This document shows, in pieces, positions 1 to 64,000 of a DNA stretch of 64,000 nucleotides. This stretch comes from Candidatus Latescibacterota bacterium (GTDB lineage: Bacteria > Latescibacterota > UBA2968). The stretch spans positions 384,001 to 448,000 of the forward strand of contig OZ242311.1 in the NCBI GenBank assembly GCA_965207885.1, in the 5' to 3' direction. The translations under genes were made by a program, and so were the position numbers. How positions within the stretch are numbered: position 1 is the stretch's first letter; every line of letters starts with the position of its first letter. Under the pieces are notes generated by a model. The model ran no database searches, had not been told where the DNA came from, and saw only the letters and a list, made by a program, of their open reading frames with translations.

Positions 1-476
1 GGATAGAAGCCGTGGCAGAGTTGATGGTCGTAGTAGCCGTAGTGGTAGTCCCATCCATGCCGATGAATGCGTTCTGGTGTTGTGGCAAAGCCCCACTCGA
101 GTTTGCCGATTTGTCCCGTGACATAGCCTGCGCGTTGTGCGATTTGTGCGAGGAAGACTTCGTCGGGGCGTTCTTGAAGGCCGGTGTTGTTGATGAGTTC
201 GGCGATGTGTTCAAAGGTCATCGCGCCTTCGGCCATGGGGCGGTAGAGACCGCCTCTGGTGAAGGTCCATCGGCCCGCGTGTGCGTCGTGATAGCCGGTC
301 ATGAGGCTGGCGCGCGCCGGGGCGCAAAAGATACAGCCATAGGCGCGGGTGAATTGCAAGCCTTCGCGGGAGAGGCGGTCGATATTGGGGGTTTGAAAGT
401 GTTTTTGGCCGTAGCAGGAGAGCATGCCGCGGCCGAGATCGTCGCCGTAGATGTAGATGATGTTGGGATTGGACAT
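1..476 (-). CDS. Sulfatase, N-terminal part (runs off the window start)
   Basis: Manual translation from ATG at 476: MSNPNIIYIYGDDLGRGMLSCYG...TPNIDRL...FCAPARASLMTG...GYVTGQIGK. Contains the CxPxR formylglycine motif. Absent from the ORF track because it has no stop in the window. Confidence 0.9.
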   Translation of the reverse strand, partial: MSNPNIIYIYGDDLGRGMLSCYGQKHFQTPNIDRLSREGLQFTRAYGCIFCAPARASLMTGYHDAHAGRWTFTRGGLYRPMAEGAMTFEHIAELINNTGLQERPDEVFLAQIAQRAGYVTGQIGKLEWGFATTPERIHRHGWDYHYGYYDHQLCHGFY

Positions 477-487
477 GGATATTCCTT

Positions 488-1552
488 TTATAGCTCGGTG
501 ACATCGATAGCCTTGCGCTGTGTTGTCGCCTGGTGCGCGGCGTGGATGATCGAGAGGTTGTGGCGGGCGTGTTCGGCGGTGATTGGGGGTGAGTTGCCTT
601 CTGCGAGTGCTTTGAAGGTGGCGGCAAAATAGTTGGCGTGTCCAGCGCGGGATAGGGCGTCTGTGCTGAGGCCGTGGTCGAGGTCAACGGGTTGCCATCT
701 GCGGTCGGCTTTGTCGAGGTAGCGGAGTTCGCGCCCGCGCCCGACAATGCGGATGGCATGTGTGCGGGTATAGACTTCGCATATACTCTGATCGCCGCCG
801 GGCATGCCCCAGGATGTTGAGACGGTAGAGATTGCGCCGTTTTCGTGTTCAAAGAGGAGGAAGGCGACGTCATCGACGTCGAAGTCGAAGAATTTGGTCT
901 GTACGCGGGCTTCGACATAGCGCACGGGTGAGCCGATCATGGTTTCGACGAGGTAAATTTCGTGGTACGCAGTGTCGCCGATACAGCCGCCGCCGGCTGC
1001 TTTTGATGCGCGCCAGACGTTGTTGGGGTCGGCCTGGTCTTCTGTTTTGCCAAAGAGGGAGAGGGCGCGGCCCGTTTGGGGTATGCCTGTGTTTTCCTCG
1101 CGCAGTAGTCTGAGTGCTTCTGCGGTGCCGGGTGTGTAGAGGAAGTTGTGTACTATGGCGTAGGGGACGTTGTGTTTTTTTACGGCGTCGAGGAGGCGGT
1201 CGGCTTCTTCGAGGGATGTTGCCATGGGTTTTTCCGAGATGATGGCGACGCCCGCCTGTGCGGCCTCGATGACGTGTTCGGCGTGCAGGTGATGGGGGGT
1301 GGCGATGATGACGGCGTCGAGTTCGGCGCGGTCGAGCATGTGGCGATGGTCTTCGTAGCGTTGTTCTAAAGTGATGTCTGCTGCTGTGCCAACGCGATTT
1401 CTGTTTTCGGGGATGGGATCGGCTATTGCCGAGATATTTACGAGATCGGGTATATCGAGCAGGCCCTGGAGATGGGATTTTTGGACGATGCCGCCGCAGC
1501 CGATCAGGCCCAGGCGGATGGGGTGGTTTTGTTCACGGGGCATTGCGACCAT
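488..1552 (-). CDS. Gfo/Idh/MocA family oxidoreductase
   Basis: LGLIGCGGI Rossmann motif, ATPHHLH, SEKPMA, GGGCIGDTAYHE. Confidence 0.9.
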   Translation of the reverse strand: MVAMPREQNHPIRLGLIGCGGIVQKSHLQGLLDIPDLVNISAIADPIPENRNRVGTAADITLEQRYEDHRHMLDRAELDAVIIATPHHLHAEHVIEAAQAGVAIISEKPMATSLEEADRLLDAVKKHNVPYAIVHNFLYTPGTAEALRLLREENTGIPQTGRALSLFGKTEDQADPNNVWRASKAAGGGCIGDTAYHEIYLVETMIGSPVRYVEARVQTKFFDFDVDDVAFLLFEHENGAISTVSTSWGMPGGDQSICEVYTRTHAIRIVGRGRELRYLDKADRRWQPVDLDHGLSTDALSRAGHANYFAATFKALAEGNSPPITAEHARHNLSIIHAAHQATTQRKAIDVTEL

Positions 1553-2642
1553 TCCTTTCTGCGATTTTTTGCGCGATGTATTCCGCGTCGCGTCCCACGC
1601 CGCGCAGGAGATGCGATCCGACGGTGTGTTGAAATTTCAAGCCGACGAAGAACAGGCCCGGGATGCAGACGCCGCGTCTGTGAATGGGTCCGTTTTTGTC
1701 AAATGCGGATTCGGGATGATGCACGCGGATGAATTTGTGGTCGGGTCTAAAGCCGGTACACCATAAGACGGTCAGGTTTCCTAAGCTGACAATTTTGTCG
1801 TTGGCACAGACGATTCCGCGATGGTCGGCATCTATTACGCGACCGACTCGTTGTACGCCATAGTGTTTTGAAAGCCAGCGCGGCGATGGCGCCATGGCGG
1901 GGTCGCCGCCCTGCCATTGGTGCATAATACGCCGTCCGATCAGCGTTTGTCGCTGGATTTCAAATACTGGGAGCATGCGCGAGAATACGCCGATGGGGAT
2001 TCCCAGTATAGACCATGGGACGACGCCGTTGCCGCTGAGTGCAAATGAGAGGTTTTCAAATTGATCCGATTGTGCCAGGTCCAGGCAGATTTGGACGCCA
2101 CTACTGCCGCTGCCGACGATGAGGACGTTTGGCGTTGTGATCTGGTCGGGGTTTCGATAGGCCGATGAGTGTAGCTGGGGGGTTGTTTGCGGCAGTTTTC
2201 TGGCGGCGTCTGGGACAAAGGGACGGGCTGCATGTCCGGTGCAGATGGCGACGTTGGTCGTTTGATACGTTTTGGTGTCTGTATGCACGTGCCAGGTGTT
2301 TTCTCCTTCGGCGACTTGCGTGACGGTGACGCCTTCTTTTAATGGCGGATTGACCATCTGGCGATACGCCTGGAAATAGTCGACTGCTTCTTCGCGTGTG
2401 GCAGTGTCATACCAGGCTTTGTGCGGTGCAAATGGTTTTTGCATGCCGGGCAAGGTGTTCATCCAATTGGCTGTGTTTAACCGGAAGCTGTCCCAGCAGT
2501 TGTGCCACGCAGAGAACGCCCGGTCGCGTTCCAATACGAGGTGCTCGACCCCGCGTTTTTGCAAGAAATAACTCAGTGTTATGCCGGCTTGTCCACCGCC
2601 TATAACGATGGTGTTTATTATATGGTGGTCTTTACGCATCAA
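1533..2642 (-). CDS. Flavin-containing monooxygenase-like FAD/NAD(P)-dependent oxidoreductase (CzcO/ArsO-like)
   Basis: IGGGQAG FAD motif, WDSFRL, QLHSSAYRNP fingerprint, VGSGSSG NADP motif, CTGFRPD, GVGRDA. Confidence 0.85.
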   Translation of the reverse strand: MMRKDHHIINTIVIGGGQAGITLSYFLQKRGVEHLVLERDRAFSAWHNCWDSFRLNTANWMNTLPGMQKPFAPHKAWYDTATREEAVDYFQAYRQMVNPPLKEGVTVTQVAEGENTWHVHTDTKTYQTTNVAICTGHAARPFVPDAARKLPQTTPQLHSSAYRNPDQITTPNVLIVGSGSSGVQICLDLAQSDQFENLSFALSGNGVVPWSILGIPIGVFSRMLPVFEIQRQTLIGRRIMHQWQGGDPAMAPSPRWLSKHYGVQRVGRVIDADHRGIVCANDKIVSLGNLTVLWCTGFRPDHKFIRVHHPESAFDKNGPIHRRGVCIPGLFFVGLKFQHTVGSHLLRGVGRDAEYIAQKIAERNGRNAP

Positions 2643-2660
2643 TCAATCCTATCAACAGAG

Positions 2661-2698
2661 CCGTCATCGCGGCGTGGCGTTGAGCCGCGATCCAGAAG
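2661..2698. repeat. Palindromic REP/RPE-like element, copy 1 (inverted relative to 29213-29250)
   Basis: The reverse complement CTTCTGGATCGCGGCTCAACGCCACGCCGCGATGACGG matches 29213-29250 except in the loop. It supplies the last codons and stop of the 819-aa CDS. Confidence 0.75.
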
Positions 2699-5123
2699 AT
2701 TTTCGCTTCTGTTCCACAAAAACCAGAGCCAGAGCTCCCAATAACATAACTGCTGAGAAGCCAATAAGACCTCTTCGCAGAGGAGAGAGTCGCGCTTGAA
2801 TCACAATATCGTGCTCACCAGCCTCAAGAGGCAACGCAATGAAGCGGCCAGCCGTTTCCAGAGGTTCTACAGGTGTTCCATCTACAGTAATCTGCAAATA
2901 GGGAAAATACGCATAAGATAGTCGCGCATAGCAGGCTTCGGAGATAGCCACCTTCATTTCTACCTGTTGGTGGCGAACCACATGTGCCAGGACCTGTGCC
3001 GTTGGCTCTGTCCCCAGGTCGCTTCCCTCCTGGTCCCGAATGAAAATGTGTTCACAGGAATTGTTCTGAGGGCGGATGCCCATCTCGCCAATGATCCACA
3101 GGACTTGCGAAATTGAGCGTGCAGACAGGCTGTCCGGGTTGGCACTGGTGATTTCGACGTGATAGGCAGACTCCGAATCATAACTGACCAGGCGCGAGGA
3201 GACGATGATCGGGCTGTTGGGAGCGAGGGAAATCGGCCGGAATTCATTATTTGATGACAAGATCACGTAGCGCGTATTGAGCAGGTAAAAGCCCCCTCTC
3301 AGCAGTACCATTTCGGTTTCGTTCGTGTTAAACCGGTCAGGTTTTGTTGCCAAAGCTGTTTCCATATAGCGTGCCATCTGGAGGAAGGGATCCGTAAATG
3401 TGCTGCGGGTACGCAGTTCTCCCGGGTGAAATGCCTCGGATATCGGTGTTTCGTGCATAAAGAGTGGGAATGCCATGCGTAAGAAGGGAAATTGATCATT
3501 ATCTATCCAATGTGCGCGATAATTGGGCAATTCGCCCCGCTCTGAAAAGGGGGTGGATGCTTTCCAAATATCTTCAAATCCACCACTCGAAGACCGGTCA
3601 GGAGACTGTTGATAGGCATGCAAGAAGGTGGTGGGGAAGAGATCGATCCATAAAAAAAGAAACAAGAGAGTAAAACAGCGATTTCGCGAGAGCCATCCGG
3701 GGCGGTGCTGCAAAAGTATGAGTGTGCCAATGCCCGCTGCGAGTGCGAGAAAGAACGCGAGAAAGAGCAGGTAGCGGGAGGCGTTGGAGGCATGGACGAG
3801 CGACAGCATATTGAACGGGGGCAGGCGGTAGGCAAAGATGATCAGAACAGATAACACCAGACAGGCCCAACTTGCCACAAAGTGCCGCAGGCCGTTGCGC
3901 CGGAACAGCGCGATCCCGACGCCAGCCAGAGCCAACACGCACAAGGAGATGCCCAAATATCCGCCGTACCAGTGGAATGGTTCGGGAGGTATCAGCCAAA
4001 AGCGGTGGTTTGACCAGCCCAGCAGGTGTCGCCAGGTGGGGTCGGGCTGGCTGGCCATGCCGACTTGCTCGGTGGTGCCTTTTAAGCCGAAGCGGAAGTC
4101 GTGCATGTCGGTATGCTCGCGTTCGAACCACATACCGATGTTCATGTAGGCACTAAAAGCGACGCCCAGGATCAGGAGTAAAACGCCAGCGCGGAAGATC
4201 GATTTCAGGTCGGGATAGCTCCATAAGGACCAGAGCCGTACGACACAGTAGCATCCCCAAAATACCATCGCATAAGTCCCGTAGCCCGGGTGCGTGAAAT
4301 TTAGCAGGGCGATGCCCAATCCTCCTATGAGGGCCGCTCGCACTTTGTATGACGAACGAACCATGTACTCGACCGCATAGAAGGGCCAGGGCAAGAGGGC
4401 GTAAAATAGAGACAGGGGCAATCGTCCCATGATGAGTACATGCTGCGTGTGCCAAAAACAGAGTACATAGCCCAGACCTGCGATAAACCCGGCGCGGCGA
4501 GATTGGCACAGGCTGCTCGCCAGATAGTACATGCCGATGCCAGAGAGTACGTGTGTGGTGCCCATGACCAGTTTTAGAGACAGGAATATATCCCGGCAAA
4601 AGAAATCGACCAGGCCGACGAGATAAAAGAAGGCAAAGCCGTAATTTTGCATGTAAGGCGATCCATTGCCCAGGAAGAATGTCCACATGGGCAATTCGCC
4701 GTCCGCGAAGGCTCTGGCGACGAGATAGGATTGGGCGATATGGTGGGAAGCATCTGCGGCCCAGTGCATGCCGCCGCGGGCAAAGTAAAAACGGACGCAT
4801 ACGAGCGAGCAGGCCAGAAGCAAAAACAGGGTTTTGCGCTCGCTGAAGAACACATTTTGCAAAAAGTCGGTGAGTGCCCGTTTGCTCTTCTCTTGCCACA
4901 AGACCAGTGCGCTGGTCGCAAGGAACAGGACAGACAGCGAGATATCAATCCATCCGAAAGAGACATTCTCATTAATGGCCTGTATATATTCTGTCAGGGT
5001 ACCGAAGGTTTTGGCTGGGGAAAGCACCGAGAGTTTGTCAATCGTGATGTACTGCATACAGATCGATAAACAGCCCAGGAAGATCAGTATCCACAATGTG
5101 GGAAATGGACGCTTGTAGATCAC
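2664..5123 (-). CDS. Polytopic membrane protein, YfhO / PTPS-related (putative GT-C glycosyltransferase)
   Basis: Many TM segments; ADASHH and LPMWTFFLGNGSPY loop; C-terminal YFPYLQITVDG...FIALPLEAGEHDIVI YfhO-like tail. Confidence 0.65.
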   Translation of the reverse strand: MIYKRPFPTLWILIFLGCLSICMQYITIDKLSVLSPAKTFGTLTEYIQAINENVSFGWIDISLSVLFLATSALVLWQEKSKRALTDFLQNVFFSERKTLFLLLACSLVCVRFYFARGGMHWAADASHHIAQSYLVARAFADGELPMWTFFLGNGSPYMQNYGFAFFYLVGLVDFFCRDIFLSLKLVMGTTHVLSGIGMYYLASSLCQSRRAGFIAGLGYVLCFWHTQHVLIMGRLPLSLFYALLPWPFYAVEYMVRSSYKVRAALIGGLGIALLNFTHPGYGTYAMVFWGCYCVVRLWSLWSYPDLKSIFRAGVLLLILGVAFSAYMNIGMWFEREHTDMHDFRFGLKGTTEQVGMASQPDPTWRHLLGWSNHRFWLIPPEPFHWYGGYLGISLCVLALAGVGIALFRRNGLRHFVASWACLVLSVLIIFAYRLPPFNMLSLVHASNASRYLLFLAFFLALAAGIGTLILLQHRPGWLSRNRCFTLLFLFLWIDLFPTTFLHAYQQSPDRSSSGGFEDIWKASTPFSERGELPNYRAHWIDNDQFPFLRMAFPLFMHETPISEAFHPGELRTRSTFTDPFLQMARYMETALATKPDRFNTNETEMVLLRGGFYLLNTRYVILSSNNEFRPISLAPNSPIIVSSRLVSYDSESAYHVEITSANPDSLSARSISQVLWIIGEMGIRPQNNSCEHIFIRDQEGSDLGTEPTAQVLAHVVRHQQVEMKVAISEACYARLSYAYFPYLQITVDGTPVEPLETAGRFIALPLEAGEHDIVIQARLSPLRRGLIGFSAVMLLGALALVFVEQKRKSSGSRLNATPR

Positions 5124-5281
5124 AGAGTCAGCCTTCTTGTGTTTGGGTTACACTTTATATTTCAAAATAGCGCGTTGCCAGAAGTTTTGCAAGCCAGTTC
5201 AAATTTGGTCTGACGATGGGGGATTTTGGATGTATATTGAAGTGGTGCGTTTTTATAGCTTTGGATTGAAAGGATGGGATT

Positions 5282-6841
5282 ATGTTGATGACTGGCGGTC
5301 AGGCTGTGGTTGAGACATTGGATGCATGGGGAGTGGATGTGGTGTTTGGTATTCCGGGAGTTCACACGCTCGCGCTTTACGATGCGCTTTACGAGCATCC
5401 GCGAATTCGGCATGTGACGACGCGGCACGAGCAGGGGGCGGGTTTTATGGCCGATGGGTATGCGCGGGCTTCTGGGCGCGTGGGCGTGGCGTTGACGACG
5501 ACGGGTCCGGCGGCGGTGAATGCGTTGACGCCGATTGGGGAAGCGCACGCGGAGTCGTCGCCCGTGTTGCTGATATGTAGTGGTCCGACGGATGAAACAA
5601 ATGGCACAGATGCGGGTGTCTTACATGATATGCGGGACCAGTTTGGGACGTTGTTTTCGGTGACGGGGCGCGGGCAGCGCGTTTCGCGTGTAGAGGAGAT
5701 ACCAGATGCGCTATCAGAGGGTTTTGAGGCGATGAAGTACGGGCGTCCCCGTCCCTATATTTTTGAAGTTCCACTGGATGTTTTTAAGGAAGAAGCAGAT
5801 GTAAAGATTGACGAGCCAGCGCACCGCCCGCCGCATAAGCCTGAGGAGGCTGCGCTCAATGCAGCGGCGGAGATGATTCAGTCTGCGCGTAAGCCGGTGT
5901 TGATCGCGGGTGGGGGAACGCAAGATGCGAGCGATGATGTGATTAAGTTAGCGGAAAAACTCGGCTTGCCGGTGGCTGTTACCGCCAATGGGCAGGGGGC
6001 TGTTCCGGCGGATCACCCTTTGCTGGTGCGCGGTGAGGCGATGAACAAGTGTTTGAACGAGGCGGATGTGGTGATTGCTGTGGGTACGCGTTTGGGCTTT
6101 CGATTTGAGCAGATGTGGAAGGGGACACCGGAGAAGCTCATTCATCTGGATATTGATCCGGAGGTGATCGGGCGGTCGTTTGAGCCAGATGTTGCGCTGA
6201 TTGGCGATGCGGGCGAGGGGTTGAGGGGGTTGTACGCGCGGTTGGATGGGGTAAAGTCCGCGTGGGATGTCCGTGGTTCTGTGTCGCAGGCGTCCGGTCA
6301 GTGGGAGGAGAAACCTTTTCCCGAATTGTTGGGGGTTTTGCGGGATGTTCTGGATCGGGATGCGGTGGTTGTGAACGATATGACGATGATTAGCTATCAG
6401 GCGCGTCGCCATTTTCCGGTTTATCAGCCGCGCACGTTTTTGTCGCCCACGGTTTATGGAACGCTGGGGTTTTCCATGCCAGCGGCTGTGGGTGCCAAGG
6501 TCGCGTGTCCAGATAAGCAGGTGGTGTCGCTGTGTGGCGATGGTGGGTTTATGTACACGGCGACAGAGCTTTCGACCGCGGTTCAGCAGGGGGTGTCATT
6601 GCCGGTTGTTTTGTGCAATGACAATACTTATGACGCGATTAAACGCGCGCAAGATCGGGAATGTGATGGGCGGAATATTGCCGTGGAGTTGGCGAATCCC
6701 GATTTTGTGATGTTTGCACAGAGTTTTGGTGTGCAGAGCGTTCGCGTGACTGATGGACAGGGATTTGGTGAGGCGCTCGAAGAGGCGTTGCAGGCTGAGG
6801 GTCCGACGCTGATTGAGGTTTTTTTGCCTGATTATTCTTGA
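5282..6841 (+). CDS. Thiamine pyrophosphate-dependent enzyme (acetolactate synthase-like family)
   Basis: VFGIPGVH, RHEQGAGFMADGYAR, GDGGFMY...NDN TPP-binding motif. Confidence 0.9.
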   Translation: MLMTGGQAVVETLDAWGVDVVFGIPGVHTLALYDALYEHPRIRHVTTRHEQGAGFMADGYARASGRVGVALTTTGPAAVNALTPIGEAHAESSPVLLICSGPTDETNGTDAGVLHDMRDQFGTLFSVTGRGQRVSRVEEIPDALSEGFEAMKYGRPRPYIFEVPLDVFKEEADVKIDEPAHRPPHKPEEAALNAAAEMIQSARKPVLIAGGGTQDASDDVIKLAEKLGLPVAVTANGQGAVPADHPLLVRGEAMNKCLNEADVVIAVGTRLGFRFEQMWKGTPEKLIHLDIDPEVIGRSFEPDVALIGDAGEGLRGLYARLDGVKSAWDVRGSVSQASGQWEEKPFPELLGVLRDVLDRDAVVVNDMTMISYQARRHFPVYQPRTFLSPTVYGTLGFSMPAAVGAKVACPDKQVVSLCGDGGFMYTATELSTAVQQGVSLPVVLCNDNTYDAIKRAQDRECDGRNIAVELANPDFVMFAQSFGVQSVRVTDGQGFGEALEEALQAEGPTLIEVFLPDYS

Positions 6842-6892
6842 GAAGTGCATCCTTATAAGTATTTAGATAGAGATAGGACACGGGAGAATGTT

Positions 6893-8611
6893 ATGGCAAC
6901 AAAGCGAAAAAAGAGGCGGCACAGAGGGGCTGCTGGCAAGGCGAATGCAGATTTGACGGCGCATATTCGGTCGCTGGGGTTGACGAGTGTGGGGCAATAT
7001 CAGGCGTGGTGTCGCGATCACGGTTTTAATGGGGCGCTGAATAAGAGCTGGCAGGAACGACGGCAGGAGCGCAAGGTTGCAGACCGGGCGATTGATGAGG
7101 AATTGGCCGAGCAGGAATTTGTGCGCCATATCAGCGCGTTGGGGTTAAAGACGGTTGCGGATTATACCGCGTGGTGTACTGCGCACGGGTTGAGTACGGG
7201 GACGCACAAGAGTGTTGCTCAACGCAAGAAAGAGCGCGATTTGGCCGAGCGCATAGAGAGCGATGCGGTTTTGGCGAGGATGAAAAATCACACGCGGCGG
7301 CCACAAGAGACGATTCAGGCGATTTATGAGGGCAAGCTGTCGGAGGCGGAGTTAAATCGCCCGCATTTGCAAAAGATCCAGCGGGCTTTTGATGGGCTGG
7401 GGAGAGACCGCAAGGGGCGGCGCGCGCTGTTGCAGTTGTTGCTTCACGTAGAAAAACGAGGCGATTTTTTTGACGTCAAGCCCGCGATTGTGCGCCTGGG
7501 TCCCTGTGATGGCAATACATTTATCGAGGGTTTGGGCGCCCTGGCGCGCTGGCACAAGCGGTGGTTGCGCGATCCAGGGGAGTGGCGGCCAGACTCGCAC
7601 AATGGGCGCAAGCAGTTTGGTTCACTTGCGCGACATTTGCTCGCGAAGTACGATGTGCCCGCGTTTATGGATATTGCGTGGTTTCTCGGTGAGGAAGACG
7701 AGGCGCGGCAGCAGCAGGGATGGTTTGTGCATGTGGGAACGGGTGGAAATATTCGCAAGGCAGATGTTCCGCTGACGCTGACGAAGAAGATGGCGCATTT
7801 GTTTTTGGAGTCGCCGCACGATTGCACGATTTACGAGGCGTTTCGGCGGGGTCAAATTCTGGGGCTTGGCGGGGAGGAGCCGCTGGTGCGCGCGGTGAAC
7901 AGTACGCGGTTGGGGTCGTCTTTTGGATGCGAGGATTTCTGGCATAAGGTGGTGCATTTTTTTGTGAATAATCCAATGCTCGATCCCGATGAGGTGGGAC
8001 CGATTGTGGATTATATTCACAATCAGAAATACGTGCCTCGAGAAGAGACGGTTGGTGGCGAGGTTGTGCAGTTGCCTCCCGAGCAGCCGAATTTTTCGAT
8101 TAAGGGACGCAGTATGGTCAAGTTGCTTCGGCAGGTCGAGATGTGGCACCGGCAGTTGGCGCGGCAGAATCGCTTGCCCGCAAAGGTGTGGGCGCCTTCG
8201 GGTCTCAATGATCTGGATTGGACGGCGACGGATAATTATGGGAATGAAAAGGAGCGGTGGACGATTACGGAGTTGCTGTCGGTCAAAGAGTTGTCCCTCG
8301 AGGGACGCAAGATGCACCACTGCGTGGGGTCTTATGCGAATAATTGCAAAACCGGGAGGTCGTCGATCTGGACAATGCAGGTTACGACGCCAGAGGATGA
8401 GACGCATCGGGTGATGACGATTGCGGTGCAAAATGGCAGCCGAAGCATTACGCAGGCGCGCGGGAAGTGCAATGCGCGACCCAATGGCAGGACGCCCAGT
8501 GGCAAGCGTCGGGATTTTAGCAAGGAGTATGAACGCCATTTGCGGAAGTCGCGCCATGTGTTGTATTTGTGGCGAGAGCAAGAGGGGTTGTCTATGTCGC
8601 GTGGTGTGTGA
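6893..8611 (+). CDS. PcfJ domain-containing protein
   Basis: C-terminal ELSLEGRKMHHCVGSY...SSIWTM...MTIAV...ITQARGKCNARP is typical of PcfJ-like proteins; ATG at 6893 follows GGAG. Confidence 0.75.
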   Translation: MATKRKKRRHRGAAGKANADLTAHIRSLGLTSVGQYQAWCRDHGFNGALNKSWQERRQERKVADRAIDEELAEQEFVRHISALGLKTVADYTAWCTAHGLSTGTHKSVAQRKKERDLAERIESDAVLARMKNHTRRPQETIQAIYEGKLSEAELNRPHLQKIQRAFDGLGRDRKGRRALLQLLLHVEKRGDFFDVKPAIVRLGPCDGNTFIEGLGALARWHKRWLRDPGEWRPDSHNGRKQFGSLARHLLAKYDVPAFMDIAWFLGEEDEARQQQGWFVHVGTGGNIRKADVPLTLTKKMAHLFLESPHDCTIYEAFRRGQILGLGGEEPLVRAVNSTRLGSSFGCEDFWHKVVHFFVNNPMLDPDEVGPIVDYIHNQKYVPREETVGGEVVQLPPEQPNFSIKGRSMVKLLRQVEMWHRQLARQNRLPAKVWAPSGLNDLDWTATDNYGNEKERWTITELLSVKELSLEGRKMHHCVGSYANNCKTGRSSIWTMQVTTPEDETHRVMTIAVQNGSRSITQARGKCNARPNGRTPSGKRRDFSKEYERHLRKSRHVLYLWREQEGLSMSRGV

Positions 8612-8614
8612 GGG

Positions 8615-11017
8615 CTATTCATATCGCAATGCTGTGGCTGGGTCGGTCAAGGCTGCGCGAATCGCCTGCGTACTCACGGTCATGATCGCGATTGCCATTG
8701 TCAGTAATCCGCTCAATACAAAGACCAGCGCGCCCAGATCTATGCGATACGCAAACCCCGCCAACCATTCATTCATGACCCAATAGGCCAGCGGAAATGC
8801 GATTAGATTGGCCAGCAGTACCAGAATCACAACTTCCCGCGAGAGCAAGCGTACGATATTGGGTACGGATGCGCCCAGGGTCTTGCGGATGCCAATTTCT
8901 TTGGTGCGCTGCTCTGCTGTAAATGCCGCCAGGCCAAATAAGCCCAGGCACGCTATTATAATCGCCAGCCCGGCGAATACAGTTATAAGTGTTCCTATCC
9001 GTTGTTCGGCGAGATAAAAATTCGCTAAATTTTCGTCTAAAAATCGGTAATAAAACGGCTTTTCGGGAATATATTTTCGCCACATTTCTCCGATATATTT
9101 AAGGGTTTCATCAATATTCTCACCGCGAATTTTTAGTGTTAGCACGTTGAATTTGGGTTGCCACATCGCAATCGCCACGGGGCGGATGATTTCGTGTAGT
9201 GACCGGTTGTGAAAATCTTTTACCACGCCGATTACAACGCCTTTTTCCCGGTTGTGCGCAGCCCATCCAAATTCCTTTCCAAGCGGCTCGGTCCACCCCA
9301 ATCGCTTCACGGCAGTTTCGTTCAGGATAAATGCCTGAGACGTATCGGTTGTCACTGATAGTGAAAAATTGCGGCCCGCTGTGAGTTCCAGATTATAGGT
9401 GTCTAAAAAGGCTTCATCCACGCCCAGGACGCGCATCCGCCAGTCTTCCCCTCCCCTGCCCTCGGGAAATACCCTGTCCAGTTGTCCTCCATATCCCATC
9501 GAAGAATGCGATGCCGATGCTTTCAAGATGTTTGGGTGTTTCAAATATTCATTTTTGATATTCAAATAATCATCTGTCAAGCGTCGATCTGTAGAAAATA
9601 GCCAGGTTAGAACTATGAGATCTTTATCAAATCCCAGATTTTTGTTCTGTACATAATTCAACTGTTGATACACCGTGTATGTGCCCGCGATTAAAAATGT
9701 CGAGATCGCAAATTGAAATACCACGAGGATCTGTCGCAGCCGGCCGCTTCTAGTACTCGAGACAAGCGTGCCTTTCAGTACTGTTACGGGCCGAAAACTG
9801 GATAGAAATAGCGCGGGATATCCTCCGGAGAGCAGGCTTACCAGCACGGTTAAAACAAATAGTCCGGCAATCGCGTACCACAGGGTCTGTCCTTCGAGCG
9901 CGATAGTTTTTTGGGCAAAGTTATTCAGGAGGGGTAGTGAAATTTTCACCAGAATTAGCGACAATAACCCGGCCAACAGTGCGGTCAAAAACGTCTCTCC
10001 CAAAAACTGTCGGATCAATTGGGCGCGATAGGCTCCCACTACTTTTCGCAATCCGACTTCGCGTGCCCGTCGCGCAGAGCGCGCTGTCGATAGGTTCATA
10101 AAATTGATGCACGCAATCAGCAAGATAAATAGCCCGATGATGGCAAACAGGTACACATACGTGATGTCGCTATGAGATGAGATGCCATAATCCACTTTGG
10201 AATACAGATAGATTCGCTCTAAGGGTTGCAAAAAATAGGTGCTCTTTTTGACGATCTCGTCGCCCATATATCGCGCCATGAATTCAGGCAATTTTGCTTC
10301 GAGTGCTTTAACATCTGCGCCTTCTCGCAATAAGATGTAATTGTGTGCCGGTCGCCAGGTTGAATCCACGGCCCACGTTTCAAATACGTTCCGCGTCCAA
10401 TAGGTGTTCACGGTTGCACATACAATGTCAAATTGCATGGTTGATTGTCGAGGCACGTTTTTCAGTACTCCCGTAATCGTATATACCCCGCCCATATACC
10501 GATCATCGACGGTAAGCACTTTTCCTATTGGGTCGTCATCCCCAAAAAATCGCTGCGCGGTTGCTTCTGTCACCAGGATGGAAAGCGGTTCTTTGAGTAC
10601 TGTCGCGCGATCTCCCTTCACCAGTTCAAAATCGAAGACTTCCAAAAAATCGGGGTCCGTCAAACAGAATCGCTGATCAAATTTGCGGTCTTTATAAGTG
10701 GTCCAGATATAATTCCACGACAGATATCGCACGACTGTTTCGATTTCTGAATAGTCTTTTTTTAGCGCGGGTCCCGCTGCTCCCGATGTGCCAAAACCCA
10801 TGTCGCGGGTGCCGTCATCGTTGCGCATCTCGCGGATCAATTTGTAGATTCGATCGCTCTTTTTGTGAAACCGATCTACGCGAAATTCATCGTGAATAAA
10901 TAATCCGATGAGGACACAACAAGCCACGCCTACCGATAATCCCAGTACATTGATCAGCGAGTATCCTTTGTGGCGCATCAAATTTCGCAGGGCGATTTTC
11001 AGATAGTTTTGGAACAT
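8615..11017 (-). CDS. MacB/FtsX-type ABC transporter permease (800 aa)
   Basis: NYLKIALRNL, IACINFMNLSTAR, REVGLRKVVGA, QRTKEIGIRKTLGAS, ALRYE end. Confidence 0.95.
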   Translation of the reverse strand: MFQNYLKIALRNLMRHKGYSLINVLGLSVGVACCVLIGLFIHDEFRVDRFHKKSDRIYKLIREMRNDDGTRDMGFGTSGAAGPALKKDYSEIETVVRYLSWNYIWTTYKDRKFDQRFCLTDPDFLEVFDFELVKGDRATVLKEPLSILVTEATAQRFFGDDDPIGKVLTVDDRYMGGVYTITGVLKNVPRQSTMQFDIVCATVNTYWTRNVFETWAVDSTWRPAHNYILLREGADVKALEAKLPEFMARYMGDEIVKKSTYFLQPLERIYLYSKVDYGISSHSDITYVYLFAIIGLFILLIACINFMNLSTARSARRAREVGLRKVVGAYRAQLIRQFLGETFLTALLAGLLSLILVKISLPLLNNFAQKTIALEGQTLWYAIAGLFVLTVLVSLLSGGYPALFLSSFRPVTVLKGTLVSSTRSGRLRQILVVFQFAISTFLIAGTYTVYQQLNYVQNKNLGFDKDLIVLTWLFSTDRRLTDDYLNIKNEYLKHPNILKASASHSSMGYGGQLDRVFPEGRGGEDWRMRVLGVDEAFLDTYNLELTAGRNFSLSVTTDTSQAFILNETAVKRLGWTEPLGKEFGWAAHNREKGVVIGVVKDFHNRSLHEIIRPVAIAMWQPKFNVLTLKIRGENIDETLKYIGEMWRKYIPEKPFYYRFLDENLANFYLAEQRIGTLITVFAGLAIIIACLGLFGLAAFTAEQRTKEIGIRKTLGASVPNIVRLLSREVVILVLLANLIAFPLAYWVMNEWLAGFAYRIDLGALVFVLSGLLTMAIAIMTVSTQAIRAALTDPATALRYE

Positions 11018-11033
11018 GATTGTTTTTTAAAAC

Positions 11034-11115
11034 GGGATTATAGCTGTTCATCCCGGTCTAACCATCCGTCCGATAGATGTATGATGCGGTCTCCGTAAGA
11101 GGCGTTTTTCTCTGA
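11034..11115. repeat. 82-bp direct repeat: copy of the 3' end of the ABC ATPase gene (other copy at 11779-11860)
   Basis: gggattatagctgttcatcccggtctaaccatccgtccgatag...gcgtttttctctga versus gggattacaactgctcatcccggtctaaccatccgtccgatag...gcgtttttctctga; about 6 mismatches by eye. Confidence 0.9.
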
Positions 11116-11133
11116 CATTGGTCGGGCAACCAG

Positions 11134-11730
11134 TCACTTCAGACAATGCGCCACTGCGTCCCTGTACGTTTCGAGCCTTGGGGTTTCCAGGTTCTTCACC
11201 TTGGCCAGATCATCCCATTTCCTGAGGTGCACGGCATTCTGGTAGTAAGGATTGCTTTCGAACTCGGTCCTTTCCCGATCTGACATGAGGCCTCCTTGTA
11301 GTTGGAAACTATGCTTAGAGGCTTCGGAAAGGGTGTTGTAGTAGGTCGAATCCGTGGTGCAGATGTATCGCTTGGCCGGAACGTGAAGTTTCACCGGTTC
11401 GGTCACCGCCTCGATAAAAAAGGGCGCTATGTACGCGGCGCCCACTTCTTCGTGGAGAAAGTCCTGGGTGTGGAAATCTGCGTTTTCTGCGTGTTCGTCC
11501 ATCAGAAAATGGCCGATATCGTGCAATAGTGCGGCAGTTATCTGAATCGCGTCTCCATTGGCGAGCTGGGCCAGATTGGCGCACTGGAGCGCGTGTTCGA
11601 GTTGCGTTACGACTTCGTCGTAGTGGGACTGGCCCCTCGCTTCCATGTAGGTGAACAGGGCATTTATTTTTTTTTCGGGACTGCCTTCGGCCAATTCGTT
11701 CGCGAGTGTTGGATCGACGTGTTCCTTCAT
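11134..11730 (-). CDS. HD-domain protein, PhnZ/TmpB-like phosphonate-cleaving oxygenase family
   Basis: Y..V.QLEHALQ, ALLHDIGH, HEEVGA, LHVPAKRY, S..LQGG, LRKWDDLAK motifs. Confidence 0.8.
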   Translation of the reverse strand: MKEHVDPTLANELAEGSPEKKINALFTYMEARGQSHYDEVVTQLEHALQCANLAQLANGDAIQITAALLHDIGHFLMDEHAENADFHTQDFLHEEVGAAYIAPFFIEAVTEPVKLHVPAKRYICTTDSTYYNTLSEASKHSFQLQGGLMSDRERTEFESNPYYQNAVHLRKWDDLAKVKNLETPRLETYRDAVAHCLK

Positions 11731-11782
11731 TTTGGCACCATCTTTCTCTGAAAATTTCGCGTGATAAATTTAATTGGAGGGA

Positions 11783-12457
11783 TTACAACTGCTCATCCCG
11801 GTCTAACCATCCGTCCGATAGGTGTACGATGCGGTCTCCGTAAGCGGCGTTTTTCTCTGAGTGCGTGCATTGGACGATGGTTACACCTTCGGCATTCAGG
11901 TGTTTGAAGAGGGTCATGATCCGCTCGCCTTCTGCCGAGTTTAAGTTGCCGGTTGGCTCGTCTGCCAGGATCAGTTTTGGCTGTGTGATCAATGCCCGGG
12001 CTATGCCTACCAGTTGTTGTTGTCCGCCGGATAATTGGTTGGGGAATAGTCGCTTTTTTGCCACGATGTTGAAGCGGTCCAGCATTTCGGCGATGCGGCC
12101 TTTGCGTTCAGCGCCTTTTACTTTTTGATATAAGAGAGGCGTTTCCAAATTTTCGCCGACGGTTAGTTCGTCGATGAGATGGTAGCTTTGAAATACAAAT
12201 CCGATGTGATCGCGGTGCAGTTCGGTCAATGCGCGTTCATCCAGTTTGTGAACTGCGCGGTTGTAAAAATGATACTCTCCATTCGAGGCGGTGTCCAGCA
12301 TGCCCAGGATGTGCAATAGGGTTGATTTGCCAGCACCGGATGGTCCCATGATGGACACAAATTCCCCTTCGCGGATTTGTAGATCAATGCGCCGCAGTAC
12401 GAATGTTTTTACGATGCCGTTTTCGTAGTATTTTTCGATGTTTTTTAGTTCGATCAT
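11783..12457 (-). CDS. ABC transporter ATP-binding protein (LolD/MacB-type)
   Basis: [24 protein letters not shown]; start [11 protein letters not shown] after a GGAG RBS. Confidence 0.95.
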
Positions 12458-12479
12458 CTCTATCTCCTTCCTGCATGAC

Positions 12480-12737
12480 TTATGCGCGTCGTTCGAATAG
12501 GATAGATACCTCGTGTTCGGATGGTTCGCCAATTTCTACGAGCGACCAGTCTTCGTCGTAGTTTTCCACAATCCGTTTCAAACTCGTTACTCTCTGTTCG
12601 TGGGGTTCGACGTGTTCCTCCCAGGCGAAGAGTTCCATCCGGTAATCGTATTTTCTGCTTTTGCCGTTTACCACCACGGTTACTTCCACGGTGTCTTCGG
12701 CGTCTAAAGGTGGCAATTTGATCGAGATTTTGGGCAT
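12480..12737 (-). CDS. Small hypothetical protein (85 aa) within the ABC operon
   Basis: ORF with GGAG RBS, co-oriented between the permease and ATPase genes. Confidence 0.7.
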   Translation of the reverse strand: MPKISIKLPPLDAEDTVEVTVVVNGKSRKYDYRMELFAWEEHVEPHEQRVTSLKRIVENYDEDWSLVEIGEPSEHEVSILFERRA

Positions 12738-12762
12738 GGTGATTCTCCGGAACAACGGTCAG

Positions 12763-12789
12763 CGGGTGACCACAGGGGGTCGCCCCTAC
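12763..12789 (-). repeat. GTAG-type REP element
   Basis: Reverse complement GTAGGGGCGACCCCCTGTGGTCACCCG; a related copy lies at 29248-29274. Its TAG is the permease stop codon. Confidence 0.7.
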
Positions 12790-15203
12790 TCATACCGCAG
12801 GGCGTCAACGGGATTGGAACGCGCAGCGCGGATGGCTTGAAGGCTTATGGTACACAGGGCGATGACAACGGCTAATAGGCTACACAGAATATAGATTTTT
12901 ATGCCGGGTTCAATGCGATACGCAAAGCCGTTGAGCCACTGTCCCATTGCCCAGTAGGCTATGGGCCAGGCGATGAGATTGGCAATGGTGAGGAGGAGTA
13001 CAAATTCTCGTGACAACAGTGCAATAATCTCACTTACCGATGCGCCCAATACTTTGCGGATGCCTATTTCTTTGGTGCGCTGAGAAACAGATAGGGATGC
13101 GAGGCCGAATAAACCCAGACACGCGATTAAGATTCCAAATCCCGATGCGTACCAGACGATTTGGAGCCAGCGCTGTTCTCTGCGGTATTGCTGGTTGACC
13201 TGTTGGTCCAGGAATGTAAATGCAAATGGGCGCGCGGGTTCTATTTTTTTCCAGGTTTCTCGCAGCAATTCAATACTGCCGTTTACGTCTTCTGGACGAA
13301 TACGCACGAGAATGACGCTGGGACCACCATCTGGCGATGTGTGAAATACGATTGGGTCGATTTCGTTGTGAAGCGATTCGAAGTGAAAATTTTTCACCAC
13401 GCCAACCACCTGGTGCGGCTCTGTTCTGTTCAGTACGGGAAAGGGTTGTCCAATTGGATCTTCCCATTCAAAGATGTCTGCGAGTGTTTCATTGACGATT
13501 ACGGCGCGGTTGGGGTCGCTGGGAAATTCTGGGGAAAAGTTTCGCCCCATTTTCAGATCGATGCCCAGTGTTTTCAGATAGGCTTCGTCAATCCACATGG
13601 ACCAGATCCTGAGCAAGGTGCCATCGGGCAAGAGGTGGCCTCTCAGTTTTGTGCTGTTGATGAATGAATAGCCACCACCGGCAATATTTACGATGTGGTC
13701 GTGGTCGCGCAAGACTTCGCGCAAGCGCTGGAGGTTTTCGCGCGTGGCGTTGCGCAAGACGACGGTCTGCTCGCTGGTATATCCCAAATTTTTTGTCTGC
13801 AAATAGTCCAGTTGCTGCGCCATGATTCCCGTGCAGATCATCAATACGATTGACAAGGCATATTGCACGATGACGAGGGCGCTTGTGAAGGGTTTGCGCC
13901 GTTTTGTCCGCGTGTTGCCCTTGAATACCGATATGGGTTGTAATTTTGACAATATTAGTGCTGGATAACTGCCTGCGGCGAGTCCGACAAATACGAGTAC
14001 ACCTGTAAGCGCGACGATCAATTCCCAACCGGGGATGAGTGTCACTTCTCCGGCAATCATGGCGTTGAATACGGGTAAAAACAATCTGGCAAGTACCAGT
14101 CCCAGGATCAGGGCGAGCAAGCTCATGAACAGGGTTTCACCCCAGAATTGTTGCATGACGTTGCCGCGATGTGCGCCCAATACTTTGCGCATGCCCACTT
14201 CCAGTGACCGCCGCGCCGAGTATCCGAGGGACAGGGTTGTGAAATTGATGCACGCGATCAACAGCACTGCTATGCCAATGGCTGATAGGACATAGGCGAA
14301 CATGGGGCTGATGGTTTGTTCGTATCCTCCGGTTACTTCGTTTTGAAAATGAATTTTTACGAGTGGTTGTAATTGGAATTGAAATGCATCGGCGCGATCT
14401 TGAATGCGCCCCCATCTGATCCAGTTACTTCGCTGTCTGGTCAGTCGCTCGGTGGTAAATGTGGCGAGTTTTTCGTTTAATGCGGTCGCCTGATTCGCGT
14501 CGTGGATTTGAACATAAGTCGATACGCGCGCGCCCGACGCATTCGACATTTGAAAATGCCATTTGTTATCTCGATACGCACTCTCAAAGGGGATGAGTAT
14601 GTCATTTCCACGCATGCTCGAGGTCAGTGGCAATGCTTTCATAATGCCTGTGACGACATACTCCCGGGGGTCCCGAATGCCCTTGATACGCAGCGACTGG
14701 CCGATCACACGGGCGTAATTTTCTGTTTCATCAAAGTATTTTTTCGCCACGCGCTCGCTGATGACCACGCTGTGCATGTCGTCAAGTGCGGTATTTGCAT
14801 CTCCGGCTAATAGCGGATAGGTGAATATCTGCAAATACGCGGGATCTATTAGTGCAATGCGTTCCCCAAATAGCTTATTCCCACGCTCGATAATCACATT
14901 TGAATTGGCAAATCGCGTTGTGTGAGCGATTTCTGGGAATGCTTCTTTCAAGGCGGCTGCGAGATCTTCTGGCTGTTTTACCGTTCGTGCGATTTCGCCT
15001 TCTTTCGTGATTTCCCGCGCCAATACCCGAAAGATCACATCCCTGTTTTTGTGAAACCGATCAAAAGACCACTGCTGATGCACTGCCGAAAAAATGAGCA
15101 CACAGCACGCCATCCCTATCGCGAGTCCCAGGATGTTAATTGATGCGTACAATTTGTTCCGCATCAAATTGCGCAGGGCGATTTTGAGATAGTTTGTAAG
15201 CAT
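12786..15203 (-). CDS. MacB/FtsX-type ABC transporter permease (805 aa)
   Basis: NYLKIALRNL, IACINF, EVGMRKVLGA, QRTKEIGIRKVLGAS, NPVDALRYE. Confidence 0.95.
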   Translation of the reverse strand: MLTNYLKIALRNLMRNKLYASINILGLAIGMACCVLIFSAVHQQWSFDRFHKNRDVIFRVLAREITKEGEIARTVKQPEDLAAALKEAFPEIAHTTRFANSNVIIERGNKLFGERIALIDPAYLQIFTYPLLAGDANTALDDMHSVVISERVAKKYFDETENYARVIGQSLRIKGIRDPREYVVTGIMKALPLTSSMRGNDILIPFESAYRDNKWHFQMSNASGARVSTYVQIHDANQATALNEKLATFTTERLTRQRSNWIRWGRIQDRADAFQFQLQPLVKIHFQNEVTGGYEQTISPMFAYVLSAIGIAVLLIACINFTTLSLGYSARRSLEVGMRKVLGAHRGNVMQQFWGETLFMSLLALILGLVLARLFLPVFNAMIAGEVTLIPGWELIVALTGVLVFVGLAAGSYPALILSKLQPISVFKGNTRTKRRKPFTSALVIVQYALSIVLMICTGIMAQQLDYLQTKNLGYTSEQTVVLRNATRENLQRLREVLRDHDHIVNIAGGGYSFINSTKLRGHLLPDGTLLRIWSMWIDEAYLKTLGIDLKMGRNFSPEFPSDPNRAVIVNETLADIFEWEDPIGQPFPVLNRTEPHQVVGVVKNFHFESLHNEIDPIVFHTSPDGGPSVILVRIRPEDVNGSIELLRETWKKIEPARPFAFTFLDQQVNQQYRREQRWLQIVWYASGFGILIACLGLFGLASLSVSQRTKEIGIRKVLGASVSEIIALLSREFVLLLTIANLIAWPIAYWAMGQWLNGFAYRIEPGIKIYILCSLLAVVIALCTISLQAIRAARSNPVDALRYE

Positions 15204-15215
15204 GCGGTTTTTCCG

Positions 15216-15893
15216 CTATCCCCTGATGTTTTCTGTGACGACATGACCGTCGAACAGGTGGATGACGCGATGGGCGTACCCCGCGTCGTGGGAGTTATGC
15301 GTCACCATTACGATTGTGGTGCCGTTTTTGTTCAGTTCGGTCAACAGATCCATGACTTCGTTGCCGTTTGCCGAGTCGAGATTACCCGTTGGCTCGTCTG
15401 CGAGGATGATGTTGGGGTTTGCTATGACGGCTCTCGCTACGGCTACGCGCTGCTGCTGACCGCCTGATAATTGCTGCGGGAAATGCTTTTCGCGGTGTTT
15501 GATGCCCATGTATTCGAGGGATTCGTCCAGGCGCTGTTTGCGCTCGCTGGCCGGTAAGCCCAGATATAACAGGGGCAGTTCCACGTTTTCGGCAACGGTC
15601 AGTTCGTCGATGAGGTTGAAACTTTGAAATACAAAGCCGATGTTTGACTTGCGGGTGTTGGCTCTTTGCCGTTCGGTGTGTTTGGATACTTCTTCTTCGT
15701 TCAGAAAGTATTCTCCGTCGCTCGGGTTGTCCAGCAGGCCGAGTACGTTCAAGAGTGTGGATTTGCCGCATCCTGAGGGTCCCATTACGGCGACGAATTC
15801 GCCTTCGTCAATGTCTATATTGACACTGTTCAGGGCGGTTGTTTCCACTTCTTCTGTGGTATAGACTTTCTGGAGGTTGACGGTTTTGATCAT
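15216..15893 (-). CDS. ABC transporter ATP-binding protein
   Basis: [26 protein letters not shown]. Confidence 0.95.
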   Translation of the reverse strand: MIKTVNLQKVYTTEEVETTALNSVNIDIDEGEFVAVMGPSGCGKSTLLNVLGLLDNPSDGEYFLNEEEVSKHTERQRANTRKSNIGFVFQSFNLIDELTVAENVELPLLYLGLPASERKQRLDESLEYMGIKHREKHFPQQLSGGQQQRVAVARAVIANPNIILADEPTGNLDSANGNEVMDLLTELNKNGTTIVMVTHNSHDAGYAHRVIHLFDGHVVTENIRG

Positions 15894-15924
15894 TGTGAGA
15901 CTCCTTTTGTAAAAAGCGATTGGT

Positions 15925-17283
15925 TTACCGCTTTAAAACCAGCTTGTCGATTTCTTCGTAATTATCATAAGACGATGTGACCACGCGCTCGCCGGGAGAG
16001 AGGCCGGCGAGGACTTCGAAGTATTCGGGGCTTTGGCGGCCTATGCGCACTTCGCGGCGTATGGCTTCGTCGCCTTCGACGACAAATACCCAGTTGCCGC
16101 CTGTTGTTTGATAAAATCCACCGCGCGGAAGCAAGAGGGCTTCTTCGGGTGCGTCGAGTTCCAATCGTATCTGTTCTGTTTGACCGCGCCGAATGCTTTG
16201 AGGTGTCGCATCCACAAAATCCATATCGACTTCAAATTGTCCTTCTAAGACTTCAGGAAAGACCCGACGGATTGTGAGTTCATAAGCTTCATCGTCGATT
16301 TCAATGGTGCCTTTGAGTCCTTTTGTGATTCTCGTGATGTAAAATTCATCGATGCCCACCCGCATTTTATAGGCGTCGAGTACATCGACCTGGCCAATGC
16401 GCCTTCCCCTGTTCATCAACTGACCGATTTCTGCATTTAATTGGGACAATTGGCCGGCAATGGGGGCGCGTACGGTCAGGTTTTCCAATGGGCGGCGCAC
16501 ATGCTCCAATTGCCGTTGCAAACTCCTGGCGCTCGTGTCCAGTGCAGCGAGTTGGTTGATGCGATACAGCGAGTCCTGGCGTACTGTTTCCAATGCAAAT
16601 GACCTGCGTTTTTGATCGTTTTGATATCGATCCCGCGCACTTTCAAACAGGTCTTGGGAAGTCAATCCGCGTTCGAACAAAACTTTCTGCTTTTCGTGTT
16701 GGCGTTCTGTCTCCCGCAAGTTCAATTCAACGCGCATCAGTTCCTGACGGTTGCGAATAGCCCGATTTTCCAGATTCAACCGGGTGTTTTCCATGTTGTT
16801 GATTTGTTCAAATAAACGGGCTTCCTGGGTTAAAATATTTTGTTCCAGGGTGGGATTCGACAATTTCAAAATGGGCATGCCTTTTTCGACCATTGTTCCT
16901 TCTTCCAGGAAGATTTCCTCTATTTGTCCGCCTTCCAGTGCGTCGATATAATATGTCTGAATCGGCAATACCGTGCCGCGCTGGACTGTAAATTCCTGAA
17001 AGGGACCGCGCGTGACTTCTGAAATGGTAATTCGATCAACCTGTACATTGAGTCTGGCGCTGTGGTCACCAAAGACAGCCATGTAGATCACGGCACACAC
17101 AAATACCGCGATCCCGCCGATGCTGGCGATGCGCTTTGGTGTCCATACTTTTTTTTCGACCCTGCGGTCCATGCCGTCCTGGCTCGTGGCTTCCGGTGAC
17201 GGTTCGGACGAGGAAGAACCCCTGCCTACAAAGCTGGGTACGGCTTTCTTTTTTTGTGGATCATCTCGTTCGGGTGTTGACAC
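15925..17283 (-). CDS. Periplasmic adaptor / membrane fusion protein (MacA/HlyD family)
   Basis: N-terminal TM, lipoyl-like GGQIEEIFLEEG and VRAPIAG segments, coiled coil, EVLAGLSPGERVVTS. Confidence 0.9.
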   Translation of the reverse strand: MSTPERDDPQKKKAVPSFVGRGSSSSEPSPEATSQDGMDRRVEKKVWTPKRIASIGGIAVFVCAVIYMAVFGDHSARLNVQVDRITISEVTRGPFQEFTVQRGTVLPIQTYYIDALEGGQIEEIFLEEGTMVEKGMPILKLSNPTLEQNILTQEARLFEQINNMENTRLNLENRAIRNRQELMRVELNLRETERQHEKQKVLFERGLTSQDLFESARDRYQNDQKRRSFALETVRQDSLYRINQLAALDTSARSLQRQLEHVRRPLENLTVRAPIAGQLSQLNAEIGQLMNRGRRIGQVDVLDAYKMRVGIDEFYITRITKGLKGTIEIDDEAYELTIRRVFPEVLEGQFEVDMDFVDATPQSIRRGQTEQIRLELDAPEEALLLPRGGFYQTTGGNWVFVVEGDEAIRREVRIGRQSPEYFEVLAGLSPGERVVTSSYDNYEEIDKLVLKR

Positions 17284-17386
17284 GTTTGTACCCTCTATCC
17301 AGAGTTTGGTGTGAATGCTGAATGGGAAAAATAGTCATACTTTGAACAATATTCAACTTTGTTTTGCGTCAATGGGACTCTTATTT

Positions 17387-19804
17387 TTACTCCGTCCGCA
17401 AGGCATCCACTGGATTTGTCCGGGCGGCTTTGAGGGTCTGGGTGGTGACGGTTGTGAGTACGACGAGGAACAGGGCTATGCTGCCGAGTAAGAATATACT
17501 AATACCCAATTCGGTGCGGTAGGCGAAGGTTTGTAACCATTGATTGGTCGCGTAATAGGCGATGGGGAATGCGATGAGGCTCGATAGGGCGATGTAGAGG
17601 ACAAATTCTCGCGAGAGCAGGGATAGAATTTGCGTCTGTGATGCGCCCAGGACTTTGCGAATGCCTATTTCTTTGGTGCGTCTTGTTGTGGCGAGAGCAG
17701 CCAGTCCGAAAGCGCCGAGTGCAGCGATGAAGATGGCGAATCCCGTGGCGTATTGGATCATGAGATTCCAGCGTTCTTCTTTGTGGTATTGTCTGTCTAT
17801 GTATTCATCGACAAACGAAAAGTCGAATTCCAGAGCGGGTGCGATTTCTTTCCATTTTTCTTTCATAAATGCGATGGTGCCGGGCACATTTTCGGGATGG
17901 ATGCGAACCAGCAGGCTATGCTGGCTAATTGTGGAGAGGGGCATAATGACGGGTCCAATTTCATGGTGCAAAGAGCGAAAATGAAAGTCGCGTACGACGC
18001 CGATGATGGTCTTGGACTTGGAAATAGTACGCTTTTCGTGTGGATTATTCATTCGCGAGTCTTTTAGAACCTCTTTAATCGTTTTGCCAATGGGATCTTC
18101 TATACCGAGTTTTTTGACCAACGCCTCGTTGACGATAATCGATTTTTTTCGATCGGTTGGAAATTCCTCAGAATATTCCCGACCTGCAACGAGTTTTATG
18201 TCGAGTGTCTTGAACACATCGTAAGCAATAGGCATCATTTCAACCGGTTGTTCTTGAATGTCTTCATAACTCACAAAAATATTAGGAGGGCGCGGAGGCG
18301 CGAACATATTGCTGTATAAATCGCCACCATCAAACCAGGTTGTGCTGATCACCGCCGGATAGGACTGTAGTGCATCCCGAAAAACAGTGGGCAGGTTTCT
18401 GTACTCCGGTCTGAAGACCATATAAAAGGTCGAAATGGAAACGAGGTGTTCGGCCTGAAATCCCAGGGGTTTGGTTCGCAAATAAGCGAGTTGTTTGCCC
18501 ATCATCAGGGCGGTGATGATGAAGAATATGGATAGGGCAAACTGAAAAACGACCAGTACGCGACCAAAGCGATTGCCCGTTTTGACTCTCAATCGGCTCG
18601 TTATGATCTGGGTTGGCTGCAAGCGGGATAGTACAAAGGCGGGATATCCCCCTGCTGTGATGCCGACGAGGCTGATCAGCAGAATAAGAAAGGCGAGTGT
18701 TGTGAAATTGAGGCCGTCGCTCATAGACAGGGATTGGTGAGATAGGTTATTGAATGTTGGCAGGGCGAGTTCTGCTATGGCAATGCCAGCGATGCACGCG
18801 ATGGTGATGAGTAGGAGCGATTCGCCGATAAATTGTTTTGCGATTTGCAGGCGTCCTGCGCCGACGACTTTTCGCAAGCCGACTTCTCGCGCCCGGGTTG
18901 CCTGTCGTCCGAGTGTCAGGGTTGTGAAGTTGACACATGCGATAAATAGCACGAGTAGTGCAATGCCCGATAAGATGTACGTATAAATGGGATTGCTGGC
19001 ATCCGAGGTCTGGACAATTGGGTTAAAGTGCATTTGCGTGAGTGGCTGAAGTTTGAGCTGGTTTTCGCTCTTTTCTCCCCACCAGATTTTGGTCCATTTG
19101 GGAAATTGTTGTTCAAGGCTATTGGGATTTACATTTGGCGGAAGCAGCATATACGTGTCCGCTCTGGCGTATTTACTATCAGCGTACTCGCTTCCTTCAA
19201 AAGGCAATAGCATGTCAAATTGAAGCGTAGAATTTTTGGGCACATTTTTTAGAATACCCGTGACGGTGTAATTTTTAATTTCGTCTTTGCGCAGCACGGG
19301 ATTGAAATGCTGGATGGGAAGTGTCTCGCCAATCGCATTGGCATCTTTGAAATATTTTTCAGCAATTCTTTCCGTTATAAGCGCGGAATACTTGTCTTGA
19401 AGAGAGGCCTCGCCGCGAATGACTGGAAACGAAAAAAATTCGAGGAAGTTGGGATCAACATAACTCCACAAGGCTTCAAAAGCCCGATCGTCTATGCCAA
19501 TTTTTCCAAATCCCCCCCCTGAACGAGCCGTTTGCATCTCGGGGAATGCCTCCCTCAGTGCCGCGCCGTCAGTAGCTCGGGGGTCTTCTCCAATCCCGGA
19601 GGGCGTTTGCACATAGACCTGATAGATGCGGTTGGCGTTTTCGTGAAAGGTGTCGTAGGTCCATTCGTGGTGGACAAAGAGGTAGGTGATAATGCAGAAT
19701 GCGAGGCCGATGGACAGGCCGACGATGTTGATGGCGGAGTAGATGCGGTGTCTGGCGAGGTTGCGGATCGCTGTTTTCAGATAGCTAATAAATAGAGACA
19801 ACAT
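17387..19804 (-). CDS. MacB/FtsX-type ABC transporter permease
   Basis: YLKTAIRNL, IACVNF, REVGLRKVVGA, RTKEIGIRKVLGAS; ATG at 19804 after AGGAG. Confidence 0.93.
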   Translation of the reverse strand: MLSLFISYLKTAIRNLARHRIYSAINIVGLSIGLAFCIITYLFVHHEWTYDTFHENANRIYQVYVQTPSGIGEDPRATDGAALREAFPEMQTARSGGGFGKIGIDDRAFEALWSYVDPNFLEFFSFPVIRGEASLQDKYSALITERIAEKYFKDANAIGETLPIQHFNPVLRKDEIKNYTVTGILKNVPKNSTLQFDMLLPFEGSEYADSKYARADTYMLLPPNVNPNSLEQQFPKWTKIWWGEKSENQLKLQPLTQMHFNPIVQTSDASNPIYTYILSGIALLVLFIACVNFTTLTLGRQATRAREVGLRKVVGAGRLQIAKQFIGESLLLITIACIAGIAIAELALPTFNNLSHQSLSMSDGLNFTTLAFLILLISLVGITAGGYPAFVLSRLQPTQIITSRLRVKTGNRFGRVLVVFQFALSIFFIITALMMGKQLAYLRTKPLGFQAEHLVSISTFYMVFRPEYRNLPTVFRDALQSYPAVISTTWFDGGDLYSNMFAPPRPPNIFVSYEDIQEQPVEMMPIAYDVFKTLDIKLVAGREYSEEFPTDRKKSIIVNEALVKKLGIEDPIGKTIKEVLKDSRMNNPHEKRTISKSKTIIGVVRDFHFRSLHHEIGPVIMPLSTISQHSLLVRIHPENVPGTIAFMKEKWKEIAPALEFDFSFVDEYIDRQYHKEERWNLMIQYATGFAIFIAALGAFGLAALATTRRTKEIGIRKVLGASQTQILSLLSREFVLYIALSSLIAFPIAYYATNQWLQTFAYRTELGISIFLLGSIALFLVVLTTVTTQTLKAARTNPVDALRTE

Positions 19805-19869
19805 TGGTTTCTCCTGTGCAGGGATAGGACTCGCACCATACAGGTAAAGTGAATCTGTAAAAAATAGCA

Positions 19870-19885
19870 AGCAATTCCCGTGCCA
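19870..19885 (-). promoter_or_regulatory. Sigma54 (-24/-12) promoter
   Basis: The minus strand reads TGGCACG-GGAA-TTGCT, an exact sigma54 consensus, about 65 bp upstream of the permease ATG. Confidence 0.85.
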
Positions 19886-19949
19886 AAAACATCTTCTCTA
19901 TGTTTTACAAGTAGTTATGAAAATCTGTGCCATGAACGCCGTTCACTAA

Positions 19950-19988
19950 GTGTCCGATTTTGATACAGTAGTGTCCGAAAATGAACAC
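19950..19988. promoter_or_regulatory. Tandem imperfect palindromes, putative binding sites for a sigma54 enhancer-binding protein
   Basis: GTGTCCGATTTTGATACA and GTGTCCGAAAATGAACAC, 21-bp period, 65-100 bp upstream of the sigma54 site. Confidence 0.6.
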
Positions 19989-20093
19989 TTTATAAAAAAA
20001 CAGGAACATTGTTTTTAGTTCAATGTGCCTGCTGTATTATCGGAAGCAGGCATGATATAAGTCGCACGAAATTTGCCAGATTTTTCACTTCAC

Positions 20094-21384
20094 AAGCCCT
20101 TACCTCCCAAGTTTTTAAACTTGGGAGGTAAGGGCTTAGAATTTGTTTTGCTTTAGCAAATTGATCCTTACCAAAGCGTGTTATGTTGAGTATATTTGTC
20201 AATATGAAACTCACACTTCAAATACAACTGTTACCGGACGTTGCCACAGGCCAGAAGCTAAAAGCGACTGTTGCACGGTTCAATGAGGCTGCCAACTATC
20301 TTGCATCGAAGGCTTATGAGCGCACGTTGGCGAGTAAGTTTGCCCTACAAAAGCTGTACTATTCAGACTTGCGTCGCCAATTTGGTTTGTCCGCACAAAT
20401 GGCTATCCGTTGCATTGCCCAGGTTGTAGAAGCATTTAAGCGCGATAAAACGGTGCAACCGTCGTTTCGCCCAACTGCTGCTATGCCCTATGATCAACGG
20501 TTGTATAGCTTTAAGGGCATAGATCGTGTTTCGTTGCTCACCCTTGAAGGGCGCGTGCTTGTGCCGATGCTTATGGGCAACTACCAGCGTGAGCAGTTCG
20601 GCTATGCCAAAGGACAGGCAGACCTTGTGTTGCGTAAAGACGGCAAGTGGTTCTTGCTTGTCTCTGTCGATGTGCCTGATGGCACGCCAATACCGACCAC
20701 TGACTTTATCGGCGTTGATCTCGGGACAACAAACCTTGCTGTTACAGACGATGGTGAAACATTCTCCGGTGACACGGTTGAAAATGTTCGCCAGAAGATG
20801 CACGATCTGAAAAAGTCGCTCCAGCAGAAAGCGTCTGCCCTTGTCAAGCAAGGCAAAAGGCCGAAGAATGTCCGCAGAAAACTCTCTGTCATCTCTGGCA
20901 GGGAGAGCCGATTTCGCAGGAACACCAACCATATCATCTCTAAGCGCATTGTTGAGAAGGCTAAAGACACTGGCAAAGCGATTGCTCTTGAAGACCTCGA
21001 AGGCATACGCAAGAGCCAGAAACGGTTTCGCAAGCCTCAACGTGCTAAAATGTCTGGGTGGTCTTTCTTCCAACTGCGCACCTTTATCGAATATAAGGCA
21101 AAGCGTGCTGGTATCCGCATAGAACCTGTTGACCCCAAATATACCAGCCAGACGTGTGCCGAGTGTGGACATTGTGAGAAATCCAATAGACAAACCCAGG
21201 CATCCTTCCTGTGCAAAGTGTGTGGTCATAAAGACCATGCTGACCGCAACGCTGCTCGGAATATCCGAGCAAAGGCTTTGTGTCAACAAGCCTAAAGTCT
21301 CGCCATACCCCAATGGTGGTGTCAACCACCGGGGGAATCATGTGGCAGGGACAAGCCCACAGGCTTTAGACGTGGGTGGTTGAC
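20094..21384 (+). mobile_element. Non-autonomous IS200/IS605-family (IS1341-like) element carrying only tnpB
   Basis: Perfect 21-bp inverted repeat at 20094-20137 (left end). Right-end hairpin AAGCCCACAGGCTTTAGACGTGGG..TTGAC at 21353-21384. No tnpA in between. Confidence 0.8.
20204..21295 (+). CDS. tnpB: TnpB RNA-guided endonuclease
   Basis: RuvC I GVDLG, RuvC II IALEDL, YTSQTCAECG...CKVCG zinc finger, RuvC III HADRNAARNI. Confidence 0.95.
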   Translation: MKLTLQIQLLPDVATGQKLKATVARFNEAANYLASKAYERTLASKFALQKLYYSDLRRQFGLSAQMAIRCIAQVVEAFKRDKTVQPSFRPTAAMPYDQRLYSFKGIDRVSLLTLEGRVLVPMLMGNYQREQFGYAKGQADLVLRKDGKWFLLVSVDVPDGTPIPTTDFIGVDLGTTNLAVTDDGETFSGDTVENVRQKMHDLKKSLQQKASALVKQGKRPKNVRRKLSVISGRESRFRRNTNHIISKRIVEKAKDTGKAIALEDLEGIRKSQKRFRKPQRAKMSGWSFFQLRTFIEYKAKRAGIRIEPVDPKYTSQTCAECGHCEKSNRQTQASFLCKVCGHKDHADRNAARNIRAKALCQQA

Positions 21385-21404
21385 GTTCGACAGAACCTGA
21401 AAAA
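21230..21404 (+). ncRNA. Putative TnpB omega/reRNA (scaffold at the element right end plus ~20-nt flanking guide); bounds approximate
   Basis: Hairpins ggtggt-gtca-accacc and the right-end stem. Position inferred from established TnpB biology. Confidence 0.5.
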
Positions 21405-21417
21405 CCTCTTCTATTAG

Positions 21418-21446
21418 TTGACAAAAAGCAGGGCATACACTACATT
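21418..21446 (+). promoter_or_regulatory. Sigma70-like promoter
   Basis: TTGACA-17 bp-TACATT. Confidence 0.55.
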
Positions 21447-21486
21447 TGGCTCATATCCGCTACGCTCGTAGGCGAGTCTATCTTTT

Positions 21487-21524
21487 AGCCCCCGTGTGGT
21501 GACGCACAGGGGCTTTTATTTTTT
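21487..21524 (+). terminator. Intrinsic terminator-like hairpin in the leader of the opine dehydrogenase gene
   Basis: AGCCCCCGTGTG-GTGA-CGCACAGGGGCT followed by TTTATTTTTT. Confidence 0.6.
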
Positions 21525-21578
21525 AATAAAGGTGAAAAATGCGTCGAATATTTTGATCTTTGGAAAGGAAGATGCCTT

Positions 21579-22667
21579 ATGTCTGAACATATTACAATTT
21601 TGGGTGGGGGTAATACGGCGTTTGCCGCGGCTGCGAATCTGACGTTGAAGGGGTTTGGTGTTACGCTTTGCGAATTGCCGGATTTCAGGGAGATGCTCGA
21701 TCCCGTGCGCGATAGTGGGGTGATTCATCTGGTAGGTGTTGAGGAGACGGGGGCGGCGAAGGTTCACAGTTTGACCACGGATATTGAGGCAGCTTTGAAG
21801 GCCTCGGATCTGATTCTGGTGATTGTGCCAGCGTATGCACATAAGCCTTTTGCGCTGGCGTGTGCGCCCTATCTGGGACCCGAGCATACGGTTGTGCTGA
21901 TGCCGGGTACGCTGGGTACGCTGGAATGGGCGACGTTGTTGAGAGAACAGGGTGTGGCGGGGGTCACGCTTGCCGAGGTGGATACTGCGCCTTATGTGTG
22001 TCGGAAGACTGCGCCGGATACGGCGACGATTTGGGGTACTGTGACCGGATTAGGTCTGGGGGTTTTGCCGGCGACGGAGACTGAGCGGGTGCGCGAGCGT
22101 TTGTCGCCTTTTTTTCCGGGGATTCAGGCGTATCCAACGGCGATGGCGTGTGGTTTGTCTGCGATGAATCCGGTTGTGCATCCCGCGGGTGTGTTGATGA
22201 ACACGGGGCGGATTGAGTATTCTCACGGGGAGTTCTATTTTTACGAGGAGGGGGTTTCCCCGTCTGTGGCGAAGACGATTATGGCTGTGGATGCAGAGCG
22301 CAGAGCCATTGCAAAGGCTTTGGGGTATGATCTGGTGGGGGCTGATGAGGCGTTTTATCGCGCGGGTTTTGGTCCGAAGGGGGATTTGTGGGCCGCGATT
22401 AATGGCAGCCGGATGCTGACGCAGCTCAAGGCACCGGGGTCGCTTGAGAGCCGATGGCTTACGGAGGATATTCCCTATGGTCTTTCAGCGTGGCACGATG
22501 TGGGCGCGCAATACGGGGTGGATGCGCCTTTGATGCGCGGGCTGGTGGATATTGCGTCTGTGGTGATGGGTTTTGATGGATGGACTTCAGGGCGCAGCGT
22601 GCGCGAGTTGGGGATTGAGGGGATGGATCTGGATGGTTTGAATGCGTTTTTGGAGACGGGATTATGA
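21579..22667 (+). CDS. NAD/NADP octopine/nopaline (opine) dehydrogenase family protein
   Basis: ILGGGN, VPAYAH, NPVVHP, FYFYEEG, RWLTEDIPYGL. Confidence 0.9.
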   Translation: MSEHITILGGGNTAFAAAANLTLKGFGVTLCELPDFREMLDPVRDSGVIHLVGVEETGAAKVHSLTTDIEAALKASDLILVIVPAYAHKPFALACAPYLGPEHTVVLMPGTLGTLEWATLLREQGVAGVTLAEVDTAPYVCRKTAPDTATIWGTVTGLGLGVLPATETERVRERLSPFFPGIQAYPTAMACGLSAMNPVVHPAGVLMNTGRIEYSHGEFYFYEEGVSPSVAKTIMAVDAERRAIAKALGYDLVGADEAFYRAGFGPKGDLWAAINGSRMLTQLKAPGSLESRWLTEDIPYGLSAWHDVGAQYGVDAPLMRGLVDIASVVMGFDGWTSGRSVRELGIEGMDLDGLNAFLETGL

Positions 22668-22723
22668 AGTGAGAAGAGTAAAGTAAGAAGGCATAAGACT
22701 AAAGACAGTTCGATATATGTAAA

Positions 22724-22751
22724 AGCCCACCTGCTGGGGAGCGGGTGGGCT
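22724..22751. terminator. Hairpin between convergent genes
   Basis: AGCCCACCTGCT-GGGG-AGCGGGTGGGCT. Confidence 0.55.
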
Positions 22752-22755
22752 ACTT

Positions 22756-24090
22756 TCATTCAATCAATTCTTTGACATTGTGAACGCGAATATCGACTTC
22801 GGGCAAATGGGTGTTCAGGATTTCGATAATGTGATCCTTGGGGCCGACGAAGAGCATGATCATATTCTGCGGCACAAAGAATTTTTCGAGAAAGGCGCGC
22901 ACTTCATCATCGGTGACGGCATCAGAGCCGCCTTTGCGGCGTGGTGATTTGTAAATGGCTCTGCTTACCGCGCGGTTGAGTCTCTGCTGTGGTGTTCTGT
23001 CGTGGACAAAAGATATATCGTCAGTTTCACGGTGTTCTTTGAGTGTTTCCCAAAAGCGAGGGTTGTCGGGCAGGTTTTGGATGAAGTCGAACATTTTTGT
23101 GATCAATTCTTCGCTGTTATGAAGTTGGGGATCGGCAGAGATTTCGAGATATCGTACATTTTGTTCGGATTGATACTGGCAAGAAGTCCCATAGACCAAT
23201 TTCAATTCTTCTCTGAAATATTTATAGAGCAACCTGTTAGGAGATCCGCGAAGCGTGTTCGTTATCAGGTTTGGAATATAATTTTCTTCACCCGTGCGGC
23301 CGCATGGGATCATCCAACGACAGAATACATTTTTTAAGTGTGAATAACCCTCAAAAATAAAAACCGTGGGACCAACTTTGGCATTTGTCGATGGAATATT
23401 CAATGAATGCACAAAGCCGCCCGCCTGTCCGCGCATCTTCCTTTCTTCTGTTAATGGACGAAGTACCTTCGCAATTTCAGTGGAATCTCGGTCTGAGATG
23501 ACCTTAAAGAATACCACGTCTGTTTTCAGGAGTTGATCCCCGTATTGTCTGACGTCGTATAGTGAGAGATCATTCAGCATTTTTAATGAGCGCATTTTCA
23601 GGAGGCCAAGGGTTTGTGACAGTGCCAGATTTTTCATTAGTGCATAGGTTGGGTGTTTGATCTGATTTTTGTAATCGGCACTTAGTTGTGATTTTACATA
23701 TTTCAGATCATACTCTGTAAACGCGAGATTATATATCAGATCGCGGACTATTTCTATTGCTTTGCCACTGTTCTCGGATAAGCCATAAATGGAGATGGTC
23801 TGGTATTCAGTGCTGGTCGTGATATTCAGATGGGTGCCCAATGCTTCGAGTTGATCCAGAGGCTCCTGTTTTTTTGCCGTTTCCCAAATTAATTTTTCGA
23901 CTGTTTCTGCAAGGCCAATCTGCGAAGCGTGTTCCGCACCGGTTCCCGCGCCGAGAAAGACAATCTCAATTCTGGTGAGGGGGGCGCGTTTGTCGATGCG
24001 ATAAAAGATGTGGTGGTTGGGAATTTCGGCAAACGCAGGTAGGGTACCAAAGAGAATAAAGCTAAATATCGGGGTTAAAAATCGCTTCAT
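22756..24090 (-). CDS. M16 peptidase-like subunit, probably non-catalytic, with signal peptide
   Basis: P....IVF.GAG...E...GLA, FREELKLVYG; no HxxEH motif; overlaps the upstream M16 gene. Confidence 0.7.
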   Translation of the reverse strand: MKRFLTPIFSFILFGTLPAFAEIPNHHIFYRIDKRAPLTRIEIVFLGAGTGAEHASQIGLAETVEKLIWETAKKQEPLDQLEALGTHLNITTSTEYQTISIYGLSENSGKAIEIVRDLIYNLAFTEYDLKYVKSQLSADYKNQIKHPTYALMKNLALSQTLGLLKMRSLKMLNDLSLYDVRQYGDQLLKTDVVFFKVISDRDSTEIAKVLRPLTEERKMRGQAGGFVHSLNIPSTNAKVGPTVFIFEGYSHLKNVFCRWMIPCGRTGEENYIPNLITNTLRGSPNRLLYKYFREELKLVYGTSCQYQSEQNVRYLEISADPQLHNSEELITKMFDFIQNLPDNPRFWETLKEHRETDDISFVHDRTPQQRLNRAVSRAIYKSPRRKGGSDAVTDDEVRAFLEKFFVPQNMIMLFVGPKDHIIEILNTHLPEVDIRVHNVKELIE

Positions 24091-25567
24091 TGAGTATCAC
24101 CTTTTGAGAAGTGGAGGCAGGCGTCCTGGCCTTTCTCCGCCATTTTTTTCCCCATCCATATAGTGCGACAATACCGCCTAACAGGGTTAGAGCTCCGATC
24201 AATGTCAATACTATAACTGTATAGTGCCCAAAGTGCAGGGATCTTCGCGGAGCCGATTCTATCTTTGTGAGGGAGTGGGTAATTGAATTGTCATCTTTCA
24301 GGTATTGATCGATGATGCGCGGAATATCTTCTGCGCGGATGGATTTAAGGTCTTGTATCAATTTGGGATAGAGAAGGGGATCATCTGCGTGGGCAAATGC
24401 GCCGCCAAATGAAGTCGCCAGGCTCGATCGGTTGTAAAATGCGGAATACAGGTTGGTCAACTGTCGGTTTCGGGCGGCATTGAATTCTGCATCAGAAATG
24501 GTTTTGAGATTTACCAATGCCACATGGATCATGTCCTGGATCGTATTTCTGGATGTATTATGGGGCAGTTCTGCATAGCAAGTCATCAAGCCGAATCCCT
24601 TAAAGCTGCCTACTGAGACGCCGAAAGATTTTGCGAGCCGAGAATCGACGAGAGATGCGCGCAGGGAATTTGAGGGCTTTTCCAGCAGACGTTCCACAAT
24701 GAGCAGACCCGCATAGTCGCGATTGCCTAAATTGGGTGTGTACCAACCCTTCCTGAATATGGTAAAGTTGAGATTGTTTGATGAGTTTTTTCGTCTTTTT
24801 CCAAGTACGTCATGGTCGGGGAATTGGGGCGAGTACAATTTGACCGGCACTATATCATTGCCATAAGCCTCGTCGAGTTTGGTGAGGACATGGTCGATAT
24901 CCACATCGCCAATGATAACGACGAGTCTTTTTTGCTCGCGCAGGAAATTTTCGTAGTAATCTTTCAAACCAACGGGTTCGAGTTGTCGAATAAATGTCTC
25001 TGCTCCAAGACTATTAAAATTTTTCTTTCCATAGATTAAACCGTAAAAATAATTCAAAGATCGGCGTGTTGGTCGTGCCAGTCTTTGGCTTCTTTCTGTC
25101 AGTACGATCTTTTTTTCTTTCTCCACGACTTCTTCATCAATTACTGTATCGTAATATATGTTGCGGTCTATCTCAACGGCGAGGTCAAATTTGTCCTTCG
25201 GAAATCTCAGTGTAAAGCGCGTGAAATGGTAATATGTCGCGGCGTGTCTTTGCCCGCCATTGTCGGCGATAATCTGGTTGAGTTCGCCGGGTTCATAGCT
25301 TCCTCTGCCCATCATAATATGCTCTAAGAAGTGGAGCCGTCCTTGTTTGCCTTCGGCTTCATCTGCGGAACCCGCGCAGTAGAAGGTCTGGTATTCAAAG
25401 GTCGGGATGGTGCGCTCGACGACGATGACGGCGTCGAGCTTGGGGTTGATGGTGTAGTGCTGCGCGACGAGTGTTTCCGATAATGTCGCTGTGCCGATAA
25501 GTTCGTAGGCCGTGCAGGTACACGGCAAGAGGCATGCAAGAATAATGATGTGCGCGTAGTGCTTCAT
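24062..25567 (-). CDS. M16 family zinc metallopeptidase with C-terminal TM anchor
   Basis: GSADE..GKQGRLHFLEHIM (HxxEH), EKKIVLTE, IIGD; hydrophobic C-terminal helix followed by KKWRRK. Confidence 0.8.
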   Translation of the reverse strand: MKHYAHIIILACLLPCTCTAYELIGTATLSETLVAQHYTINPKLDAVIVVERTIPTFEYQTFYCAGSADEAEGKQGRLHFLEHIMMGRGSYEPGELNQIIADNGGQRHAATYYHFTRFTLRFPKDKFDLAVEIDRNIYYDTVIDEEVVEKEKKIVLTERSQRLARPTRRSLNYFYGLIYGKKNFNSLGAETFIRQLEPVGLKDYYENFLREQKRLVVIIGDVDIDHVLTKLDEAYGNDIVPVKLYSPQFPDHDVLGKRRKNSSNNLNFTIFRKGWYTPNLGNRDYAGLLIVERLLEKPSNSLRASLVDSRLAKSFGVSVGSFKGFGLMTCYAELPHNTSRNTIQDMIHVALVNLKTISDAEFNAARNRQLTNLYSAFYNRSSLATSFGGAFAHADDPLLYPKLIQDLKSIRAEDIPRIIDQYLKDDNSITHSLTKIESAPRRSLHFGHYTVIVLTLIGALTLLGGIVALYGWGKKWRRKARTPASTSQKVILNEAIFNPDI

Positions 25568-25585
25568 ATTGGATATTCGTGATAA

Positions 25586-25618
25586 AGGCAGGCGCGACCG
25601 GACTGGTCGCGCCTGCTT
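25586..25618. terminator. Inverted repeat / terminator-like hairpin
   Basis: AGGCAGGCGCGACC-GGACT-GGTCGCGCCTGCTT. Confidence 0.5.
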
Positions 25619-25628
25619 GTGCTATGTG

Positions 25629-26207
25629 TTAGAGTTTTTCGATTTCTATGTTGCGGAACCAGATCTGGTTGCCGTGGTCTTGTAGGCCGATGTACCCGGC
25701 TTCGGTCATTTCGCGGAATGCGCGGTTGAATTTGTTGCGCGTGCCGTCGGGGTTCTGGTTCGGCGTGGTCCAGCGGTTGAGGTCCATGTCGGTGATTTGC
25801 TCGCCGTTTAAGGTGACGCGGATGATGTTGTCCATGGTGTAGAGGATCATGTGATTCCATTCACCCGCGGGTTTGCAGGTGTTGTGCGTGGGGGCTTGTA
25901 GATCATAGACTGCGCCGCAGCATTTGGTGGTTGCGGGTTCGTGTCCGTGTGTGTCCAGAATTTGGATTTCAATGCCGGTTTGCACGGGGTTGTCCAGATC
26001 GGTCCAGCGGAAGAAGACACCGCTGTTGGTTCTGGGGGGATGTTTGAATTCGAGCGAGAGTTCAAAGTTTTTGAACTGGTCTTCTGTGTAGTACAGGTAT
26101 TTCCCCTGTTCTGCGGTGCAGAAGAGGCAGCCGTGATCTACGATCCAACCGTCGGGATTGCCGGTGGCTGCCCAGCCGTTGAGGGTTTTGCCGTCGAAGA
26201 GTTGCAT
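25629..26207 (-). CDS. DUF1080 (3-keto-disaccharide hydrolase-like) protein
   Basis: LFDGKTLNGW, NSGVFFR, EIQILD, GEWN, GYIGLQDHG..WFRNI. Confidence 0.92.
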   Translation of the reverse strand: MQLFDGKTLNGWAATGNPDGWIVDHGCLFCTAEQGKYLYYTEDQFKNFELSLEFKHPPRTNSGVFFRWTDLDNPVQTGIEIQILDTHGHEPATTKCCGAVYDLQAPTHNTCKPAGEWNHMILYTMDNIIRVTLNGEQITDMDLNRWTTPNQNPDGTRNKFNRAFREMTEAGYIGLQDHGNQIWFRNIEIEKL

Positions 26208-26219
26208 GTAGCCTCCTTG

Positions 26220-27167
26220 TTAATATGTGATTGCGACGGGTTCTGTGAGATGTTCGCCGCGCATGGCGCGCGAGCGGTCGTAATAGGTCCACAGGTCTTC
26301 GAGTTCAAATTCCGCTTCGATGTCTTCTACGGATATATCTTCCATGAGGGATTCGAGTACGAATGTGGCTTCGGGGCGCATGATGTGGATGCGGATTCCC
26401 GCGCCATAGGTGCTGTGGATGTCGCCGAGTTTGTTCTGGTTGAAGTCGAGGTGGTACGCTTTGGTGTCTACGTTGATTTCGGCAAATGCAAAGGGCGGGA
26501 GTTTGCCCTGTTCCACGAGGGGCTCACTATAGCCTTGCCACGCGAGGCGGTGACCGCACATGTCGGTGATGGAGCTTTCCTGGGATTGGCTGACGATGAG
26601 GAATACGCCGTAGTCGCGCGCCCAGGCGGCGTGTCGCATGCCGCCATTGAACATGCTGGGGAAGAAGACCATGCGCGCACCTGAGCGGGCGAGCATCATG
26701 GCAACTTCGGGGAATTTGAGATCAAAGCAGATGCACATGCCCACGCGTCCACGGTCTGTGGCATAAGAGTTGGCCTGTGTGCCGGGCAGGGTGCCGCGTT
26801 CCATTTCGTTGACGGTGGGTTGCACTTTGTGGTAGCGGCCCAAGACGTTTCCATCTCGTCCGATGAGGACGGCGGCGTTGAAGGTCTGGTCTTCCCATCG
26901 CTCTTGCATGCCGACGATGACATGGGTGCCGATTTCCGCGGCTGCTTTGCCAATGGCTTCGGTTGTGGGACCGGGTATGGGTTCGCCCATCCAGGCATCG
27001 CTGTCTTGCGGACAGCCGAGTTCTCGCGCGACTTCGGTGAAGCATACAAAGTCGGGGCAATAAGGGGCTGTTTCTTCGAGGTGGCGCACCATGTGTTCTA
27101 CGTTTTGTTCCGCGTTTTTGTACCCACCTCTGGGAAATGAGACGCTGAGGAGTCGGACGGTTTTCAC
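26220..27167 (-). CDS. Carbon-nitrogen hydrolase (nitrilase superfamily)
   Basis: E-K-C triad: CFTE, GRYHKV, ICFDLKFPE. Confidence 0.88.
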   Translation of the reverse strand: MKTVRLLSVSFPRGGYKNAEQNVEHMVRHLEETAPYCPDFVCFTEVARELGCPQDSDAWMGEPIPGPTTEAIGKAAAEIGTHVIVGMQERWEDQTFNAAVLIGRDGNVLGRYHKVQPTVNEMERGTLPGTQANSYATDRGRVGMCICFDLKFPEVAMMLARSGARMVFFPSMFNGGMRHAAWARDYGVFLIVSQSQESSITDMCGHRLAWQGYSEPLVEQGKLPPFAFAEINVDTKAYHLDFNQNKLGDIHSTYGAGIRIHIMRPEATFVLESLMEDISVEDIEAEFELEDLWTYYDRSRAMRGEHLTEPVAITY

Positions 27168-27191
27168 GGTGTTCTCCTTTTTTGAGATGAA

Positions 27192-28163
27192 CTATCGCTC
27201 TCCGTAATAGGTAATCAAGCACTGGTCCATGACCCAGGATGCACGGGCACCGGTTTCTCCGGTGGATACGCATTGGCCTTCGCCGCGCAGTTCGTTGACG
27301 ATGGTTTGTATCAGGGGTTGTTGGACGTGTGGAGGATTGGGCGCGGAGATGTGTTCTTCTGCGCCATTGCGTTTGAGGATGATGTCGGTGTCTGCGAAGA
27401 CGGGGGTCTGGATTTCGCCTTCGGATCCCGTGAATATGATGCGGTTGTCGGCGTGGTCGGCGTGGAAGTTCCAGATGCCTGTTCCCACGACGCCGCTTTC
27501 AAATTCAAATGCAGCGGTTGTTACGTCTTCGGCTTCGTACGTTCCGCCGGTGTTGAGTGCGTAGCCGCTGGCGCGGGTGATGGGGCTGACGAGGAAGTCG
27601 AGGATGTCGATGCCGTGTGATGCGAGGTCGAGGAATTTGCCTGCGCCGGCGATGGATGGATCGAATCGCCAGTTGTTGGGGTTTGTGTCGAGTTTGCTGT
27701 ATTGGACGATGTGTACAGATGTGAGGGTTCCTATGGCGCCTTCGCGGAGGAGTTCGCGGACTTTCAGGAAGCGGGGGAGTCCGCGGCGGTAATAGGCGAC
27801 AAAGAGGGGCAGGTTTTTGGCTTTGAAGGCTTCGACCATTTGTACGCATTCGCGGTGGTTCATGGCCATGGGTTTTTCGACGTAACATGGTTTGCCTGCT
27901 TCGGCGACGCGGAGAGCGTAGTCGCAGTGCGAGGAGGGCGGGGTGGCGATGTACACGGCGTTGACGTCGGGATGATGGATGACTTCGTCGGCGTTGCTGG
28001 TGGATTGGGATATGCCGTGGCGTTTGGCGAAGTCCGCGGCTTTTTCACCGTCCCGGCGCATGACGATGACGAGTTCTGAGTGGTCCGCCTTGTAAAATCC
28101 CGGGCCACTTTTGACTTCGCATACGTCACCACAACCGATGATGCCCCATTTTACTGTTTGCAT
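27192..28163 (-). CDS. Gfo/Idh/MocA family oxidoreductase
   Basis: WGIIGCG, ATPPSSH, VEKPMA, AYYRR, DLASH. Confidence 0.92.
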   Translation of the reverse strand: MQTVKWGIIGCGDVCEVKSGPGFYKADHSELVIVMRRDGEKAADFAKRHGISQSTSNADEVIHHPDVNAVYIATPPSSHCDYALRVAEAGKPCYVEKPMAMNHRECVQMVEAFKAKNLPLFVAYYRRGLPRFLKVRELLREGAIGTLTSVHIVQYSKLDTNPNNWRFDPSIAGAGKFLDLASHGIDILDFLVSPITRASGYALNTGGTYEAEDVTTAAFEFESGVVGTGIWNFHADHADNRIIFTGSEGEIQTPVFADTDIILKRNGAEEHISAPNPPHVQQPLIQTIVNELRGEGQCVSTGETGARASWVMDQCLITYYGER

Positions 28164-28353
28164 GATAAATCCCTTTCGATAAGATTCAGCCCCTTGCTTC
28201 TTCTCGCAAGCTCAGAAGTTCACGCGGAGACAGGCATCACGCGATCTGACAGAATTGGCTTGACAGGCAAGGGATGATTTTCTTAACTATTCATTGTTAT
28301 AGACAGCGATTATGAGCGTCACATTGCCTCACGATGATTAAAAAGGAAATGTT

Positions 28354-28587
28354 ATGGCTATCGTTCACATTGATCTGACAGATCGCGAAAATGATTGTCT
28401 TATGACAATTGCACGCGAGACTGGCAAGAGTCAGGATGAAGTACTACGCGATGCTATCAATCTTATGATTTCGCAATTTCGGCAGTCAGACCGACGCGCC
28501 TTGCTTCAGAGTGCCCGCGGAATGTGGAAAGATCGTACAGATCTACCTCCTGCTGAGGAGCTTCGACGCGAATGGGACAGACTGTAA
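28354..28587 (+). CDS. CopG/RHH-type VapB-like antitoxin (orphan)
   Basis: RHH-like ARETGKSQDEVLRDAI; C-terminal ARGMWKDR...LRREWDR resembles PIN-toxin antitoxins. Confidence 0.7.
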   Translation: MAIVHIDLTDRENDCLMTIARETGKSQDEVLRDAINLMISQFRQSDRRALLQSARGMWKDRTDLPPAEELRREWDRL

Positions 28588-28623
28588 GATATGGCTATCC
28601 GACTTTTATATGAACTCGCAATC

Positions 28624-29166
28624 TCAGAATGATTGCGGGTTCTTTTTTGCAAAATTCTGTAATTTTGACAGTAGAGAGCCGCCTGAGAGCAGGTAGATTC
28701 CCAGGCCCAGATAAATTATAGCGGCGGTTCCCTCTGACCAGAGATGCGAGGGCAGGTCACGAATCCAGAGATACCAGGGCATGGTTTTATTTTCGATAAA
28801 AAAAAGCAAGATAATTCCCTGCTTAATTATTTTGGGCACACCTGTGAACACCATATAGACCCCGATGAGGCGCATGCCCACGTTGTAAAGTATCTTAGAC
28901 CAATTATTGTCGGGTGAAATTTCAATTTCTCTTTCAACAGGATCTAATTTTTGCGCGATTGCGTCGGCGTATTTCAAGAATATATACGCGAAGATGAGAT
29001 AGAGAAACGGTAGAGCAAAGTATCCATAAAGTGCACTTGTCGGCGTATCGGGCTGGATCATTATAAGTCCCTGGGGTATAAATCCAAGCCAACTCACCAC
29101 ATTTACCAGAAACATCAATCCGAGAATTTTACAGGCGACTTTAATGAGCGCGTGTGAATGGATCAT
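28624..29166 (-). CDS. Hypothetical 4-TM membrane protein
   Basis: 180-aa AT-rich ORF with two similar hydrophobic hairpins. Confidence 0.7.
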   Translation of the reverse strand: MIHSHALIKVACKILGLMFLVNVVSWLGFIPQGLIMIQPDTPTSALYGYFALPFLYLIFAYIFLKYADAIAQKLDPVEREIEISPDNNWSKILYNVGMRLIGVYMVFTGVPKIIKQGIILLFFIENKTMPWYLWIRDLPSHLWSEGTAAIIYLGLGIYLLSGGSLLSKLQNFAKKNPQSF

Positions 29167-29212
29167 GGTTATCGTCTCTCAATCTATGTTTTCATGCGGG
29201 GTGGCTCAAAAC

Positions 29213-29274
29213 CTTCTGGATCGCGGCTCAGAACCATGCCGCGATGACGGGTGGGCACGGGGACCCGCCCCTAC
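29213..29274. repeat. Composite palindromic repeats (RPE-like element plus GTAG-type REP)
   Basis: 29213-29250 matches 2661-2698 inverted; 29248-29274 resembles 12763-12789. Confidence 0.7.
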
Positions 29275-29315
29275 AACATATACAACAATTGGTCTCCTAC
29301 TTCCTCCTTCACACT

Positions 29316-30341
29316 TCAATCCGGTGTCGGCGCGTCTTCTCGTAGCAAGCCTTCGGATTTTAGTTCGGCCCAGAGGTCTGAGGGTATGGGGTGCTGGTAG
29401 TTTTTGATGTTTGCATGGATGTATTCGGGCTTGAGAGCACCGGGGATGATGGCGGCGACGCTGGGGTGTGCGAGTGGGAACTGGATGGCTGCTGCCGGGA
29501 GCGGTACGTTGTGTGCGTTGCATATTGTTTCTATTTTTCGGGTTTTTTCAAGGATTTCCGAGGTTGCGGTGTCGTAGGCGTATAATGCGCCTTCCACTGG
29601 TCCTGTGGCGAGGATGCCGGAGGCGAATACAGAGCCGATGACGATGTCGGCGCCGTGTTCGGCGCATTTTGGAAATTCTTCGTCCAATGGGTCCTGGTCG
29701 AGGAGGGTATAGGGCATGGCGACGATGAAGAAGTCTATATCTATCATGTCCAGGAATCGGGGAATGAGTCCCAGCATGTTGAGCCCCACGCCAATGCCTT
29801 TGATTTGTCCGCTTGAGCGCAGTTCGTCCAGGGCGCGCCAGCCGCTTGTGTAGATTTGGGCAAGGGTGGCGGTTACCATGTCTTCGGAGGTGTGAAAGAA
29901 GTAGTCGGGGTCGTGTATGAGGAGCAGATCTACGGCGTGTAAGCTCAGTCGCTGTAGGCTGTCTTCATAAGATCGCATGATGCCGTCATAGCTGTAGTCG
30001 AAGGCGTATTCAAAGGGCAAGCCGCCGATCCACATGTCTTTGTCAAATGTTTTGAGGTCGCGCGTGGCTTTTAATACGCGTCCGACTTTGGTGGAGATGG
30101 CAAATTCTTCTCTGTTCTGTTGTCGCAGAAAATGTCCGAGGCGATGCTCGCTTTTACCATAGCCGTAAAAGGGGGCTGTGTCGAAGTACCGAATGCCCGC
30201 ATCCCAGGCGGCTTGTAAGGTGTTTTGCGCCTGTGTTTCGCTTACGAGTTCGAATAGATCACCTATGGGCGCGCCGCCCATGCCCATTTCGGTTACTTCG
30301 AGACCTGTTTGGCCAACGGTTCGCGTTTTGATTGTGTTCAT
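29316..30341 (-). CDS. Aldo/keto reductase (D-threo-aldose / L-fucose dehydrogenase-like)
   Basis: GIRYFDTAPFYGYGKSE, STKVGR, FDYSYDG, LLLIHD. Confidence 0.9.
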   Translation of the reverse strand: MNTIKTRTVGQTGLEVTEMGMGGAPIGDLFELVSETQAQNTLQAAWDAGIRYFDTAPFYGYGKSEHRLGHFLRQQNREEFAISTKVGRVLKATRDLKTFDKDMWIGGLPFEYAFDYSYDGIMRSYEDSLQRLSLHAVDLLLIHDPDYFFHTSEDMVTATLAQIYTSGWRALDELRSSGQIKGIGVGLNMLGLIPRFLDMIDIDFFIVAMPYTLLDQDPLDEEFPKCAEHGADIVIGSVFASGILATGPVEGALYAYDTATSEILEKTRKIETICNAHNVPLPAAAIQFPLAHPSVAAIIPGALKPEYIHANIKNYQHPIPSDLWAELKSEGLLREDAPTPD

Positions 30342-30359
30342 GAGGTATTTCTCCTGATC

Positions 30360-31781
30360 TTATACTGTAGGTAGTGGCGCGTCGTCGTCCGTTTCGCGTT
30401 GCCAGAGGCGAATTTTTGCCGCCATTTTGCGTATGCGGTCTCTATGTACGGGTTCGTCGAATAGGTTTATGAGTTCATGGGGATCGCTGTTCAGGTCGAA
30501 TAATTCGCATTGGTCGCCTGCGCATAGATTGAGTTTCCATCGGTCGGCTGTTACGATTGAACGCCAGGGGAGGGTGGCGATTAAGTTGATCTGCGGTGAG
30601 CCGAGGTTGCGATCTCCCAGTCCGTTCCACTGAATGAAGACTTCGTTATCGTCGAGTGTTTCTCTGCCTTCGAGGACGGGTACCCGGCTGGTGCCTTGCA
30701 GGTGATCGGGCACGGGTTGTCCCATGAGGTCTAATAAGGTGGGGACGAGATCGATATGGCCGATGTTGCCGGGGATCATTCGGCGTTCGCGCCCGAGATG
30801 GGGGATCCGCATCATGAGGGGGACTTTGGCAGAGGGTTCGTAGAATGCGCGTTTTTCCCGCATGCCCTGGTCACCTGCCATTTCGCCGTGGTCAGAGCTG
30901 AATACGACTATGGTGTTGTCGGCGTGACCCGATTTTTCAAGGGCGTCCATCAGTCTGCCCAGTGCCCGATCTACGAGTGTGACGGTGCCGTAGTATTCGG
31001 CGCGGAATTTTCTCAGTTTTGCTTCTGCGGCGCGTTGTTCTTCTGAGGAACTATCTAACTGTATATTGCGTTCTGCTCTCAGTCTGTTAAATAGCGATGC
31101 GCCCTTGGGATAGCGCGTGAATGCGGGACCTACTGGCATTTTGTTGGGGTCGTGTATATGTTTCATCGGTCCGGAGACGGGCGGGTGTGGTTCGGGGCAG
31201 TGGACCTGTAGCATGAAGGGTTTGTCGCGTTCTGCCATCAGAAAGCGGGCGGCTTCGTCACATAGAAATGATACCATGGAGAGGTGTTCGGGCAAGTCTG
31301 CGCGCAGTTGTCCAGAGAATACGCGGTGTCCGGCTTCTGTTGTTTTGTCTGGTTCGATTCCATTTTCCACCAGGAACTGGTGATACGGTGTGTCCGGGTG
31401 GTCGATGACCCAGGGCAATTCAAAGACGGGCAGCCATTCGTCAAATCCGTGTTGTCGCGTTGTTTCTTTACCCAGGTGCCATTTGCCGTAGTAGGCTTTG
31501 TGGTAATCGTCTGATGTCATTTCTGCGATGGATTTGATTTCTGGGTCGAGCAGGATGTTGTTTTTGACCATTCTGGCGGAGTGTGGATATAGTCCCGTTA
31601 CGAGGGTTGCGCGCGATGGCGTGCAGACGGGTTGCGCGCAATAGGGGTTTTCGAAGACAAAGCTTTCGTTGGCGAGGGCGTTCATGTTCGGCGTCTGGAT
31701 CCAGTCGTTGCCATAGCACGCCATGGTGTCGGAGCGTTGTTGGTCGGTGATGAATAGCAGAATGTTGGGGTGACGTTGCAT
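30360..31781 (-). CDS. Sulfatase
   Basis: PNILLFITDQQR, CTPSRATLVTG, YGKWHL, SDHGEM. Confidence 0.95.
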   Translation of the reverse strand: MQRHPNILLFITDQQRSDTMACYGNDWIQTPNMNALANESFVFENPYCAQPVCTPSRATLVTGLYPHSARMVKNNILLDPEIKSIAEMTSDDYHKAYYGKWHLGKETTRQHGFDEWLPVFELPWVIDHPDTPYHQFLVENGIEPDKTTEAGHRVFSGQLRADLPEHLSMVSFLCDEAARFLMAERDKPFMLQVHCPEPHPPVSGPMKHIHDPNKMPVGPAFTRYPKGASLFNRLRAERNIQLDSSSEEQRAAEAKLRKFRAEYYGTVTLVDRALGRLMDALEKSGHADNTIVVFSSDHGEMAGDQGMREKRAFYEPSAKVPLMMRIPHLGRERRMIPGNIGHIDLVPTLLDLMGQPVPDHLQGTSRVPVLEGRETLDDNEVFIQWNGLGDRNLGSPQINLIATLPWRSIVTADRWKLNLCAGDQCELFDLNSDPHELINLFDEPVHRDRIRKMAAKIRLWQRETDDDAPLPTV

Positions 31782-31891
31782 GTGTGCCTTTCTATCTTGA
31801 TGCTGAAGGGAGGCAGGAACAATCAAGGGGAAATATCTGTCAAATTGGGTGAAAAACAAGTTGAAAATCACATTGCTAAGGAGGAGATTCT

Positions 31892-33193
31892 ATGGTTGGT
31901 CATATTGTTCGTATGGTTTGTGTTCTGGCTCTTGTTCCGCTGAGTGTTGATGCAGATAATTGGCCGCAGTGGCGGGGTCCGCAGCAAGATGGGGTGAGTA
32001 CGGCTAAGAATTTGCCCGCGTCATGGAGTCTTGAAGAGAATATTATCTGGAAGGCCGAGTTACCTTCGTGGAGCGGGAGTACGCCTGTTATCTGGGAAGA
32101 TCGCATTTTTCTGACTTCGCCGTCGCCTGCGCAAAGGCCAGAGGATCAGGAACCGGGGGGACCGGAGATTTTTATTTTGTGTTTGTCGAAGAAAGATGGC
32201 AGTGAACTCTGGCGGTATAAGTTGGATGAGGGCAATGTGCTGCGGCGCAAGCACAATACGACGTCGCCGTCGCCTGTTACGGATGGGGCGCATGTGTGGG
32301 TGATTACGGGCAATGGGGTTGTGACGTGTCTGGATATGGATGGAAAGGCGGTCTGGTCGCGCGATCTCCAAGAGGATTACGGCAGATTTGGTCTGCTTTT
32401 CGGGTATGCGTCTTCGCCGATTCTGTACGATGGGAAGCTCATTCTTCAGGTGCTTCACGGGATGCGTACAGATGATCCTTCGTATGTTGTCGCGTTGGAC
32501 GCCAGTAGTGGGAAAGAGGTCTGGCGGAAGGAGCGCCCGACAGATGCTATTCGAGAGTCGCCCGATTCGTACACGACGCCCACGTTGTTGAATCGCGATG
32601 GCAAGACTCAGATTGTGATTACGGGTGGGGATTGTGTGACGGGGCACGATCCGGATACGGGGCGTGAGGTCTGGCGGGCAAATGGGTTGAATCCCGGGCG
32701 GAGGGGCAATTATCGGATTGTGGCGTCTCCCGTGGTGGTCGGGGATATGATTTATGCGCCGACCCGGCAGCGGCCCTTGCTGGCGCTTGAGGCTGGTGGC
32801 ACGGGCGATGTTTCCGGCAATGTGGTGTGGAAGTGGGAGGGGGCTGCTGCGCCGGATGTGCCGACGCCGACGAGTGATGGGAAGTATTTTTATATGGTTG
32901 ATGATCGCGGGCGGGCGATGTGTCTGGATGCAAAGACCGGGGCTGTGGTGTGGGGTCCTGAGCGGACGACGCAAGGTATTGTGAGCGCGTCACCCCATCT
33001 GGCGGATGGCAAGTTGTTTTTGCTGAATGAATATGCTGTGACGACTGTTCTGGCTGCTGGTCCCAAATATGAGGTTTTGGGTACGAATGAACTGGATGGT
33101 ACGTACACACTGTCGTCCCCCGTTTCGTCCGGGTCACAGCTTTTTATTCGGACGGCGACGCATTTGTATTGTATTGGGTATAGTGGGGAGTAA
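31892..33193 (+). CDS. PQQ-binding-like beta-propeller protein (BamB-like), exported
   Basis: Signal peptide, NWPQWRGP, repeated SP..G..W motifs. Confidence 0.88.
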   Translation: MVGHIVRMVCVLALVPLSVDADNWPQWRGPQQDGVSTAKNLPASWSLEENIIWKAELPSWSGSTPVIWEDRIFLTSPSPAQRPEDQEPGGPEIFILCLSKKDGSELWRYKLDEGNVLRRKHNTTSPSPVTDGAHVWVITGNGVVTCLDMDGKAVWSRDLQEDYGRFGLLFGYASSPILYDGKLILQVLHGMRTDDPSYVVALDASSGKEVWRKERPTDAIRESPDSYTTPTLLNRDGKTQIVITGGDCVTGHDPDTGREVWRANGLNPGRRGNYRIVASPVVVGDMIYAPTRQRPLLALEAGGTGDVSGNVVWKWEGAAAPDVPTPTSDGKYFYMVDDRGRAMCLDAKTGAVVWGPERTTQGIVSASPHLADGKLFLLNEYAVTTVLAAGPKYEVLGTNELDGTYTLSSPVSSGSQLFIRTATHLYCIGYSGE

Positions 33194-33214
33194 ACGGAGT
33201 CTGTCCAAAAAGAG

Positions 33215-33249
33215 AACGCCCCAGCATCCGTTTTGCCGGGGCGTTTTTT
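33215..33249 (+). terminator. Intrinsic terminator
   Basis: AACGCCCCAGCA-loop-TGCCGGGGCGTT followed by a T tract. Confidence 0.75.
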
Positions 33250-33265
33250 GCGCCGGGTATGTCCA

Positions 33266-33712
33266 ATGTCCAATTATTCACAAATTGAATTGGAAAGTTT
33301 TATGACCGCTGCACTCGTCGAGGGCAGAAGAGCGCTTCCCGAGTGTTTGCCCAATCCGCCGGTCGGATGTGTGCTTGTGCGAGAACGCAAAATTATTGCC
33401 CGGGGATATACCAATCCGCCGGGTCAATTTCACGCAGAGGCGATGGCACTGGCGCAAGTGGCGGGTTCACTGGAAGATGTTACGGCATTCGTCACTCTGG
33501 AGCCGTGTTCTTTTTATGGGCGCACGCCTTCGTGTGCGCAGGCACTTGTTCAGAGAAAAGTCCGGGATGTTTTTGTCGCACTTATCGATCCGCATCCCCA
33601 GAATCGTGGACGGGGTATTCAAATTCTTAAAGACGCGGATATTCCCGTGCAGGTCGGTCTGTTAGAGGAAGAGGCTGAGAAAGACCTGGGTCATTATCTT
33701 TTCAAATGTTAA
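33266..33712 (+). CDS. Stand-alone RibD-type zinc deaminase domain
   Basis: PNPPVGCV, HAE, VTLEPC..GRTPSC, DPHP; no reductase domain. Confidence 0.85.
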   Translation: MSNYSQIELESFMTAALVEGRRALPECLPNPPVGCVLVRERKIIARGYTNPPGQFHAEAMALAQVAGSLEDVTAFVTLEPCSFYGRTPSCAQALVQRKVRDVFVALIDPHPQNRGRGIQILKDADIPVQVGLLEEEAEKDLGHYLFKC

Positions 33713-33732
33713 TCATTCCCACAGGAGACACT

Positions 33733-34566
33733 ATGAACAACTGGATGGATATTTACGAAGAACGAAACTACGGGGGTATGCCCTATCGCTTGCTCAGACC
33801 CATTGATATCGCAGACCATCCCGATAAAGCGTATCCTCTCATTTTCAGCTTGCACGGTGCGGGAGGTAAAGGTACGGATAATATCAAAAACCTGCGCCAC
33901 TGGAACGAATCGCCACTGGCTGAAGAAACACATCGCCGCAAATATCCCTGTTTTGTTCTTGCACCTCAAACGCCCCTGCGCTGGCTGGTGCCCAATTCCA
34001 TGCCCGAGGTCACACAGGAATATATAGATTCGCTGACCGACATCTGGCAAGCGCGCGTTAAGCGATTGCTGGATCGAGGTGACGATCTCACAGCAGGTGA
34101 TTTGGGCAGAGCCTTTGATCTGCTGGACGCGATATGCGATGCGTTTCCAATTGATCAGGATCGCATCTATGTGCTGGGGCATTCAATGGGTGGATTCGGT
34201 ACCTGGAACGCCGTTTGCGCACAACCCGACCGCTTCGCCGCCGCGATGCCTTCTGCTGGCGGGTGCGAACCGTGGAATGACATCAGCCGCATTGCAGAAG
34301 TTCCCATCTGGACATTTCACGGCGATGCCGATGCAGTCGTGCCCGTTGATTTGACCCAGGATGCCTTTCGCCAGTTGAACGCGCTGAATGCCAATACCAA
34401 ATACACGGAATTGAAAGACGTGGGACACAATGCGAGTGCCTACGGTTTTGCGTACACAGGCGATGACCCGCAACGCGGATTTATCACGCACTTTGCCAGC
34501 GATCAGTGCGACAAAACCGAGAATGTCTGGGACTGGCTATTTGCACAAAAGCAGGGTGAAGTGTGA
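33733..34566 (+). CDS. Alpha/beta hydrolase (phospholipase/carboxylesterase-like)
   Basis: YPL..SLHGAG, GHSMGG, FHGDAD, GH. Confidence 0.85.
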   Translation: MNNWMDIYEERNYGGMPYRLLRPIDIADHPDKAYPLIFSLHGAGGKGTDNIKNLRHWNESPLAEETHRRKYPCFVLAPQTPLRWLVPNSMPEVTQEYIDSLTDIWQARVKRLLDRGDDLTAGDLGRAFDLLDAICDAFPIDQDRIYVLGHSMGGFGTWNAVCAQPDRFAAAMPSAGGCEPWNDISRIAEVPIWTFHGDADAVVPVDLTQDAFRQLNALNANTKYTELKDVGHNASAYGFAYTGDDPQRGFITHFASDQCDKTENVWDWLFAQKQGEV

Positions 34567-34662
34567 AGTAGGAAGTGTGAAGGGTGAAAGGTGAAAAAGC
34601 ACCCGTTTTAGGGTGGTGTTGGGTGGTTTTCTCACTTCTCACTTCTTCCTTCTAACTTCCTA
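34561..34662. repeat. Degenerate heptamer tandem repeats in inverted arrangement between convergent genes
   Basis: GTGAAGT AGGAAGT GTGAAGG GTGAAAG ... TTCTCAC TTCTCAC TTCTTCC TTCTAAC. Confidence 0.55.
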
Positions 34663-35925
34663 AATTGCTGTACCTGAAGGAATGACGGCGTCTTTGGTGA
34701 TGACGACGATGCCGTCGCGGATGGCGTAGGCGTCGCGTTCTGCTTCGCGGATGTTTTTTGCGTTTTGGATGGTGACGTTTTCCCCTATGCGCGCGTTTTT
34801 GTCGATGATTGCATTGTCGATTACGCATCCTGGACCGATGCCTACGTTTGGGATGCCTTTTTGTTTGTTGCGTTTTTTGTCTTCGGGGGTTTCGTAAAAG
34901 TCGGCGCCCATCATGACGGTGTTGGTGAGTTTGACGCGGGGACCAACGATGCTGCGGATGCCGATGACGGCGTGTTCTATTTCTGCGTCTTGTATGTCGG
35001 AGCCGTCGCCGATTTTGCATTGTTTGAGGTGGCATCCATCCAGTTTGGTCGCGGCGAGGTAGCGCGGGCGGGTGTAGATGGGGGCGCCGGGTTGATAAAA
35101 GGTGAAGAGGGGCGCCGGGGTTGTGAGTGCGAGGTTGGCTTCGTAGAAGGCGCGGATGGTGCCGATGTCTTCCCAGTATCCTTCGAATCGGTGGGCATAG
35201 ACGTTGTGGCTGTGAATGGCGGTGGGGATGATGTGTTTGCCAAAGTCGTCGCCGCTGCTTTCCGCGAGGAGTGTTCTCAGTTTTTCTTTTTCAAAGACGT
35301 AGATGCCCATGGAGGCCATGTACGCTTCGTCGGGGTTGCTGCCGGGTGCAGGATCGAGTTTGAGGTCGTCCAGTTCGGCGTCGGTTTGCGGTTTTTCTAC
35401 GAAGTCGATGATGCGTCCGGTGTCATCTACTTTGAGGATGCCGAGGTCGGGCGCGATTTCTCGGGTGACGGGTTTGACGGCGATGGTGAGATCTGCGCCT
35501 TTTTCCCGGTGTTCGGCGATGAAGTCCCGGTAGTTCATGCGGTAGAGGTGGTCGCCAGAGAGGATGAGATATTGATCTATCTGGTAGGACATGAAGTGGC
35601 GGAGTTGCTGACGAACCGCGTCGGCTGTGCCTTGATACCAGTCGAGGCGGTCTTCGGTTTGTTCGGCGGCGAGGATTTCGACAAAGCCGTTTGAAAAGGC
35701 GTCGAAGCGATAGGTTTGGGCGATGTGGCGGTTGAGAGAGGCGGAGTTGAATTGGGTGAGGGCGTAGATGCGTGTGAGGCCCGAGTGCAGGCAGTTGCTG
35801 ATGGGTATGTCGATGAGGCGATATTTGCCGCCGATAGGGACGGCGGGTTTGGAGCGGTATTTGGTCAGTGGATAGAGGCGCGACCCCGCGCCACCGCCTA
35901 AGATGATGCCGATAACGGATTCCAC
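34660..35925 (-). CDS. glgC: Glucose-1-phosphate adenylyltransferase
   Basis: ILGGGAGSRLYPLT..RSKPAVPIGGKYRLIDIPISNC, WYQGTADAVR, SGDHLY, YWEDIGT. Confidence 0.97.
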   Translation of the reverse strand: MESVIGIILGGGAGSRLYPLTKYRSKPAVPIGGKYRLIDIPISNCLHSGLTRIYALTQFNSASLNRHIAQTYRFDAFSNGFVEILAAEQTEDRLDWYQGTADAVRQQLRHFMSYQIDQYLILSGDHLYRMNYRDFIAEHREKGADLTIAVKPVTREIAPDLGILKVDDTGRIIDFVEKPQTDAELDDLKLDPAPGSNPDEAYMASMGIYVFEKEKLRTLLAESSGDDFGKHIIPTAIHSHNVYAHRFEGYWEDIGTIRAFYEANLALTTPAPLFTFYQPGAPIYTRPRYLAATKLDGCHLKQCKIGDGSDIQDAEIEHAVIGIRSIVGPRVKLTNTVMMGADFYETPEDKKRNKQKGIPNVGIGPGCVIDNAIIDKNARIGENVTIQNAKNIREAERDAYAIRDGIVVITKDAVIPSGTAI

Positions 35926-36015
35926 GCAAAACCTCCTTGTGTTGTGAGGGGGTGTGATATAATATAAATATAGGAATGAAGGTCAAATTGGTCGATATGT
36001 TCAGTGAAAGGAGAA

Positions 36016-36825
36016 ATGAGTATGGATCTCGAACTCGGTATTGCCGGATGGGTGCTCAGTGGTGAAATTTTGCGGGAGGAGTCGCTGACTTTGCTGGAGT
36101 TTCCCGAAGTGTGTGCCGCGCATGGCATGGGGACGGTGGAGTTGTGTTCGCGGTTTTTTGCGTCTCAGGATGCGAGGTATTTGAATGAGCTTCGGAATCG
36201 GTTGGCGGACAATGGACTTTCGGTGCGCAATATTGCGGTGGATATGGGCAATATTGCAGGTGCTGATGAGGCTGTGCGGCGCACGGATCTGGAGGCGTTG
36301 AAGCAGTGGTTTTACACGGCGTCGGCTGTGGGTTCCGAGGCGATACGGATTAATACGGGGCACGCGGATGACAATGGGGCGATGAGCCGGGTGATTGCGG
36401 GGTATCGAGAGTTGGTGGCTGTGGGCGAGCAGGCGGGTGTGAAGCTGCTGGTGGAGAATCACGGGGGTGTGTCGTCTTCGTCTGAGAATTTGCAGCGGAT
36501 TCTGGATGGGGTGGATTCCGATTGGTTTGGCACCTGTCCAGATACGGCAAATTTTCCCGATGGCGATTGGGAGGCGGGGATGCGCGTGCTGGCACCGCGT
36601 GCATTTTCATGCCATGTGAAGGTGTTTAATTACAGCGATGACGGGGTGCAGGCGTGGGAGCGAGATGGCAAAGCTATGGGGTATGATTTGAAGACGTGTT
36701 TGGAAATTCTGAATGCGGCAGATTATGCCGGTCCGCTGTGTGTGGAGAAGGGCGCGTCGGATACGACAGAGGCGAGTATCCGCGATACGCTGAGTTATTT
36801 GAAGGATTTGCAGGCGACGGTCTAA
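36016..36825 (+). CDS. Sugar phosphate isomerase/epimerase (xylose isomerase-like TIM barrel)
   Basis: LLVENHGG, CPDTANF, HVK, LCVE metal ligands. Confidence 0.85.
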   Translation: MSMDLELGIAGWVLSGEILREESLTLLEFPEVCAAHGMGTVELCSRFFASQDARYLNELRNRLADNGLSVRNIAVDMGNIAGADEAVRRTDLEALKQWFYTASAVGSEAIRINTGHADDNGAMSRVIAGYRELVAVGEQAGVKLLVENHGGVSSSSENLQRILDGVDSDWFGTCPDTANFPDGDWEAGMRVLAPRAFSCHVKVFNYSDDGVQAWERDGKAMGYDLKTCLEILNAADYAGPLCVEKGASDTTEASIRDTLSYLKDLQATV

Positions 36826-36861
36826 GAGCAGTTTTACAACTTGATCAATCGGGAGAACACC

Positions 36862-39228
36862 ATGAAAATTGGATTGCGGTTCTGGATGGTTGTCTGCTGT
36901 GCCTCTTGCATTGCGTTGCCTCTTCTTGCAGAAGAAGATGAAGTACCTCAACAAGACAAGATCGTCCGAAATACGCTGTTTGCCCTGGGTCAACGCCAGA
37001 TTCAAGCGGGTGAAATCAACGAGGCCATGGCCACTCTCCAACGCATTTTGAAACTCTTTCCCGAAGACGCCCATGTGTATTCTCAACTGGGTTATATCTA
37101 TCTCAAACGGAAAGAATACAAAGAAGCTGAAGGCGCCTTCAAAACAGCCAAAAAATTCGACAAAAGCCTCGTCGAAGCCTATGTCGGGCTTGGTCTTACG
37201 TATGCCGAAACACCCACGCGGGGTCTGCAATCTTATTACAATTTCCGTAGAGCCATCCGCGAAGCCAAGCGCGCCACCAAACTCGACCCCAACTACGGTC
37301 CGGCCTATCGCTTGCTCGGCGAAGTCTATGAGCGATTTGAAGAAGATCACACCAGGGCTATGCAGTATTATCAGAAATACGTCGAACTCGAACCCGATAA
37401 TCCCGAGGGCCTTTATTCTTACGGTTTAGCCTGTGTACAGGCCAAAGAGTTTGACACCATTCTCGAACATATTGCCCCCTACCTCTCGGCAAATCCCGAC
37501 ATCGTTCAACTCTTGCCCATTGTTGCACAGGGTCATTTTTACAACGACGAGGCGCAAAAAGCTCTCGAACTCTTCGAGCGCTATCTCGCCAACATCAAAA
37601 GCAGTGAACGCGCATACTACACCGATATTGCCTACATTGCCTCAGATACAGAACTCCAGGAATACCGCGCCGCCATACCGGGACCCGAACAACAGGCATA
37701 TCGCGAGCAATTCTGGGCACGGCGCGACCCAGACATCCTCACCAAACTCAACGAGCGCGTCATCGAACACTACCGCCGCACCTGGTATGCGCGCACCTAT
37801 TTTTCGTCCAATGTCTATCCCTGGGATGAACGGGGTGCTGTTTATATTCGATATGGCGAACCCGACTACCGCTCGCGCTCCAATGATCGCAACTTTGTCC
37901 AGACCGCCGAAGTGGAGCGCGTGCGCACACAGATGGCCGTTGACATCTACGGTCCTGAAGCGGCCACCTACACCTTCACAGGTCCCGTCTTTCCCATTCG
38001 CACCAGCCTCGACATAAGTTTCGATCTCGTTGAGGGCAATCCATTTGAACGCAATCCACTTGAACGCGATGGCACCATCGAAAGCGTCCTCAATGAGCAG
38101 GGAAAACTCAATACCCGCTTGAAATTTGGCCGCTTTTCGCCTGTTACTATTGACAGTGAAATTGATACCGTGCCCTGGGAAACCTGGACCTATATTCAGC
38201 TCAATGGGGGCATAGAGATTACCTTTACCGACGAAATGGGCAATGGACGCTATGACTTTGCCCCACTGCCCGACGCCACAGGCATTGCAGATCCCGAAGC
38301 CATTGCTTATCTCGCCCGCATGACCGAACACATGCCCGCAGTCATCTACCAGCAAGCCGTATCGACTTCGCCCGACTTTTATCGCCCTGGACTTCCCGGC
38401 GATATACTCAATTTCTACTACGATCTGGCGCACTTCCGCGGACCCGACGGACAAACCAATCTCGAGATTTACTACGGCATCCCGCCCGAGCAGGTCGAAA
38501 TAGAGCAAGAAGCCGATTCGAGTTTCATACATGTGCAATTAGCCGTTGCGCTGGCAAATGAAGGTCACACATCCATCTATCGCACAACCGATGAGTTCGC
38601 GTATCGCGGCGCACAGGTACCCAACACAATTGAACAGGGGTCTTTTGTGCCTGAAATCATCAAAACACAGGTACCGCCCGGCAAATACGAACTTCAAGTA
38701 CAAATGAAAGACCTCATCTCTGGACGCACCGGTCTCTACCGGCAAGAACTCGAAGTCAGAGACTATCAGATCCCAGAACTCCAGGTCAGCGAAATTCAAC
38801 TGGCCTCGAACATTGCAGAAGAAGGCGCAACAAAATTCCTAAAAGAAGACGTGTGGATCATTCCCATACCCACGCGCAGTTATGCCGCAACGCAAAATGT
38901 CTATGCCTACTTTGAAATCTACAACCTGACCAAAGATACCTTTGGACAAACCCGTTACAAAACCGAATACCGCATTCGCTCCAGTGCCATGCCCGCCGTT
39001 GGCGTATTTGGCGCAGTGGCCACGGGGTTGCGCACCATCTTTAGAGCCAGCAAACCCCAGGTGGCCATCACCAACGAACTCACGGGACGCGACGCCGACG
39101 AGCGCGAATACGTCGAAATCGTGCTCAACAAAGTCAGACCCGGGGTCAACGCACTCGAGGTCATCGTAACCGATCTAATCAGTGGCAAGAGCATTGAACG
39201 CGAAGTGCGCTTCCGGTATGGAAATTAA
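36862..39228 (+). CDS. Exported TPR + GWxTD-domain protein
   Basis: Signal peptide, TPR repeats, FWARRDP....NERVIEHYRR...WDERGAVYIRYGEPD, ETWTY..F.DEMGNG.Y. Confidence 0.85.
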   Translation: MKIGLRFWMVVCCASCIALPLLAEEDEVPQQDKIVRNTLFALGQRQIQAGEINEAMATLQRILKLFPEDAHVYSQLGYIYLKRKEYKEAEGAFKTAKKFDKSLVEAYVGLGLTYAETPTRGLQSYYNFRRAIREAKRATKLDPNYGPAYRLLGEVYERFEEDHTRAMQYYQKYVELEPDNPEGLYSYGLACVQAKEFDTILEHIAPYLSANPDIVQLLPIVAQGHFYNDEAQKALELFERYLANIKSSERAYYTDIAYIASDTELQEYRAAIPGPEQQAYREQFWARRDPDILTKLNERVIEHYRRTWYARTYFSSNVYPWDERGAVYIRYGEPDYRSRSNDRNFVQTAEVERVRTQMAVDIYGPEAATYTFTGPVFPIRTSLDISFDLVEGNPFERNPLERDGTIESVLNEQGKLNTRLKFGRFSPVTIDSEIDTVPWETWTYIQLNGGIEITFTDEMGNGRYDFAPLPDATGIADPEAIAYLARMTEHMPAVIYQQAVSTSPDFYRPGLPGDILNFYYDLAHFRGPDGQTNLEIYYGIPPEQVEIEQEADSSFIHVQLAVALANEGHTSIYRTTDEFAYRGAQVPNTIEQGSFVPEIIKTQVPPGKYELQVQMKDLISGRTGLYRQELEVRDYQIPELQVSEIQLASNIAEEGATKFLKEDVWIIPIPTRSYAATQNVYAYFEIYNLTKDTFGQTRYKTEYRIRSSAMPAVGVFGAVATGLRTIFRASKPQVAITNELTGRDADEREYVEIVLNKVRPGVNALEVIVTDLISGKSIEREVRFRYGN

Positions 39229-39297
39229 ATGGTTGAAAAAATAACTCTAACATCGGCGTATTGATATAGTATTGGTTGATTTTCCGCCTGTCCAGAT

Positions 39298-39372
39298 ACG
39301 ATTAAGCGCGTCCATTGAGAGATGGGCGCGTTTTGTTTTACAGACGTTAACAAAGGCTTACAATTTCGTACA
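39298..39372 (+). repeat. Duplicated terminator + regulatory block, copy 1 (copy 2 at 42293-42368)
   Basis: acgat(t/a)aagcgcgtccattgaga(g/a)atgggcgcgttttgttttacagac(g/t)ttaaca...cttacaattt(t)cgtaca. Confidence 0.9.
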
Positions 39373-39540
39373 AAAAATGAGGAACAAGAGAATCAATAAG
39401 TGAGTTTAATAAATATTATAAAGAGTGGGTTCTTTCAACATTGTCCTTGGGGGGGAAAGGAGGACTCTGAAGAAGGGTGAAAATTCCGCGGACTTGTAGG
39501 TGCGCGGAGGCACGCCGGGGCAAATAGGAGGAATCACACG

Positions 39541-42273
39541 ATGCGCAAATTTTTATTGTTTTGTCTAATTCTCATTGGTGTGTTGGGTGTGTCGGAGTTG
39601 TATATGGCGATTGATGCCGACGCGCAGCAGCGCACGCGCCGTCGCACGACCAATCGCGCAAAGCTCTGGGTGTCGTTGCGCAATAATGGCACACTGGGGC
39701 ACTCGCTGGATGGCGGCAGTATCTTTGGTGCAGAAGTGGGCATGTCGTATCCTGGACGGTGGACCTCGACCTATGCGTCGGGCATTGTGGGCCGCGTGAA
39801 CCGACAGGACAATTCGCGGGGCAATGGCGTGTGGGTGATGGCGCGCACAAATGACGGACGCAAGTTTGTATCTCAGGGAGGTCCCCGCCAGCCATCCGCA
39901 GATATTTTCCCGATCCAGCACAATCCGCGCAATAATGTCGAAAGCATTGCTTCGATCTGGCGGTCTGTGTGGCGTGCTGGCACTCGTCCGTTTAATCTGT
40001 TCAATTACGGACAGAATGCAGCACTCTACTGGCCCCGCATGAATAATATGAAAATCACGCACAATTTTGTGAATGGCGAGCCTGTGGAATACCAGTATAG
40101 TAACGGTATCTACGGCGGTCTGGGACAGGCCGCTTTTCCGCCGGGGCCTGAAAAAGTGGAGCCAATGGATTATTACAACTGGGGATATGGGTTTTATCCA
40201 TTGAACAACGAGTCATTCAAGCAGATGTTGGAGTCTTCTTATAGAACGGTTCGCGCCGGGTTGAATCAGATGCGGTCAAATGGCGTCGCGACCAATCACC
40301 CTCGTTTGTCGCCCGAGTTGTTTAGTGAGAATCTGCTGGTGACGGGCTGGACACAGGCTTCGGGCATTACGGTGAAGCGGATGGTGCATGCGTATTCCAC
40401 GCCGGGTACGGATAATGACGCGATGATCCCCGTGCCAACTCCCAATGGCAAGCAGTCTTCGATTATGACCCGGGGTGATTACGATGACTTTTTGCTCACT
40501 GAGATCGAGTTCTGGAATAATGGCGATATAGATGGCGATGGCAGTGCTGATCCCGGATATCCCAAACAACTCGACGAGGTCTATATTGTGGTTAAGAATG
40601 GGTTCATCGCCAGCAAGACCGGTGCCGAGTGGGTGCCTGCTGGTGGATCGAACTCGAATGCGTGGAATTTGGTTCAGCCCTCAACGCAAGACGATTACTG
40701 GCGCTATACACAGGCGGAGAATTACGATTATCCGGAATATGCCTACAATTACAAGGGCGCGCCCATGCATCTGACTTATGTGTATGACGGCGATGCCGTT
40801 GCCCGTTTGTGGAATGACTACGGAGAGCCTTATGCCCGGTCTCGTGCCCAGCATCAGTACGTGTCAACATCCAATTTTAAGGATGGCACATTGCTCTCTC
40901 CGCAGTATATCGGGATGATGCCGATTGCAACGGGCACATCTGATCATCCCTTCAATGCACTGGATAGAAAAGGTGGCTATGTGAAGCCGCAAGGACCACA
41001 GCCCCGCACCGTGTTCAGATGGCGGATGTATTCTTCGGCATTAGGCGATGATCCCCATGGCGGTACGCACGGCGAGAATCAATTGTTTGACATCTACAGC
41101 GATGCTGCCGGTGTGCTTGGAGATCATGAGACCGATCGGATGGTGCAGCACCACGACAATGAGGAATTGGGTGCGTGGATCGATGCACAGGTTTACGGTC
41201 CTTATACTCTGGGTCCTGGCGACAAGGCCAAAGTGGTGATCGCGTATGTGGCGGGTATGGCGTCTAACGCTGCCAAATATCGCATGGATACCGCAAATTA
41301 TGCGCGTCCCTACGAGTGGAACTGGCAGCAGCAGAGCCTGGTTGACGAATTGGAACTGGGTCTCGAAGCGATCTATGCACACGGCAATGAAGCGCAAAAG
41401 CTGTATGATCTGGGCTTTGACGGGCTTAACCAGCCGCCGGATGTGAAGGTCAATGGGGTGACGAACCTGAAAGGTAATATCGAACTGGACTGGTCGGGCA
41501 TTGCCGATACGGCGATTGATCCAGATCTGGGTCGTCCCGATGTGATAGGTTATCGGATCTATCGCTCTGATTTTATGCGGGTTGGTCCGTGGAAATTGCT
41601 GGCGACGATTCCCAAGGCTGTGGGACCCGAAGGCGAACGCCAGTTGCCCTCAGATGCGCCCATAGGTGCTGGTTTTATCAATCAGCCCTGGGTGGAAGGC
41701 CAGGAGGAGCCCGCCGAAGCCGAGGTTGATGGTCCTTTTCGCTGGGGTACCTATACGTTTACTGATCCAGAGCCCAGCCAGGGGTTTATTTACCACTATT
41801 CGGTACGGGCGTTTGATGAGCAGGGTCTGGAAACCGGGCACTCGGATGAGCGCAATCAGTATCTGAATCCCCCCGGGGGCCTTGTGCCGCGTTTGACTTC
41901 TGCCGTGCTCAACCATGAAAATGAGACCATGTCGCTGCTGATCAGGGTGGTGCCCAATCCCTGGGTACAGGGCATGGATGAGCACAGCTATGGGGCACCT
42001 CGCATCCGGTGGATCAATGTGCCGAGCAGGTGTACGCTGTACATTTACACGCTGACGGGCGATCTGGCATGGCGTGATACCTTTGATACACTCGATCCAC
42101 AGCGGGGGCAACCTGTGGCGCAGGGCGAGATCGAGTGGGATACGCATACGGTGGGTTTGAATGCCAATACGCGCGGTCGTCTCAATGCCGGTACGTATAT
42201 CTGGGTGATTGAATCGCACCATCCCGAGAGTTTGGGTCAGACCCAGAAGGGTCTGTTTGTGATTGTCAATTGA
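39541..42273 (+). CDS. Large secreted protein with FN3-like region and C-terminal T9SS-CTD/FlgD-Ig-like domain
   Basis: N-terminal signal/TM; DIDGDG Ca-binding-like motif; IELDW..GYRIYRS..YHYSVRAFD; IRVVPNPW...IRWINVP..CTLYIYTLTGDL...WD...YIWVIE. Confidence 0.75.
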   Translation: MRKFLLFCLILIGVLGVSELYMAIDADAQQRTRRRTTNRAKLWVSLRNNGTLGHSLDGGSIFGAEVGMSYPGRWTSTYASGIVGRVNRQDNSRGNGVWVMARTNDGRKFVSQGGPRQPSADIFPIQHNPRNNVESIASIWRSVWRAGTRPFNLFNYGQNAALYWPRMNNMKITHNFVNGEPVEYQYSNGIYGGLGQAAFPPGPEKVEPMDYYNWGYGFYPLNNESFKQMLESSYRTVRAGLNQMRSNGVATNHPRLSPELFSENLLVTGWTQASGITVKRMVHAYSTPGTDNDAMIPVPTPNGKQSSIMTRGDYDDFLLTEIEFWNNGDIDGDGSADPGYPKQLDEVYIVVKNGFIASKTGAEWVPAGGSNSNAWNLVQPSTQDDYWRYTQAENYDYPEYAYNYKGAPMHLTYVYDGDAVARLWNDYGEPYARSRAQHQYVSTSNFKDGTLLSPQYIGMMPIATGTSDHPFNALDRKGGYVKPQGPQPRTVFRWRMYSSALGDDPHGGTHGENQLFDIYSDAAGVLGDHETDRMVQHHDNEELGAWIDAQVYGPYTLGPGDKAKVVIAYVAGMASNAAKYRMDTANYARPYEWNWQQQSLVDELELGLEAIYAHGNEAQKLYDLGFDGLNQPPDVKVNGVTNLKGNIELDWSGIADTAIDPDLGRPDVIGYRIYRSDFMRVGPWKLLATIPKAVGPEGERQLPSDAPIGAGFINQPWVEGQEEPAEAEVDGPFRWGTYTFTDPEPSQGFIYHYSVRAFDEQGLETGHSDERNQYLNPPGGLVPRLTSAVLNHENETMSLLIRVVPNPWVQGMDEHSYGAPRIRWINVPSRCTLYIYTLTGDLAWRDTFDTLDPQRGQPVAQGEIEWDTHTVGLNANTRGRLNAGTYIWVIESHHPESLGQTQKGLFVIVN

Positions 42274-42292
42274 TCACTTATTTACAACTTGA

Positions 42293-42368
42293 ACGATAAA
42301 GCGCGTCCATTGAGAAATGGGCGCGTTTTGTTTTACAGACTTTAACAGAGTCTTACAATTTTCGTACA
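42293..42368 (+). repeat. Duplicated terminator + regulatory block, copy 2
   Basis: Near-identical to 39298-39372; the hairpin GCGCGTCCAT-TGAGAA-ATGGGCGCG+TTTT follows the stop of the 910-aa gene. Confidence 0.9.
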
Positions 42369-42460
42369 GAACATGGGGAACGGGAAAGTCAATGTGTGAA
42401 TCTAATAAATGTCAGAAGGGAGGTTTTTTAAACTGTCTTTGGGAGGGAGAAGGAGAGACC

Positions 42461-44914
42461 ATGAAGAGGGTTATGCAGTTGTTTTTGTGCGTTGTATGTG
42501 TTGCCATCAGTACACAGGCGTATGGTCAGGGTGCGGTGCGGGGTACGGTGCGCGATGCTTCCAATGGCGAGACTCTGCCGAATGCCAATGTTGTGATTGA
42601 CAGTTTGCGCATTGGTGTGGCGACAGATAAGGCCGGTTATTTTGTGATTGGGAATCTGTCGCCGGGTTCGCACAGGGTTTCGGCGAGTTATATCGGCTAT
42701 GCGAGCCGGTCTGTTCAGGTCGTGGTTATACAGGGCGAGACGGCGCGGATTGTGATTGAGTTGGAGCCTGCGGAATTGATGGGGGAGGAGATTGAGGCCA
42801 TAGGCGAGCGCGTGGCGCCGACTGAGGTGACGCCGGTGAGTGCGTTTGGCACGCGGGTGACGGAATTGGCGCGCATTCCAACGGTGGGGCAGCCCGATTT
42901 GATGCGCGGGATTCAATTGCTTCCGGGCGTGCAGGCCGCGAGTGAAAATTCCGCGGGTTTGTATGTGCGCGGGGGCACGCCGGGGCAAAATCTGATTCTG
43001 CTTGATGATGTGGTGGTCTATAATCCGAATCATTTGTTTGGTTTTTTTAGCACGTTTAATCCCGATGCGTTGAAGGACGTCACACTGATTAAGGGGACGT
43101 TTCCCGCGCGGTATGGCGACCGCCTGTCGAGTGTGCTGGATATTACAAATTTGGATGGCAACAGGAAGTCTTTTGATGCGCGGGCGTCCATGGATTTGAT
43201 CAGTGCGGGATTGACGGTTGGCGGACCAGTGGGCGATCGCGGTTCGTGGATGTTTTCGGGGCGGCGCACGTATCAAGAGGTTTTAAATTCTCCTCTTTTT
43301 GATCATATCGTGGATGAGATGTTCAGTACGCGCATTGGCACCATTGGCACGGCTCCGGTTACTGGCGGTGGGCCGGGGGGATTGAGGGGCGGTGGCTTTG
43401 GGGGACGACAAGGTGGGGGACGGTTTGGGCAGGCGCGGTTCAATTTTCAGCAGCAGACGAGCGATTTTGGGCAGGATTACGGGTTCTACGATACGAATTT
43501 CAAGCTCAATCTGGATGTGTCTGACAATGATCGGGTTTCGGTGAGTGGATATATGGGCAATGATGCGCTGAATCTGTCGCTGCCGTCTTTTCGGGAGCAA
43601 ACCCGCGATCAGCTCATGGATTGGGGCAATCGGATTGCGCGGTTTAAGTGGTTGCATATTTATACGGATAATTTGATTGGCAATGTGCAGGTTTCGGCGA
43701 GTCGATATCTGTCCAATTTTGATGTTGCGACCAATCAAAACGAGTCTGCCAATAGTGGGCAAACCGGGCAAGGTGGAGGTGGGCGGCGCGGTTTTGCATT
43801 GAATCGCAATAATGAGTTGAACGATTTGACGGCCAAGTTGACGTTTGATCTTTATTCGGGGCCTTTTCACACGACGCGCGTGGGTGCCCAGTTTACATCG
43901 TATGACGCTTTTTACAAGCAGGGCGTGGGAGATTCGACCCGGTCACAGATTAATACGTCGTCTTTTTATCAGACGGGTTTTCTCGAGCATACGATGCGTT
44001 GGGGACGTCTGGAGTTGACGCCTGGGCTGCGCGTGAGTCATTTCCAGAGTGGCAATTATACCCGATGGTCTCCGCGCGTGGCGGGGTTGTTTCAATTGGA
44101 TGACAGGATCGCGTTTAAGGGCGGTTGGGGCATTTATCACCAGTTTGTCAATTTGATTTCGATTGAGGCCAATACTTATACGACCGATATGTGGCTGCCG
44201 GTGGATGAGACTTTGACGCCTGGGAAAGCTGTTCACAATGCGTTTGGTCTTATGTTGACGCCGGGTGAAAGCTGGCAGGTGGATCTGGAGTTTTATCACA
44301 AGGAGATGGACGATCTGGTTGAGTTTCAGTCCCAGGTTCGTCTGAGCGATTCGACGCCGCTGTCTGATTTGTTCGCCACTGGTTCGGGAAGATCTTATGG
44401 TGGGGAGTTTTTGCTTCGGAAGACTGAGGGGCGTTTGAAGGGTTGGGTTGGCTATACGTTGAGTAAGACCGAGCATACTTTTGCCGCTTTGAACCAGGGC
44501 AATCCGTTTCCGCCAAAGTACGACCGGCGACACGATGTTTCTGTTGTGACGGATTATTATCTGGGCAGAGGCTGGAATTTGAATGCCAATTGGGTTTATG
44601 GCACGGGGCAGGCATATACGCTTCCGGAGGCGCGCTATGAGGTGCAGCAGCCAACGGGACAGTCCATTCCCTATGTCCATGTGTCGGAGAAGAATGCCTA
44701 TCGGTTGCCGGCCTATCACCGCATGGATCTGGGTATTACGCGCGATTTCAGGTGGGGTGGCGTTGGGGGGCAGATAGTGTTCAGTGTGTTCAATGTCTAT
44801 AACCGACGCAATGTGTGGTATCGCTCGTTTGATGCGACTGAGCCAGAGATTCAGGTGCAGGATGTGCTTCTTCAGCCGATTTTGCCGAGTGTTGGTTTTC
44901 GTTTTAATATGTGA
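42461..44914 (+). CDS. TonB-dependent receptor with N-terminal carboxypeptidase-regulatory-like domain
   Basis: GTVRDA..GETLP.ANV, plug LLPGV..GLYVRGG..QNL.LLD..VYNP.HLFG.FS.FN, YDRRH, RLPAYHRMD, NVYNRRN, C-terminal aromatic strand. Confidence 0.92.
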   Translation: MKRVMQLFLCVVCVAISTQAYGQGAVRGTVRDASNGETLPNANVVIDSLRIGVATDKAGYFVIGNLSPGSHRVSASYIGYASRSVQVVVIQGETARIVIELEPAELMGEEIEAIGERVAPTEVTPVSAFGTRVTELARIPTVGQPDLMRGIQLLPGVQAASENSAGLYVRGGTPGQNLILLDDVVVYNPNHLFGFFSTFNPDALKDVTLIKGTFPARYGDRLSSVLDITNLDGNRKSFDARASMDLISAGLTVGGPVGDRGSWMFSGRRTYQEVLNSPLFDHIVDEMFSTRIGTIGTAPVTGGGPGGLRGGGFGGRQGGGRFGQARFNFQQQTSDFGQDYGFYDTNFKLNLDVSDNDRVSVSGYMGNDALNLSLPSFREQTRDQLMDWGNRIARFKWLHIYTDNLIGNVQVSASRYLSNFDVATNQNESANSGQTGQGGGGRRGFALNRNNELNDLTAKLTFDLYSGPFHTTRVGAQFTSYDAFYKQGVGDSTRSQINTSSFYQTGFLEHTMRWGRLELTPGLRVSHFQSGNYTRWSPRVAGLFQLDDRIAFKGGWGIYHQFVNLISIEANTYTTDMWLPVDETLTPGKAVHNAFGLMLTPGESWQVDLEFYHKEMDDLVEFQSQVRLSDSTPLSDLFATGSGRSYGGEFLLRKTEGRLKGWVGYTLSKTEHTFAALNQGNPFPPKYDRRHDVSVVTDYYLGRGWNLNANWVYGTGQAYTLPEARYEVQQPTGQSIPYVHVSEKNAYRLPAYHRMDLGITRDFRWGGVGGQIVFSVFNVYNRRNVWYRSFDATEPEIQVQDVLLQPILPSVGFRFNM

Positions 44915-44928
44915 GAGAGGAACCTGGG

Positions 44929-45759
44929 ATGAGAAAAATACAATGGATATTTTGTTTTGTTCTCGGTCTTGGTGCAGGGGGTTGTAGCACGGCGCCGACT
45001 GAGTCGTTGGGGGAGTTTCGAGAGACGGTTTATGTCGAGGGTTATTTGCGGGCGGGGAGTCCTGTGTCCGATTTGTTTGTGGGTACGACGATGCCGCTTT
45101 CCAGTGTGTATGATCGCGATGCGAGTGCGCTGTCCGATGCGCTGGTGACGATTGAGGTGGATGGGGTGTCGTACGAGTTGTCACCTGTGGTGGATAAGCC
45201 GGGTTATTACGAGCAGCCGGATCTGATTGTTGAATCGGGTAAGACCTATTATTTGTCTGTTACGACGGGGTTGGGTACAGCGACGGCGCAGACGACGGTG
45301 CCGGTTGCGCCGCATGTTTCGGGTGCATCTTCGCTGTTGATTGGGAGTGATGCTTATCGGGTTACATGGGAGGGTGAGACAAAGGGTGGGTATGTTACGA
45401 CGCGCAAGTCTGTGGAACTGTTGGAGCAAATTCCGCTGGCGACTCAGTTTGGAAGATTTGGTGGGGGTTTTGGCGGCGGAGTAGATACTACGGGGTTGGG
45501 CGCATTGCGGGATAGTATTGCTCGGGCAGATCAATGGCGTTTTTTGCAGGGGCGCTCGCTGACCTTAAATTCAAGACAGTTTTCGTATTATGGTATATAC
45601 TCATTTCTGGTCTATGCGCTGGATGAGAATTACGGCGATTATTTGATTTCGAGCGCGCAAGATGAAGCGGCGTTGGATGAGCCGCAGTTTCATGTGAAGG
45701 GGGGTATTGGTTTGTTCGCTTCTATGGCCGCGGATTCTGTGGTTTTTCGAGTGGAGTGA
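44929..45759 (+). CDS. DUF4249-like lipoprotein, partner of the TonB-dependent receptor
   Basis: Lipobox-like AGGC, VYVEGYL, GKTYYLSV, C-terminal VKGGIGLFAS. Confidence 0.8.
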   Translation: MRKIQWIFCFVLGLGAGGCSTAPTESLGEFRETVYVEGYLRAGSPVSDLFVGTTMPLSSVYDRDASALSDALVTIEVDGVSYELSPVVDKPGYYEQPDLIVESGKTYYLSVTTGLGTATAQTTVPVAPHVSGASSLLIGSDAYRVTWEGETKGGYVTTRKSVELLEQIPLATQFGRFGGGFGGGVDTTGLGALRDSIARADQWRFLQGRSLTLNSRQFSYYGIYSFLVYALDENYGDYLISSAQDEAALDEPQFHVKGGIGLFASMAADSVVFRVE

Positions 45760-45776
45760 TCCAGCTTCCCTCATGC

Positions 45777-45807
45777 AAAAGCCGCTCGTTTGAGCGGCTT
45801 TTTTTTT
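45777..45807. terminator. Bidirectional intrinsic terminator
   Basis: AAAAGCCGCTC-GTTT-GAGCGGCTTTTTTTTT between convergent genes. Confidence 0.85.
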
Positions 45808-45817
45808 CTGATGGCGT

Positions 45818-46729
45818 TTAAGCTGTCTCTTCAGTCGGGTCAGGTGTTTGGTTTGTGTTGTTCTCTGCAAGGGCAGTCAGTCCACCAATAGCCCCCAGGT
45901 TCATCGACTCCAGAGCAGAACTCGGTACGATTACCAGAGACCCTTTTTCTTTTAGTCCTTCGAAGAGCATGTTCATGCCGCGCAGTTGAAGGGCGACGGG
46001 GTTATTGTGATAGTTTTCGCTGGCCTGGGAGAATTTTTCTGAGATTTCGGTTTCGGCTGTGCCCAGGATGATCCGGGCCTGGCGCTCTCTTTCTGCCTGG
46101 GCTTGCTTGCTCATGGCGTCTGCAAGGTCGGGTGGTATAACGATGTCCTTGATGCCGACACTCTGACAGGTAATACCCCAGGAACTGGTCGTTTCGTCGA
46201 GGGCCTGTTGCAATGCTTCGGCGATCTTTTCTCGATTTTGCAGGAGATCTGCCAATTCGTGTTTGCCGATGATGTCGCGCAGGCCAGTCCGGGAGACGAG
46301 TGAGACGGCGTATTCGTATTCCTGAACTTCGAGGGCGGCTTTTTCAGCATCCCAAACGGTCCAATAGACGACGGCATCGACATTGACCGGGACAGTGTCT
46401 TTTGTCAGGGTAGAGTCAGCTCTAATATCAGTAACCCGGACTCGCTGGTCGATATATTTATCGACCCGGTCGATGATGGGAATGATGAGAAACCAACCCG
46501 GTCCTTTTAATCCAATAAATTTTCCCATACGCAAGACCACGGCTTTTTCCCACTGGTCAGAGATTTTCAATGTGGCGGCAATGAATAGCGTAGCAGCCAG
46601 TCCGATCAGGGCAATGGTTAAAGATATCAGGTCCGTATAGAACAGGATTGCGTTTGCCAGTGTGAGGATGAGGAAAATGAAGATCGAGACGAGATTGATA
46701 TGCTTGTTCAGAGGAATTTTATCGTTCAT
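45818..46729 (-). CDS. SPFH/band 7 (slipin) protein
   Basis: WEKAVVLRMG, GPG...IIP, TKDTVPVNVDAV, AMSKQAQAERERQAR. Confidence 0.93.
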   Translation of the reverse strand: MNDKIPLNKHINLVSIFIFLILTLANAILFYTDLISLTIALIGLAATLFIAATLKISDQWEKAVVLRMGKFIGLKGPGWFLIIPIIDRVDKYIDQRVRVTDIRADSTLTKDTVPVNVDAVVYWTVWDAEKAALEVQEYEYAVSLVSRTGLRDIIGKHELADLLQNREKIAEALQQALDETTSSWGITCQSVGIKDIVIPPDLADAMSKQAQAERERQARIILGTAETEISEKFSQASENYHNNPVALQLRGMNMLFEGLKEKGSLVIVPSSALESMNLGAIGGLTALAENNTNQTPDPTEETA

Positions 46730-47102
46730 GGTCTGCTCCTTGTCGTTGTTTCAGTTCTTTGATCAAGTCTGCAAGGTTGAATCCGTAGGCCGCGGCAATG
46801 CTCTGGAATTCATTGCATATACCAGTCAGCTTTTTTTCCTTTTCGTTGGCGGGAATCTCTACTTTTACTGGCGCGATAAATGTTCCTGAACCCTGCTGGG
46901 TTTCCAGAATGTTTTTGATTTCCAGTTCCCGATAGGCTTTGCTGATGGTGTTGAGGTTGACTTTGAGTTCTACGGCCAGCGCGCGAACAGTGGGTAATTG
47001 GTCTCCTACATTCAATTTGCCAGCCGCAATGCCATAACGAATCTGGTCAATGATCTGGCGATAGAAAGGGATACCACTTTTAGGGTCTAATTCAAAATTC
47101 AT
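46719..47102 (-). CDS. GntR family (YtrA-like) transcriptional regulator
   Basis: PFYRQI, GDQLPTVRALA..L.VNLNT..KAY.EL..G.GTF, short C-terminus. Confidence 0.92.
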   Translation of the reverse strand: MNFELDPKSGIPFYRQIIDQIRYGIAAGKLNVGDQLPTVRALAVELKVNLNTISKAYRELEIKNILETQQGSGTFIAPVKVEIPANEKEKKLTGICNEFQSIAAAYGFNLADLIKELKQRQGADHER

Positions 47103-47150
47103 CTTGGGATTATACCTCACGTTTTAGAATACGCTTGTCATATCGTCTTA

Positions 47151-47191
47151 TTGTCATAGTGAAATATGACAATGTGACAAATAATTGTCAA
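47151..47191 (-). promoter_or_regulatory. Palindromic operator overlapping a sigma70 promoter of gntR-SPFH
   Basis: TTGTCATA-GTGAAA-TATGACAA palindrome at 47151-47172; minus-strand TTGACA at 47191-47186. Confidence 0.6.
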
Positions 47192-47235
47192 GGGGAATTT
47201 CTACTTTGAAGTATTTCGGATAGGATGATCCAGCG

Positions 47236-48534
47236 TCAGGCGTCTGTTTCCGATGGTGTTTCTTGACGCGCCATGCGGATGCCTTTTTGTTCGTCAACGG
47301 TGCGCAAGAGGAGGCCGCCGACGATGAAGAACAGGCCCACGGTTGCCATGCCGTAGCGCTGGGATCCAGAGGCTTGTGTGATGACGCCCATGAGGAGGGG
47401 GCCGAGAAATGCCGTGGCTTTTCCCGAGAAGGCGTAGAAGCCGTAAAATTCGGTTTCTTTGTTTTTGGGGACAAATCGTCCCATGAGGGACCGGCTGGCT
47501 GATTGGTTGGGACCGGCAAATAGGCCGACGAGGAGGCCCGCGATCCAGAACCAGATTTTTTCCTGGGGTACGACGGCGATGATCGCCGCGATGACGAATC
47601 CGACAAGGGTGATCTGGATGGTGAGTTTGCCGCCCAGGCGGTCGTCCAGGTACCCAAAACACCATGCGCCAATGCCGGCTGCGATGTTGACGATGATGCC
47701 GAAGAAGAGGACTTCTTCAAATGTGAATCCAAATGTGCCTGCCGCATAAATACCGCCAAAGGCAAAGACGGTGATGAGGCCGTCGTTATAGACGAGGCGC
47801 GCGAGCAGTAGTTTGAAGATTTCCCGGTAGCGCTGGAGTTCGCGGAAGGTTTGCAGGATGCGTCGGTAGGATGCAGCCAAACTCAGTTTGCCGCCAGTTT
47901 GTCGCGCAGGTGTTTGGGGTAAATAGAAGAGGGCTGGGATGCTGAAGATGGCAAACCAGATTGCAACGCCGATGTTTGTCGCCCGGATGTGTGCATGGGT
48001 TTCTTTGGTGAGGCCAAACCACGGGGTTTCTGCGGATACAAAGCCGACCATGAGGACGGCCATTGAGAGCAGGCCCCCGAAATATCCCACGCCCCAAGCT
48101 TGTCCCGATATGCGACCGATGCGTTCGGGCGGGGCAATGTCGGGCAAGAAGGCATTGTAAAATACGATGCCCATTTCAAAGCAGATACAGGCGATGATGT
48201 AGAGGGTTAATGCATAGGTAGCTTGCCCCTGTTGCGGGAAATAGAGCAGTGCGGTGAAGATGACGGCGAGGAATGTGAAGAATATTAAAAAGCGTTTGCG
48301 ATACCCGCCCTGATCAGATAGCGCGCCGAGGGGTGGCGATAGCAGTGCGACGACGAGCATGATGATGCCGACGCCGCGAGACCATAAAGCTGTGCCGATA
48401 ATTTCATTTTCAGCGATGACTTTGGTAAAGAACGCCGCGTAGATAAATGTGGTGACGTTGTTGGCAAAGGACGAGTTTGCAAAGTCATACATCATCCACG
48501 AGATGATGGTTTTTCGGTGGGTGGTTTTGGGCAT
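47236..48534 (-). CDS. MFS transporter (UMF1/Atg22-like)
   Basis: SWMMYDFANS, FYNAFLPDIA, RISG..W..GY.GG, YNDGL.T, QSASRS, EFYGFY. Confidence 0.92.
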   Translation of the reverse strand: MPKTTHRKTIISWMMYDFANSSFANNVTTFIYAAFFTKVIAENEIIGTALWSRGVGIIMLVVALLSPPLGALSDQGGYRKRFLIFFTFLAVIFTALLYFPQQGQATYALTLYIIACICFEMGIVFYNAFLPDIAPPERIGRISGQAWGVGYFGGLLSMAVLMVGFVSAETPWFGLTKETHAHIRATNIGVAIWFAIFSIPALFYLPQTPARQTGGKLSLAASYRRILQTFRELQRYREIFKLLLARLVYNDGLITVFAFGGIYAAGTFGFTFEEVLFFGIIVNIAAGIGAWCFGYLDDRLGGKLTIQITLVGFVIAAIIAVVPQEKIWFWIAGLLVGLFAGPNQSASRSLMGRFVPKNKETEFYGFYAFSGKATAFLGPLLMGVITQASGSQRYGMATVGLFFIVGGLLLRTVDEQKGIRMARQETPSETDA

Positions 48535-48554
48535 GGGAGAAGTGATAAGAGAAG

Positions 48555-49670
48555 TCACATCGACTCTTTGATAAAGGATTTTAACTCAGGTGTAATGTTC
48601 AAGAACACGGTTTCTTGGATGGGTGTTTTGGATTGATAGGAGATTACGAATCTGTACTCTCTTTGGCTGGCAAACTGGGTTCTCTTCAAGAAGAAAATAG
48701 CAGAGTTCGCTTCGACCATAGAAAGCTTCTCGAACATGGGTTCCTTTGGCTCGTCACTGTAGATGACCGGCCCATGGAAGACTTGGATAACCCCTTTGAG
48801 TGGCGGTCTCGCAGACTTGAGTTTTTCTCTATAAAGGGAATCTAATTCTGGATATTCCCTGAAGAGGTTATCTGTTTTGAAGAAGTCCTCGTCTGAAACA
48901 TCAACGACTTGTCTTGCGAATTCGATTCCTAGATGTTTTGCGAATTTTGCAGGATTAAGGATGACCGAGGCAGCGTCATACCCTTGGGGCATTTCAGATC
49001 CTTGTAGGGCTGTACAGTAGATGAATGAGTCGCTCTGTACCTCGTATGTAGTCTCTATTTTTCCAAGGTGCAGGTCGGGAGGTTCTACGAAAGAGATTCC
49101 ATGCCTCGTGAAAAACTCATTGAAGAACTCGTTGAAGTATTCTACGAAATTTGGAAAGACTTTGATTGGTCCGTCATTTATGTTTCCTATAACTTCCATT
49201 TCCATTAAGCGAGGGTCGCATAGAGGTGTGGATAAATTGTTTATAGGAATGTTATGTCTCGTGTAGAACTCCTCAAGTGTTGATTTTACCTTGAAGGTTC
49301 CCTCCCAAGAGTCTCCTATTCCTTCGAGCTCTTGGAAGTTTTTTCGATAGTGGTGGAGAGTTCCTAGCTTAAGAGATCTTCCATTGTGTGGAGCATATTT
49401 ACTTTCTGAGTATTTTATCAGACTATTGGGCGGTTTATGTAGAGTTTTCCGGTTTAGAAACTGGGATGAGTAATCTAAGGGGGCGGCGACGACGAGCAGG
49501 TGACGATTAACCAAGACCAGAGCTTCTAATCTTTTTTGTCCTGGGTACAGTTTCTCCCTTACGAAATCCAGAGGTTCAGTGGGAAGTTCAAATACATCTG
49601 GAAGAAGTTCAAGTATCTCCATGACGTCGTACGTTTTTTGGGCTTGGGTCTGGGGATTTTTTTGATGCAT
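48555..49670 (-). CDS. Hypothetical protein (371 aa), AT-rich, at the island edge
   Basis: Long ORF; LGTLHHYRK..IGD..EG and FLKRTQFASQREYRFVI motifs. Confidence 0.75.
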   Translation of the reverse strand: MHQKNPQTQAQKTYDVMEILELLPDVFELPTEPLDFVREKLYPGQKRLEALVLVNRHLLVVAAPLDYSSQFLNRKTLHKPPNSLIKYSESKYAPHNGRSLKLGTLHHYRKNFQELEGIGDSWEGTFKVKSTLEEFYTRHNIPINNLSTPLCDPRLMEMEVIGNINDGPIKVFPNFVEYFNEFFNEFFTRHGISFVEPPDLHLGKIETTYEVQSDSFIYCTALQGSEMPQGYDAASVILNPAKFAKHLGIEFARQVVDVSDEDFFKTDNLFREYPELDSLYREKLKSARPPLKGVIQVFHGPVIYSDEPKEPMFEKLSMVEANSAIFFLKRTQFASQREYRFVISYQSKTPIQETVFLNITPELKSFIKESM

Positions 49671-49692
49671 AATTTGAGAACCTGCTGAGGTG

Positions 49693-50061
49693 CTACTTGG
49701 TCGCTAAACTCTGGCTTTGCAAACCTGGTACGTTTTGAAGTTCGGCGTCATTTGTCACCAGAACGGCCTGATGACAAATAGCGGTGGCGGCAATAATTGC
49801 ATCCGGTAACTTGAGTCCCGATTCTCGTCGCAAGCGAATAGCTTCTTTCTTTATATCTTGGTCTATACCGTAAATAGCCAATTTGGCAAGTGTGTCACGG
49901 ATTAAGGTTTCTTCTGTTGAAGTTAATTTCGAAAAAGAAAGTAATTCTATTTCAGTAATTATTGAACATATAATTTCGCCACGAGGCAACAAGTCTGCCA
50001 GACGGTCATTGAAGCGCAGAATGAAAATGTTGGTATCTATCACAAAACGTTCAGAGTTCAT
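49693..50061 (-). CDS. vapC: VapC (PIN domain) toxin
   Basis: FVIDTNIFI, ITEIEL, LKLPDAIIAATA, LVTND; ATGA overlap with the antitoxin. Confidence 0.92.
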   Translation of the reverse strand: MNSERFVIDTNIFILRFNDRLADLLPRGEIICSIITEIELLSFSKLTSTEETLIRDTLAKLAIYGIDQDIKKEAIRLRRESGLKLPDAIIAATAICHQAVLVTNDAELQNVPGLQSQSLATK

Positions 50062-50303
50062 TTCTCCCAACCCCGATCCCATTCAGCCCGAAGCTTTCGC
50101 TGAAACGCCACCGGGTCATCAATGTCTCGAAACGCTTGAATTTTGCCATCAAGATCCGATAGGACATCTGCACCTTCTGTTTTTCTTTGTTCGTCTTCCT
50201 GCAGGTAAACGGCAACACGAGCCTTTCGACCAAATGCCTCGCGAAAGTCAGTAGGAAGTTTGCCGTCTTTGGCAATGACGATTTCTTTTTCAATCAATTT
50301 CAT
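50058..50303 (-). CDS. Cognate VapB-type antitoxin
   Basis: Small ORF directly upstream of vapC; DPVAFQRKLRAEW tail typical of PIN antitoxins. Confidence 0.8.
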   Translation of the reverse strand: MKLIEKEIVIAKDGKLPTDFREAFGRKARVAVYLQEDEQRKTEGADVLSDLDGKIQAFRDIDDPVAFQRKLRAEWDRGWEK

Positions 50304-50383
50304 GGTCTTTGTCCTTTCCTCATGCAATAAATGTACTGAATCACGCGAAATCGCGCCACCCTGTACATCTATATAGGCAGACT

Positions 50384-53300
50384 TCAAGCGGCACTTTCGT
50401 AATATGGCGATGGTAATTTGGGATAGGCGCGGTAGATGTGGCGGAATACGTCTTCGGTTTTTGTTTTTATGTCCTTTTCCGTGTATTTGTGAGGCAGGCC
50501 AGTTTCGTCGCTGAAGAGAAAGTCATAGATGGATGTCCGTACGGCGTCTCGGGTCGCTTCTTTTTCACACCATTGGTGGACGCGCAGATTGCTGGCTTTT
50601 AGTTTTTTTAAGAGACTGACGGCCACTTTTTTTATTTGTGTGATTTCGTTTGCGTTCAGATTGGGTTTTTTCAAGAGGTCGAAAATGGCAAGGGATTCTT
50701 CGTCGAGGCCCTCGCGAACAGCCCGGGTCTCTTCTTCATCCAATGCCTGCACCAGTTTGAGTAATGCCTCGAAGGTGCGCTCTATTGTTATCTGGTCTTT
50801 TTCGCGGTTGTACGCTGCTACGATTGCTTCGTAGTGGTGCTGGAAGTCCGTGCGTAATGGGTTTTGCTGCAGTAGGCGTTGCAATTTTTGTTCTACTGCT
50901 TGTCTGAGGTTTTGGACGGTGGTGTTTTTTTCCCGGATACGCACGAATTCTCGCTTCAGACGCTCGAAGTCTATCTGGCTGATGTCGTAAAGGCGCCGAT
51001 CTTCATCAGGATGCGGATTTGCAGGTACATCACTGACTGTGGGTTCAATGGCCGCATCTACTATCCGCTGTAATTCCATTAGAATGTCTGAGATGTCGGC
51101 CTGATTGCGGTCTTGCTGGAGGCTTTTGTACACGATGTCAATGGCGTCGCGGTCTTTGCGATATGTGTGGATGTTCTGGACGTTGACACAGGCTTTGTAT
51201 TTTTTGAATACTTCGCGGCACATGACTTCGAAGCGTTTGCGGGTTTCGTCGTTTTCGTTGACGGCTTCTTTGCAGGCTACGATCGCTGCGTTGCGCTGGA
51301 AGCCCGTTTTTTCAATGATGTCGTCCAGTGGTGCGTTGCGTTTGTCGAGGAAGTCTCGCACCAGGGCGATGGCTTCGGCGAGGTCTGATAGGAGTTCTTC
51401 GTCGGGTTTTGCGGGGTCGGTCGGTGTGCTATCTCCATCCGTTTGCGTGCCAGCGAAGGTTGCGAGTGCCTGGCGCAGGTGGACGAGGACGCCGCAGTAA
51501 TCTACGATCAGGCCGTTGTTTTTGTTTTCGTTTACGCGGTTGGCGCGGGCAATGGCCTGCATGAGGGTGTGGGCTTTGAGTGGTTTGTCGAGGTAGAGCG
51601 TTGATAGGCACGGGACATCGAAACCCGTTAGCCACATGGCGCAGACAATGGCGATGCGGAATGGGTGTTCCTCATCTTTGAAGGCTTCGTCCAAGTCCAT
51701 GCGTTGCTTGTTGCGGTACTGCGGCTTGTTCCTCATGGACTCGGGCAAGTCCATGCCTTCTTTGATGAGCCTGCGGTGCTGGATGATGTCCAGTTCCCAT
51801 TTGTTGAATTTTTCGATTTCGCCCTGTTCTTCGCTGATTACGACTGCTGCGCGGGTCTCGCGCATCCATTCGATCTTCTGATGCAGGTATGTTTTCTCTT
51901 CTTCATCCGTTGTCCGCGATAGCCTTGTTTCCAATTTTTGGATGTGTTCGTGCCAGTAGAACTCAATCAATTTGTGCATTCGCACACAGGTTATTTTGTC
52001 GATGCAGACCAGCATGGCTTTGCCGGTTTCCCAGGCGGTTGAGTAGTGTCGCGTGAAGTCCCGCGCCAGTTGGTCGAGCCGTTTGCCCGCGGTGATGATG
52101 TGGTAGGCGCGTTTGAGTTCTCGTTCGAGGTGCTGTTCCTCGTCGATGTCGCTGATTTCGGCCTCTTCCAATTTTTCGGCGATTTTTTCGTTCAGATCAT
52201 CAATTGCTACGCCGAGTTTGTCGCCGCGCGCGTCGTAGTAGAGGGGGAGCGTGGCGTTGTCTTCTACTGCACGCTGGAAGTCGTAGGTGGAGACGTAGTC
52301 GCCGAAGACGCGGCGTGTGATCTGGTCGTCTTTGAACAGGGGTGTGCCCGTGAAGCCCATGTAGGATGCGTTGGGCAGGGCGGCGCGCATGTTGGCTGCT
52401 AATTCGCCGTATTGGGTGCGGTGCGCTTCGTCGGTGATGACGATGATGTCGTCGCGCTGGGTGTAGCCTTTTTTGGGATCTATGTCCTCCTGGTTGAATT
52501 TCTGGATGAGGGAGAAGATGTGCGATTTGTGTTCTGTCAATAGCTGGTTCAGGTGTGGCCCGTCTGTTGCGCGACAAGGGTCTCGGTCGTTTACAACGCC
52601 GCAGCCAGCGAAGGTTTTGTAGATTTGCGTGTCCAAGTCTGTGCGGTCGGTGAGGATGAGGAAGGTGAAGTTGCCACCGAGTTTGCGGTGTACTTTGCGG
52701 GTGAAGAGTACCATGGAGTAGCTTTTGCCTGCTCCCTGTGTGTGCCAGAAGACGCCGAGTTTGCCCTGGCGTGCTTTGCGGTCGCGCACGGCATCAATGG
52801 CGCGGTTCACGCCGAGGAACTGGTGGTTGCGGGCGAGGATTTTCTTTGTTTCGCCGGATGTTTCGTCAAAGAGGATGAAGTTTTCTATGATGTCCATGAA
52901 GTCGCGTTTGTTGCAGACGCCCTTGAGGAGGGTTTCCATATCGACGACGCCGGGTTCTTCTTCGGACAGGCGTTTCCATTCGTGGAAGTGATCCCACTCG
53001 CTGGTGATAGAGCCGAGTTTTGCTTTTTCGCCGTTGCCAAACATGACGATGGCGTTGTGGTGGAAGATGTGGGGGATGGTGTCGTGGTAGTCCGAGTAGT
53101 TGCCGTTGTACGCGGCTTTGAGATCTCGGTGGATGTTTTTGCATTCGATGAAGAGGAGGGGCAGGCCGTTGACGAAGCCGATGATGTCTGCCCGTCTGCG
53201 GTAGAGGTCGCCCTTTATCCACAATTCGCGCACGCAGAGGAAGTGGTTGTTTTCGGGGGTTTCAAAATCGAAGATTCGGAGGCGTTCCCGCGTCTGCTCG

Positions 53301-53638
53301 CCGTTGGCGTTGCGGAATGTGACGGGTACGCCGTTGCGGATGAAATCGTACTTTTCGCGGTTGGTGGCGACGATGCTCTGCGAAGCAGTGGTGGATGTGA
53401 TTTTCCGGATTGCGTCGTTGTAGGCGTCTTCGGGTAGGCCGGGATTAAGAGTTCGCAGTGCGGTGAGCAGATAGCGTGTGAGCACTACTTCGCGGTCGGA
53501 GGTGCGACCAAGCAGGCTATCCTGTCCGAAGTCCTCGCTGTTATAGGCATAGACAGATTCCCAGCCGAGTTGCTGTTCGAGATACTCGGCTGTGGTCTGC
53601 TGAACGAGGGTGTCTTCAGTGTAAGGGGTTGGGTTCAT
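50384..53638 (-). CDS. hsdR: Type I restriction enzyme R subunit
   Basis: RRADIIGFVNGLPLLFIECK nuclease motif, WHTQGAGKS, DEAH, FTGTP, MWLTGFD.P, QAIARANR. Confidence 0.97.
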   Translation of the reverse strand: MNPTPYTEDTLVQQTTAEYLEQQLGWESVYAYNSEDFGQDSLLGRTSDREVVLTRYLLTALRTLNPGLPEDAYNDAIRKITSTTASQSIVATNREKYDFIRNGVPVTFRNANGEQTRERLRIFDFETPENNHFLCVRELWIKGDLYRRRADIIGFVNGLPLLFIECKNIHRDLKAAYNGNYSDYHDTIPHIFHHNAIVMFGNGEKAKLGSITSEWDHFHEWKRLSEEEPGVVDMETLLKGVCNKRDFMDIIENFILFDETSGETKKILARNHQFLGVNRAIDAVRDRKARQGKLGVFWHTQGAGKSYSMVLFTRKVHRKLGGNFTFLILTDRTDLDTQIYKTFAGCGVVNDRDPCRATDGPHLNQLLTEHKSHIFSLIQKFNQEDIDPKKGYTQRDDIIVITDEAHRTQYGELAANMRAALPNASYMGFTGTPLFKDDQITRRVFGDYVSTYDFQRAVEDNATLPLYYDARGDKLGVAIDDLNEKIAEKLEEAEISDIDEEQHLERELKRAYHIITAGKRLDQLARDFTRHYSTAWETGKAMLVCIDKITCVRMHKLIEFYWHEHIQKLETRLSRTTDEEEKTYLHQKIEWMRETRAAVVISEEQGEIEKFNKWELDIIQHRRLIKEGMDLPESMRNKPQYRNKQRMDLDEAFKDEEHPFRIAIVCAMWLTGFDVPCLSTLYLDKPLKAHTLMQAIARANRVNENKNNGLIVDYCGVLVHLRQALATFAGTQTDGDSTPTDPAKPDEELLSDLAEAIALVRDFLDKRNAPLDDIIEKTGFQRNAAIVACKEAVNENDETRKRFEVMCREVFKKYKACVNVQNIHTYRKDRDAIDIVYKSLQQDRNQADISDILMELQRIVDAAIEPTVSDVPANPHPDEDRRLYDISQIDFERLKREFVRIREKNTTVQNLRQAVEQKLQRLLQQNPLRTDFQHHYEAIVAAYNREKDQITIERTFEALLKLVQALDEEETRAVREGLDEESLAIFDLLKKPNLNANEITQIKKVAVSLLKKLKASNLRVHQWCEKEATRDAVRTSIYDFLFSDETGLPHKYTEKDIKTKTEDVFRHIYRAYPKLPSPYYESAA

Positions 53639-55395
53639 TTGGGTGGTCGATCAAAATAAAAACCCAACAGACTTTTAGAGGGATCTTCGTCGGTGAGGGT
53701 CAGCCGAACATGCTTATCGAAGTTAAAGCCATCGCTAAAGTCATCTCGCGGAACCATATCGGAATTTAGAGTACAAATGTACTGTACATTATTTGCACTT
53801 GATACCTTGCTCGCATGCTCAAATGCAAGTGCTCGTTGCCTGGAGTCAACACCGTCATAAAGACCACTGTCATGAATCAAGAAATTGAGTCTATCATTCT
53901 GTTTTGACATGATTTGTAATAGCATCAAATCGAAGCAGAAAATTTTCATCTTCTCAATGCCTTCGCTACCACTTTTGTCTATCTCGACATCGTACTTGAA
54001 CCCTGTTTCATCAATATTAATCACCAAGCGCCCGGGTGCCTCGTAAAGTGCCTGAGAGTTGTCGTTGAAAAGACGGAGTGGAAGGCTCCAAATATCTCTA
54101 CGTTCTTCGTGATCTTGCTCGGCAATCTTAGTCAATTCAGCCTTCGCTATATTTATATTGCGTTTCCGCGTGGTTCTATCCTTTATTTCTTCAAGCCAAG
54201 TAAGTTTCTGTTCTAAATTGCTGCGTATTTCAATGATGCGTTCCTGGAGTTTAGCCAGTTCTTGCAGTGCTCCGTGCGTTTCAAGAATTCTAAGCAAATC
54301 AGCCCTCTCATCAGTTAGTCGTCTAATTTCATCGTTTTGGACCCTGATTTTACGTTCTATGCGCCTGATTTCCGTTTCGAGAAAGACTCGCCTATTCTCG
54401 ATAATTTTCGAATGAAACTCTTTGGCTTCGGTAAGAGTACGACGAACCGAGTCAGAAAAAATCACACCAGTTTCTTCGTAGATATTGTCAATGGCTGTGT
54501 CAGAAGGGGGTGTCTCTGCTTCTACTGACTCTCTGTACCGAGACAAACGTCTTTGATCGACAATGTTCTTGTTGGTCAAATTGTGAATGGTTTCAGTGAT
54601 CTTATCAGCTTCGTTCTGAATTGTTTCGTACTGTGGGTGTACTTTGAATCCTTCTAAAGCATCTGATTCACGTTTGAGTTGACTTTCCAATTGAACGCAT
54701 TCCGCCTCTAACTCGCCAACTGAACCCCTTGCGCCTTCCATAGCACCGGACCTAATCGCTTCATCAATTGCCTTAATGCCCTTTTCTTGATCTTTCAATT
54801 CTTGCCATTTAGACGCATTCTCCCAGTTCATTTCAAGCAAAAGCGCGATGTGAAGTTGCCTGTCCCATGTCGCTTGGTGACGGGTATGACTGAATGGATC
54901 TATGTAAGCGGCGGTGCCGCGTCTTATGAAATATGAGATCAGACTACGGAAAGAAGGCCTGTGCCTGGTGGCATAGTCAGAGTGCAAGCCAAATAAAGCC
55001 CACCCCAAGAGTGCCCGCCAGCGGTCTAATTTGAACCTACCTCCTCTGAGGAGATCGAAACTATCAGGTTGTTCAATCCAACCAGTTGTCGGGCCTTCTA
55101 TATATAGCCAGTTCGGACTTTCAATAGCGCGGGTCACTTTCACACGGTTACCCTCAAGTGTAATTTCCAATGTAAATTCCCAATCTTGCAATGGATCTAT
55201 AGAGAGGCCCTGCCCCTTGCGAACGTTGGAGCCCAAACAAAAGTCAATAATGTCAATTAGAGTAGATTTACCCAGACCGTTTCGCGTGTCCTTTTGAGTA
55301 GATTCCTCAGTGCGGTCTGCTAAAATGACATTCAGTCCCGATGCAAATTCCACTGTATGAAATGAAGATTGGTTAGCAGTAATTCGATGAATCAT
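53635..55395 (-). CDS. lmuB: SMC-like ABC ATPase (DUF2326) of an ABC-3C/Lamassu system
   Basis: Walker A RNGLGKST, coiled coil, signature-like SGSEG, FLIHDS..DGVD, YICTLN. Confidence 0.88.
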   Translation of the reverse strand: MIHRITANQSSFHTVEFASGLNVILADRTEESTQKDTRNGLGKSTLIDIIDFCLGSNVRKGQGLSIDPLQDWEFTLEITLEGNRVKVTRAIESPNWLYIEGPTTGWIEQPDSFDLLRGGRFKLDRWRALLGWALFGLHSDYATRHRPSFRSLISYFIRRGTAAYIDPFSHTRHQATWDRQLHIALLLEMNWENASKWQELKDQEKGIKAIDEAIRSGAMEGARGSVGELEAECVQLESQLKRESDALEGFKVHPQYETIQNEADKITETIHNLTNKNIVDQRRLSRYRESVEAETPPSDTAIDNIYEETGVIFSDSVRRTLTEAKEFHSKIIENRRVFLETEIRRIERKIRVQNDEIRRLTDERADLLRILETHGALQELAKLQERIIEIRSNLEQKLTWLEEIKDRTTRKRNINIAKAELTKIAEQDHEERRDIWSLPLRLFNDNSQALYEAPGRLVINIDETGFKYDVEIDKSGSEGIEKMKIFCFDLMLLQIMSKQNDRLNFLIHDSGLYDGVDSRQRALAFEHASKVSSANNVQYICTLNSDMVPRDDFSDGFNFDKHVRLTLTDEDPSKSLLGFYFDRPPK

Positions 55396-55619
55396 TGCTT
55401 CACCCTCACAATCAGACTGTTTTCTAGACTTATAGCACCGACGATGTGAAGCATGTCAAGTGCCAGCACAAACCGTTCAAAGGTGCCTATCGCGTCTTCC
55501 TCTCGAACGGTCTCCCACAGGCTGGTCACCGTCTGTGGTTGGTCAATCTCTTTGAGCAGGATGGCACCAACACCGATTAGAGCCTGGTCTTGGGAAATAT
55601 GCTTTGACGGAAGGATCAT
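55392..55619 (-). CDS. lmuC: ABC-3C middle component (Lamassu small subunit)
   Basis: 75 aa, MILPSKH...GA.LL...TV..LW...F..ALD.L..G; 4-nt overlaps with both neighbours. Confidence 0.82.
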   Translation of the reverse strand: MILPSKHISQDQALIGVGAILLKEIDQPQTVTSLWETVREEDAIGTFERFVLALDMLHIVGAISLENSLIVRVKQ

Positions 55620-56377
55620 CTCTCAAACACCTCGCAGGTCTCAAACAGGTAAACCAGTACCGCTAATCCGGCGGACCGCTTGGCTTGCTCCACGAAGCCT
55701 CGCTGTGCAAATCTACACATTAAATCGAAAAGAACGTCTCCCGAATGCCCGTCTTGCCTCAACCGATAGTACTCTTGTAGAAATCCCACCTTCAAGCGTT
55801 CTGGAAAATCTTGATCCGTCTGCGCCACACTTTCAATAAACGCTCGCACCTCACGCGAAATACTGAGGCCCATTGTAATGATCATTCGAGAGCCGTTTCC
55901 CAATGCGTTTTTATTTATTTTATTTTCAGGCGCGATCACCGAAAAGTCATTGTCAGGGGCAGTCTGTTGTAGATTAATTTGCATGATCCACAGGGTGGCT
56001 TCTTCCAATTCTGGGAATCCAATATCTACGAATGCATCGGCTATTGCATCACGGACCGTTTGTTCGTGTTCACTCTTGATCTTGTGGAGGCGTTCTACGG
56101 GATAGTCGTTCTCACCTTGCGGCATCGCGTCAATTATGGTGTGGCAGGTTCCGCACAGATAGATGAGATTGTTATAATGGTCTCTATTCTTAGGGGGCAT
56201 ATTTTTATCATAACGAGCTGATCCAGGATTTTTACCAGCGATATGTGCTGCTTCTCCTACGTTGATAGGATCACCGCTTTCACTGTCTGGTGACAAATTC
56301 TGTCCACAACCGGGCAAAGCACATATGTCTCCACTTCGGTAGGCCAAGAGGATTTTAGTTCGGTTGGATACGCTCAC
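55616..56377 (-). CDS. lmuA: Lamassu effector: HNH endonuclease + ABC-3C C-terminal domain
   Basis: CALPGC...GEAAHI...NLIYLCGTCH..ID HNH motif; KINKNAL and AVLVYLFETCEVFER C-terminal domain. Confidence 0.85.
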   Translation of the reverse strand: MSVSNRTKILLAYRSGDICALPGCGQNLSPDSESGDPINVGEAAHIAGKNPGSARYDKNMPPKNRDHYNNLIYLCGTCHTIIDAMPQGENDYPVERLHKIKSEHEQTVRDAIADAFVDIGFPELEEATLWIMQINLQQTAPDNDFSVIAPENKINKNALGNGSRMIITMGLSISREVRAFIESVAQTDQDFPERLKVGFLQEYYRLRQDGHSGDVLFDLMCRFAQRGFVEQAKRSAGLAVLVYLFETCEVFER

Positions 56378-56559
56378 ACCGCCACCTCCCCATTCATCAA
56401 CTGCAGTAGGAGCACGTCGCGGGTCTGGGTGAGTTGTTCATTCGACTGATGGAGTTTCTCAATTTGAAGAACAATCGGAATGATCTGCTCCATAAATATA
56501 TCAGCGGTCCTGTCATATACCTGCAAAAACGTAACTCCCTGAAAGTCTAATTGCGACAA
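56374..56559 (-). pseudogene. hsdS: Orphan 3' fragment of an hsdS gene (conserved C-terminal helix)
   Basis: QIEKL...LTQTRDVLLLQLMNGEVAV* is homologous to LTQARDLLLPRLMSGEMAV* at 63775-63840; no upstream TRD. Confidence 0.8.
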
Positions 56560-56688
56560 AAAATAGCTCCTGAACCTAAAGAACTAATTTTTTAGAGGAT
56601 AAAAAAGGAAATTCTGTTGGCCTGCGAGTGACCGAATGGCTGCGTTCATCAAGTGTGGACAAGAGACAGTGCGGACCATAGTTTGCCC

Positions 56689-59600
56689 TTAAATTTGGTA
56701 AGCGGAATCACTCCGACGGCGCGGGATAGATTGTAGCTGTGGCTCGCTCCCGCCGAGATTTGCCAACCGTCGGGCACTTTCTCGTTCAATCAGTTTTTGG
56801 TTCCGAAGCATTCTCATTTTCGCGTCATGTTCGGCAACATTTACTTCCGCTTCTCGATCATATCCCTCTGCTAATTTTCGGAGTGTAACAGCAAAGCGGT
56901 GATAGCCTGCATTTTCAACGTCTTCGGCTTTTTGTCTGTATTTTTCGGCAAGCTCTTGTTCTGGTTTTCCCGTTGGGTCAACTGTGTGAACCCCGCGAGA
57001 GTTGTACATTCCAGAACGGAAACTATTCCTCATTTCTTCTTCATCCGTCGCATTGAGCGCAGAGGCGACTGTTCGGTGTATCCACAACCCTTCTGGATCA
57101 GGTGGCGCATGAATGAGAACATTTCCTATATGCATAAGAGCGGCCTCAAGATGTCCGGATTCATTACACGCTTCTTTTGTTTTCTTAAGCCACTTCTCGA
57201 ATTGGTCAGGTAAAAATTGACCATCTGATTGCTTACCCGGCGGAGTTTTCCATTTATCAAGGAGTTCGTATGCGTTATCAGCAATGGCTTTATCCTGTTC
57301 GCTAAGTTCTTTTGGAGATTTCATTTCATTTTTTGATCGATAGATAAGGCGTATTAGTTCGCAGAAAAAATCCGGGTCAGAAGATAGGCGATTTTCTAAT
57401 GATTTCGGTGATGTATCAGCATAATAAGGTTCATTCAGCAATTTCAGGTAGGCCCATTCAATTTGAAAAAGAGCATCAGGATCGGTGTCTGGGTCGTCCT
57501 GTAAAGCCTTTATGATTTCGATGATGCTATGCAGATCCACCACATGTGAAGGTTCTTTAGAAGAAATCGCAGCCATGAGAGCTTTTACACTTCGGGTTTT
57601 GTCCAATGGCTGTTTACTGTGTATCATTTTATGCAGACAGGCGATAGCCGCATGGGGTCTGTCATACTCTATCAGTTTGTCTATGGCAATGCTGAGGTCG
57701 CCATCAGTGTGATCTTGGTATGGGTTTGCACTGGTTTTGTTCCAGTACCCCTTTTCGGACTCGCCCAGCCAATCTGTTGCGCGATGCCAGGTCTCCTTTG
57801 TAAAGGGTAGATAGGATAGGAACTGACCTGTTTGTGCTGCTGACCAGTTTGAGGTGTTAAAGCTATCAACCCATTCCCATCCATTGACATTTTGGCGACA
57901 ACTGACATAAGCACTTGTAAGCAGCGCGAGTTTGGTGTTATCTGTTTCCAGCAATGCAGGAAGGATGTGTTTGTCAGTTTCCTCCTGTGCTATAGTACCC
58001 AGAGAACGTCCAACAAACCAGGGTGCCTCAACACTTTCGGCGAATTGAAATACCATATCCATCCCACCATCAGCCAGAATCTCTTTTATCGCTTGCTGAC
58101 GGCGTTGATCGAGTTTTTGGCGGTGTTGATCAAGTTTTTCCTTTTGCTGTGGGTCTCCCCAGGTTCCTTCATAGAGAGCCAAATCATTGTGACCAAATAA
58201 TCTGCGATGAAGATGAAATGGATTTTGAGGCGCGAGTTTTGCGGCAACATCCTCGATTTTGGAAAGGATTTTATCGCTTAAAGCCCATTCTGCGTCAGAA
58301 AAGCGTCTGTGTTTTGAGGCAAGCTTAGTTAGTTGAGACCAGATTTTTAGACGCTGATCTTCAGATTTGCCGCATATCTCTTCTGATGATAGATACTCGA
58401 GCAATTTGTCAAAAGAAGGCTTTGGTAAGTTATCAAGATCACCAATCAACTCGGTTAATTTATCAATATCATTGCTTGCCATCGAAACCGCTATTTCAGC
58501 ATAAGAGGTAATTTGCTTCCAGTACTCCTCTTGAATAACACGATCTTCCCAATCATCGGGAATGGTATTTCGCCACGCAGGTTTGTGAGTGCCGGAGGAC
58601 ATCTGATGCTGATTTGGCAACAGATTGATCAATAGGTTCCATGCCACATCTGGGACTGTATTTATCAGCGTTTTTACAGCAACTTCGCGCTTCTCTATGG
58701 GTGCAATAGTCTGCGGATGCCACGGGAGTATAATTTCTGTCAGCGAATTGGCTGGGCGGTTCGCCCAATTCCCACCGGGATCATGTTCCGCAAGATCACC
58801 GAGAATTACGCACACTCGGACGAGATACTCAGCATCCCAGGCAAGGGTTTCCAATGCCCAGAGTAGGCCAACGAGGTAATTTCTACCCCCCACACCTCCG
58901 CGTTCCTGTGAAAACAATTCGTCAAATGGGCAAGGAGATTGGTCCAACGCATTTTCTACCGCGTTCAAAAAATCATTTGGGGCTGCTTCTGCCAGCACAG
59001 GGAGAAGATCATTTAGACTACCCCACAATACCCAATCAGCATTCTTAAGAATTTCGCGAACAACACGACTGGCTGTGTCTTTTGGCTTCCAACCTTGATG
59101 TTGTGGCGAAAAGTTCTTCAAAGCATCGGGATTAGTGCTGAGAAGTGCCAGCGTTTCAGCTAATCCTTTCCGAAGACCGTTTGAGTATTTTGGTACCTTG
59201 TCGTAAATATTGGCGGCATAGCGTTCATCAGCAGGTAAGTCAAACTGAGGATTGCGCTCGGACAATACTGTAACCGCACACTGTTTCAGGACTTTCAGCG
59301 TGTCATCAAAAACACGTCCGCCTAATGCCTGCCACATTCCTTTTCGATCAATGACTTGCCATCTCCCGTTTATAAACGTCACAGGGCTTATGGCTTGTTG
59401 TAACATCTCCCTCAGTTTGGGAATCCATTTTGTGTAATCCTCTTCATTGACAAGCTGACGCACAATTTCTAGATCGGCTTCGTTTAGCTCATTCCACGCG
59501 CCAAGAAGGTTGGCAATCGCCAGGTCAGAAGCGTATTCGTGCTGATTCCAGTCTGAATGGGTTTGTTGTTCGTCAGAAGACTGCAATCGAATTGTCTCAA

Positions 59601-60033
59601 TTTCTCGCAAACTGAGCGCGCCGAGGGACTCGCCATTGCGTCCATACCAATGTCCTTTCCAGGCAGTTGGAATGCCTTGCATGGCGGGCGGAATTTTGAA
59701 CATGACAACGCGGCCACCTGGGTGATTGAGCACATAGATTTCATCGAATGTGAGGTTATCAGTTTCATTGGCAATTTCCTGTTTCAAGCTGTCAAGGTGC
59801 GCTGGATTTTCGCGGAACTGACTGCCGCAAACCGAATGATCATTTTTTACACCGAATATCAACCAACCACACGCTTGCTTTTTCAAGTTGGCTTCGTTGG
59901 ATAGCGCAGAGAAATACTTGCCCAACTTCTCGAAGTCATACTGATTTTGAGCTTCTTTGAACTCGAGCCATTCTGTCTCGTGCGGAAGTTCACACAGACG
60001 GTCGAGTTCCTGACGAAGTTCAGATTGGTTCAT
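56689..60033 (-). CDS. Schlafen/AlbA_2 domain fused to a ~900-aa helical domain with a VapB-like C-terminal tail
   Basis: ETEWLEFKE, YFSALSNEAN, GWLIFGV at the N-terminus; likely ATG at 60033 after GGGAGA; terminal LIERESARRLANLGGSEPQL. Confidence 0.8.
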   Translation of the reverse strand: MNQSELRQELDRLCELPHETEWLEFKEAQNQYDFEKLGKYFSALSNEANLKKQACGWLIFGVKNDHSVCGSQFRENPAHLDSLKQEIANETDNLTFDEIYVLNHPGGRVVMFKIPPAMQGIPTAWKGHWYGRNGESLGALSLREIETIRLQSSDEQQTHSDWNQHEYASDLAIANLLGAWNELNEADLEIVRQLVNEEDYTKWIPKLREMLQQAISPVTFINGRWQVIDRKGMWQALGGRVFDDTLKVLKQCAVTVLSERNPQFDLPADERYAANIYDKVPKYSNGLRKGLAETLALLSTNPDALKNFSPQHQGWKPKDTASRVVREILKNADWVLWGSLNDLLPVLAEAAPNDFLNAVENALDQSPCPFDELFSQERGGVGGRNYLVGLLWALETLAWDAEYLVRVCVILGDLAEHDPGGNWANRPANSLTEIILPWHPQTIAPIEKREVAVKTLINTVPDVAWNLLINLLPNQHQMSSGTHKPAWRNTIPDDWEDRVIQEEYWKQITSYAEIAVSMASNDIDKLTELIGDLDNLPKPSFDKLLEYLSSEEICGKSEDQRLKIWSQLTKLASKHRRFSDAEWALSDKILSKIEDVAAKLAPQNPFHLHRRLFGHNDLALYEGTWGDPQQKEKLDQHRQKLDQRRQQAIKEILADGGMDMVFQFAESVEAPWFVGRSLGTIAQEETDKHILPALLETDNTKLALLTSAYVSCRQNVNGWEWVDSFNTSNWSAAQTGQFLSYLPFTKETWHRATDWLGESEKGYWNKTSANPYQDHTDGDLSIAIDKLIEYDRPHAAIACLHKMIHSKQPLDKTRSVKALMAAISSKEPSHVVDLHSIIEIIKALQDDPDTDPDALFQIEWAYLKLLNEPYYADTSPKSLENRLSSDPDFFCELIRLIYRSKNEMKSPKELSEQDKAIADNAYELLDKWKTPPGKQSDGQFLPDQFEKWLKKTKEACNESGHLEAALMHIGNVLIHAPPDPEGLWIHRTVASALNATDEEEMRNSFRSGMYNSRGVHTVDPTGKPEQELAEKYRQKAEDVENAGYHRFAVTLRKLAEGYDREAEVNVAEHDAKMRMLRNQKLIERESARRLANLGGSEPQLQSIPRRRSDSAYQI

Positions 60034-60190
60034 ACTGAAATCTCCCATTCTGATTCTACCATAAGATTGGGTATGCATCAGACAGGCGGCAGTTTCGAAT
60101 ATATTACTTCAAATTTTCCACCGTGTTCTTGTTGCAACTTCGCTTCTTTTATATTTTGGTCTCTTGGCAATGTTTCCGCACAGTCCAAAC

Positions 60191-61147
60191 TTAGACAGAG
60201 ACCCGGTCAAATGCCTCTGTAAAAGTAATGCTCCCATTCTGCATTTCACGTCTGATGTTAAGAATATCTGATGGAGTCGGCAGGCCATCAATTTGCAATT
60301 TGCAAGAAATATTAAGACGTTCAAAAAGAGAGTTGATTTCCTTGACGATATGATCTCTTAATACAGCCAGTGCCCAGTGAAAATTAACCAATCTATGGAA
60401 AACGAAAAACTCTGTTGATCGTTTTTCGGACAAATCTCTTCGATTCCACCCCCATTTTTTGGTAACTTGTCCGCAGTATATATCAGCCATTCTTACATAC
60501 TCTTGAAAATCAAAATTACTGTCTTGCAAGCCTTTTGCTAAATCTTGACTCCAAAAATTTGGAGGCAAACTTTCATATTGTCCCAGGTTCTTTATCATAG
60601 CTTTATATCCCTTTCGTCCACCTAACATCGGGGGCATCTCGAAGTACCAAATGCGCTTTGATGGGACCAAGACAAAGTTCTTTTCCCACAGGTCTCGGTC
60701 CCTTTTGGGAACCAGTTGCAGAAAGTAGCCGGGAAGACGTAATAATCTTCTTGATGTGAAACCATAGAGATGGGCAATATTGTTGTCATCAAATATTATT
60801 TCGTGTACTGAGCATCCTTCATGGGAAAGGTGTCTTACTATATTTTCAATAACATCACAGACTACTCTATTTAGATCATGTCGTCTGATTAGATCATGTT
60901 GGTCATTCGGATTATATCCATATTGCATTTCTCTAATAAGTTGTCTTGCCTTTTCACACTCCCTCTCATCTCCATCCATGCTAACAGAAAACGCTTTCTG
61001 TTTCGTTGTATGACCTCCAATTGGCATTATTGCCAAATATATATCTTCGGTGAACATATGTATGTTCAGGTTGTTATCTGTTTCGTTTGAAAGGCTGGGA
61101 AAATGTCTGGCGACTGTCGGCTGTACTATGTCGTGATACCCCATCAT
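60191..61147 (-). CDS. Hypothetical protein (318 aa)
   Basis: ORF with ATGA overlap to the upstream 845-aa gene; no recognisable motif. Confidence 0.8.
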   Translation of the reverse strand: MMGYHDIVQPTVARHFPSLSNETDNNLNIHMFTEDIYLAIMPIGGHTTKQKAFSVSMDGDERECEKARQLIREMQYGYNPNDQHDLIRRHDLNRVVCDVIENIVRHLSHEGCSVHEIIFDDNNIAHLYGFTSRRLLRLPGYFLQLVPKRDRDLWEKNFVLVPSKRIWYFEMPPMLGGRKGYKAMIKNLGQYESLPPNFWSQDLAKGLQDSNFDFQEYVRMADIYCGQVTKKWGWNRRDLSEKRSTEFFVFHRLVNFHWALAVLRDHIVKEINSLFERLNISCKLQIDGLPTPSDILNIRREMQNGSITFTEAFDRVSV

Positions 61148-63681
61148 TCTTCACCTCCATCATTACGAAGAATGTCTTGATATCTTCGTTTCGCCCTTTG
61201 CAAAGCATTGGGGAAATGCTGTCGGTTACGTCCAAAATCTAAACTTTCTCCATCCTCGCAATTCCGCAGATAGAAGTTGATGAAGACGTCAATTCCGTCA
61301 TAACGACTTAGATGACGTTCACCGACAAATATGCGGACTAATACATCTTCATGATCAATTTCTATATCCGACGTTATTGCTTCAATTCCATCAACCTCAC
61401 GGCGAGGAACATTCCTTAACACATTCATTATTTTTTGTTTCCAACTGGTGCGTAGAACTGAACGATGTGGTATTATTCCAAATGCACTTTCTGTAAAGGC
61501 AACTGCTCCAGCCAATAGAGGTAATGGCGATTGCTCACGTTCTCGGTTTAAGTATTTGTCCCAGGCCTGTGTCACTGTCTCCCATAACAACACATTTTCA
61601 TGGTAATCAGCCATCAATTTTGCATACCCGCTGATATCTATAAGATCCAATAATGGTGCCGCAGCTATCTTAAAATCCTGTTGAGCATGCCAATCTGTAA
61701 TTGATGTTGTTGGTTTGAGTTTATCAAACTTCAATAGAGCACCATGTAAATACGGTTTAAAGACATTTTTTAGTAAGGCGGTGTCATTCTTTAATAGAGC
61801 ATCAAATGCAACTTCGCCTGAAGTGTGAAGAAACTGCCCTGCATAATCTGGATAATTCTCCGGACGGTTAATAAGAGCAAGTAATATATTTTGTTTTGAC
61901 ATCTGTGACAGCAATTCATTTTGTCTGGCATCGCTCTTGGAACGTAGTTCTTCAAGGTCTAACTGGGACCAGGGCAAACCATCTATGTATCGCTCACTGG
62001 TCAGTTCATCCCAGACCTTCGGCCAGATATTATTGAGTTGATCGCTTACCTTATGCCAGTACTCCCACTCCCGACTCATTATGGCCGCTGCCAGCCATGG
62101 TCGACTACAGTCAGTTGCTTTTTTAATACTGGTTTTAAATAAATCTGCACTTTTGATAATCAATGTCTCGGCACTGGCAACAAATTGCTTTGCCTCTACT
62201 TGGCGCACAAGCTCTGTAAGATACCAAAGAGGTGAAACTACATGTCCTTCTACTGTTTTTTCAAACACGAGCCGCGGTTTCAACCACTCAACTCGTGAAA
62301 GACAATGTTTTGAAAATCCCTGACGGTAGATACTGGCCTCTTTGGTCCAGCGTACTGAGGAGACCATGTTTTTTATAGTCTGAGAGCTAATACTCTCCAT
62401 AGTTTCTCGGTAGGTCAAAGCTACAGATATAGTAAGAGCAGATAATCGTTCTACCAGTCCTAATTTCTCCAGAGTTCCTTGTAAATTGCTATCGGTTTGT
62501 TTAGTGAATTGGTCTAAAACTGTTTCCATCAAATTCTCTACCAAAACAAAGGCTCTATCCACGCTCCCTTCACGCGCAAGTTTTTTTATGTAAACCCCTG
62601 TATAATCAAATAGACCAAATAGATCGGTATAACGTCCGTTCACTAAATTGACCTCAATACATCTCTTGACAATTGGAATGCACCTTTCCTCAATCCATTC
62701 ATTATTGGTTGTTATTTCTGGCTGAATCATTGTGCTTGTCTGGTGAGCAAGGTCCACAGCCGTATCGCCTGTTCGATACCAGTCTCGGTGTTGGTATTGC
62801 TGCTGATACCAAACACTTTCAGTAGGTATTTTACGTTTCGCATCTTCATAAACAATTAAAAACTTCAGAACATTTTTGGATAATTCTATGAAAGGTTTGC
62901 CATTTAAATGTGGCTCTTTCGATGTGATGTCTGACAGTGTTTTAAGTGTGTCCAGTGTTGCTGAAGCCTTTTTGTGGGCATGATTTTGGAATGATTGATC
63001 CTGCCATCTGAATCCGCCTATAACTACCATGCTCAGCCAGCGATGAAGCTCCTTAAAGAGATGATGTGATAGCGCAGTGGGGTCAAAAAAATAGAAAGCC
63101 CGTTGCCCAAGTTTCACGAATGAAATAATCCCTATTCCTGCCAATATTGTTACCAGTGGTATCGCGAAATGCACTTTGGGAAATCCCATTTCACGGAAGG
63201 CAATTAAGATCAAGCCGAGAAATGTCAAAAAGGCGAGAAAGCCCATATAGACATTTCCAAATCTCTCATGTGCCAACAGATCTCTAATATTATTTGGTAC
63301 TCTCGCATATGTGGTGCTACCCACCATGCTAAGACCTGCATAATACAGACCGATGAAAACTCCTCCAATACCGCTGATCGTTGCCAACAACGTCACATAA
63401 TCACTATCGTCGGGAATTGCAATACCAATGCTCCCATAGTATGAGTATAAATAGGAGTCAATCGTTTGAATCAGTGCAGCAATCACAATACAGATTAATA
63501 GCAGCGCCCAGGTGATCCTGAAGAGGTGTCTAAATGATTGGTAATTAGCTCTCTCTTCATTAAGCCTGTATCGAACACTATATATACGTGCGCCCAACCA
63601 AAAAAAAATATTTCTCAGGATACTACGTAGTAACCAAAAGCCCCGTGATTGATATAGTTGTAAAAGGAATCTGTTCTTCAT
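61144..63681 (-). CDS. Hypothetical membrane protein (845 aa; N-terminal TM bundle, large soluble domain)
   Basis: About 4-5 hydrophobic helices in the first ~200 aa; AT-rich; no recognisable catalytic motif. Confidence 0.85.
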   Translation of the reverse strand: MKNRFLLQLYQSRGFWLLRSILRNIFFWLGARIYSVRYRLNEERANYQSFRHLFRITWALLLICIVIAALIQTIDSYLYSYYGSIGIAIPDDSDYVTLLATISGIGGVFIGLYYAGLSMVGSTTYARVPNNIRDLLAHERFGNVYMGFLAFLTFLGLILIAFREMGFPKVHFAIPLVTILAGIGIISFVKLGQRAFYFFDPTALSHHLFKELHRWLSMVVIGGFRWQDQSFQNHAHKKASATLDTLKTLSDITSKEPHLNGKPFIELSKNVLKFLIVYEDAKRKIPTESVWYQQQYQHRDWYRTGDTAVDLAHQTSTMIQPEITTNNEWIEERCIPIVKRCIEVNLVNGRYTDLFGLFDYTGVYIKKLAREGSVDRAFVLVENLMETVLDQFTKQTDSNLQGTLEKLGLVERLSALTISVALTYRETMESISSQTIKNMVSSVRWTKEASIYRQGFSKHCLSRVEWLKPRLVFEKTVEGHVVSPLWYLTELVRQVEAKQFVASAETLIIKSADLFKTSIKKATDCSRPWLAAAIMSREWEYWHKVSDQLNNIWPKVWDELTSERYIDGLPWSQLDLEELRSKSDARQNELLSQMSKQNILLALINRPENYPDYAGQFLHTSGEVAFDALLKNDTALLKNVFKPYLHGALLKFDKLKPTTSITDWHAQQDFKIAAAPLLDLIDISGYAKLMADYHENVLLWETVTQAWDKYLNREREQSPLPLLAGAVAFTESAFGIIPHRSVLRTSWKQKIMNVLRNVPRREVDGIEAITSDIEIDHEDVLVRIFVGERHLSRYDGIDVFINFYLRNCEDGESLDFGRNRQHFPNALQRAKRRYQDILRNDGGEE

Positions 63682-63774
63682 GATAAGTGAAGCTCACAAT
63701 AAGATGAGGTATGTATAATCCGATGCGTCGCCATTTAAGACAACAGGCGTGGCGTTCTTATTCTTGTTCGATGC

Positions 63775-64000
63775 TCAAACCGCCATCTCCCCACTCATCA
63801 ACCGCGGCAGAAGCAGGTCTCGGGCTTGGGTGAGTCTGCGTATTTCGGTAGAAAGTATGTCAATTTGTCGAAGGATCGGCGATATAATGCCTGTAAACTT
63901 GTCAATTAAACTGGTTTCAGGAACTACAAAAGGAATGAGCTTAAAGGTGTTTCGGATAATCGCATCGAAGATTGCGCCAACTGCTCGACTGCGAAATTGT
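63775..64000 (-). CDS. hsdS: Type I R-M specificity subunit, 3' end (truncated by the window)
   Basis: Manual translation: ...AVGAIFDAIIRNTFKLIPFVVPETSLIDKFTGIISPILRQIDIL...LTQARDLLLPRLMSGEMAV*. Confidence 0.9.
   Translation of the reverse strand, partial: QFRSRAVGAIFDAIIRNTFKLIPFVVPETSLIDKFTGIISPILRQIDILSTEIRRLTQARDLLLPRLMSGEMAV

Follow-up and report, generated by a model that had tools for sequence, protein, structure and literature searches.

Two candidate defence units, a membrane/portal-fold gene pair and a separate Schlafen-headed gene, in the hsdS-hsdR interval of a Latescibacterota bacterium

The window, a stretch of 64,000 nucleotides from a Candidatus Latescibacterota bacterium (contig OZ242311.1, positions 384,001 to 448,000), contains part of a type I restriction-modification (R-M) locus. 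ORF calls in the window placed three ORFs, here called A, B, and C, on the minus strand, between the end of an intact hsdS gene and a second hsdS 3' tail. From the intact hsdS gene to hsdR, the features are as follows:

63775..64000, minus strand: 3' part of the intact hsdS, which reaches 64905 beyond the window (376 aa; PADLOC Specificity_I, best E 1.3e-16)
61144..63681, minus strand: gene A, an 845-aa predicted inner-membrane protein (ORF; hydrophobic segments and charge bias)
60191..61147, minus strand: gene B, a 318-aa cytoplasmic protein with a predicted phage-portal fold (ORF; its start overlaps the A stop by 4 nt)
60030..60050, minus strand: hsdS 3'-end relic immediately preceding the C start (DNA alignment with L001 and with the hsdS-C junctions of three relatives)
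56689..60033, minus strand: gene C, 1114 aa, a Schlafen/AlbA_2 head and a C-terminal domain of ~920 aa (PF04326; start conserved in relatives)
56374..56559, minus strand: second hsdS 3' tail, 61 aa (PADLOC Specificity_I C-terminal ends; stop overlapping the following cassette's start)
53635..56377, minus strand: ABC-three-component system PDC-M68, outside A+B and C (Pfam and PADLOC matches)
55616-56377, minus strand: HNH+CTD10 effector of PDC-M68 (Pfam and PADLOC matches)
55392-55619, minus strand: MC6 middle component of PDC-M68 (Pfam MC6, E 3e-16)
53635-55395, minus strand: DUF2326 ABC ATPase of PDC-M68 (PDC-M68B, E 1e-209)
50384..53638, minus strand: hsdR, which closes the cassette slot at the far end (ORF; orthologs in the genus)

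The original prediction, made from the DNA letters, had described three co-oriented ORFs between an intact hsdS end at 63775 and a second tail at 56374-56559, and these positions were confirmed by the ORF calls. The three genes are indeed AT-richer than the genome, with a GC content of 0.40-0.42 for A and B and 0.44-0.47 for C versus 0.511. The 845-aa product, taken for a membrane protein, contains four hydrophobic segments, and the expected Schlafen fusion of ~1114 aa was recovered with its PF04326 head: the ORF of C is open from 60078 to 56689 (1129 aa), and the start conserved in relatives, M16 at 60033, gives 1114 aa. None of A, B, and C matched a named system in PADLOC 2.0 (E<=0.01, 2023 library), as had been anticipated. 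The neighbouring system, earlier called Lamassu, is probably better assigned to ABC-3C / PDC-M68, which is a related class of ABC ATPases; LmuB models matched only at E 2.7e-14, versus E 1e-209 for PDC-M68B and E 1.5e-90 for PDC-M68A, and the system includes the ABC-3C middle component MC6 and an effector carrying CTD10. A promoter and terminator scan returned fewer sites than in shuffled sequence and was uninformative.

The view that the type I R-M locus is a hotspot for defence cassettes was supported by the genus relatives, whose hsdS-hsdR slot carries varied cassettes. Among 10 of these relatives, the occupants were OLD/AriA-like (3), PDC-M03A (3), PDC-M03B (6), PDC-M23, which is Hachiman-like (1), and, by tblastn, PDC-M68 (2); all of the recognisable occupants are known or candidate defence cassettes, and some ORFs match nothing. 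Within the 20 kb upstream of hsdR, A and B were each found in none of the 10 relatives and C in five, and in each of these five the start of C sits on or overlaps the hsdS stop. Since C occupies this position without A or B, the pair was inserted into an older hsdS-C junction. Alignment of the junctions showed that a relic of the hsdS end is retained before C both in the window and in L001, with the last ~17-21 nt conserved and weak similarity further upstream.

In PADLOC, the 61-aa tail on the other side of C matched type I specificity-subunit models at their C-terminal ends only (positions 355-397 of 403 in the profile; best E 2.5e-8). It covers the last ~45-60 profile positions and is a remnant, not a full HsdS with two target-recognition domains. 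Its DNA identity with the intact hsdS tail (74% over 107 nt) marks it as the relic of another allele rather than a fresh duplication, and the same tail was found with PDC-M68 in two relatives (L048 and L050). An hsdS 3' end stands before every cassette, which offers a concrete stacking mechanism and would explain the accumulation of defence genes in type I R-M operons. Taken as a whole, the interval fairly likely carries two passengers, independent of each other, of the defence-cassette slot that hsdS and hsdR enclose.

The original prediction had regarded A, B, and C as one cassette and had called for a survey of homolog neighbourhoods, which we performed by tblastn of A, B, and C. Co-occurrence was upheld for A and B, an A homolog being located directly upstream of B in 38 out of the 39 B-containing loci, and was not for C, which was present in one of the 39 (L001, the closest relative). 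Thus, A and B were observed without C in 37 out of the 38 loci holding both, which, with the presence of C alone in five of the 10 genus relatives, contradicts a single three-gene cassette. A and B form a self-contained, conserved, horizontally mobile two-gene module, hitherto unnamed, and there is little doubt that this module and C are separate units.

The loci carrying A and B are spread across many phyla, including Acidobacteriota, Verrucomicrobiota, and Patescibacteria, and the 4-nt overlap between the A stop and the B start recurs in 12 out of the 39 loci, according to our own ORF calls. B was found in 2 out of 41 related genomes, the genome studied here being counted, and in 1 out of 20 other genomes of the genus; an hsdR ortholog, with 76-94% identity, was found in 14 of those 20. 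A was broken or fragmentary in L015, L024, L025, L027, and L037, and B in L030, L036, and L037. A profile search with B found 1079 cluster representatives, the best 150 of which were all about 170-380 aa long. The B family comprised 104 members by the same kind of search that gave at least 2286 for the C family.

In 10 out of 37 testable loci, a raw fraction, an R-M or R-M-like gene lay within two ORFs of the pair on one side or the other. The R-M types adjoining A and B were I, II, IIG, III, and Hma, and the insertion points lay between hsdS and hsdR (window, L001, and L010), hsdM and hsdS (L015 and L030), or HmaA and HmaB (L007), in differing orientations. Integrase, transposase, recombinase, or transfer genes were present within 6 kb in 14 out of the 39 loci. 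The four nearest ORFs had no PADLOC match in 17 out of 37 loci and generic matches only (UvrA, UvrD, kinase, ABC) in six more; the surroundings in L012, L021, L028, and L032 were housekeeping-looking. From this position and distribution, we lean slightly towards an anti-phage role for A and B. RNA libraries gave no cover of the pair.

Protein A has four predicted transmembrane helices within residues 53-191, followed by a helical solenoid of ~650 aa (AF2 model, pLDDT 83.7), which is presumably cytoplasmic. The solenoid had no specific structural match, A had no match in Pfam, NCBIfam, or PHROGs, and no recognisable enzymatic or pore domain was found in it. Comparison of the A profile with PDB sequences yielded chance-level rows only, and A retrieved only 'hypothetical protein' clusters from the ESM Atlas.

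Protein B, originally put forward as a possible adaptor, was found to have a phage portal fold. At E<=1e-3, Foldseek returned 24 matches in the PDB, and all of those listed were portals; PDB 8dgf (Avs4) appeared among them owing to its bound portal chain. The portal fold, with its arrangement of clip, stem, and wing, covers most of the B chain. No sequence relationship was detected in parallel searches: B had no match in NCBIfam, PHROGs, or Pfam (no portal at E<=0.01), its profile aligned with lambda gpB at a probability of 0.1% (hhalign, one template) and gave chance-level rows only against PDB sequences, tblastn matched none of 50,697 phage records at E<=1, and two peptide patterns searched in 2.9 million viral contigs identified no relatives. 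Moreover, Pfam terminase, capsid, and portal families were detected neither in the window nor among 370 neighbour ORFs within 6 kb at the 39 loci (E<=1e-6 to 1e-8). B therefore appears, from its model, to be a portal-fold protein without sequence membership in any portal family, and the fold alone shows no function. Portals are DNA-translocation channels; to our knowledge, they have been described solely in tailed phages, herpesviruses, and gene transfer agents, where they act as the gate for DNA. Our literature search yielded no publication describing a bacterial defence protein with portal-like features, and we know of no precedent for a conserved cellular pair of a portal-fold protein and a membrane protein.

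To describe a possible A-B complex, residues 200-845 of A were co-folded with B, using self-made alignments. The ipSAE, a score of model confidence, reached 0.63, 0.68, and 0.70, versus 0.01 for the best control, with a contact agreement of at least 86% between runs and a partner pLDDT of at least 77. In a benchmark, the ipSAE mark was reached by 116 out of 157 solved complexes and by 2 out of 215 mismatched pairs. The predicted interface on A consists of residues 467-487, whose conservation exceeds that of the remainder of A (0.645 versus 0.476; rough permutation p of 0.002); on the B side, the interface showed no significant excess in conservation over the remainder of B (p of 0.12). A and B thus probably form a complex according to these models, in which B is predicted to dock on a conserved motif of the A solenoid.

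For the mechanism, we tentatively propose that B may serve as a portal mimic tethered to the inner membrane. Late in infection, B would engage a phage component of head assembly or DNA packaging (terminase, portal partners, or scaffold), and this engagement would either block packaging directly or switch A to a membrane-damaging abortive state. We regard this reading as possible but doubtful. In a more detailed version, to which we give a rather low probability, B would be a domesticated phage portal forming a ring on the cytoplasmic face of A and acting as a decoy packaging vertex; terminase-DNA or head-assembly partners would dock on it, which would drain packaging or open the clustered four-helix membrane bundles of A and kill the infected cell. 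If true, the decoy vertex would be the first case of a viral portal turned into an immune system, and B the first protein of portal fold to work outside virus-like particles.

Four other readings were considered. A and B might be a relic or part of a mobile element, working as a membrane-anchored, portal-like channel that moves or excludes DNA (superinfection exclusion, DNA export or import). Both the channel function of portals, given that B has their fold and is predicted on a membrane protein, and the mobility or transfer genes within 6 kb of 14 of the 39 loci are consistent with this. However, the conserved genes are only two and their neighbours vary by locus; no terminase, FtsK-like or other motor ATPase, capsid, or relaxase was found among the 370 neighbour ORFs at the thresholds given above, and neither the viral contigs (with the patterns used) nor the phage records contained a relative of B. 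We consider this reading improbable.

Still lower in probability is that A and B constitute an accessory membrane complex belonging to some other physiology, horizontally mobile but with no part in conflict. The 17 out of 37 loci with no recognisable defence neighbour fit such a complex, as does the lack of a recognised effector-type domain in A or B, whereas the patchy distribution of the pair (one of the 20 other genus genomes) over many phyla, its broken or fragmentary copies in several loci, and its place in a slot whose recognisable occupants are all defence cassettes argue against it.

About as improbable, or slightly more so, is a role as an accessory or guard of R-M systems, triggered once a phage anti-restriction protein has inactivated the adjoining enzyme, or aiding that enzyme. 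The location of A and B, which in 10 of 37 loci is inside or beside an R-M or R-M-like operon, with varied insertion points and orientations, could be read this way; nevertheless, 27 of the 37 loci had no R-M gene in the four nearest ORFs, the differing R-M types make a specific protein partner unlikely, and defence-island clustering alone explains the adjacency.

Finally, a single system of membrane sensor (A), adaptor (B), and Schlafen RNase effector (C) is very unlikely and largely refuted by synteny: the three genes are co-oriented and adjacent in the window and L001, and all are AT-richer than the genome, but C is missing beside A and B in all loci save one of 38, stands on hsdS alone in half of the relatives, and is split from hsdS by the pair, which also differs from C in GC content and in family size (104 for B versus at least 2286 scored for C).

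Returning to the portal-mimic proposal, B can be set against the known portals (HK97, lambda, SPP1, T4 gp20, G20c, and RcGTA), with which it has the fold in common, but not sequence membership; unlike them, it has no head-morphogenesis neighbours, was not found in viral collections, and has a membrane protein as its constant partner. Avs4, a STAND NTPase that recognises the phage portal, shows that bacterial immunity can target the stage of portal and packaging. What Avs4 senses is a phage portal, whereas B has the shape of one, and no NTPase is present in A or B. If defensive, the pair, which occurs across many phyla in loci of restriction and defence, would add viral-structural-protein mimicry at the packaging stage to known strategies and provide a handle on terminase-portal recognition. 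Of the two independent candidate defence units in the interval, A and B, with the portal fold, are the new one.

San Juan (sjdA/sjdB) is a two-gene, abortive-type defence with four predicted transmembrane segments in SjdB (PMC12366544). It resembles A and B in having two genes, a four-helix membrane protein, and no nuclease domain. The same source gives 514 and 1067 matches for SjdA and SjdB, almost only in Pseudomonadota, with none in Acidobacteriota, Verrucomicrobiota, or Patescibacteria (PMC12366544). Judged by these counts, identity of the two systems is unlikely, since A and B occur in phyla without SjdA or SjdB.

The head of C (residues 34-151) matched PF04326, Schlafen/AlbA_2, with an E of 2.9e-12 and 47.6 bits versus a cut-off of 25.3, over 113 of the 118 profile positions. 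Eukaryotic members of the Schlafen family cleave tRNA. Residues 182-1079 matched phrog_18693 (E 2.8e-118), and at least 2286 relatives of this C-terminal part were found. In NCBIfam, C matched only a chance-level RlmH row (E 0.046), it had no match to PDB sequences at E<=1, and its C-terminal part retrieved only 'hypothetical protein' clusters from the ESM Atlas. C is likely a separate single-gene unit, in which the Schlafen/AlbA_2 head would be a nucleic-acid-cleaving effector on a sensor-like domain, and it is probably anti-phage.

In the EcoprrI type I R-M locus, the gene for the anticodon nuclease PrrC lies between hsdS and hsdR. In the relatives, C likewise directly follows hsdS, with its start over the hsdS stop, upstream of hsdR; this translational coupling, like that of prrC, suggests that C may be a backup that fires when restriction fails. 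C showed no sequence relation to any PADLOC model, and its regulation by the R-M complex would be purely an analogy with PrrC.

Among the best 120 relatives of the C-terminal part, 58 carried a PF04326 head, four SIR2_2, and one TIR, the other 57 having no named head. The SIR2 head of one of them, P0209, matched a pAgo-associated SIR2 model (E 1e-138), and the TIR head matched TIR_2 (E 1.5e-31). The family therefore seems to be a large, unnamed one of head-swapping single-gene candidates (Schlafen, TIR, SIR2). DSR2 is a single-protein defence made of SIR2, MID, and an alpha-solenoid CTD (PMC11850899, PMC10981675), an enzymatic head joined to a large helical sensor, and both designs appear to combine a head with a large domain, the C family exchanging its Schlafen/AlbA_2, SIR2, and TIR heads on a domain of ~920 aa. 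DSR2 and C differ in that no PADLOC model matched C or its C-terminal domain (E<=0.01 and E<=0.001), and the SIR2 head of P0209 belongs with the pAgo-associated model.

One RNA-library contig covers a relative of C with 90-95% identity, and not A and B; such cover does not show transcription. In addition, one ESM Atlas cluster, encountered in the searches with A and with the C-terminal part of C, carried DUF2254 on 12% of its members.

Within the type I restriction-modification (R-M) locus, ORF calls and PADLOC models recovered all of the elements described in the original prediction, namely three ORFs (named here A, B and C), the hsdS end and a second hsdS tail:

61144-63681, minus strand: A, an ORF of 845 aa encoding a membrane protein
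60191-61147, minus strand: B, an ORF of 318 aa
56689-60078, minus strand: C, an open ORF of 1129 aa with a Schlafen/AlbA_2 head, its start fixed at M16 (60033; 1114 aa)
56374-56559, minus strand: second hsdS tail of 61 aa, matched by type I specificity models at their C-terminal ends only

The intact hsdS, which encodes 376 aa when read from the genome, ended at 63775, and its tail was 74% identical over 107 nt to the 61-aa tail. The A and B ORFs overlapped by 4 nt. GC content was 0.40-0.42 in A+B and 0.44-0.47 in C, versus 0.511 for the genome. Downstream of the second hsdS tail, we found an HNH+CTD10 protein, an MC6 middle component and a DUF2326 ABC ATPase, followed by hsdR. This system had been called Lamassu, and LmuB models did match it (E 2.7e-14), but the match to PDC-M68B was far stronger (E 1e-209), with PDC-M68A at E 1.5e-90; judged by these models, it appears better filed as an ABC-three-component system, PDC-M68. 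Just 3' of hsdR, two minus-strand ORFs (48555-49670 and 49693-50082; local GC 0.42-0.44) matched no family in Pfam, PADLOC, NCBIfam or PHROGs, except that the 371-aa ORF of the pair had two weak PHROG hits (E 1e-4 and 7e-3); they may represent further island cargo.

The presumed three-gene cassette is a composite of two separable units, A+B and C. A word-indexed search returned 104 relatives of B, all unnamed and of about 309 aa, and a profile search returned 1079 cluster representatives. Scanning one genome per species for B yielded 39 loci, from Latescibacteria, Poribacteria, Binatia, Acidobacteriota, Verrucomicrobia, Saccharibacteria, several proteobacterial classes, and others. Based on tblastn searches with A, B and C, A was located immediately 5' of B in 38 of these 39 loci, the sole exception (L029) retaining just the C-terminal half of B, and the 4-nt overlap was seen again in 12 of the 39 (our ORF calls). 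The expected co-occurrence thus held for A and B but not for C, which was found in a single B locus (L001, whose B is 82% identical). Moreover, when 20 kb on the upstream side of hsdR was examined in 10 genus relatives, C was present in five, always starting on the hsdS stop, and neither A nor B was found in any, which contradicts the idea of one three-gene system. Two of the five C-bearing relatives also had a second hsdS tail, then PDC-M68. Junction alignments showed that the hsdS stop overlaps the C start in these relatives, which places the start of C at M16; in L001 and in the window, ~17-21 nt from the end of an older hsdS still directly precede C. A+B, together with the fresh hsdS end on its upstream side, was thus inserted into an hsdS/C junction that already existed.

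The distribution of A+B is accessory and patchy: among 20 other genomes of the genus, B was found in 1 and an hsdR ortholog in 14. In several loci, A (L015, L024, L025, L027, L037) or B (L030, L036, L037, as well as L029) was partial or split into two to five tblastn pieces, which may reflect pseudogene decay or MAG assembly error. Fragments with full identity to A, B and C were present in a sponge metagenome from another study, and relatives at 90-99% identity in two further studies.

In line with the original prediction, none of the three proteins matched a named system in PADLOC and, by sequence, A+B lies outside every family and system in Pfam, PADLOC, NCBIfam and PHROGs. B also had no sequence match above chance level in the PDB. 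The structural comparison that had been suggested did identify its fold, as that of a portal. Indeed, a confident AlphaFold2 model of B (26 sequences; pLDDT 82, pTM 0.83) gave 24 Foldseek matches in the PDB at E ≤ 1e-3, each listed one being a phage or GTA portal, over residues ~15-308, nearly the entire chain. The modelled B thus has a portal fold. A tblastn search of B against 50,697 phage records returned nothing at E ≤ 1, the B profile aligned to lambda gpB with a probability of 0.1% (hhalign), and the patterns used recovered no relative from viral contigs. A survey of 6 kb around each of the 39 loci covered 370 ORFs and, at the thresholds used, detected no terminase, capsid or portal Pfam family. 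B is therefore a portal-fold protein outside any virion gene module, and our literature search turned up no account of a portal-like defence protein in bacteria.

Four hydrophobic segments lie between residues 53 and 191 of A. The first 52 residues of the protein contain 10 K/R versus 2 D/E, and loop 72-94 contains none; under the positive-inside rule, this would place both the N-terminus and the C-terminal domain of 650 aa on the cytoplasmic side. The A model (pLDDT 83.7) was helical nearly throughout and matched only generic solenoids and designed repeats. Co-folding of A(200-845) with B passed the test of the tool, with ipSAE values of 0.63, 0.68 and 0.70 (best control 0.01), a score attained by 116 of the 157 solved complexes and by 2 of the 215 mismatched pairs, counts that apply only roughly because our own alignments were used. 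Contact agreement between runs was at least 86% and partner pLDDT at least 77. The predicted interface comprised residues 467-487 and 565-567 of A, and 219-251 and 303-310 of B. The A interface motif was the most conserved of its family, with E474 and W486 invariant and a mean conservation of 0.645 versus 0.476 elsewhere (rough permutation p 0.002); the excess on the B side was not significant (p 0.12). Given the strict synteny, the translational coupling and the co-folding prediction, A and B likely form a physical complex. Non-significant BFVD rows for the A model included several T7-like internal virion (core/ejectosome) proteins (E 0.04-0.08, probability ≤ 0.2). In T7, such helical proteins stack on the portal; the parallel with A binding a portal-fold B is intriguing, but is not evidence.

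A+B resides in a defence slot, between hsdS and hsdR. Across the genus, this slot contained OLD/AriA-like ATPase-nucleases (L043, L045, L049), HipA-like pairs (PDC-M03A/B), a Hachiman-like helicase (PDC-M23A/B; L049), PDC-M68 or C, and several of these cassettes began on an hsdS end or on a second tail of that gene; several slot ORFs of 129-556 aa in the 10 relatives had no PADLOC match. This position is a sharper argument for a defence role than the neighbour survey, which took in the closest two ORFs on either flank, 134 in all from 37 loci. Neighbours that were unambiguously R-M or R-M-like were found in 10 of the 37 loci: type I R-M (L001, L010, L015, L018, L030), type III methylase (L002), type IIG (L006, L020), Hma (L007, HmaA upstream and HmaB downstream) and a type II endonuclease fragment (L039). 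Four further loci had other PADLOC neighbours (SoFic-like, PDC-S02 twice, PDC-M05A), 6 had only generic PADLOC matches and 17 had none. These counts describe an association of A+B with defence genes, not a measure of the anticipated defence-island enrichment. Mobile-element genes lay within 6 kb in 14 of the 39 loci.

Overall, we lean slightly towards an anti-phage function for A+B. In one possible but rather unlikely scheme, B would mimic a portal to engage proteins of packaging or assembly, with A anchoring the A-B complex or executing a membrane effect. A+B resembles San Juan, a two-gene system that includes a four-TM protein; the authors' counts nearly confine San Juan to Pseudomonadota, whereas A+B spans many phyla, and by these phylum counts the two are unlikely to be the same system (PMC12366544).

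Past its head, C matched phrog_18693 (E 2.8e-118), and this part had at least 2286 relatives among 8000 candidates scored. Among the best 120 of these, the heads were PF04326 (58), SIR2_2 (4), TIR (1) or unnamed (57); the SIR2 head matched a pAgo-associated SIR2 model (E 1e-138) and the TIR head TIR_2 (E 1.5e-31). The large domain common to the family matched nothing in PADLOC or Pfam. Swapped heads on a constant, sensor-like body are a signature of single-protein defences, and prrC sits in a type I R-M locus, a position that C recalls by lying on hsdS. C might thus be a nuclease-headed sensor backing up restriction.

An hsdS 3' end preceded each slot cassette, and its stop was often where the next gene started. 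Extra ends were located in the window (56374-56559 and 60030-60050) and in three relatives (L048:12814-13002, L049:11376-11546, L050:8534-8722), so that the window has three in series: the intact end, the ~20-nt relic and the 61-aa tail. This arrangement looks like cassette stacking through recombination inside the conserved 3' coding end of hsdS.

Past the window, in the region 65436-72129 in window coordinates (L042:1436-8129), extra genes between hsdM and hsdS encode a P-loop protein resembling zeta toxins (174 aa), a protein of 198 aa that matches PDC-M45B (E 1e-90) and an unknown one of 170 aa, and a SoFic-like Fic protein (327 aa) is encoded upstream of hsdM. The same zeta-like and Fic genes were observed beside type I R-M in a Binatia locus (L010). 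In L007 (2987-20065), A+B lay between HmaA (SNF2 + NOV_C helicase, E 2e-167) and HmaB (DUF1156 methylase, E 2e-118), and is thus inserted within an Hma-type system; an AAA_21 ATPase and a DUF499 protein were found farther along. The Poribacteria locus L018 (38-7210) is a dense defence island, with a TPR-PIN-GreABC protein of 1092 aa, a C5 methylase and an HATPase protein resembling type II endonucleases on the upstream side of A+B, and hsdS, a HicB/DUF6575 protein, Uma2 and hsdR downstream.

Follow-up and report, generated by a model that had tools for sequence, protein, structure and literature searches.

Several described defence and toxin-antitoxin systems share features with the locus considered here. 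PrrC/EcoprrI and RloC are anticodon nucleases embedded in type I restriction operons, and DSR2 joins SIR2 to a HEAT-like C-terminal sensor. In the available parts of two preprints, PrrC and RloC are listed among ABC-ATPase defence proteins (bioRxiv 10.1101/2024.01.29.577857), and the Avs/STAND proteins include Avs8, which is PD-lambda-4 (bioRxiv 10.64898/2026.01.04.697583). The characterised bacterial Schlafen CbCash has the catalytic triad E17/D22/K24 in an E-x4-D-x-K arrangement, and the introduction of the same paper mentions several mammalian Schlafens that lack the catalytic residues; in its main text the words "toxin-antitoxin" and "PIN" do not occur (PMC13462974, available in part). VapB52 of M. 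tuberculosis, a multidomain antitoxin of 43 kDa, occludes VapC52 with its C-terminal domain and cleaves itself on ssDNA (NAR 2026, PMC13273310, available in part).

The window analysed here, a stretch of 64,000 nucleotides from a Candidatus Latescibacterota bacterium (contig OZ242311.1), carries on its minus strand a CDS of 1114 aa (56689-60033). The first ATG of the ORF lies in frame at 60078 and would give 1129 aa (56689-60078); we set the start at 60033 because homologues begin at MNQSELRQ. A preliminary description had proposed a three-part anatomy of Schlafen/AlbA_2 head, helical body and VapB-like tail, and this was borne out by Pfam, by the structure model and by a search with the tail. 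The head motifs that it had named (ETEWLEFKE, SALSN and GWLIFGV) are all found in the translation, whereas the C-terminus required correction, being not ...PRRRS but ...PRRRSDSAYQI. The explanation that we favour, and regard as probable when taken as a whole, is that the gene encodes a single-chain abortive-infection-type immune protein in a variable stretch of a type I restriction operon, with a solenoid sensor and a Schlafen RNase effector, and that its lineage also became the antitoxin of a VapC toxin, since lost here. Its components are of kinds already known and their combination is a variant; the function proposed for it is an inferred one.

The head (aa 1-155; 59569-60033, minus strand) matches the Pfam family SLFN_AlbA_2 (PF04326) with 47.6 bits against a cutoff of 25.3 (E 2.9e-12). 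Its putative catalytic residues E19 (59977-59979), E24 (59962-59964) and K26 (59956-59958), on the same strand, form an E19-x4-E24-x-K26 motif with the spacing of the CbCash triad as given in the available part of PMC13462974. E19, E24, F25 and K26 are invariant in a 13-sequence head alignment (A5) that takes in heads as low as 23% identical to that of the window. Modelled alone, the head reached a pLDDT of 86.1, and its top Foldseek matches in the PDB were SLFN12, SLFN11, SLFN13, SLFN5, SLFN14, DIP2311 (3lmm) and the tRNase domain of SAMD9 (E about 1e-5, probability 1.00, TMq 0.34-0.61), the bacterial AlbA_2 protein 3lmm having a TMq of 0.61. In the whole-protein AlphaFold2 model the head is of low confidence (pLDDT 40-70). 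Judged by its sequence, the head would be a Schlafen-type RNase cleaving tRNA or rRNA. It is improbable, in our judgement, that the protein instead binds nucleic acid to regulate the type I restriction enzyme, or serves that enzyme as a scaffold, its AlbA_2 domain being a binding domain and not a nuclease. The several mammalian Schlafens without catalytic residues offer a precedent for such a reading (PMC13462974, available in part), but the E-x4-E-x-K motif is invariant in all 13 heads, and the rest of the family bears on the matter as well.

Behind the head lies a conserved, Trp-rich alpha-solenoid body (aa 160-1062; 56848-59556, minus strand), which is presumed to be the sensor or regulatory part. 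It contains 30 Trp (3.3%) and no match to either a strict or a loose Walker A pattern, in agreement with what had been described for this region, and no Pfam family matches it. The AlphaFold2 model of the body is all-helical and HEAT/ARM-like. A search for specific structural relatives returned none, only generic HEAT/ARM solenoids with Z up to 8.3, below the level that is meaningful for helical repeats; DSR2 was not among these matches, although a whole-protein search is weak for single domains, and PADLOC gave no match to it either. Because the structural matches are generic solenoids, the role of sensor is drawn from analogy, by which the body would act as both sensor and regulator. The body family numbers at least 3554 clusters at E<=1e-30 without a Pfam model, and its members are 56-89% identical in the body across the aligned set, irrespective of head type. 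Swapped onto the N-terminus of this conserved body are Schlafen, TIR (P0076), pAgo-type SIR2 (P0123, P0232), CBASS-type endonuclease (P0273) and HTH (L196) heads, as well as at least two unknown types, while at the other end the body match almost always finishes at the C-terminus of the protein among the best 150 profile hits. HTH-headed relatives carry annotation as (transcriptional) regulators, which indicates that the heads are not always killing effectors and lends something to the regulator reading. Against that reading, sister proteins join this body to TIR, SIR2 and endonuclease heads, which kill cells and do not act as regulators. No PADLOC model matched the window protein, and PD-Lambda-4_A gave marginal matches only to four relatives (E 0.00017-0.009). 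A very large family without a Pfam or PADLOC model and with swappable effector heads is a good target for finding new phage sensors, and the window protein gives the young field of bacterial Schlafen nucleases one more member that can be put to the test.

The surroundings of the gene are those of a type I restriction operon that houses several cassettes, all on the minus strand. Upstream lie the 3' end of the operon's hsdS (63775-64000; tblastn with the HsdS of the relative L089 matched 63778-63927) and, between hsdS and the big gene, a two-gene cassette (60191-63681; 845 aa and 318 aa) without Pfam, NCBIfam or PADLOC matches that is also present in L086. Downstream, a 61-aa ORF (56374-56559) corresponds to the C-terminal piece of a type I HsdS (PADLOC Specificity_I, E 2.5e-8; tblastn, 45% identity to L089 HsdS aa 293-350), and the overlap between its stop and the start of the following cassette marks a cassette boundary. 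That cassette is a three-gene ABC-3C system (53635-56377) corresponding to the PADLOC candidate PDC-M68 (HNH+CTD10 effector, MC6 and DUF2326 ABC ATPase), and is followed by hsdR (50384-53638; TIGR00348, E 6.4e-150). Neighbouring cassettes are freely exchanged among relatives, some loci having HipA-like and HIRAN genes and others PDC-M68. Across the family, 80 loci were fetched, 10 dropped and 70 scored for neighbours with script-found full-length genes. hsdS was directly upstream in 14 of the 70, about a fifth, and the remaining neighbours included HsdR, other restriction-modification genes and RT or HEPN genes; a copy on a Shewanella plasmid had Abi and Sie genes beside it, and IMG/VR yielded only 1 locus of the family. 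The start of the gene 4 nt inside the hsdS stop in relatives, and the AlbA_2 plus HATPase_c_4 proteins that adjoin some loci, would suit a regulator of the restriction enzyme, yet most of the sampled loci have no hsd genes nearby.

Between body and VapB-like segment stands a 12-aa linker, DAKMRMLRNQKL (aa 1070-1081; 56791-56826, minus strand), which is present in 45 of 58 tail-bearing homologues and absent from the other 13; one relative's contig skips exactly 56790-56827. It is followed by the VapB-derived segment IERESARRLANLGGSEPQLQSIPRRRSDS (aa 1082-1110; 56704-56790, minus strand). We searched 5.8e9 proteins, restricted to lengths of 30-619 aa, with aa 1080-1129 of the 1129-aa form, which gave 106 candidates, 100 of them at E<=10. 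PF09957 (DUF2191) VapB antitoxins made up 90 of the 100 (E 9.6e-8 to 1.1e-3); they were mostly of 60-68 aa, a small number of ORF calls reaching as much as 109 aa, and were 66-93% identical to the tail (mostly 75-93%) over about 30 residues; the rest were 9 fragments of the big-gene family and one 62-aa protein without a Pfam match. The VapB/DUF2191 likeness that the preliminary description had pointed out is confirmed, and by these alignments it is far beyond chance. IERESARRLANLGGSEPQLQSIPRRRSDS corresponds to about residues 36-64 of the 65-aa VapBs, in the C-terminal, toxin-binding half, and the likeness to the 65-aa VapB P0136 spans its residues 33-65, whereas the RHH half for DNA binding and dimerisation (MRTTLNIDD...) is absent from the tail; in VapB this N-terminal half aligns with VapB11 and VapB15 of M. 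tuberculosis. Family HMMs (Pfam, NCBIfam) run on the 51-aa tail alone returned 0 families at E<=10, and with likeness confined to the C-terminal half of VapB this indicates a protein that carries a VapB fragment without being a member of the VapB family.

Whether homologues stop near ...GYDREAE, as would be expected were the tail only a scar, had a divided answer: the tail is missing from most of the family, whereas 58 of the 120 best hits, which make up a monophyletic clade, retain it. In a body-based tree the tail-bearers group into a single clade, with tail-truncated and tail-less members nested within it, and all 55 tail matches among proteins of 620-1976 aa belong to the big-gene family. 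On this phylogenetic pattern, the tail has a single origin, within one clade of a single Latescibacterota genus.

In relatives the tail has a toxin to match. A cognate PIN toxin gene, vapC, lies directly behind the big gene in 5 of the 9 same-genus genomes that carry the latter, overlapping it by 4 nt (ATGA) in 5/5 intact loci. Counted by locus, cognate VapC follows the big gene in 5 of 8 tail-bearing loci vs 0 of 72 tail-less ones. For free-standing 65-aa VapBs, 80 loci were fetched and 54 could be scored by script; in 44 of these 54 a PIN VapC comes next (MILVDTSVW..., about 120 aa in most cases), and the VapC behind the big gene is 46-65% identical to these VapCs and to the copies of the second subclade. 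Between the two tail-bearing subclades VapC is 60-65% identical, and D5, E46, D94 and D113 are invariant in the VapC family. For a relative's pair (P0009 with its VapC), the complex model reached an ipSAE of 0.85 (median of 3 runs) vs 0.07 for the best control, above a mark that 58 of 80 solved complexes and 2 of 110 mismatched pairs reach; as VapBC complexes have already been solved, such a pass may reflect likeness to them and not binding of the P0009 copy. The runs share at least 80% of contacts, with a partner pLDDT of 77 or more. The contacts in P0009 are exactly the VapB-derived residues 1078-1100 and 1102, and those in VapC include 6, 46-47, 91 and 93-94, which adjoin the acidic active site. 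Subject to that reservation, the model supports binding of VapC at its active site by the tail of the relatives. The idea that a sensor body controls a Schlafen RNase and has captured a toxin-binding peptide, put forward in the preliminary description, fits the head swapping, the cognate vapC downstream in relatives and the complex model.

In the window, DNA alignments with L082 and L089 place a deletion junction at 56705|56704: the 377 nt of L089 at 8318-8694 are missing from both the window and its closest relative, L088. What remains of the deleted vapC is its final four codons with the stop (AYQI*; 56689-56703, minus strand), which are read in frame with the tail; the VapC of L082 ends in ...NLAYQI*. 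As these closing residues come from VapC itself, the tail is an orphan. The adjoining 56644-56688 (minus strand) is homologous to the stretch behind vapC in relatives (L089 8695-8755 against window 56704-56644, 78.7% identity), and a relative's contig from another sample parts from the window exactly at 56703, into the 5' end of vapC. We consider an assembly artefact in the fusion or the deletion to be extremely improbable. The genome is a metagenome-type assembly in one contig (97% complete, 5% contamination), but the same fusion occurs in 9 genomes and 58 protein clusters, the same deletion in L088 and in the protein fragment P0124, and an independent build, a Logan contig from a run that may come from the same source as the window DNA, shows the junction with 0 differences. 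Of the earlier suggestion that the tail is a scar of insertion into a vapBC locus, the relic stands and the insertion does not: the tail is now a relic, but it became one through deletion of vapC and not through insertion into the nearby vapBC-like pair. The nearby PIN gene (minus strand) that had been named as partner (49693-50061, or 49693-50082 as given here, and with its own small upstream ORF occupying 49693-50387; Pfam PIN, E 3.6e-15) is ruled out in that role, showing no detectable similarity to, and no BLASTP alignment with, the cognate VapC.

It is unlikely that the orphan tail still works in the window genome, whether as a peptide for docking or degradation or by binding in trans to a different PIN toxin. 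The window genome holds no free VapB of the tail's type and no cognate VapC (best E 0.35), and the local PIN gene is unrelated. In favour of such a role, both vapC-deleted genomes have an intact tail that is conserved to the same degree as the remainder of the gene. Between the window and L088 it has 3 synonymous and 5 non-synonymous substitutions in 33 codons, against 146 and 170 in the 1064 codons of the rest. The orphan tail hence shows no faster decay than the remainder, and this similar load leaves room for a remaining role; the substitutions are too few to decide the matter or to show selection.

The history and mechanism that we propose are as follows. A HEAT/ARM-like solenoid of about 900 aa would sense a phage cue and regulate the N-terminal Schlafen-type RNase head, which would then cleave tRNA or other RNA and stop translation. 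In the lineage of the window copy, the toxin-occluding C-terminal half of a 65-aa RHH VapB was presumably grafted onto the end of the body, its DNA-binding half being replaced, so that the protein additionally became the antitoxin of a VapC PIN toxin whose gene would be translationally coupled behind it through the 4-nt overlap. In intact relatives the tail would keep VapC inactive, and in the step that we favour, sensing, sensor damage or sensor loss would free VapC as a second RNase, in the manner of a dead-man's switch; a plain addiction role stabilising the cassette is nearly as likely. In the window genome and L088, the 377-nt deletion took out vapC and left the tail joined to the final four codons of that gene. 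With vapC deleted, the tail is a toxin-less relic here and only the sensor-Schlafen part can act.

A broader reading is more doubtful, and we offer it tentatively: in intact relatives the solenoid sensor would command the Schlafen head in cis and the PIN toxin in trans via the grafted 30-residue VapB peptide, a receptor doubling as antitoxin in a guard arrangement, where triggering, proteolysis, inhibition or loss frees VapC, and the body family would amount to a large and as yet unnamed class of pattern-recognition proteins in prokaryotes, free of NTPase modules and in many cases tied into type I restriction operons. A somewhat stronger possibility, still short of an even chance, is that tail and vapC in the relatives do no more than serve their own maintenance, as a selfish module for addiction or stabilisation, or that they are an accident that became fixed after a deletion had joined a neighbouring vapB to the big gene, with no immune signalling and a tail that just keeps VapC harmless. 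Two independent deletions have removed vapC from 4 of the 9 genomes, with the big gene left intact, and the tail itself is truncated in some members of the clade; VapC can accordingly be dispensed with, and addiction explains this no less well than a second effector does. Tail-truncated and tail-less members nesting in the clade, the working of >95% of the family (best 150 profile hits) without tail or VapC, and the free exchange of neighbouring cassettes, a setting where addiction would pay, point the same way. On the other side, the fusion is old and maintained, with tail and VapC having co-diverged in two subclades and ATGA kept in 5/5, and a multidomain sensing antitoxin for a VapC is documented in VapB52 (PMC13273310, available in part). 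For the window alone the lesson is a modest one, namely that the tail has become a relic and does not have the nearby PIN gene for a partner. Set beside its relatives, the locus suggests a concrete route by which an immune protein may gain a toxin, taking the toxin-binding peptide and dropping the DNA-binding half of the antitoxin, and by which the link may be lost again through a clean deletion of the toxin gene.

We infer RNase activity, sensing and immunity for the window protein, and compare it with known systems on that footing. Like CbCash-type Schlafens, as far as the available part of PMC13462974 describes them, it has an N-terminal Schlafen/AlbA_2 domain with E-x4-[DE]-x-K fused to a regulatory C-terminal part, a tie to restriction-modification loci and tRNA cleavage as the expected output. 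Unlike them, its regulatory part is a 900-aa solenoid without a nucleotide-binding domain and not Csx15, and its clade adds a VapB peptide and a vapC partner. With PrrC and RloC it shares the position of a latent RNase gene between hsdS and hsdR, and a conceivable role as back-up to restriction, but it has neither an ABC ATPase (no Walker A) nor a HEPN nuclease (no Pfam or PADLOC match), and most members of its family lie outside hsd operons. The variable killing head (SIR2, TIR or nuclease) on a conserved helical repeat sensor recalls DSR2 and, in the available account of them, the Avs/STAND proteins, whereas Avs8/PD-lambda-4 and the STAND sensors differ from the window protein, which lacks an NTPase module (no Walker A) and any PADLOC match. 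As in VapBC pairs, the C-terminal peptide is 66-93% identical to real VapBs and the relatives' PIN gene overlaps the stop by 4 nt, although the window protein lacks the RHH half and its toxin gene is deleted. As in VapB52, a large multidomain protein would occlude VapC via its C-terminus (an occlusion that is predicted here); while VapB52 is a peptidase-HTH protein (PMC13273310, available in part), the carrier here is an 1100-aa Schlafen-solenoid protein.

The large gene of the window (56689-60033, minus strand) encodes a protein of three parts: a Schlafen/AlbA_2 head, a helical solenoid body and a tail homologous to the C-terminal half of VapB antitoxins. Its longest reading covers 56689-60078 on the minus strand; because homologues begin at MNQSELRQ, translation most likely begins at 60033, giving the 1114-aa form whose residue numbering is used here. 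SLFN_AlbA_2 is the sole Pfam domain (E = 2.9e-12; 47.6 bits, cutoff 25.3), and the whole protein matched no named family in NCBIfam or PADLOC. In the head, E19, E24 and K26 are invariant across a 13-sequence alignment in which identity reaches down to 23%, and their spacing equals that of E17/D22/K24, the catalytic triad reported for the characterised bacterial Schlafen CbCash (PMC13462974). Modelled alone, the head had a pLDDT of 86.1 and matched solved Schlafens, the bacterial AlbA_2 protein 3lmm and the tRNase domain of SAMD9; in sequence searches of solved structures, the head on its own yielded nothing beyond a chance-level match to a helicase (E = 0.35), and the family profile yielded 0 matches at E ≤ 1. 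A promoter and terminator scan of 56300-61300 gave counts not above those of shuffled sequence.

The body (residues 160-1062) is rich in Trp (30 residues, 3.3%) and lacks a Walker A motif. In a model of the whole protein (pLDDT 75.1, pTM 0.65), approximately residues 160-1060 form an all-helical solenoid, closed by a long helix (1045-1092) that contains IERESARRLAN and is followed by a disordered end. Foldseek and VIA-align matched this model only to generic HEAT/ARM/TOG repeat proteins (query-normalised TM 0.05-0.16, Z ≤ 8.3), and therefore no specific relative of the body is claimed or excluded. The ESM Atlas, searched with the body, returned 'hypothetical protein' clusters only, with a score of 0.87, below lead level. 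Identity with PD-Lambda-4_A was considered and set aside, the matches of four relatives being roughly collinear and too weak to use (E 0.00017-0.009); PD-lambda-4 is described as the STAND protein Avs8 (bioRxiv 10.64898/2026.01.04.697583), whereas the solenoid family has no NTPase motif.

This family is large. A whole-protein search found 2495 proteins at E ≤ 0.001 among 8000 candidates scored, and when 1.84 billion cluster representatives were searched with a profile, 7095 matched at E ≤ 1e-3, of which 5554 passed E ≤ 1e-10 and 3554 passed E ≤ 1e-30; among the profile matches listed, the aligned body nearly always runs to the C-terminus of the protein. Heads are swapped on a conserved body: over the aligned family set the body is 56-89% identical and the N-terminal head varies. 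Schlafen/AlbA_2, TIR (protein P0076), pAgo-type SIR2 (P0123 and P0232), CBASS-type endonuclease (P0273) and HTH (locus L196) heads all occur, as do an 'FSTGGGG' head and a head of ~600 aa, both without a Pfam match. Of 455 pattern matches in species-representative genomes, 416 encode relatives, spread over many bacterial phyla and archaea (a Methanoperedens relative is 61% identical); the gene is also carried by 79 of 72,556 plasmid records, and only one locus was found in IMG/VR. Several genomes of the window's genus (G083, G084, G072 and G080) hold two paralogues of the solenoid family each, ~44% or ~26% identical to the window protein, ~1260-1340 aa long and with other heads, some with a single in-frame TGA.

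The setting is one of restriction and defence. Neighbours were counted in 70 loci where the full-length gene was recognised, out of the best 80 of the 416 (motif rules dropped 10 of the 80): hsdS lies directly upstream in 14 and hsdR directly downstream in three, and the remaining neighbours comprise other restriction-modification genes, RT, HEPN, RhuM, transposases and housekeeping genes. No partner gene is conserved family-wide among these 70 loci. On a Shewanella plasmid the family gene adjoins Abi and Sie genes. Directly downstream of a non-Schlafen-headed member, two loci encode a second AlbA_2 protein (AlbA_2 + HATPase_c_4; L093 7769-9184 and L150 7816-9210), the L093 protein additionally having Fic-like_C.

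The window protein ends in ...AEHDAKMRMLRNQKLIERESARRLANLGGSEPQLQSIPRRRSDSAYQI, which the preliminary description had recognised as VapB-like. The isolated 51-aa tail gave nothing at E ≤ 10 against Pfam and NCBIfam HMMs, and its likeness to VapB shows only by direct sequence search. When the last 50 residues were searched against 5.8 billion proteins, restricted to lengths of 30-619 aa, 100 proteins (from 106 candidates) matched at E ≤ 10, and 90 of them bear out that recognition: they are PF09957 (DUF2191) VapB antitoxins, mostly 60-68 aa long, 66-93% identical to the tail (best E = 9.6e-8) and of the form MRTTLNIDD...ALIERESARRLAxLGGSEPQLxxxPRRRSDPx. Nine others are fragments of the solenoid family itself, and one is a 62-aa protein without a Pfam match. 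Judged by alignment, the tail is the non-RHH, toxin-facing half of VapB, because the match spans about VapB residues 33-65 and the N-terminal half of VapB resembles, in a weak alignment, the solved M. tuberculosis VapB11 (6a7v) and VapB15 (4chg).

In 44 of the 54 loci that could be scored by simple motif rules (80 were fetched and 26 dropped), the gene after a free-standing VapB of this type encodes a PIN protein beginning MILVDTSVW..., mostly ~120 aa long and mostly with a 4-nt overlap. The same arrangement stands behind the large gene in relatives. At locus L082 of a Latescibacterota relative, which is the same place as locus L089, the order is hsdS, large gene, 129-aa PIN gene, HipA_C-like kinase, HIRAN protein and hsdR, and the PIN gene overlaps the stop of the large gene by ATGA. 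This cognate VapC is 46-65% identical to the VapCs of free-standing VapBs and to second-subclade copies, keeps D5, E46, D94 and D113, and ends in ...NLAYQI*.

In the window the cognate vapC is deleted. DNA alignment shows that exactly L089 8318-8694 is missing (377 nt, nearly all of vapC), and the junction at 56705|56704 places the VapB-like tail in frame with the last four codons of VapC. The deletion is shared by the closest relative, L088 (83% identical), and the metagenomic fragment P0124 shows the same ...PAYQI end. The junction is reproduced with 0 differences in an independently built contig, whose run is possibly the source of the assembly itself, while a ~93%-identical relative from another sample leaves the window sequence exactly at 56703 and enters the 5′ end of vapC. 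The same relative skips 56790-56827, the site of a 12-aa linker that is missing from 13 of 58 tail-bearers. It occurs in a sample labelled sponge metagenome, and an 8.3-kb contig of it covering the large gene was also assembled from an RNA-seq (metatranscriptome) library, which is not evidence of transcription because such libraries may contain DNA. Relatives L086 and L087 retain only a 26-codon vapC stub, the mark of a second, independent loss. Just past the deletion site, L088 has a DDE transposase (8493-9857; DDE_Tnp_1_4, E = 4e-150), with no such element there in the window. The orphan tail differs between window and L088 at 8 of 33 codons, a decay no faster than that of the rest of the gene and too few differences to decide on relaxed selection.

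The window's genome encodes neither a free VapB of the tail's type nor a cognate VapC. The PIN gene at 49693-50061, earlier proposed as the partner of the tail, must be discarded in that role: in the reading 49693-50082 its product gave no BLASTP alignment to the cognate VapC and is unrelated to it. Directly after hsdR, this 129-aa PIN gene and a small upstream ORF (MKLIEKEIVIAKDGKL...), which has no family match, make up a separate vapBC-like pair (49693-50387, minus strand), unrelated to the partner of the tail.

Residues 1058-1107 of the L089 protein (P0009), modelled with L089's own VapC, gave a median score of 0.85 over three runs, against 0.07 for the best control; of 80 solved complexes, 58 reach the pass mark, and so do 2 of 110 mismatched pairs. 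At least 80% of contacts recur across the runs, and partner pLDDT was at least 77. In the model, P0009 makes contact through residues 1078-1100 and 1102, a set that coincides precisely with its VapB-derived part and takes in one Arg of PRRR; on the VapC side, the residues predicted to be contacted include 6, 46-47, 91 and 93-94, which lie next to the acidic active site. Because VapBC complexes have already been solved, this pass may show likeness to them only.

Several observations bear on the origin of the fusion. In proteins of 620-1976 aa the tail gave 55 matches from 62 candidates, all of them solenoid-family members, and it is present in 58 of the 120 best homologues. Of these tail-bearers, 55 have the strict ExxxxEFK Schlafen motif, one is N-truncated, one is TIR-headed and the remaining one (P0043) has a Schlafen head in which the motif reads LELK. 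In a tree of the body, a quick midpoint-rooted FastTree from 109 sequences no shorter than 1000 aa, every tail-bearer falls in one clade, which includes head swaps (TIR, FSTGGGG) and a few secondary losses of the tail (P0069 and P0056, both cut short at ...IERESAQ, as well as P0070 and P0072). Among the best 80 loci from species-representative genomes the tail occurs in eight, all Latescibacterota. Of the 21 genomes in the window's genus, 9 have a full-length tail-bearing gene (five with vapC, four without); in other genera of the phylum, vapC is found in ordinary pairs with a 65-aa vapB.

We infer a system in which the body would sense a phage cue and control the head, the head would cleave tRNA or other RNA, and the tail would, in relatives, neutralise VapC, to be released on triggering or destruction of the sensor. 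A plain addiction role for the tail-VapC pair competes with sensor-gated release, and both the two independent losses of vapC and the truncations of the tail fit addiction at least as well. The window copy is a degenerate, toxin-less form: its tail is a relic, and the sensor-Schlafen part is all that can act.

The surrounding operon holds further cassettes. Between hsdS and the large gene lie two genes (60191-63681, minus strand; 845 aa and 318 aa, 4-nt overlap) without a match in Pfam, NCBIfam or PADLOC; L086 has the same pair in the same place (87% and 82% identical), and in the ESM Atlas the 845-aa protein falls into 'hypothetical protein' clusters (0.97-0.99). This pair is a candidate new restriction-embedded system. 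On the other side of the large gene, a three-gene ABC-3C system (53635-56377, minus strand; HNH_2+CTD10 effector, MC6 and DUF2326 ABC ATPase) equals the PADLOC candidate PDC-M68 (A, 1.5e-90; B, 1e-209) and is found also in L085 and L088. Loci L084, L086, L087 and L089 (~8500-10450 in each) have in its stead a HipA_C-like kinase gene with a HIRAN-domain gene after it, placed between hsdR and either vapC or the vapC stub, and this may be another toxin-type cassette. A 61-aa C-terminal HsdS fragment (56374-56559, minus strand) separates the large gene from the PDC-M68 cassette, its stop overlapping the GTG start of the latter; the operon's real hsdS ends at the window edge (63778-63927, minus strand), and in relatives the large gene begins 4 nt inside the hsdS stop. 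Cassettes seem to travel with hsdS 3′ ends, stacking there through recombination.

The main interest lies in the solenoid family and in the idea of a receptor that doubles as an antitoxin. The literature searched yielded no description of the tail fusion or of the body family. CbCash was characterised by Weickert et al. (2026), and in the main text of that paper neither 'toxin-antitoxin' nor 'PIN' appears (PMC13462974). PrrC resembles the large gene in operon position only. VapB52 of M. tuberculosis, as reported in PMC13273310, sets a precedent for a VapC having a large, sensing antitoxin.

What the first reader, a model, noticed from the sequence alone, without database searches (positions are those of the whole stretch)
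60191..63681. Translationally coupled orphan pair: 845-aa membrane protein + 318-aa protein
Seen: ATGA stop/start overlap at 61144-61147, a TM bundle at the N-terminus of the large protein, and a ~150-bp gap before the Schlafen gene. Inference: the pair may be a self-contained two-gene system, such as membrane-based abortive infection or DNA-entry exclusion, independent of the third gene.
Basis: inference. Interest (0 to 1): 0.7.

Follow-up and report, generated by a model that had tools for sequence, protein, structure and literature searches.

The report
Membrane protein with portal-fold partner
A mobile two-gene cassette that sits inside restriction-modification gene clusters in many bacterial phyla pairs a four-helix membrane protein with a small protein predicted to have the fold of a phage head portal, which points to an undescribed kind of anti-phage defence.

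Summary
Two minus-strand genes, A (845 aa, 61144-63681) and B (318 aa, 60191-61147), overlap by ATGA. A has four conserved N-terminal TM helices. The Schlafen gene starts 157 nt further on.

The pair is not an orphan. A has 316 database relatives and B has 1292 cluster representatives. None carries a Pfam, NCBIfam, PADLOC or PHROG name.

The two genes are always linked. B follows A in 28 of 31 A-seeded genome loci; the other 3 hold A fragments. A precedes B in 33 of 33 testable B-seeded metagenome loci.

The Schlafen gene is independent. Four congeners carry hsdS joined directly to Schlafen, an empty site, so A/B is a discrete low-GC insertion.

The context is defence. In 16 of 25 genome loci the pair lies within three genes of, or embedded in, defence genes: 14 have R-M or Hma genes, 2 other PADLOC candidates.

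The unexpected result is B's fold. Its AlphaFold model (pLDDT 88.5) matches only tailed-phage portal proteins, with Z up to 12.2. There is no sequence similarity, and neither gene was found in phage collections.

Best reading: an uncharacterised membrane-anchored defence pair built around a portal-like protein. The mechanism is inferred. A's own structure and complex predictions could not be run.

The parts
63775..64000 (-). 3' part of the live hsdS gene (full gene = L002 1776-2906). Context: the cassette begins right after it.
   Evidence: 5'-open ORF ending 63775. (PF01420 Methylase_S, E 3e-30).
61144..63681 (-). Gene A. It encodes an 845-aa inner-membrane protein with a cytoplasmic N-terminus, four TM helices and a cytoplasmic, mostly helical C-terminal part of about 650 aa.
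   Evidence: 316 relatives. No Pfam, NCBIfam, PADLOC or PHROG hit. dN/dS 0.32 against the congener.
63109..63525 (-). Codons for residues 53-191 of A, the four TM helices. Residues 101-200 (TM2-TM4, including the invariant F109-I-G-L-Y-Y114 run within the GGVFIGLYY consensus) are the most conserved part of the whole protein.
   Evidence: hydropathy. (invariant columns). (entropy 0.71-1.5 bits against a mean of 1.76).
61152..61158 (-). GGAGGTG ribosome-binding-like run inside the end of gene A, 4 nt before B's ATG.
   Evidence: sequence read directly.
61144..61147 (-). ATGA stop/start overlap of A and B (translational coupling).
   Evidence: The same overlap occurs in 13 of 24 other loci.
60191..61147 (-). 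Gene B. It encodes a 318-aa soluble protein with a predicted phage-portal fold.
   Evidence: AF2 model, pLDDT 88.5, pTM 0.87. (the PDB searches list only portal proteins; every functionally named BFVD row but one is a portal or a phage protein). 1292 cluster representatives. dN/dS 0.24.
60434..60454 (-). Codons of the W232-G-W-N-R-R-D238 motif, part of the second most conserved block of B. It lies in the loop just before the 32-residue helix 246-277.
   Evidence: invariant in 8 of 8. (W234 invariant; G233 and R237 at least 90% in 42 sequences). (entropy 1.42). (secondary structure).
60030..60049 (-). Relic of the 3' end of an older hsdS (AATGGGAGATTTCAGTATGA). It marks the right-hand border of the A/B insertion and overlaps the true Schlafen start codon (60033-60031).
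   Evidence: alignment with the empty sites of G089 and G083. (exact position; 0 chance matches expected).
56689..60033 (-). Neighbouring Schlafen/AlbA_2 gene. It is not part of the pair and is shown for context. The listed ORF start 60078 runs through the hsdS relic.
   Evidence: PF04326, E 2.9e-12..

Best explanation
A and B form one mobile two-gene module that works as a unit and most likely defends against phages or other invading DNA.

A is an inner-membrane protein. It has a cytoplasmic N-terminus, four TM helices that are its most conserved part, and a cytoplasmic C-terminal domain of about 650 aa found only in this family. B is a cytoplasmic protein with the fold of a tailed-phage portal protein.

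Proposed mechanism (inferred): B assembles portal-like on the cytoplasmic domain of A at the membrane. There it acts as a pseudo-portal that engages something that normally meets a real portal. Candidates are the phage large terminase with its DNA, capsid or scaffold subunits, or the DNA itself through the conserved WGWNRRD loop. A's conserved TM module then turns this contact into a membrane-level outcome: either ion leak and abortive infection, or sequestration of the captured machinery.

Shown here:
- strict linkage and co-evolution of the two genes
- discrete insertion with an empty site in relatives
- horizontal spread
- embedding in R-M and Hma systems
- purifying selection
- predicted topology of A
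- predicted portal fold of B

Inferred and not shown: A-B binding, B oligomerisation, the phage target, and the outcome for the cell.

My odds:
- conserved functional module: 0.97
- B truly has the portal fold: 0.85
- defence function: 0.65
- pseudo-portal or decoy mechanism specifically: 0.25
For: Linkage
- B lies directly after A in 28 of 31 loci found with A. The 3 others hold only A fragments.
- A ends at B's start in 33 of 33 B-seeded metagenome loci that have a full B and at least 400 nt upstream. Several of these are near-duplicates, so about 28 are distinct.
- A pair at about 20% identity keeps the same order (hhalign probability 99.4%, E 5.5e-21).
- A and B distances correlate at r 0.927, with 0 of 2000 Mantel permutations as high.

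Discrete cassette
- hsdS is joined directly to Schlafen by ATGA in four congeners by tblastn. The junction was read at DNA level in two of them.
- A relic of the hsdS end borders the insert.
- GC is 0.406 against 0.504 for the window.

Sporadic and mobile
- B occurs in 3 of 168 genomes of the phylum and 1 of 301 in the genus of G169, the genome behind L019, which titles Pseudomonas putida.
- Seven phyla are intermixed in the A tree.
- On one plasmid the pair is flanked by IS66 copies.

Defence context
- 16 of 25 genome loci have defence genes within three genes.
- The pair is embedded in type I R-M in the window and in L003, L009, L012, L022, L029 and L031, with hsd genes also flanking it in L028. 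It is embedded in Hma in L015.
- It is adjacent to type IIG/ISP (L016, L018, L021), type III (L005) and type II (L028) systems.
- 6 of 19 metagenome loci also have defence neighbours.

Real genes
- dN/dS is 0.32 for A and 0.24 for B.

Fold of B
- AF2 model pLDDT 88.5, pTM 0.87.
- Foldseek PDB: 15 hits at E<=1e-3, and every listed row is a portal.
- VIA-align against 48,161 chains: all 50 listed entries are portals. The best is Z 11.9, rmsd 4.6 A, 239 aligned.
- Second look: Z 12.2 to T4 gp20, with 127 chains at Z>=8.
- BFVD: 29 hits at E<=1e-3.

Not viral
- No B in 50,697 phage records.
- No A or B in IMG/VR motif scans.
- None of the Pfam matches of the 137 neighbour proteins names a capsid, terminase or tail family.

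Membrane module
- TM2-TM4 is the most conserved stretch of A, which argues for more than an anchor.
Against: - No experiment exists and no expression data were found.
- 9 of 25 genome loci and 13 of 19 metagenome loci show no recognised defence neighbour.
- The portal resemblance is fold-level only. Profile-profile comparison with eight HK97-type portals gave probability 0.3%. PF04860 does not detect B. PHROGs and PDB sequences give nothing. TM-scores are moderate (0.43-0.48) and rmsd is 4-5 A.
- The model is a prediction from 42 sequences.
- B's conserved surfaces and dN/dS below 1 fit a conserved partner better than an arms-race sensor. Only residues 71-90 are indel-rich.
- Nothing tested shows that B forms a ring or binds A.
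- A has no recognisable effector domain. Its own structure could not be predicted here.
Confidence: 0.5

Rival explanations
1. DNA-entry gate. B forms a ring at the cytoplasmic face of the membrane, held by A. It clamps or threads incoming linear DNA, as a portal grips DNA through its tunnel loops. Entry is blocked or slowed so that the neighbouring restriction enzymes can act. This would be superinfection exclusion that cooperates with R-M, not a decoy for head assembly.
For: - The pair sits in the same orientation inside or beside R-M operons of types I, IIG/ISP and III and beside Hma.
- The conserved basic WGWNRRD loop lies directly before the long helix. From recalled portal anatomy, that is where portals carry their DNA-contacting tunnel loop.
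- A is located in the membrane.
Against: - The pair also occurs without any R-M neighbour in at least 9 of 25 loci.
- No DNA-binding or oligomer test could be run.
- The mapping of the loop onto the tunnel loop is an inference from secondary-structure order, not from a residue alignment.
Confidence: 0.2
2. The pair is not a defence system. It is accessory cargo with another role, for example a membrane stress, transport or addiction function built on a DUF2254-like membrane protein with B as its regulatory subunit. It merely hitchhikes in the recombination-prone R-M islands.
For: - The N-terminal third of an A homologue resembles DUF2254-type membrane proteins in Atlas models (TM 0.65-0.75 normalised by the shorter protein).
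- Many loci lack defence neighbours.
- TA modules and IS elements are frequent neighbours.
Against: - Embedding between hsdM, hsdS and hsdR, and between HmaA and HmaB, in the operon's orientation and in independent arrangements is the pattern that identified validated defence genes in Payne et al. 2024 (bioRxiv 10.1101/2024.01.29.577857; I read the abstract, section 10 and 'find' passages).
- The PF10011 HMM does not match A. hhalign to a real DUF2254 protein gave probability 0.6%.
- This reading does not explain the portal fold.
Confidence: 0.15
3. The portal likeness is convergence or a modelling artefact. B is an alpha/beta protein of another kind, and the phage connection is meaningless, whatever the pair does.
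For: - There is no sequence or profile similarity to portals.
- TM-scores are below 0.5 and rmsd is 4-5 A or more.
- The tool's own note says middling Z values are common.
Against: - Two aligners over three searches of solved structures list only portal proteins.
- In BFVD, 26 of the 36 named rows of the 50 shown are portals. The rest are 8 COG4695, 1 COG5511 and 1 HAD_like. The other 14 rows carry no name.
- 37 representative chains reach Z>=8, and about 240 of 318 residues are aligned.
- The model is confident (pLDDT 88.5) and was made without templates.
- The order of elements is helix, beta-rich insert, helix, loop, long helix, C-terminal helices. From recall, this is the portal order.
Confidence: 0.15

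Closest known systems
Portal proteins of tailed phages and gene transfer agents (T4 gp20, HK97, lambda gpB, SPP1 gp6, G20c, RcGTA)
   Same: The predicted fold matches over about 220-250 of B's 318 residues: Z 9.7-12.2, model residues about 15-308. B is near the size of the smallest chains listed (285-370 modelled residues).
   Different: - No sequence or profile similarity.
- Not found in phage genomes.
- None of the neighbours' Pfam matches names a terminase, capsid or tail family.
- Always paired with a membrane protein.
- Located in R-M and defence islands.
- Ring formation was not tested.
Kiwa (KwaA/KwaB)
   Same: Kiwa is a two-gene defence system in which a membrane protein forms a complex with a soluble partner. 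[quoted passage not shown]
   Different: No PADLOC model, which as I recall includes KwaA and KwaB, matches A or B. From recall, not from a call, A is about four times larger than KwaA and KwaB belongs to a different family (DUF4868).
Genes embedded in type I R-M, BREX, DISARM and Hma systems (the HEC and PDC candidates of Payne et al. 2024; TgvAB in Vibrio cholerae VPI-2; PrrC)
   Same: The genomic signature is the same: a cassette nested between hsd genes or between HmaA and HmaB. TgvAB is a two-gene system embedded in a type I operon in which both genes are needed (PMC11411939, passages read).
   Different: A and B match none of the 5027 PADLOC v2.0.0 models, a set that includes PDC and HEC families. 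The proteins are unrelated to GmrSD-like enzymes, ABC ATPases and RNases.
DUF2254 (PF10011) predicted membrane proteins
   Same: Both have an N-terminal 4-TM module followed by a soluble segment. Atlas models of A homologue P0021 align to a DUF2254 cluster (TM 0.65 by the shorter protein, 197 residues). They also align to a 338-aa cluster of which 11% carry DUF2254 (TM 0.75, residues 22-346).
   Different: The HMM does not match. hhalign gives probability 0.6%. A carries about 500 further residues with no structural neighbour. DUF2254 itself has no known function: 4 papers hold the word and, by title and abstract start, none is about its function (listing only).

Membership tests
Tailed-phage portal protein | Portal fold (wing, stem helices, clip, long wing helix, crown) | tested here: met
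   The AF2 model of B matches only portals: Z up to 12.2 with 244 aligned and Foldseek probability 1.00. This rests on a predicted model. The domain-by-domain mapping was not done.
Tailed-phage portal protein | Sequence membership in a portal family (for example PF04860, or the PHROG portal families) | tested here: not met
   Pfam gives no hit at E<=10. PF04860 finds no match in G000 or G072. PHROGs gives no portal family. hhalign against 8 HK97-type portals gives probability 0.3%.
Tailed-phage portal protein | Encoded in a virus or prophage beside terminase and capsid genes | tested here: not met
   tblastn against 50,697 phage records found nothing. IMG/VR motif scans found nothing. None of the Pfam matches of the 137 neighbour proteins names a capsid, terminase or tail family.
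Tailed-phage portal protein | Dodecameric ring with a central DNA channel | not testable with these tools
No coordinates were accessible.
Kiwa and all other systems in PADLOC-DB v2.0.0 (including PDC and HEC candidates) | Match to the system's protein HMMs | tested here: not met
   0 families for A and 0 for B at E<=0.01. In the same scan the neighbouring ABC-3C genes hit PDC-M68.
DUF2254 (PF10011) | Match to the family HMM above its cut-off | tested here: not met
   (0 of 51 A members). (own genome). (no PF10011 match at any of the A genes of the 5 carrier genomes; the single match, in G171, is a separate DUF2254 gene). (hhalign probability 0.6%).
DUF2254 (PF10011) | Shared fold of the 4-TM module plus the first soluble segment | tested here: inconclusive
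   The Atlas structure search was run on homologue P0021, not on the window's protein. It gave TM 0.65-0.75 by the shorter chain and 0.21-0.33 by the query.
Anti-phage defence system (operational definition) | Non-random placement in defence islands, or embedding within known systems | tested here: met
   16 of 25 genome loci and 6 of 19 metagenome loci have defence neighbours. The pair is embedded in type I R-M and in Hma. No formal background rate was computed.
Anti-phage defence system (operational definition) | Protection of a host against phage or plasmid | not testable with these tools
   This needs a bench experiment.

The most novel reading that the evidence does not exclude
Bacteria have taken over the portal fold, a hallmark of tailed-virus heads, as an immune component. 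A membrane-tethered pseudo-portal ring would capture the phage packaging motor with its DNA, or nucleate dead-end head assembly, and would signal through a conserved four-helix membrane module. This would be immunity by mimicry of a viral assembly hub, and the first cellular, non-viral family with the portal fold.
Probability: 0.25. Interest if true: 0.92.

Novelty: categorically new. Interest (0 to 1): 0.8.

Why it matters
If the pair defends cells, it adds a system whose parts resemble nothing in the current defence catalogues. It would also add a principle not yet described: a host copy of a viral structural hub used against the virus.

Portal and terminase are among the most conserved phage proteins. 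They are already known targets of sensors, for example Avs4 bound to a portal (PDB 8dgf, listed). A mimic of the portal would be a complementary strategy.

The result also bears on the origin of the portal fold, which is so far regarded as virus-specific.

On the practical side, the family is large (1292 cluster representatives). It occurs in cultured, non-pathogenic isolates, so it can be tested directly. The empty-site comparison in this genus also gives a clean example of how cassettes are stacked inside one hsd operon.

Tried and rejected
Family scans
- Pfam, NCBIfam, PADLOC and PHROGs scans of A and B found no family.
- PDB sequence searches with both profiles gave only chance-level rows.

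DUF2254 lead
- It came from the Atlas.
- It is not supported by the HMM or by hhalign.

Portal homology at sequence level
- hhalign gave probability 0.3%.

Prophage remnant
- Rejected.

Fused or split forms
- The near-length search showed only proteins of about 845 aa.
- The 'shorter' search of A residues 350-845 found only fragments.
- The top 150 B relatives are 201-383 aa long.

Repeats and signals
- The direct-repeat scan did not pick up the hsdS relic, which was found by alignment instead.
- The promoter and terminator scan and an RNA fold of the B-Schlafen spacer gave nothing above shuffles.

Structure of A
- Only the Atlas's model of a 56%-identical homologue was searched.

Complex prediction
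- B x3 was the job sent; A-B was considered and not sent.

- Two Atlas queries were not held.
- Expression: no RNA holder is listed among 20 runs.

Metagenome scan
- It failed with alignments A4 and A2 because their patterns were too loose.
- It worked with the 8-sequence alignment A6. It therefore samples closer relatives of B.

Tree
- The careful ML tree did not finish, so the quick tree was used.

Rows dropped
- Seven already identified Hsd and Schlafen proteins were left out to fit the size limit. They were identified by tblastn.
- L004, L006 and L008 were left out of the neighbour counts because they have no flanks.
- L064 was left out as a duplicate of L062.

Literature
- Searches found no paper describing a portal-like protein in a defence system or island.
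- bioRxiv supplements, such as the candidate tables of Payne et al., could not be seen and might list this pair.
Full report
**What is there**

On the minus strand the window holds gene A (61144-63681, 845 aa) and gene B (60191-61147, 318 aa). A's TGA and B's ATG overlap as ATGA at 61144-61147. A GGAGGTG run lies 4 nt upstream of B's start.

Hydropathy gives four TM segments in A, at about residues 53-75, 95-120, 144-164 and 171-191. They recur in the 11 family members sampled from alignment A3. Loop charges put both termini in the cytoplasm.

The next gene downstream is a 1129-aa ORF with an N-terminal Schlafen/AlbA_2 domain.

**Wider setting**

The window is G000:C1:384001-448000. The genes belong to one long minus-strand type I restriction-modification operon packed with inserts. 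In order:

1. Fic
2. hsdM
3. a zeta-like AAA protein
4. a 140-aa ORF without a Pfam family
5. DUF488
6. an Xre/MbcA-type antitoxin
7. hsdS
8. A
9. B
10. Schlafen
11. a 61-aa relic of an hsdS C-terminus
12. a three-gene ABC-3C system (PADLOC PDC-M68)
13. hsdR
14. PIN

**Not an orphan**

- A has 316 relatives at E<=1e-3. The 120 listed are mostly about 845 aa long and 45-89% identical. Every one that a source names is called a hypothetical protein, and none has a Pfam domain.
- A profile of B finds 120 proteins in the word-indexed search.
- In the exhaustive search the B profile finds 1292 representatives of 50%-identity clusters at E<=1e-3, 531 of them at E<=1e-30. The 150 listed are 201-383 aa long.
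- Neither protein matches Pfam, NCBIfam, PADLOC or PHROGs. Neither matches any PDB sequence.
- RefSeq calls both plasmid copies 'hypothetical protein'.

**The two genes are one unit**

A motif scan of one genome per species found 31 loci in at least seven phyla.

- tblastn finds a B homologue directly downstream of A in 28 of the 31 loci.
- The other three hold only pieces of A. L033 is cut next to a transposase. The L026 ORF equals A residues 85-355. L024 covers residues 7-293.

The reciprocal, B-seeded scan of metagenome contigs gave 43 loci.

- In all 33 loci with a full B and at least 400 nt upstream, A-coding sequence runs up to B's start.
- Seven loci have under 120 nt upstream and cannot be judged.
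- Three loci hold only a C-terminal B fragment, a 147-aa ORF in a toxin-antitoxin island.
- Some loci are near-duplicates (L056/57, L058/59, L062-65), so about 28 are independent.

Further support for a single unit:

- A pair at only about 20% identity in another family of the phylum keeps the same order.
- Pairwise distances of A and B over 25 pairs correlate at r 0.927. None of 2000 Mantel permutations reached this value.
- Against the congener (L003 = G072), dN/dS is 0.32 for A and 0.24 for B. The flanking hsdM and hsdR give 0.11 and 0.14, at similar dS. Both are therefore real genes under purifying selection that evolve faster than their neighbours.

**Independence from the Schlafen gene**

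- A Schlafen homologue follows the pair in 1 of 31 genome loci, the congener, and in 0 of 43 metagenome loci.
- Full-length Schlafen homologues (66-84% identity) occur in eight other species of the genus, two of them with one stop.
- B is present in only one of the 20 other species searched.
- In four of those species hsdS runs straight into Schlafen. In the two aligned at DNA level the junction is GTATGAATC, a stop/start overlap.
- The window keeps a 20-nt relic of that older hsdS end, now immediately before the Schlafen ATG at 60033-60031.

A/B, together with the 3' end of its own hsdS, is therefore a discrete insertion. Its GC is 0.406, against 0.504 for the window and 0.534 for hsdR. The true gap between B and Schlafen is 157 nt. 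The 60078 ORF start is an artefact of reading through the relic.

**Mobility**

- B is in 3 of 168 genomes of the phylum, G000 included.
- B is in 1 of 301 genomes of the genus of G169. That genome lies behind L019, which titles Pseudomonas putida.
- The own genome holds one copy of each gene.
- In the quick ML tree of A, Bacillota, Verrucomicrobiota and Latescibacterota rows nest among Pseudomonadota, and Acidobacteriota sits with Binatota.
- Three plasmids carry the pair. On one conjugative plasmid it sits with a VapBC module between two IS66 copies.
- Decayed copies exist: L023, L029, L031 and L033.

**Context**

I called three genes on each side of the pair in the 25 genome loci that have flanks. 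I scanned 137 proteins against Pfam and PADLOC. Seven Hsd or Schlafen proteins already identified by tblastn were left out for size.

Sixteen of the 25 loci have defence genes within that distance.

- Type I R-M around the pair:
  - L003, L009 and L012 lie between hsdS and hsdR.
  - L029 and L031 lie between hsdM and hsdS.
  - L022 is embedded on the opposite strand.
  - L017, L025 and L028 are adjacent.
- Type IIG/ISP enzymes directly upstream: L016, L018, L021.
- A type III methylase and helicase: L005.
- A type II pair: L028.
- HmaA upstream and HmaB downstream: L015.
- SoFic or PDC candidates: L010, L020.

The remaining nine loci are L007, L011, L013, L014, L019, L023, L027, L030 and L032. 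They show housekeeping genes, mobile-element genes or only generic hits.

Of 19 metagenome loci with flanks (66 proteins), six have defence neighbours. These include hsdR-hsdS-A-B-hsdM (L054) and DISARM DrmD (L075).

None of the Pfam matches of the 137 neighbours names a capsid, terminase or tail family.

This is the 'embedded gene' signature used by Payne et al. 2024 to predict and validate defence systems (bioRxiv 10.1101/2024.01.29.577857; I read the abstract, section 10 and 'find' passages). Their candidates are in the PADLOC copy searched here. The neighbouring ABC-3C genes hit PDC-M68, but A and B hit nothing. I computed no formal background rate.

**Fold of B**

An AlphaFold2 model of the window's B was made from a 42-sequence alignment without templates. 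It has mean pLDDT 88.5 and pTM 0.87.

| Search | Main result |
|---|---|
| Foldseek, PDB | 15 hits at E<=1e-3 (best 7.9e-5, probability 1.00, TM 0.43-0.48). Every row listed is a portal of a tailed phage, an archaeal tailed virus or a gene transfer agent. |
| VIA-align, 48,161 representative chains | 37 chains at Z>=8. All 50 entries listed are portals. Best: T4 gp20, Z 11.9, rmsd 4.6 A, 239 aligned. HK97 Z 10.5, SPP1 Z 9.8, P22 Z 7.1. |
| VIA-align second look at Foldseek's candidates | Z 12.2, 244 aligned. 127 chains at Z>=8. |
| Foldseek, BFVD | 29 hits at E<=1e-3. |

Of the 50 BFVD rows shown:

- 26 are named portal
- 8 are 'COG4695 phage-related protein'
- 1 is 'COG5511 bacteriophage capsid protein'
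- 1 is 'HAD_like'
- 14 are unnamed

The alignments span model residues about 15-308, which is nearly the whole protein.

The order of elements in the model is:

1. helix 92-110
2. a beta-rich stretch 112-170 with one short helix
3. helices 177-228
4. loop 229-245
5. a 32-residue helix 246-277
6. a strand
7. two C-terminal helices

From my recollection of portal anatomy, this is stem helix, clip, stem helix, tunnel loop, long wing helix, crown. That mapping is an inference and was not tested residue by residue.

The most conserved blocks of B are, in order:

- the LREH segment inside the long helix (residues 261-270, entropy 1.16)
- residues 31-40 (entropy 1.34)
- the WGWNRRD motif in the loop (residues 231-240, entropy 1.42)

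**Is B a portal by descent?**

This cannot be shown.

- hhalign against eight HK97-type portals taken from prophages of the same phylum gives probability 0.3%.
- PF04860 does not see B.
- B is absent from 50,697 GenBank phage records by tblastn.
- Motif scans of IMG/VR found neither A nor B. Scans of the same kind found 31 genome loci with A's motifs and 43 metagenome loci with B's.

B is thus a cellular or plasmid-borne protein family with the portal fold, not the portal of a known virus.

**What A looks like**

The ESM Atlas holds a model (pTM 0.70, pLDDT 0.75) of homologue P0021, which is 56% identical to the window's A. Its structural neighbours are:

- its own family (TM 0.75-0.85)
- a 338-aa cluster covering residues 22-346 (TM 0.75 by the shorter chain; 11% of members carry DUF2254)
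- a DUF2254 cluster (TM 0.65; 197 residues aligned)
- nothing above TM 0.33 for the remaining roughly 500 residues

Other points on A:

- The DUF2254 HMM and hhalign do not support family membership.
- DUF2254 has no known function (listing only).
- The most conserved part of A is TM2-TM4 (residues 101-200), including the invariant F109-I-G-L-Y-Y114 run of the GGVFIGLYY consensus. This suggests that the membrane module does work beyond anchoring.

**How it most likely works**

The shown facts are:

- an obligate pair
- translational coupling
- co-evolution
- a membrane protein with a large cytoplasmic domain
- a portal-fold partner
- defence-island embedding

From these I infer a membrane-anchored complex in which B, probably as an oligomer, presents a portal-like surface.

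The reading I favour is immunity by mimicry. A pseudo-portal engages the packaging motor, head-assembly subunits or DNA, and A's TM module produces the outcome.

The main rival is a DNA-entry gate that cooperates with R-M.

Less likely readings are a non-defence accessory function, or a meaningless fold resemblance.

**Novelty**

Five literature searches found no paper on a portal-like protein in a defence system or island.

The pair is absent from PADLOC v2.0.0.

Supplementary candidate tables of bioRxiv preprints could not be read and might list these genes.

Noticed in passing
window 56374-56559 (-) and 60030-60049 (-): Each embedded cassette in this hsd operon is preceded by a remnant of an hsdS 3' end. 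A 20-nt relic lies before Schlafen. A 61-aa ORF lies before the ABC-3C genes, and 21 of its last 42 residues are identical to the live HsdS C-terminus. Cassettes seem to be stacked by recombination in the conserved hsdS 3' region.
   Followed up: partly
window 53635-56377 (-): A three-gene ABC-3C system lies between the Schlafen gene and hsdR: an HNH-CTD10 effector, middle component MC6 and a DUF2326 ABC ATPase, which together match PADLOC PDC-M68A/B. Its last gene overlaps the hsdR start. In the congener this slot holds PDC-M03A/B instead.
   Followed up: partly
window 56689-60033 (-): Residues 182-1079 of the Schlafen/AlbA_2 protein match phrog_18693 (unknown function) at E 2.8e-118. In four congeners the gene follows hsdS directly. 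In the two aligned at DNA level it is coupled to hsdS by an ATGA overlap. The listed ORF start 60078 is too far upstream.
   Followed up: partly
L002 3437-10130 (beyond the window's end; window coordinate = L002 coordinate + 61999): Between hsdM and hsdS lie a zeta-toxin-like AAA protein, a 140-aa ORF without a family, a DUF488 protein and an Xre/MbcA/ParS-type antitoxin. A Fic protein precedes hsdM.
   Followed up: no
window 49693-50387 (-) and 48555-49670 (-): A PIN-domain gene lies right after hsdR, with a 109-aa ORF just upstream that may be its antitoxin. A 371-aa ORF without any Pfam family follows.
   Followed up: no
L040 5482-13536 (Burkholderia glumae plasmid NZ_CP021077.1): A CopG/VapC pair and the A/B pair lie between two copies of the same IS66 element on a conjugative plasmid, an arrangement like a composite transposon.
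   Followed up: no
L015 5553-18717: Here the A/B pair lies between HmaA (E 2e-167) and HmaB (E 2e-118), followed by a PDC-M07A-like ATPase. It is therefore embedded in an Hma system and not in R-M.
   Followed up: no
L082 1194-1637; also L081 and L083: A 147-aa ORF equals the C-terminal half of B, including WGWNRRD. It stands without A between a small ORF pair upstream and a P-loop-motif ORF downstream. I read these as HigB/HigA-like and zeta-like from the sequence alone, with no family scan. The ORF is probably a decayed remnant.
   Followed up: partly
window 39541-42273 (+): A 910-aa ORF with no Pfam family lies directly upstream of an 865-aa protein that has CarboxypepD_reg and TonB-receptor Plug domains.
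   Followed up: no
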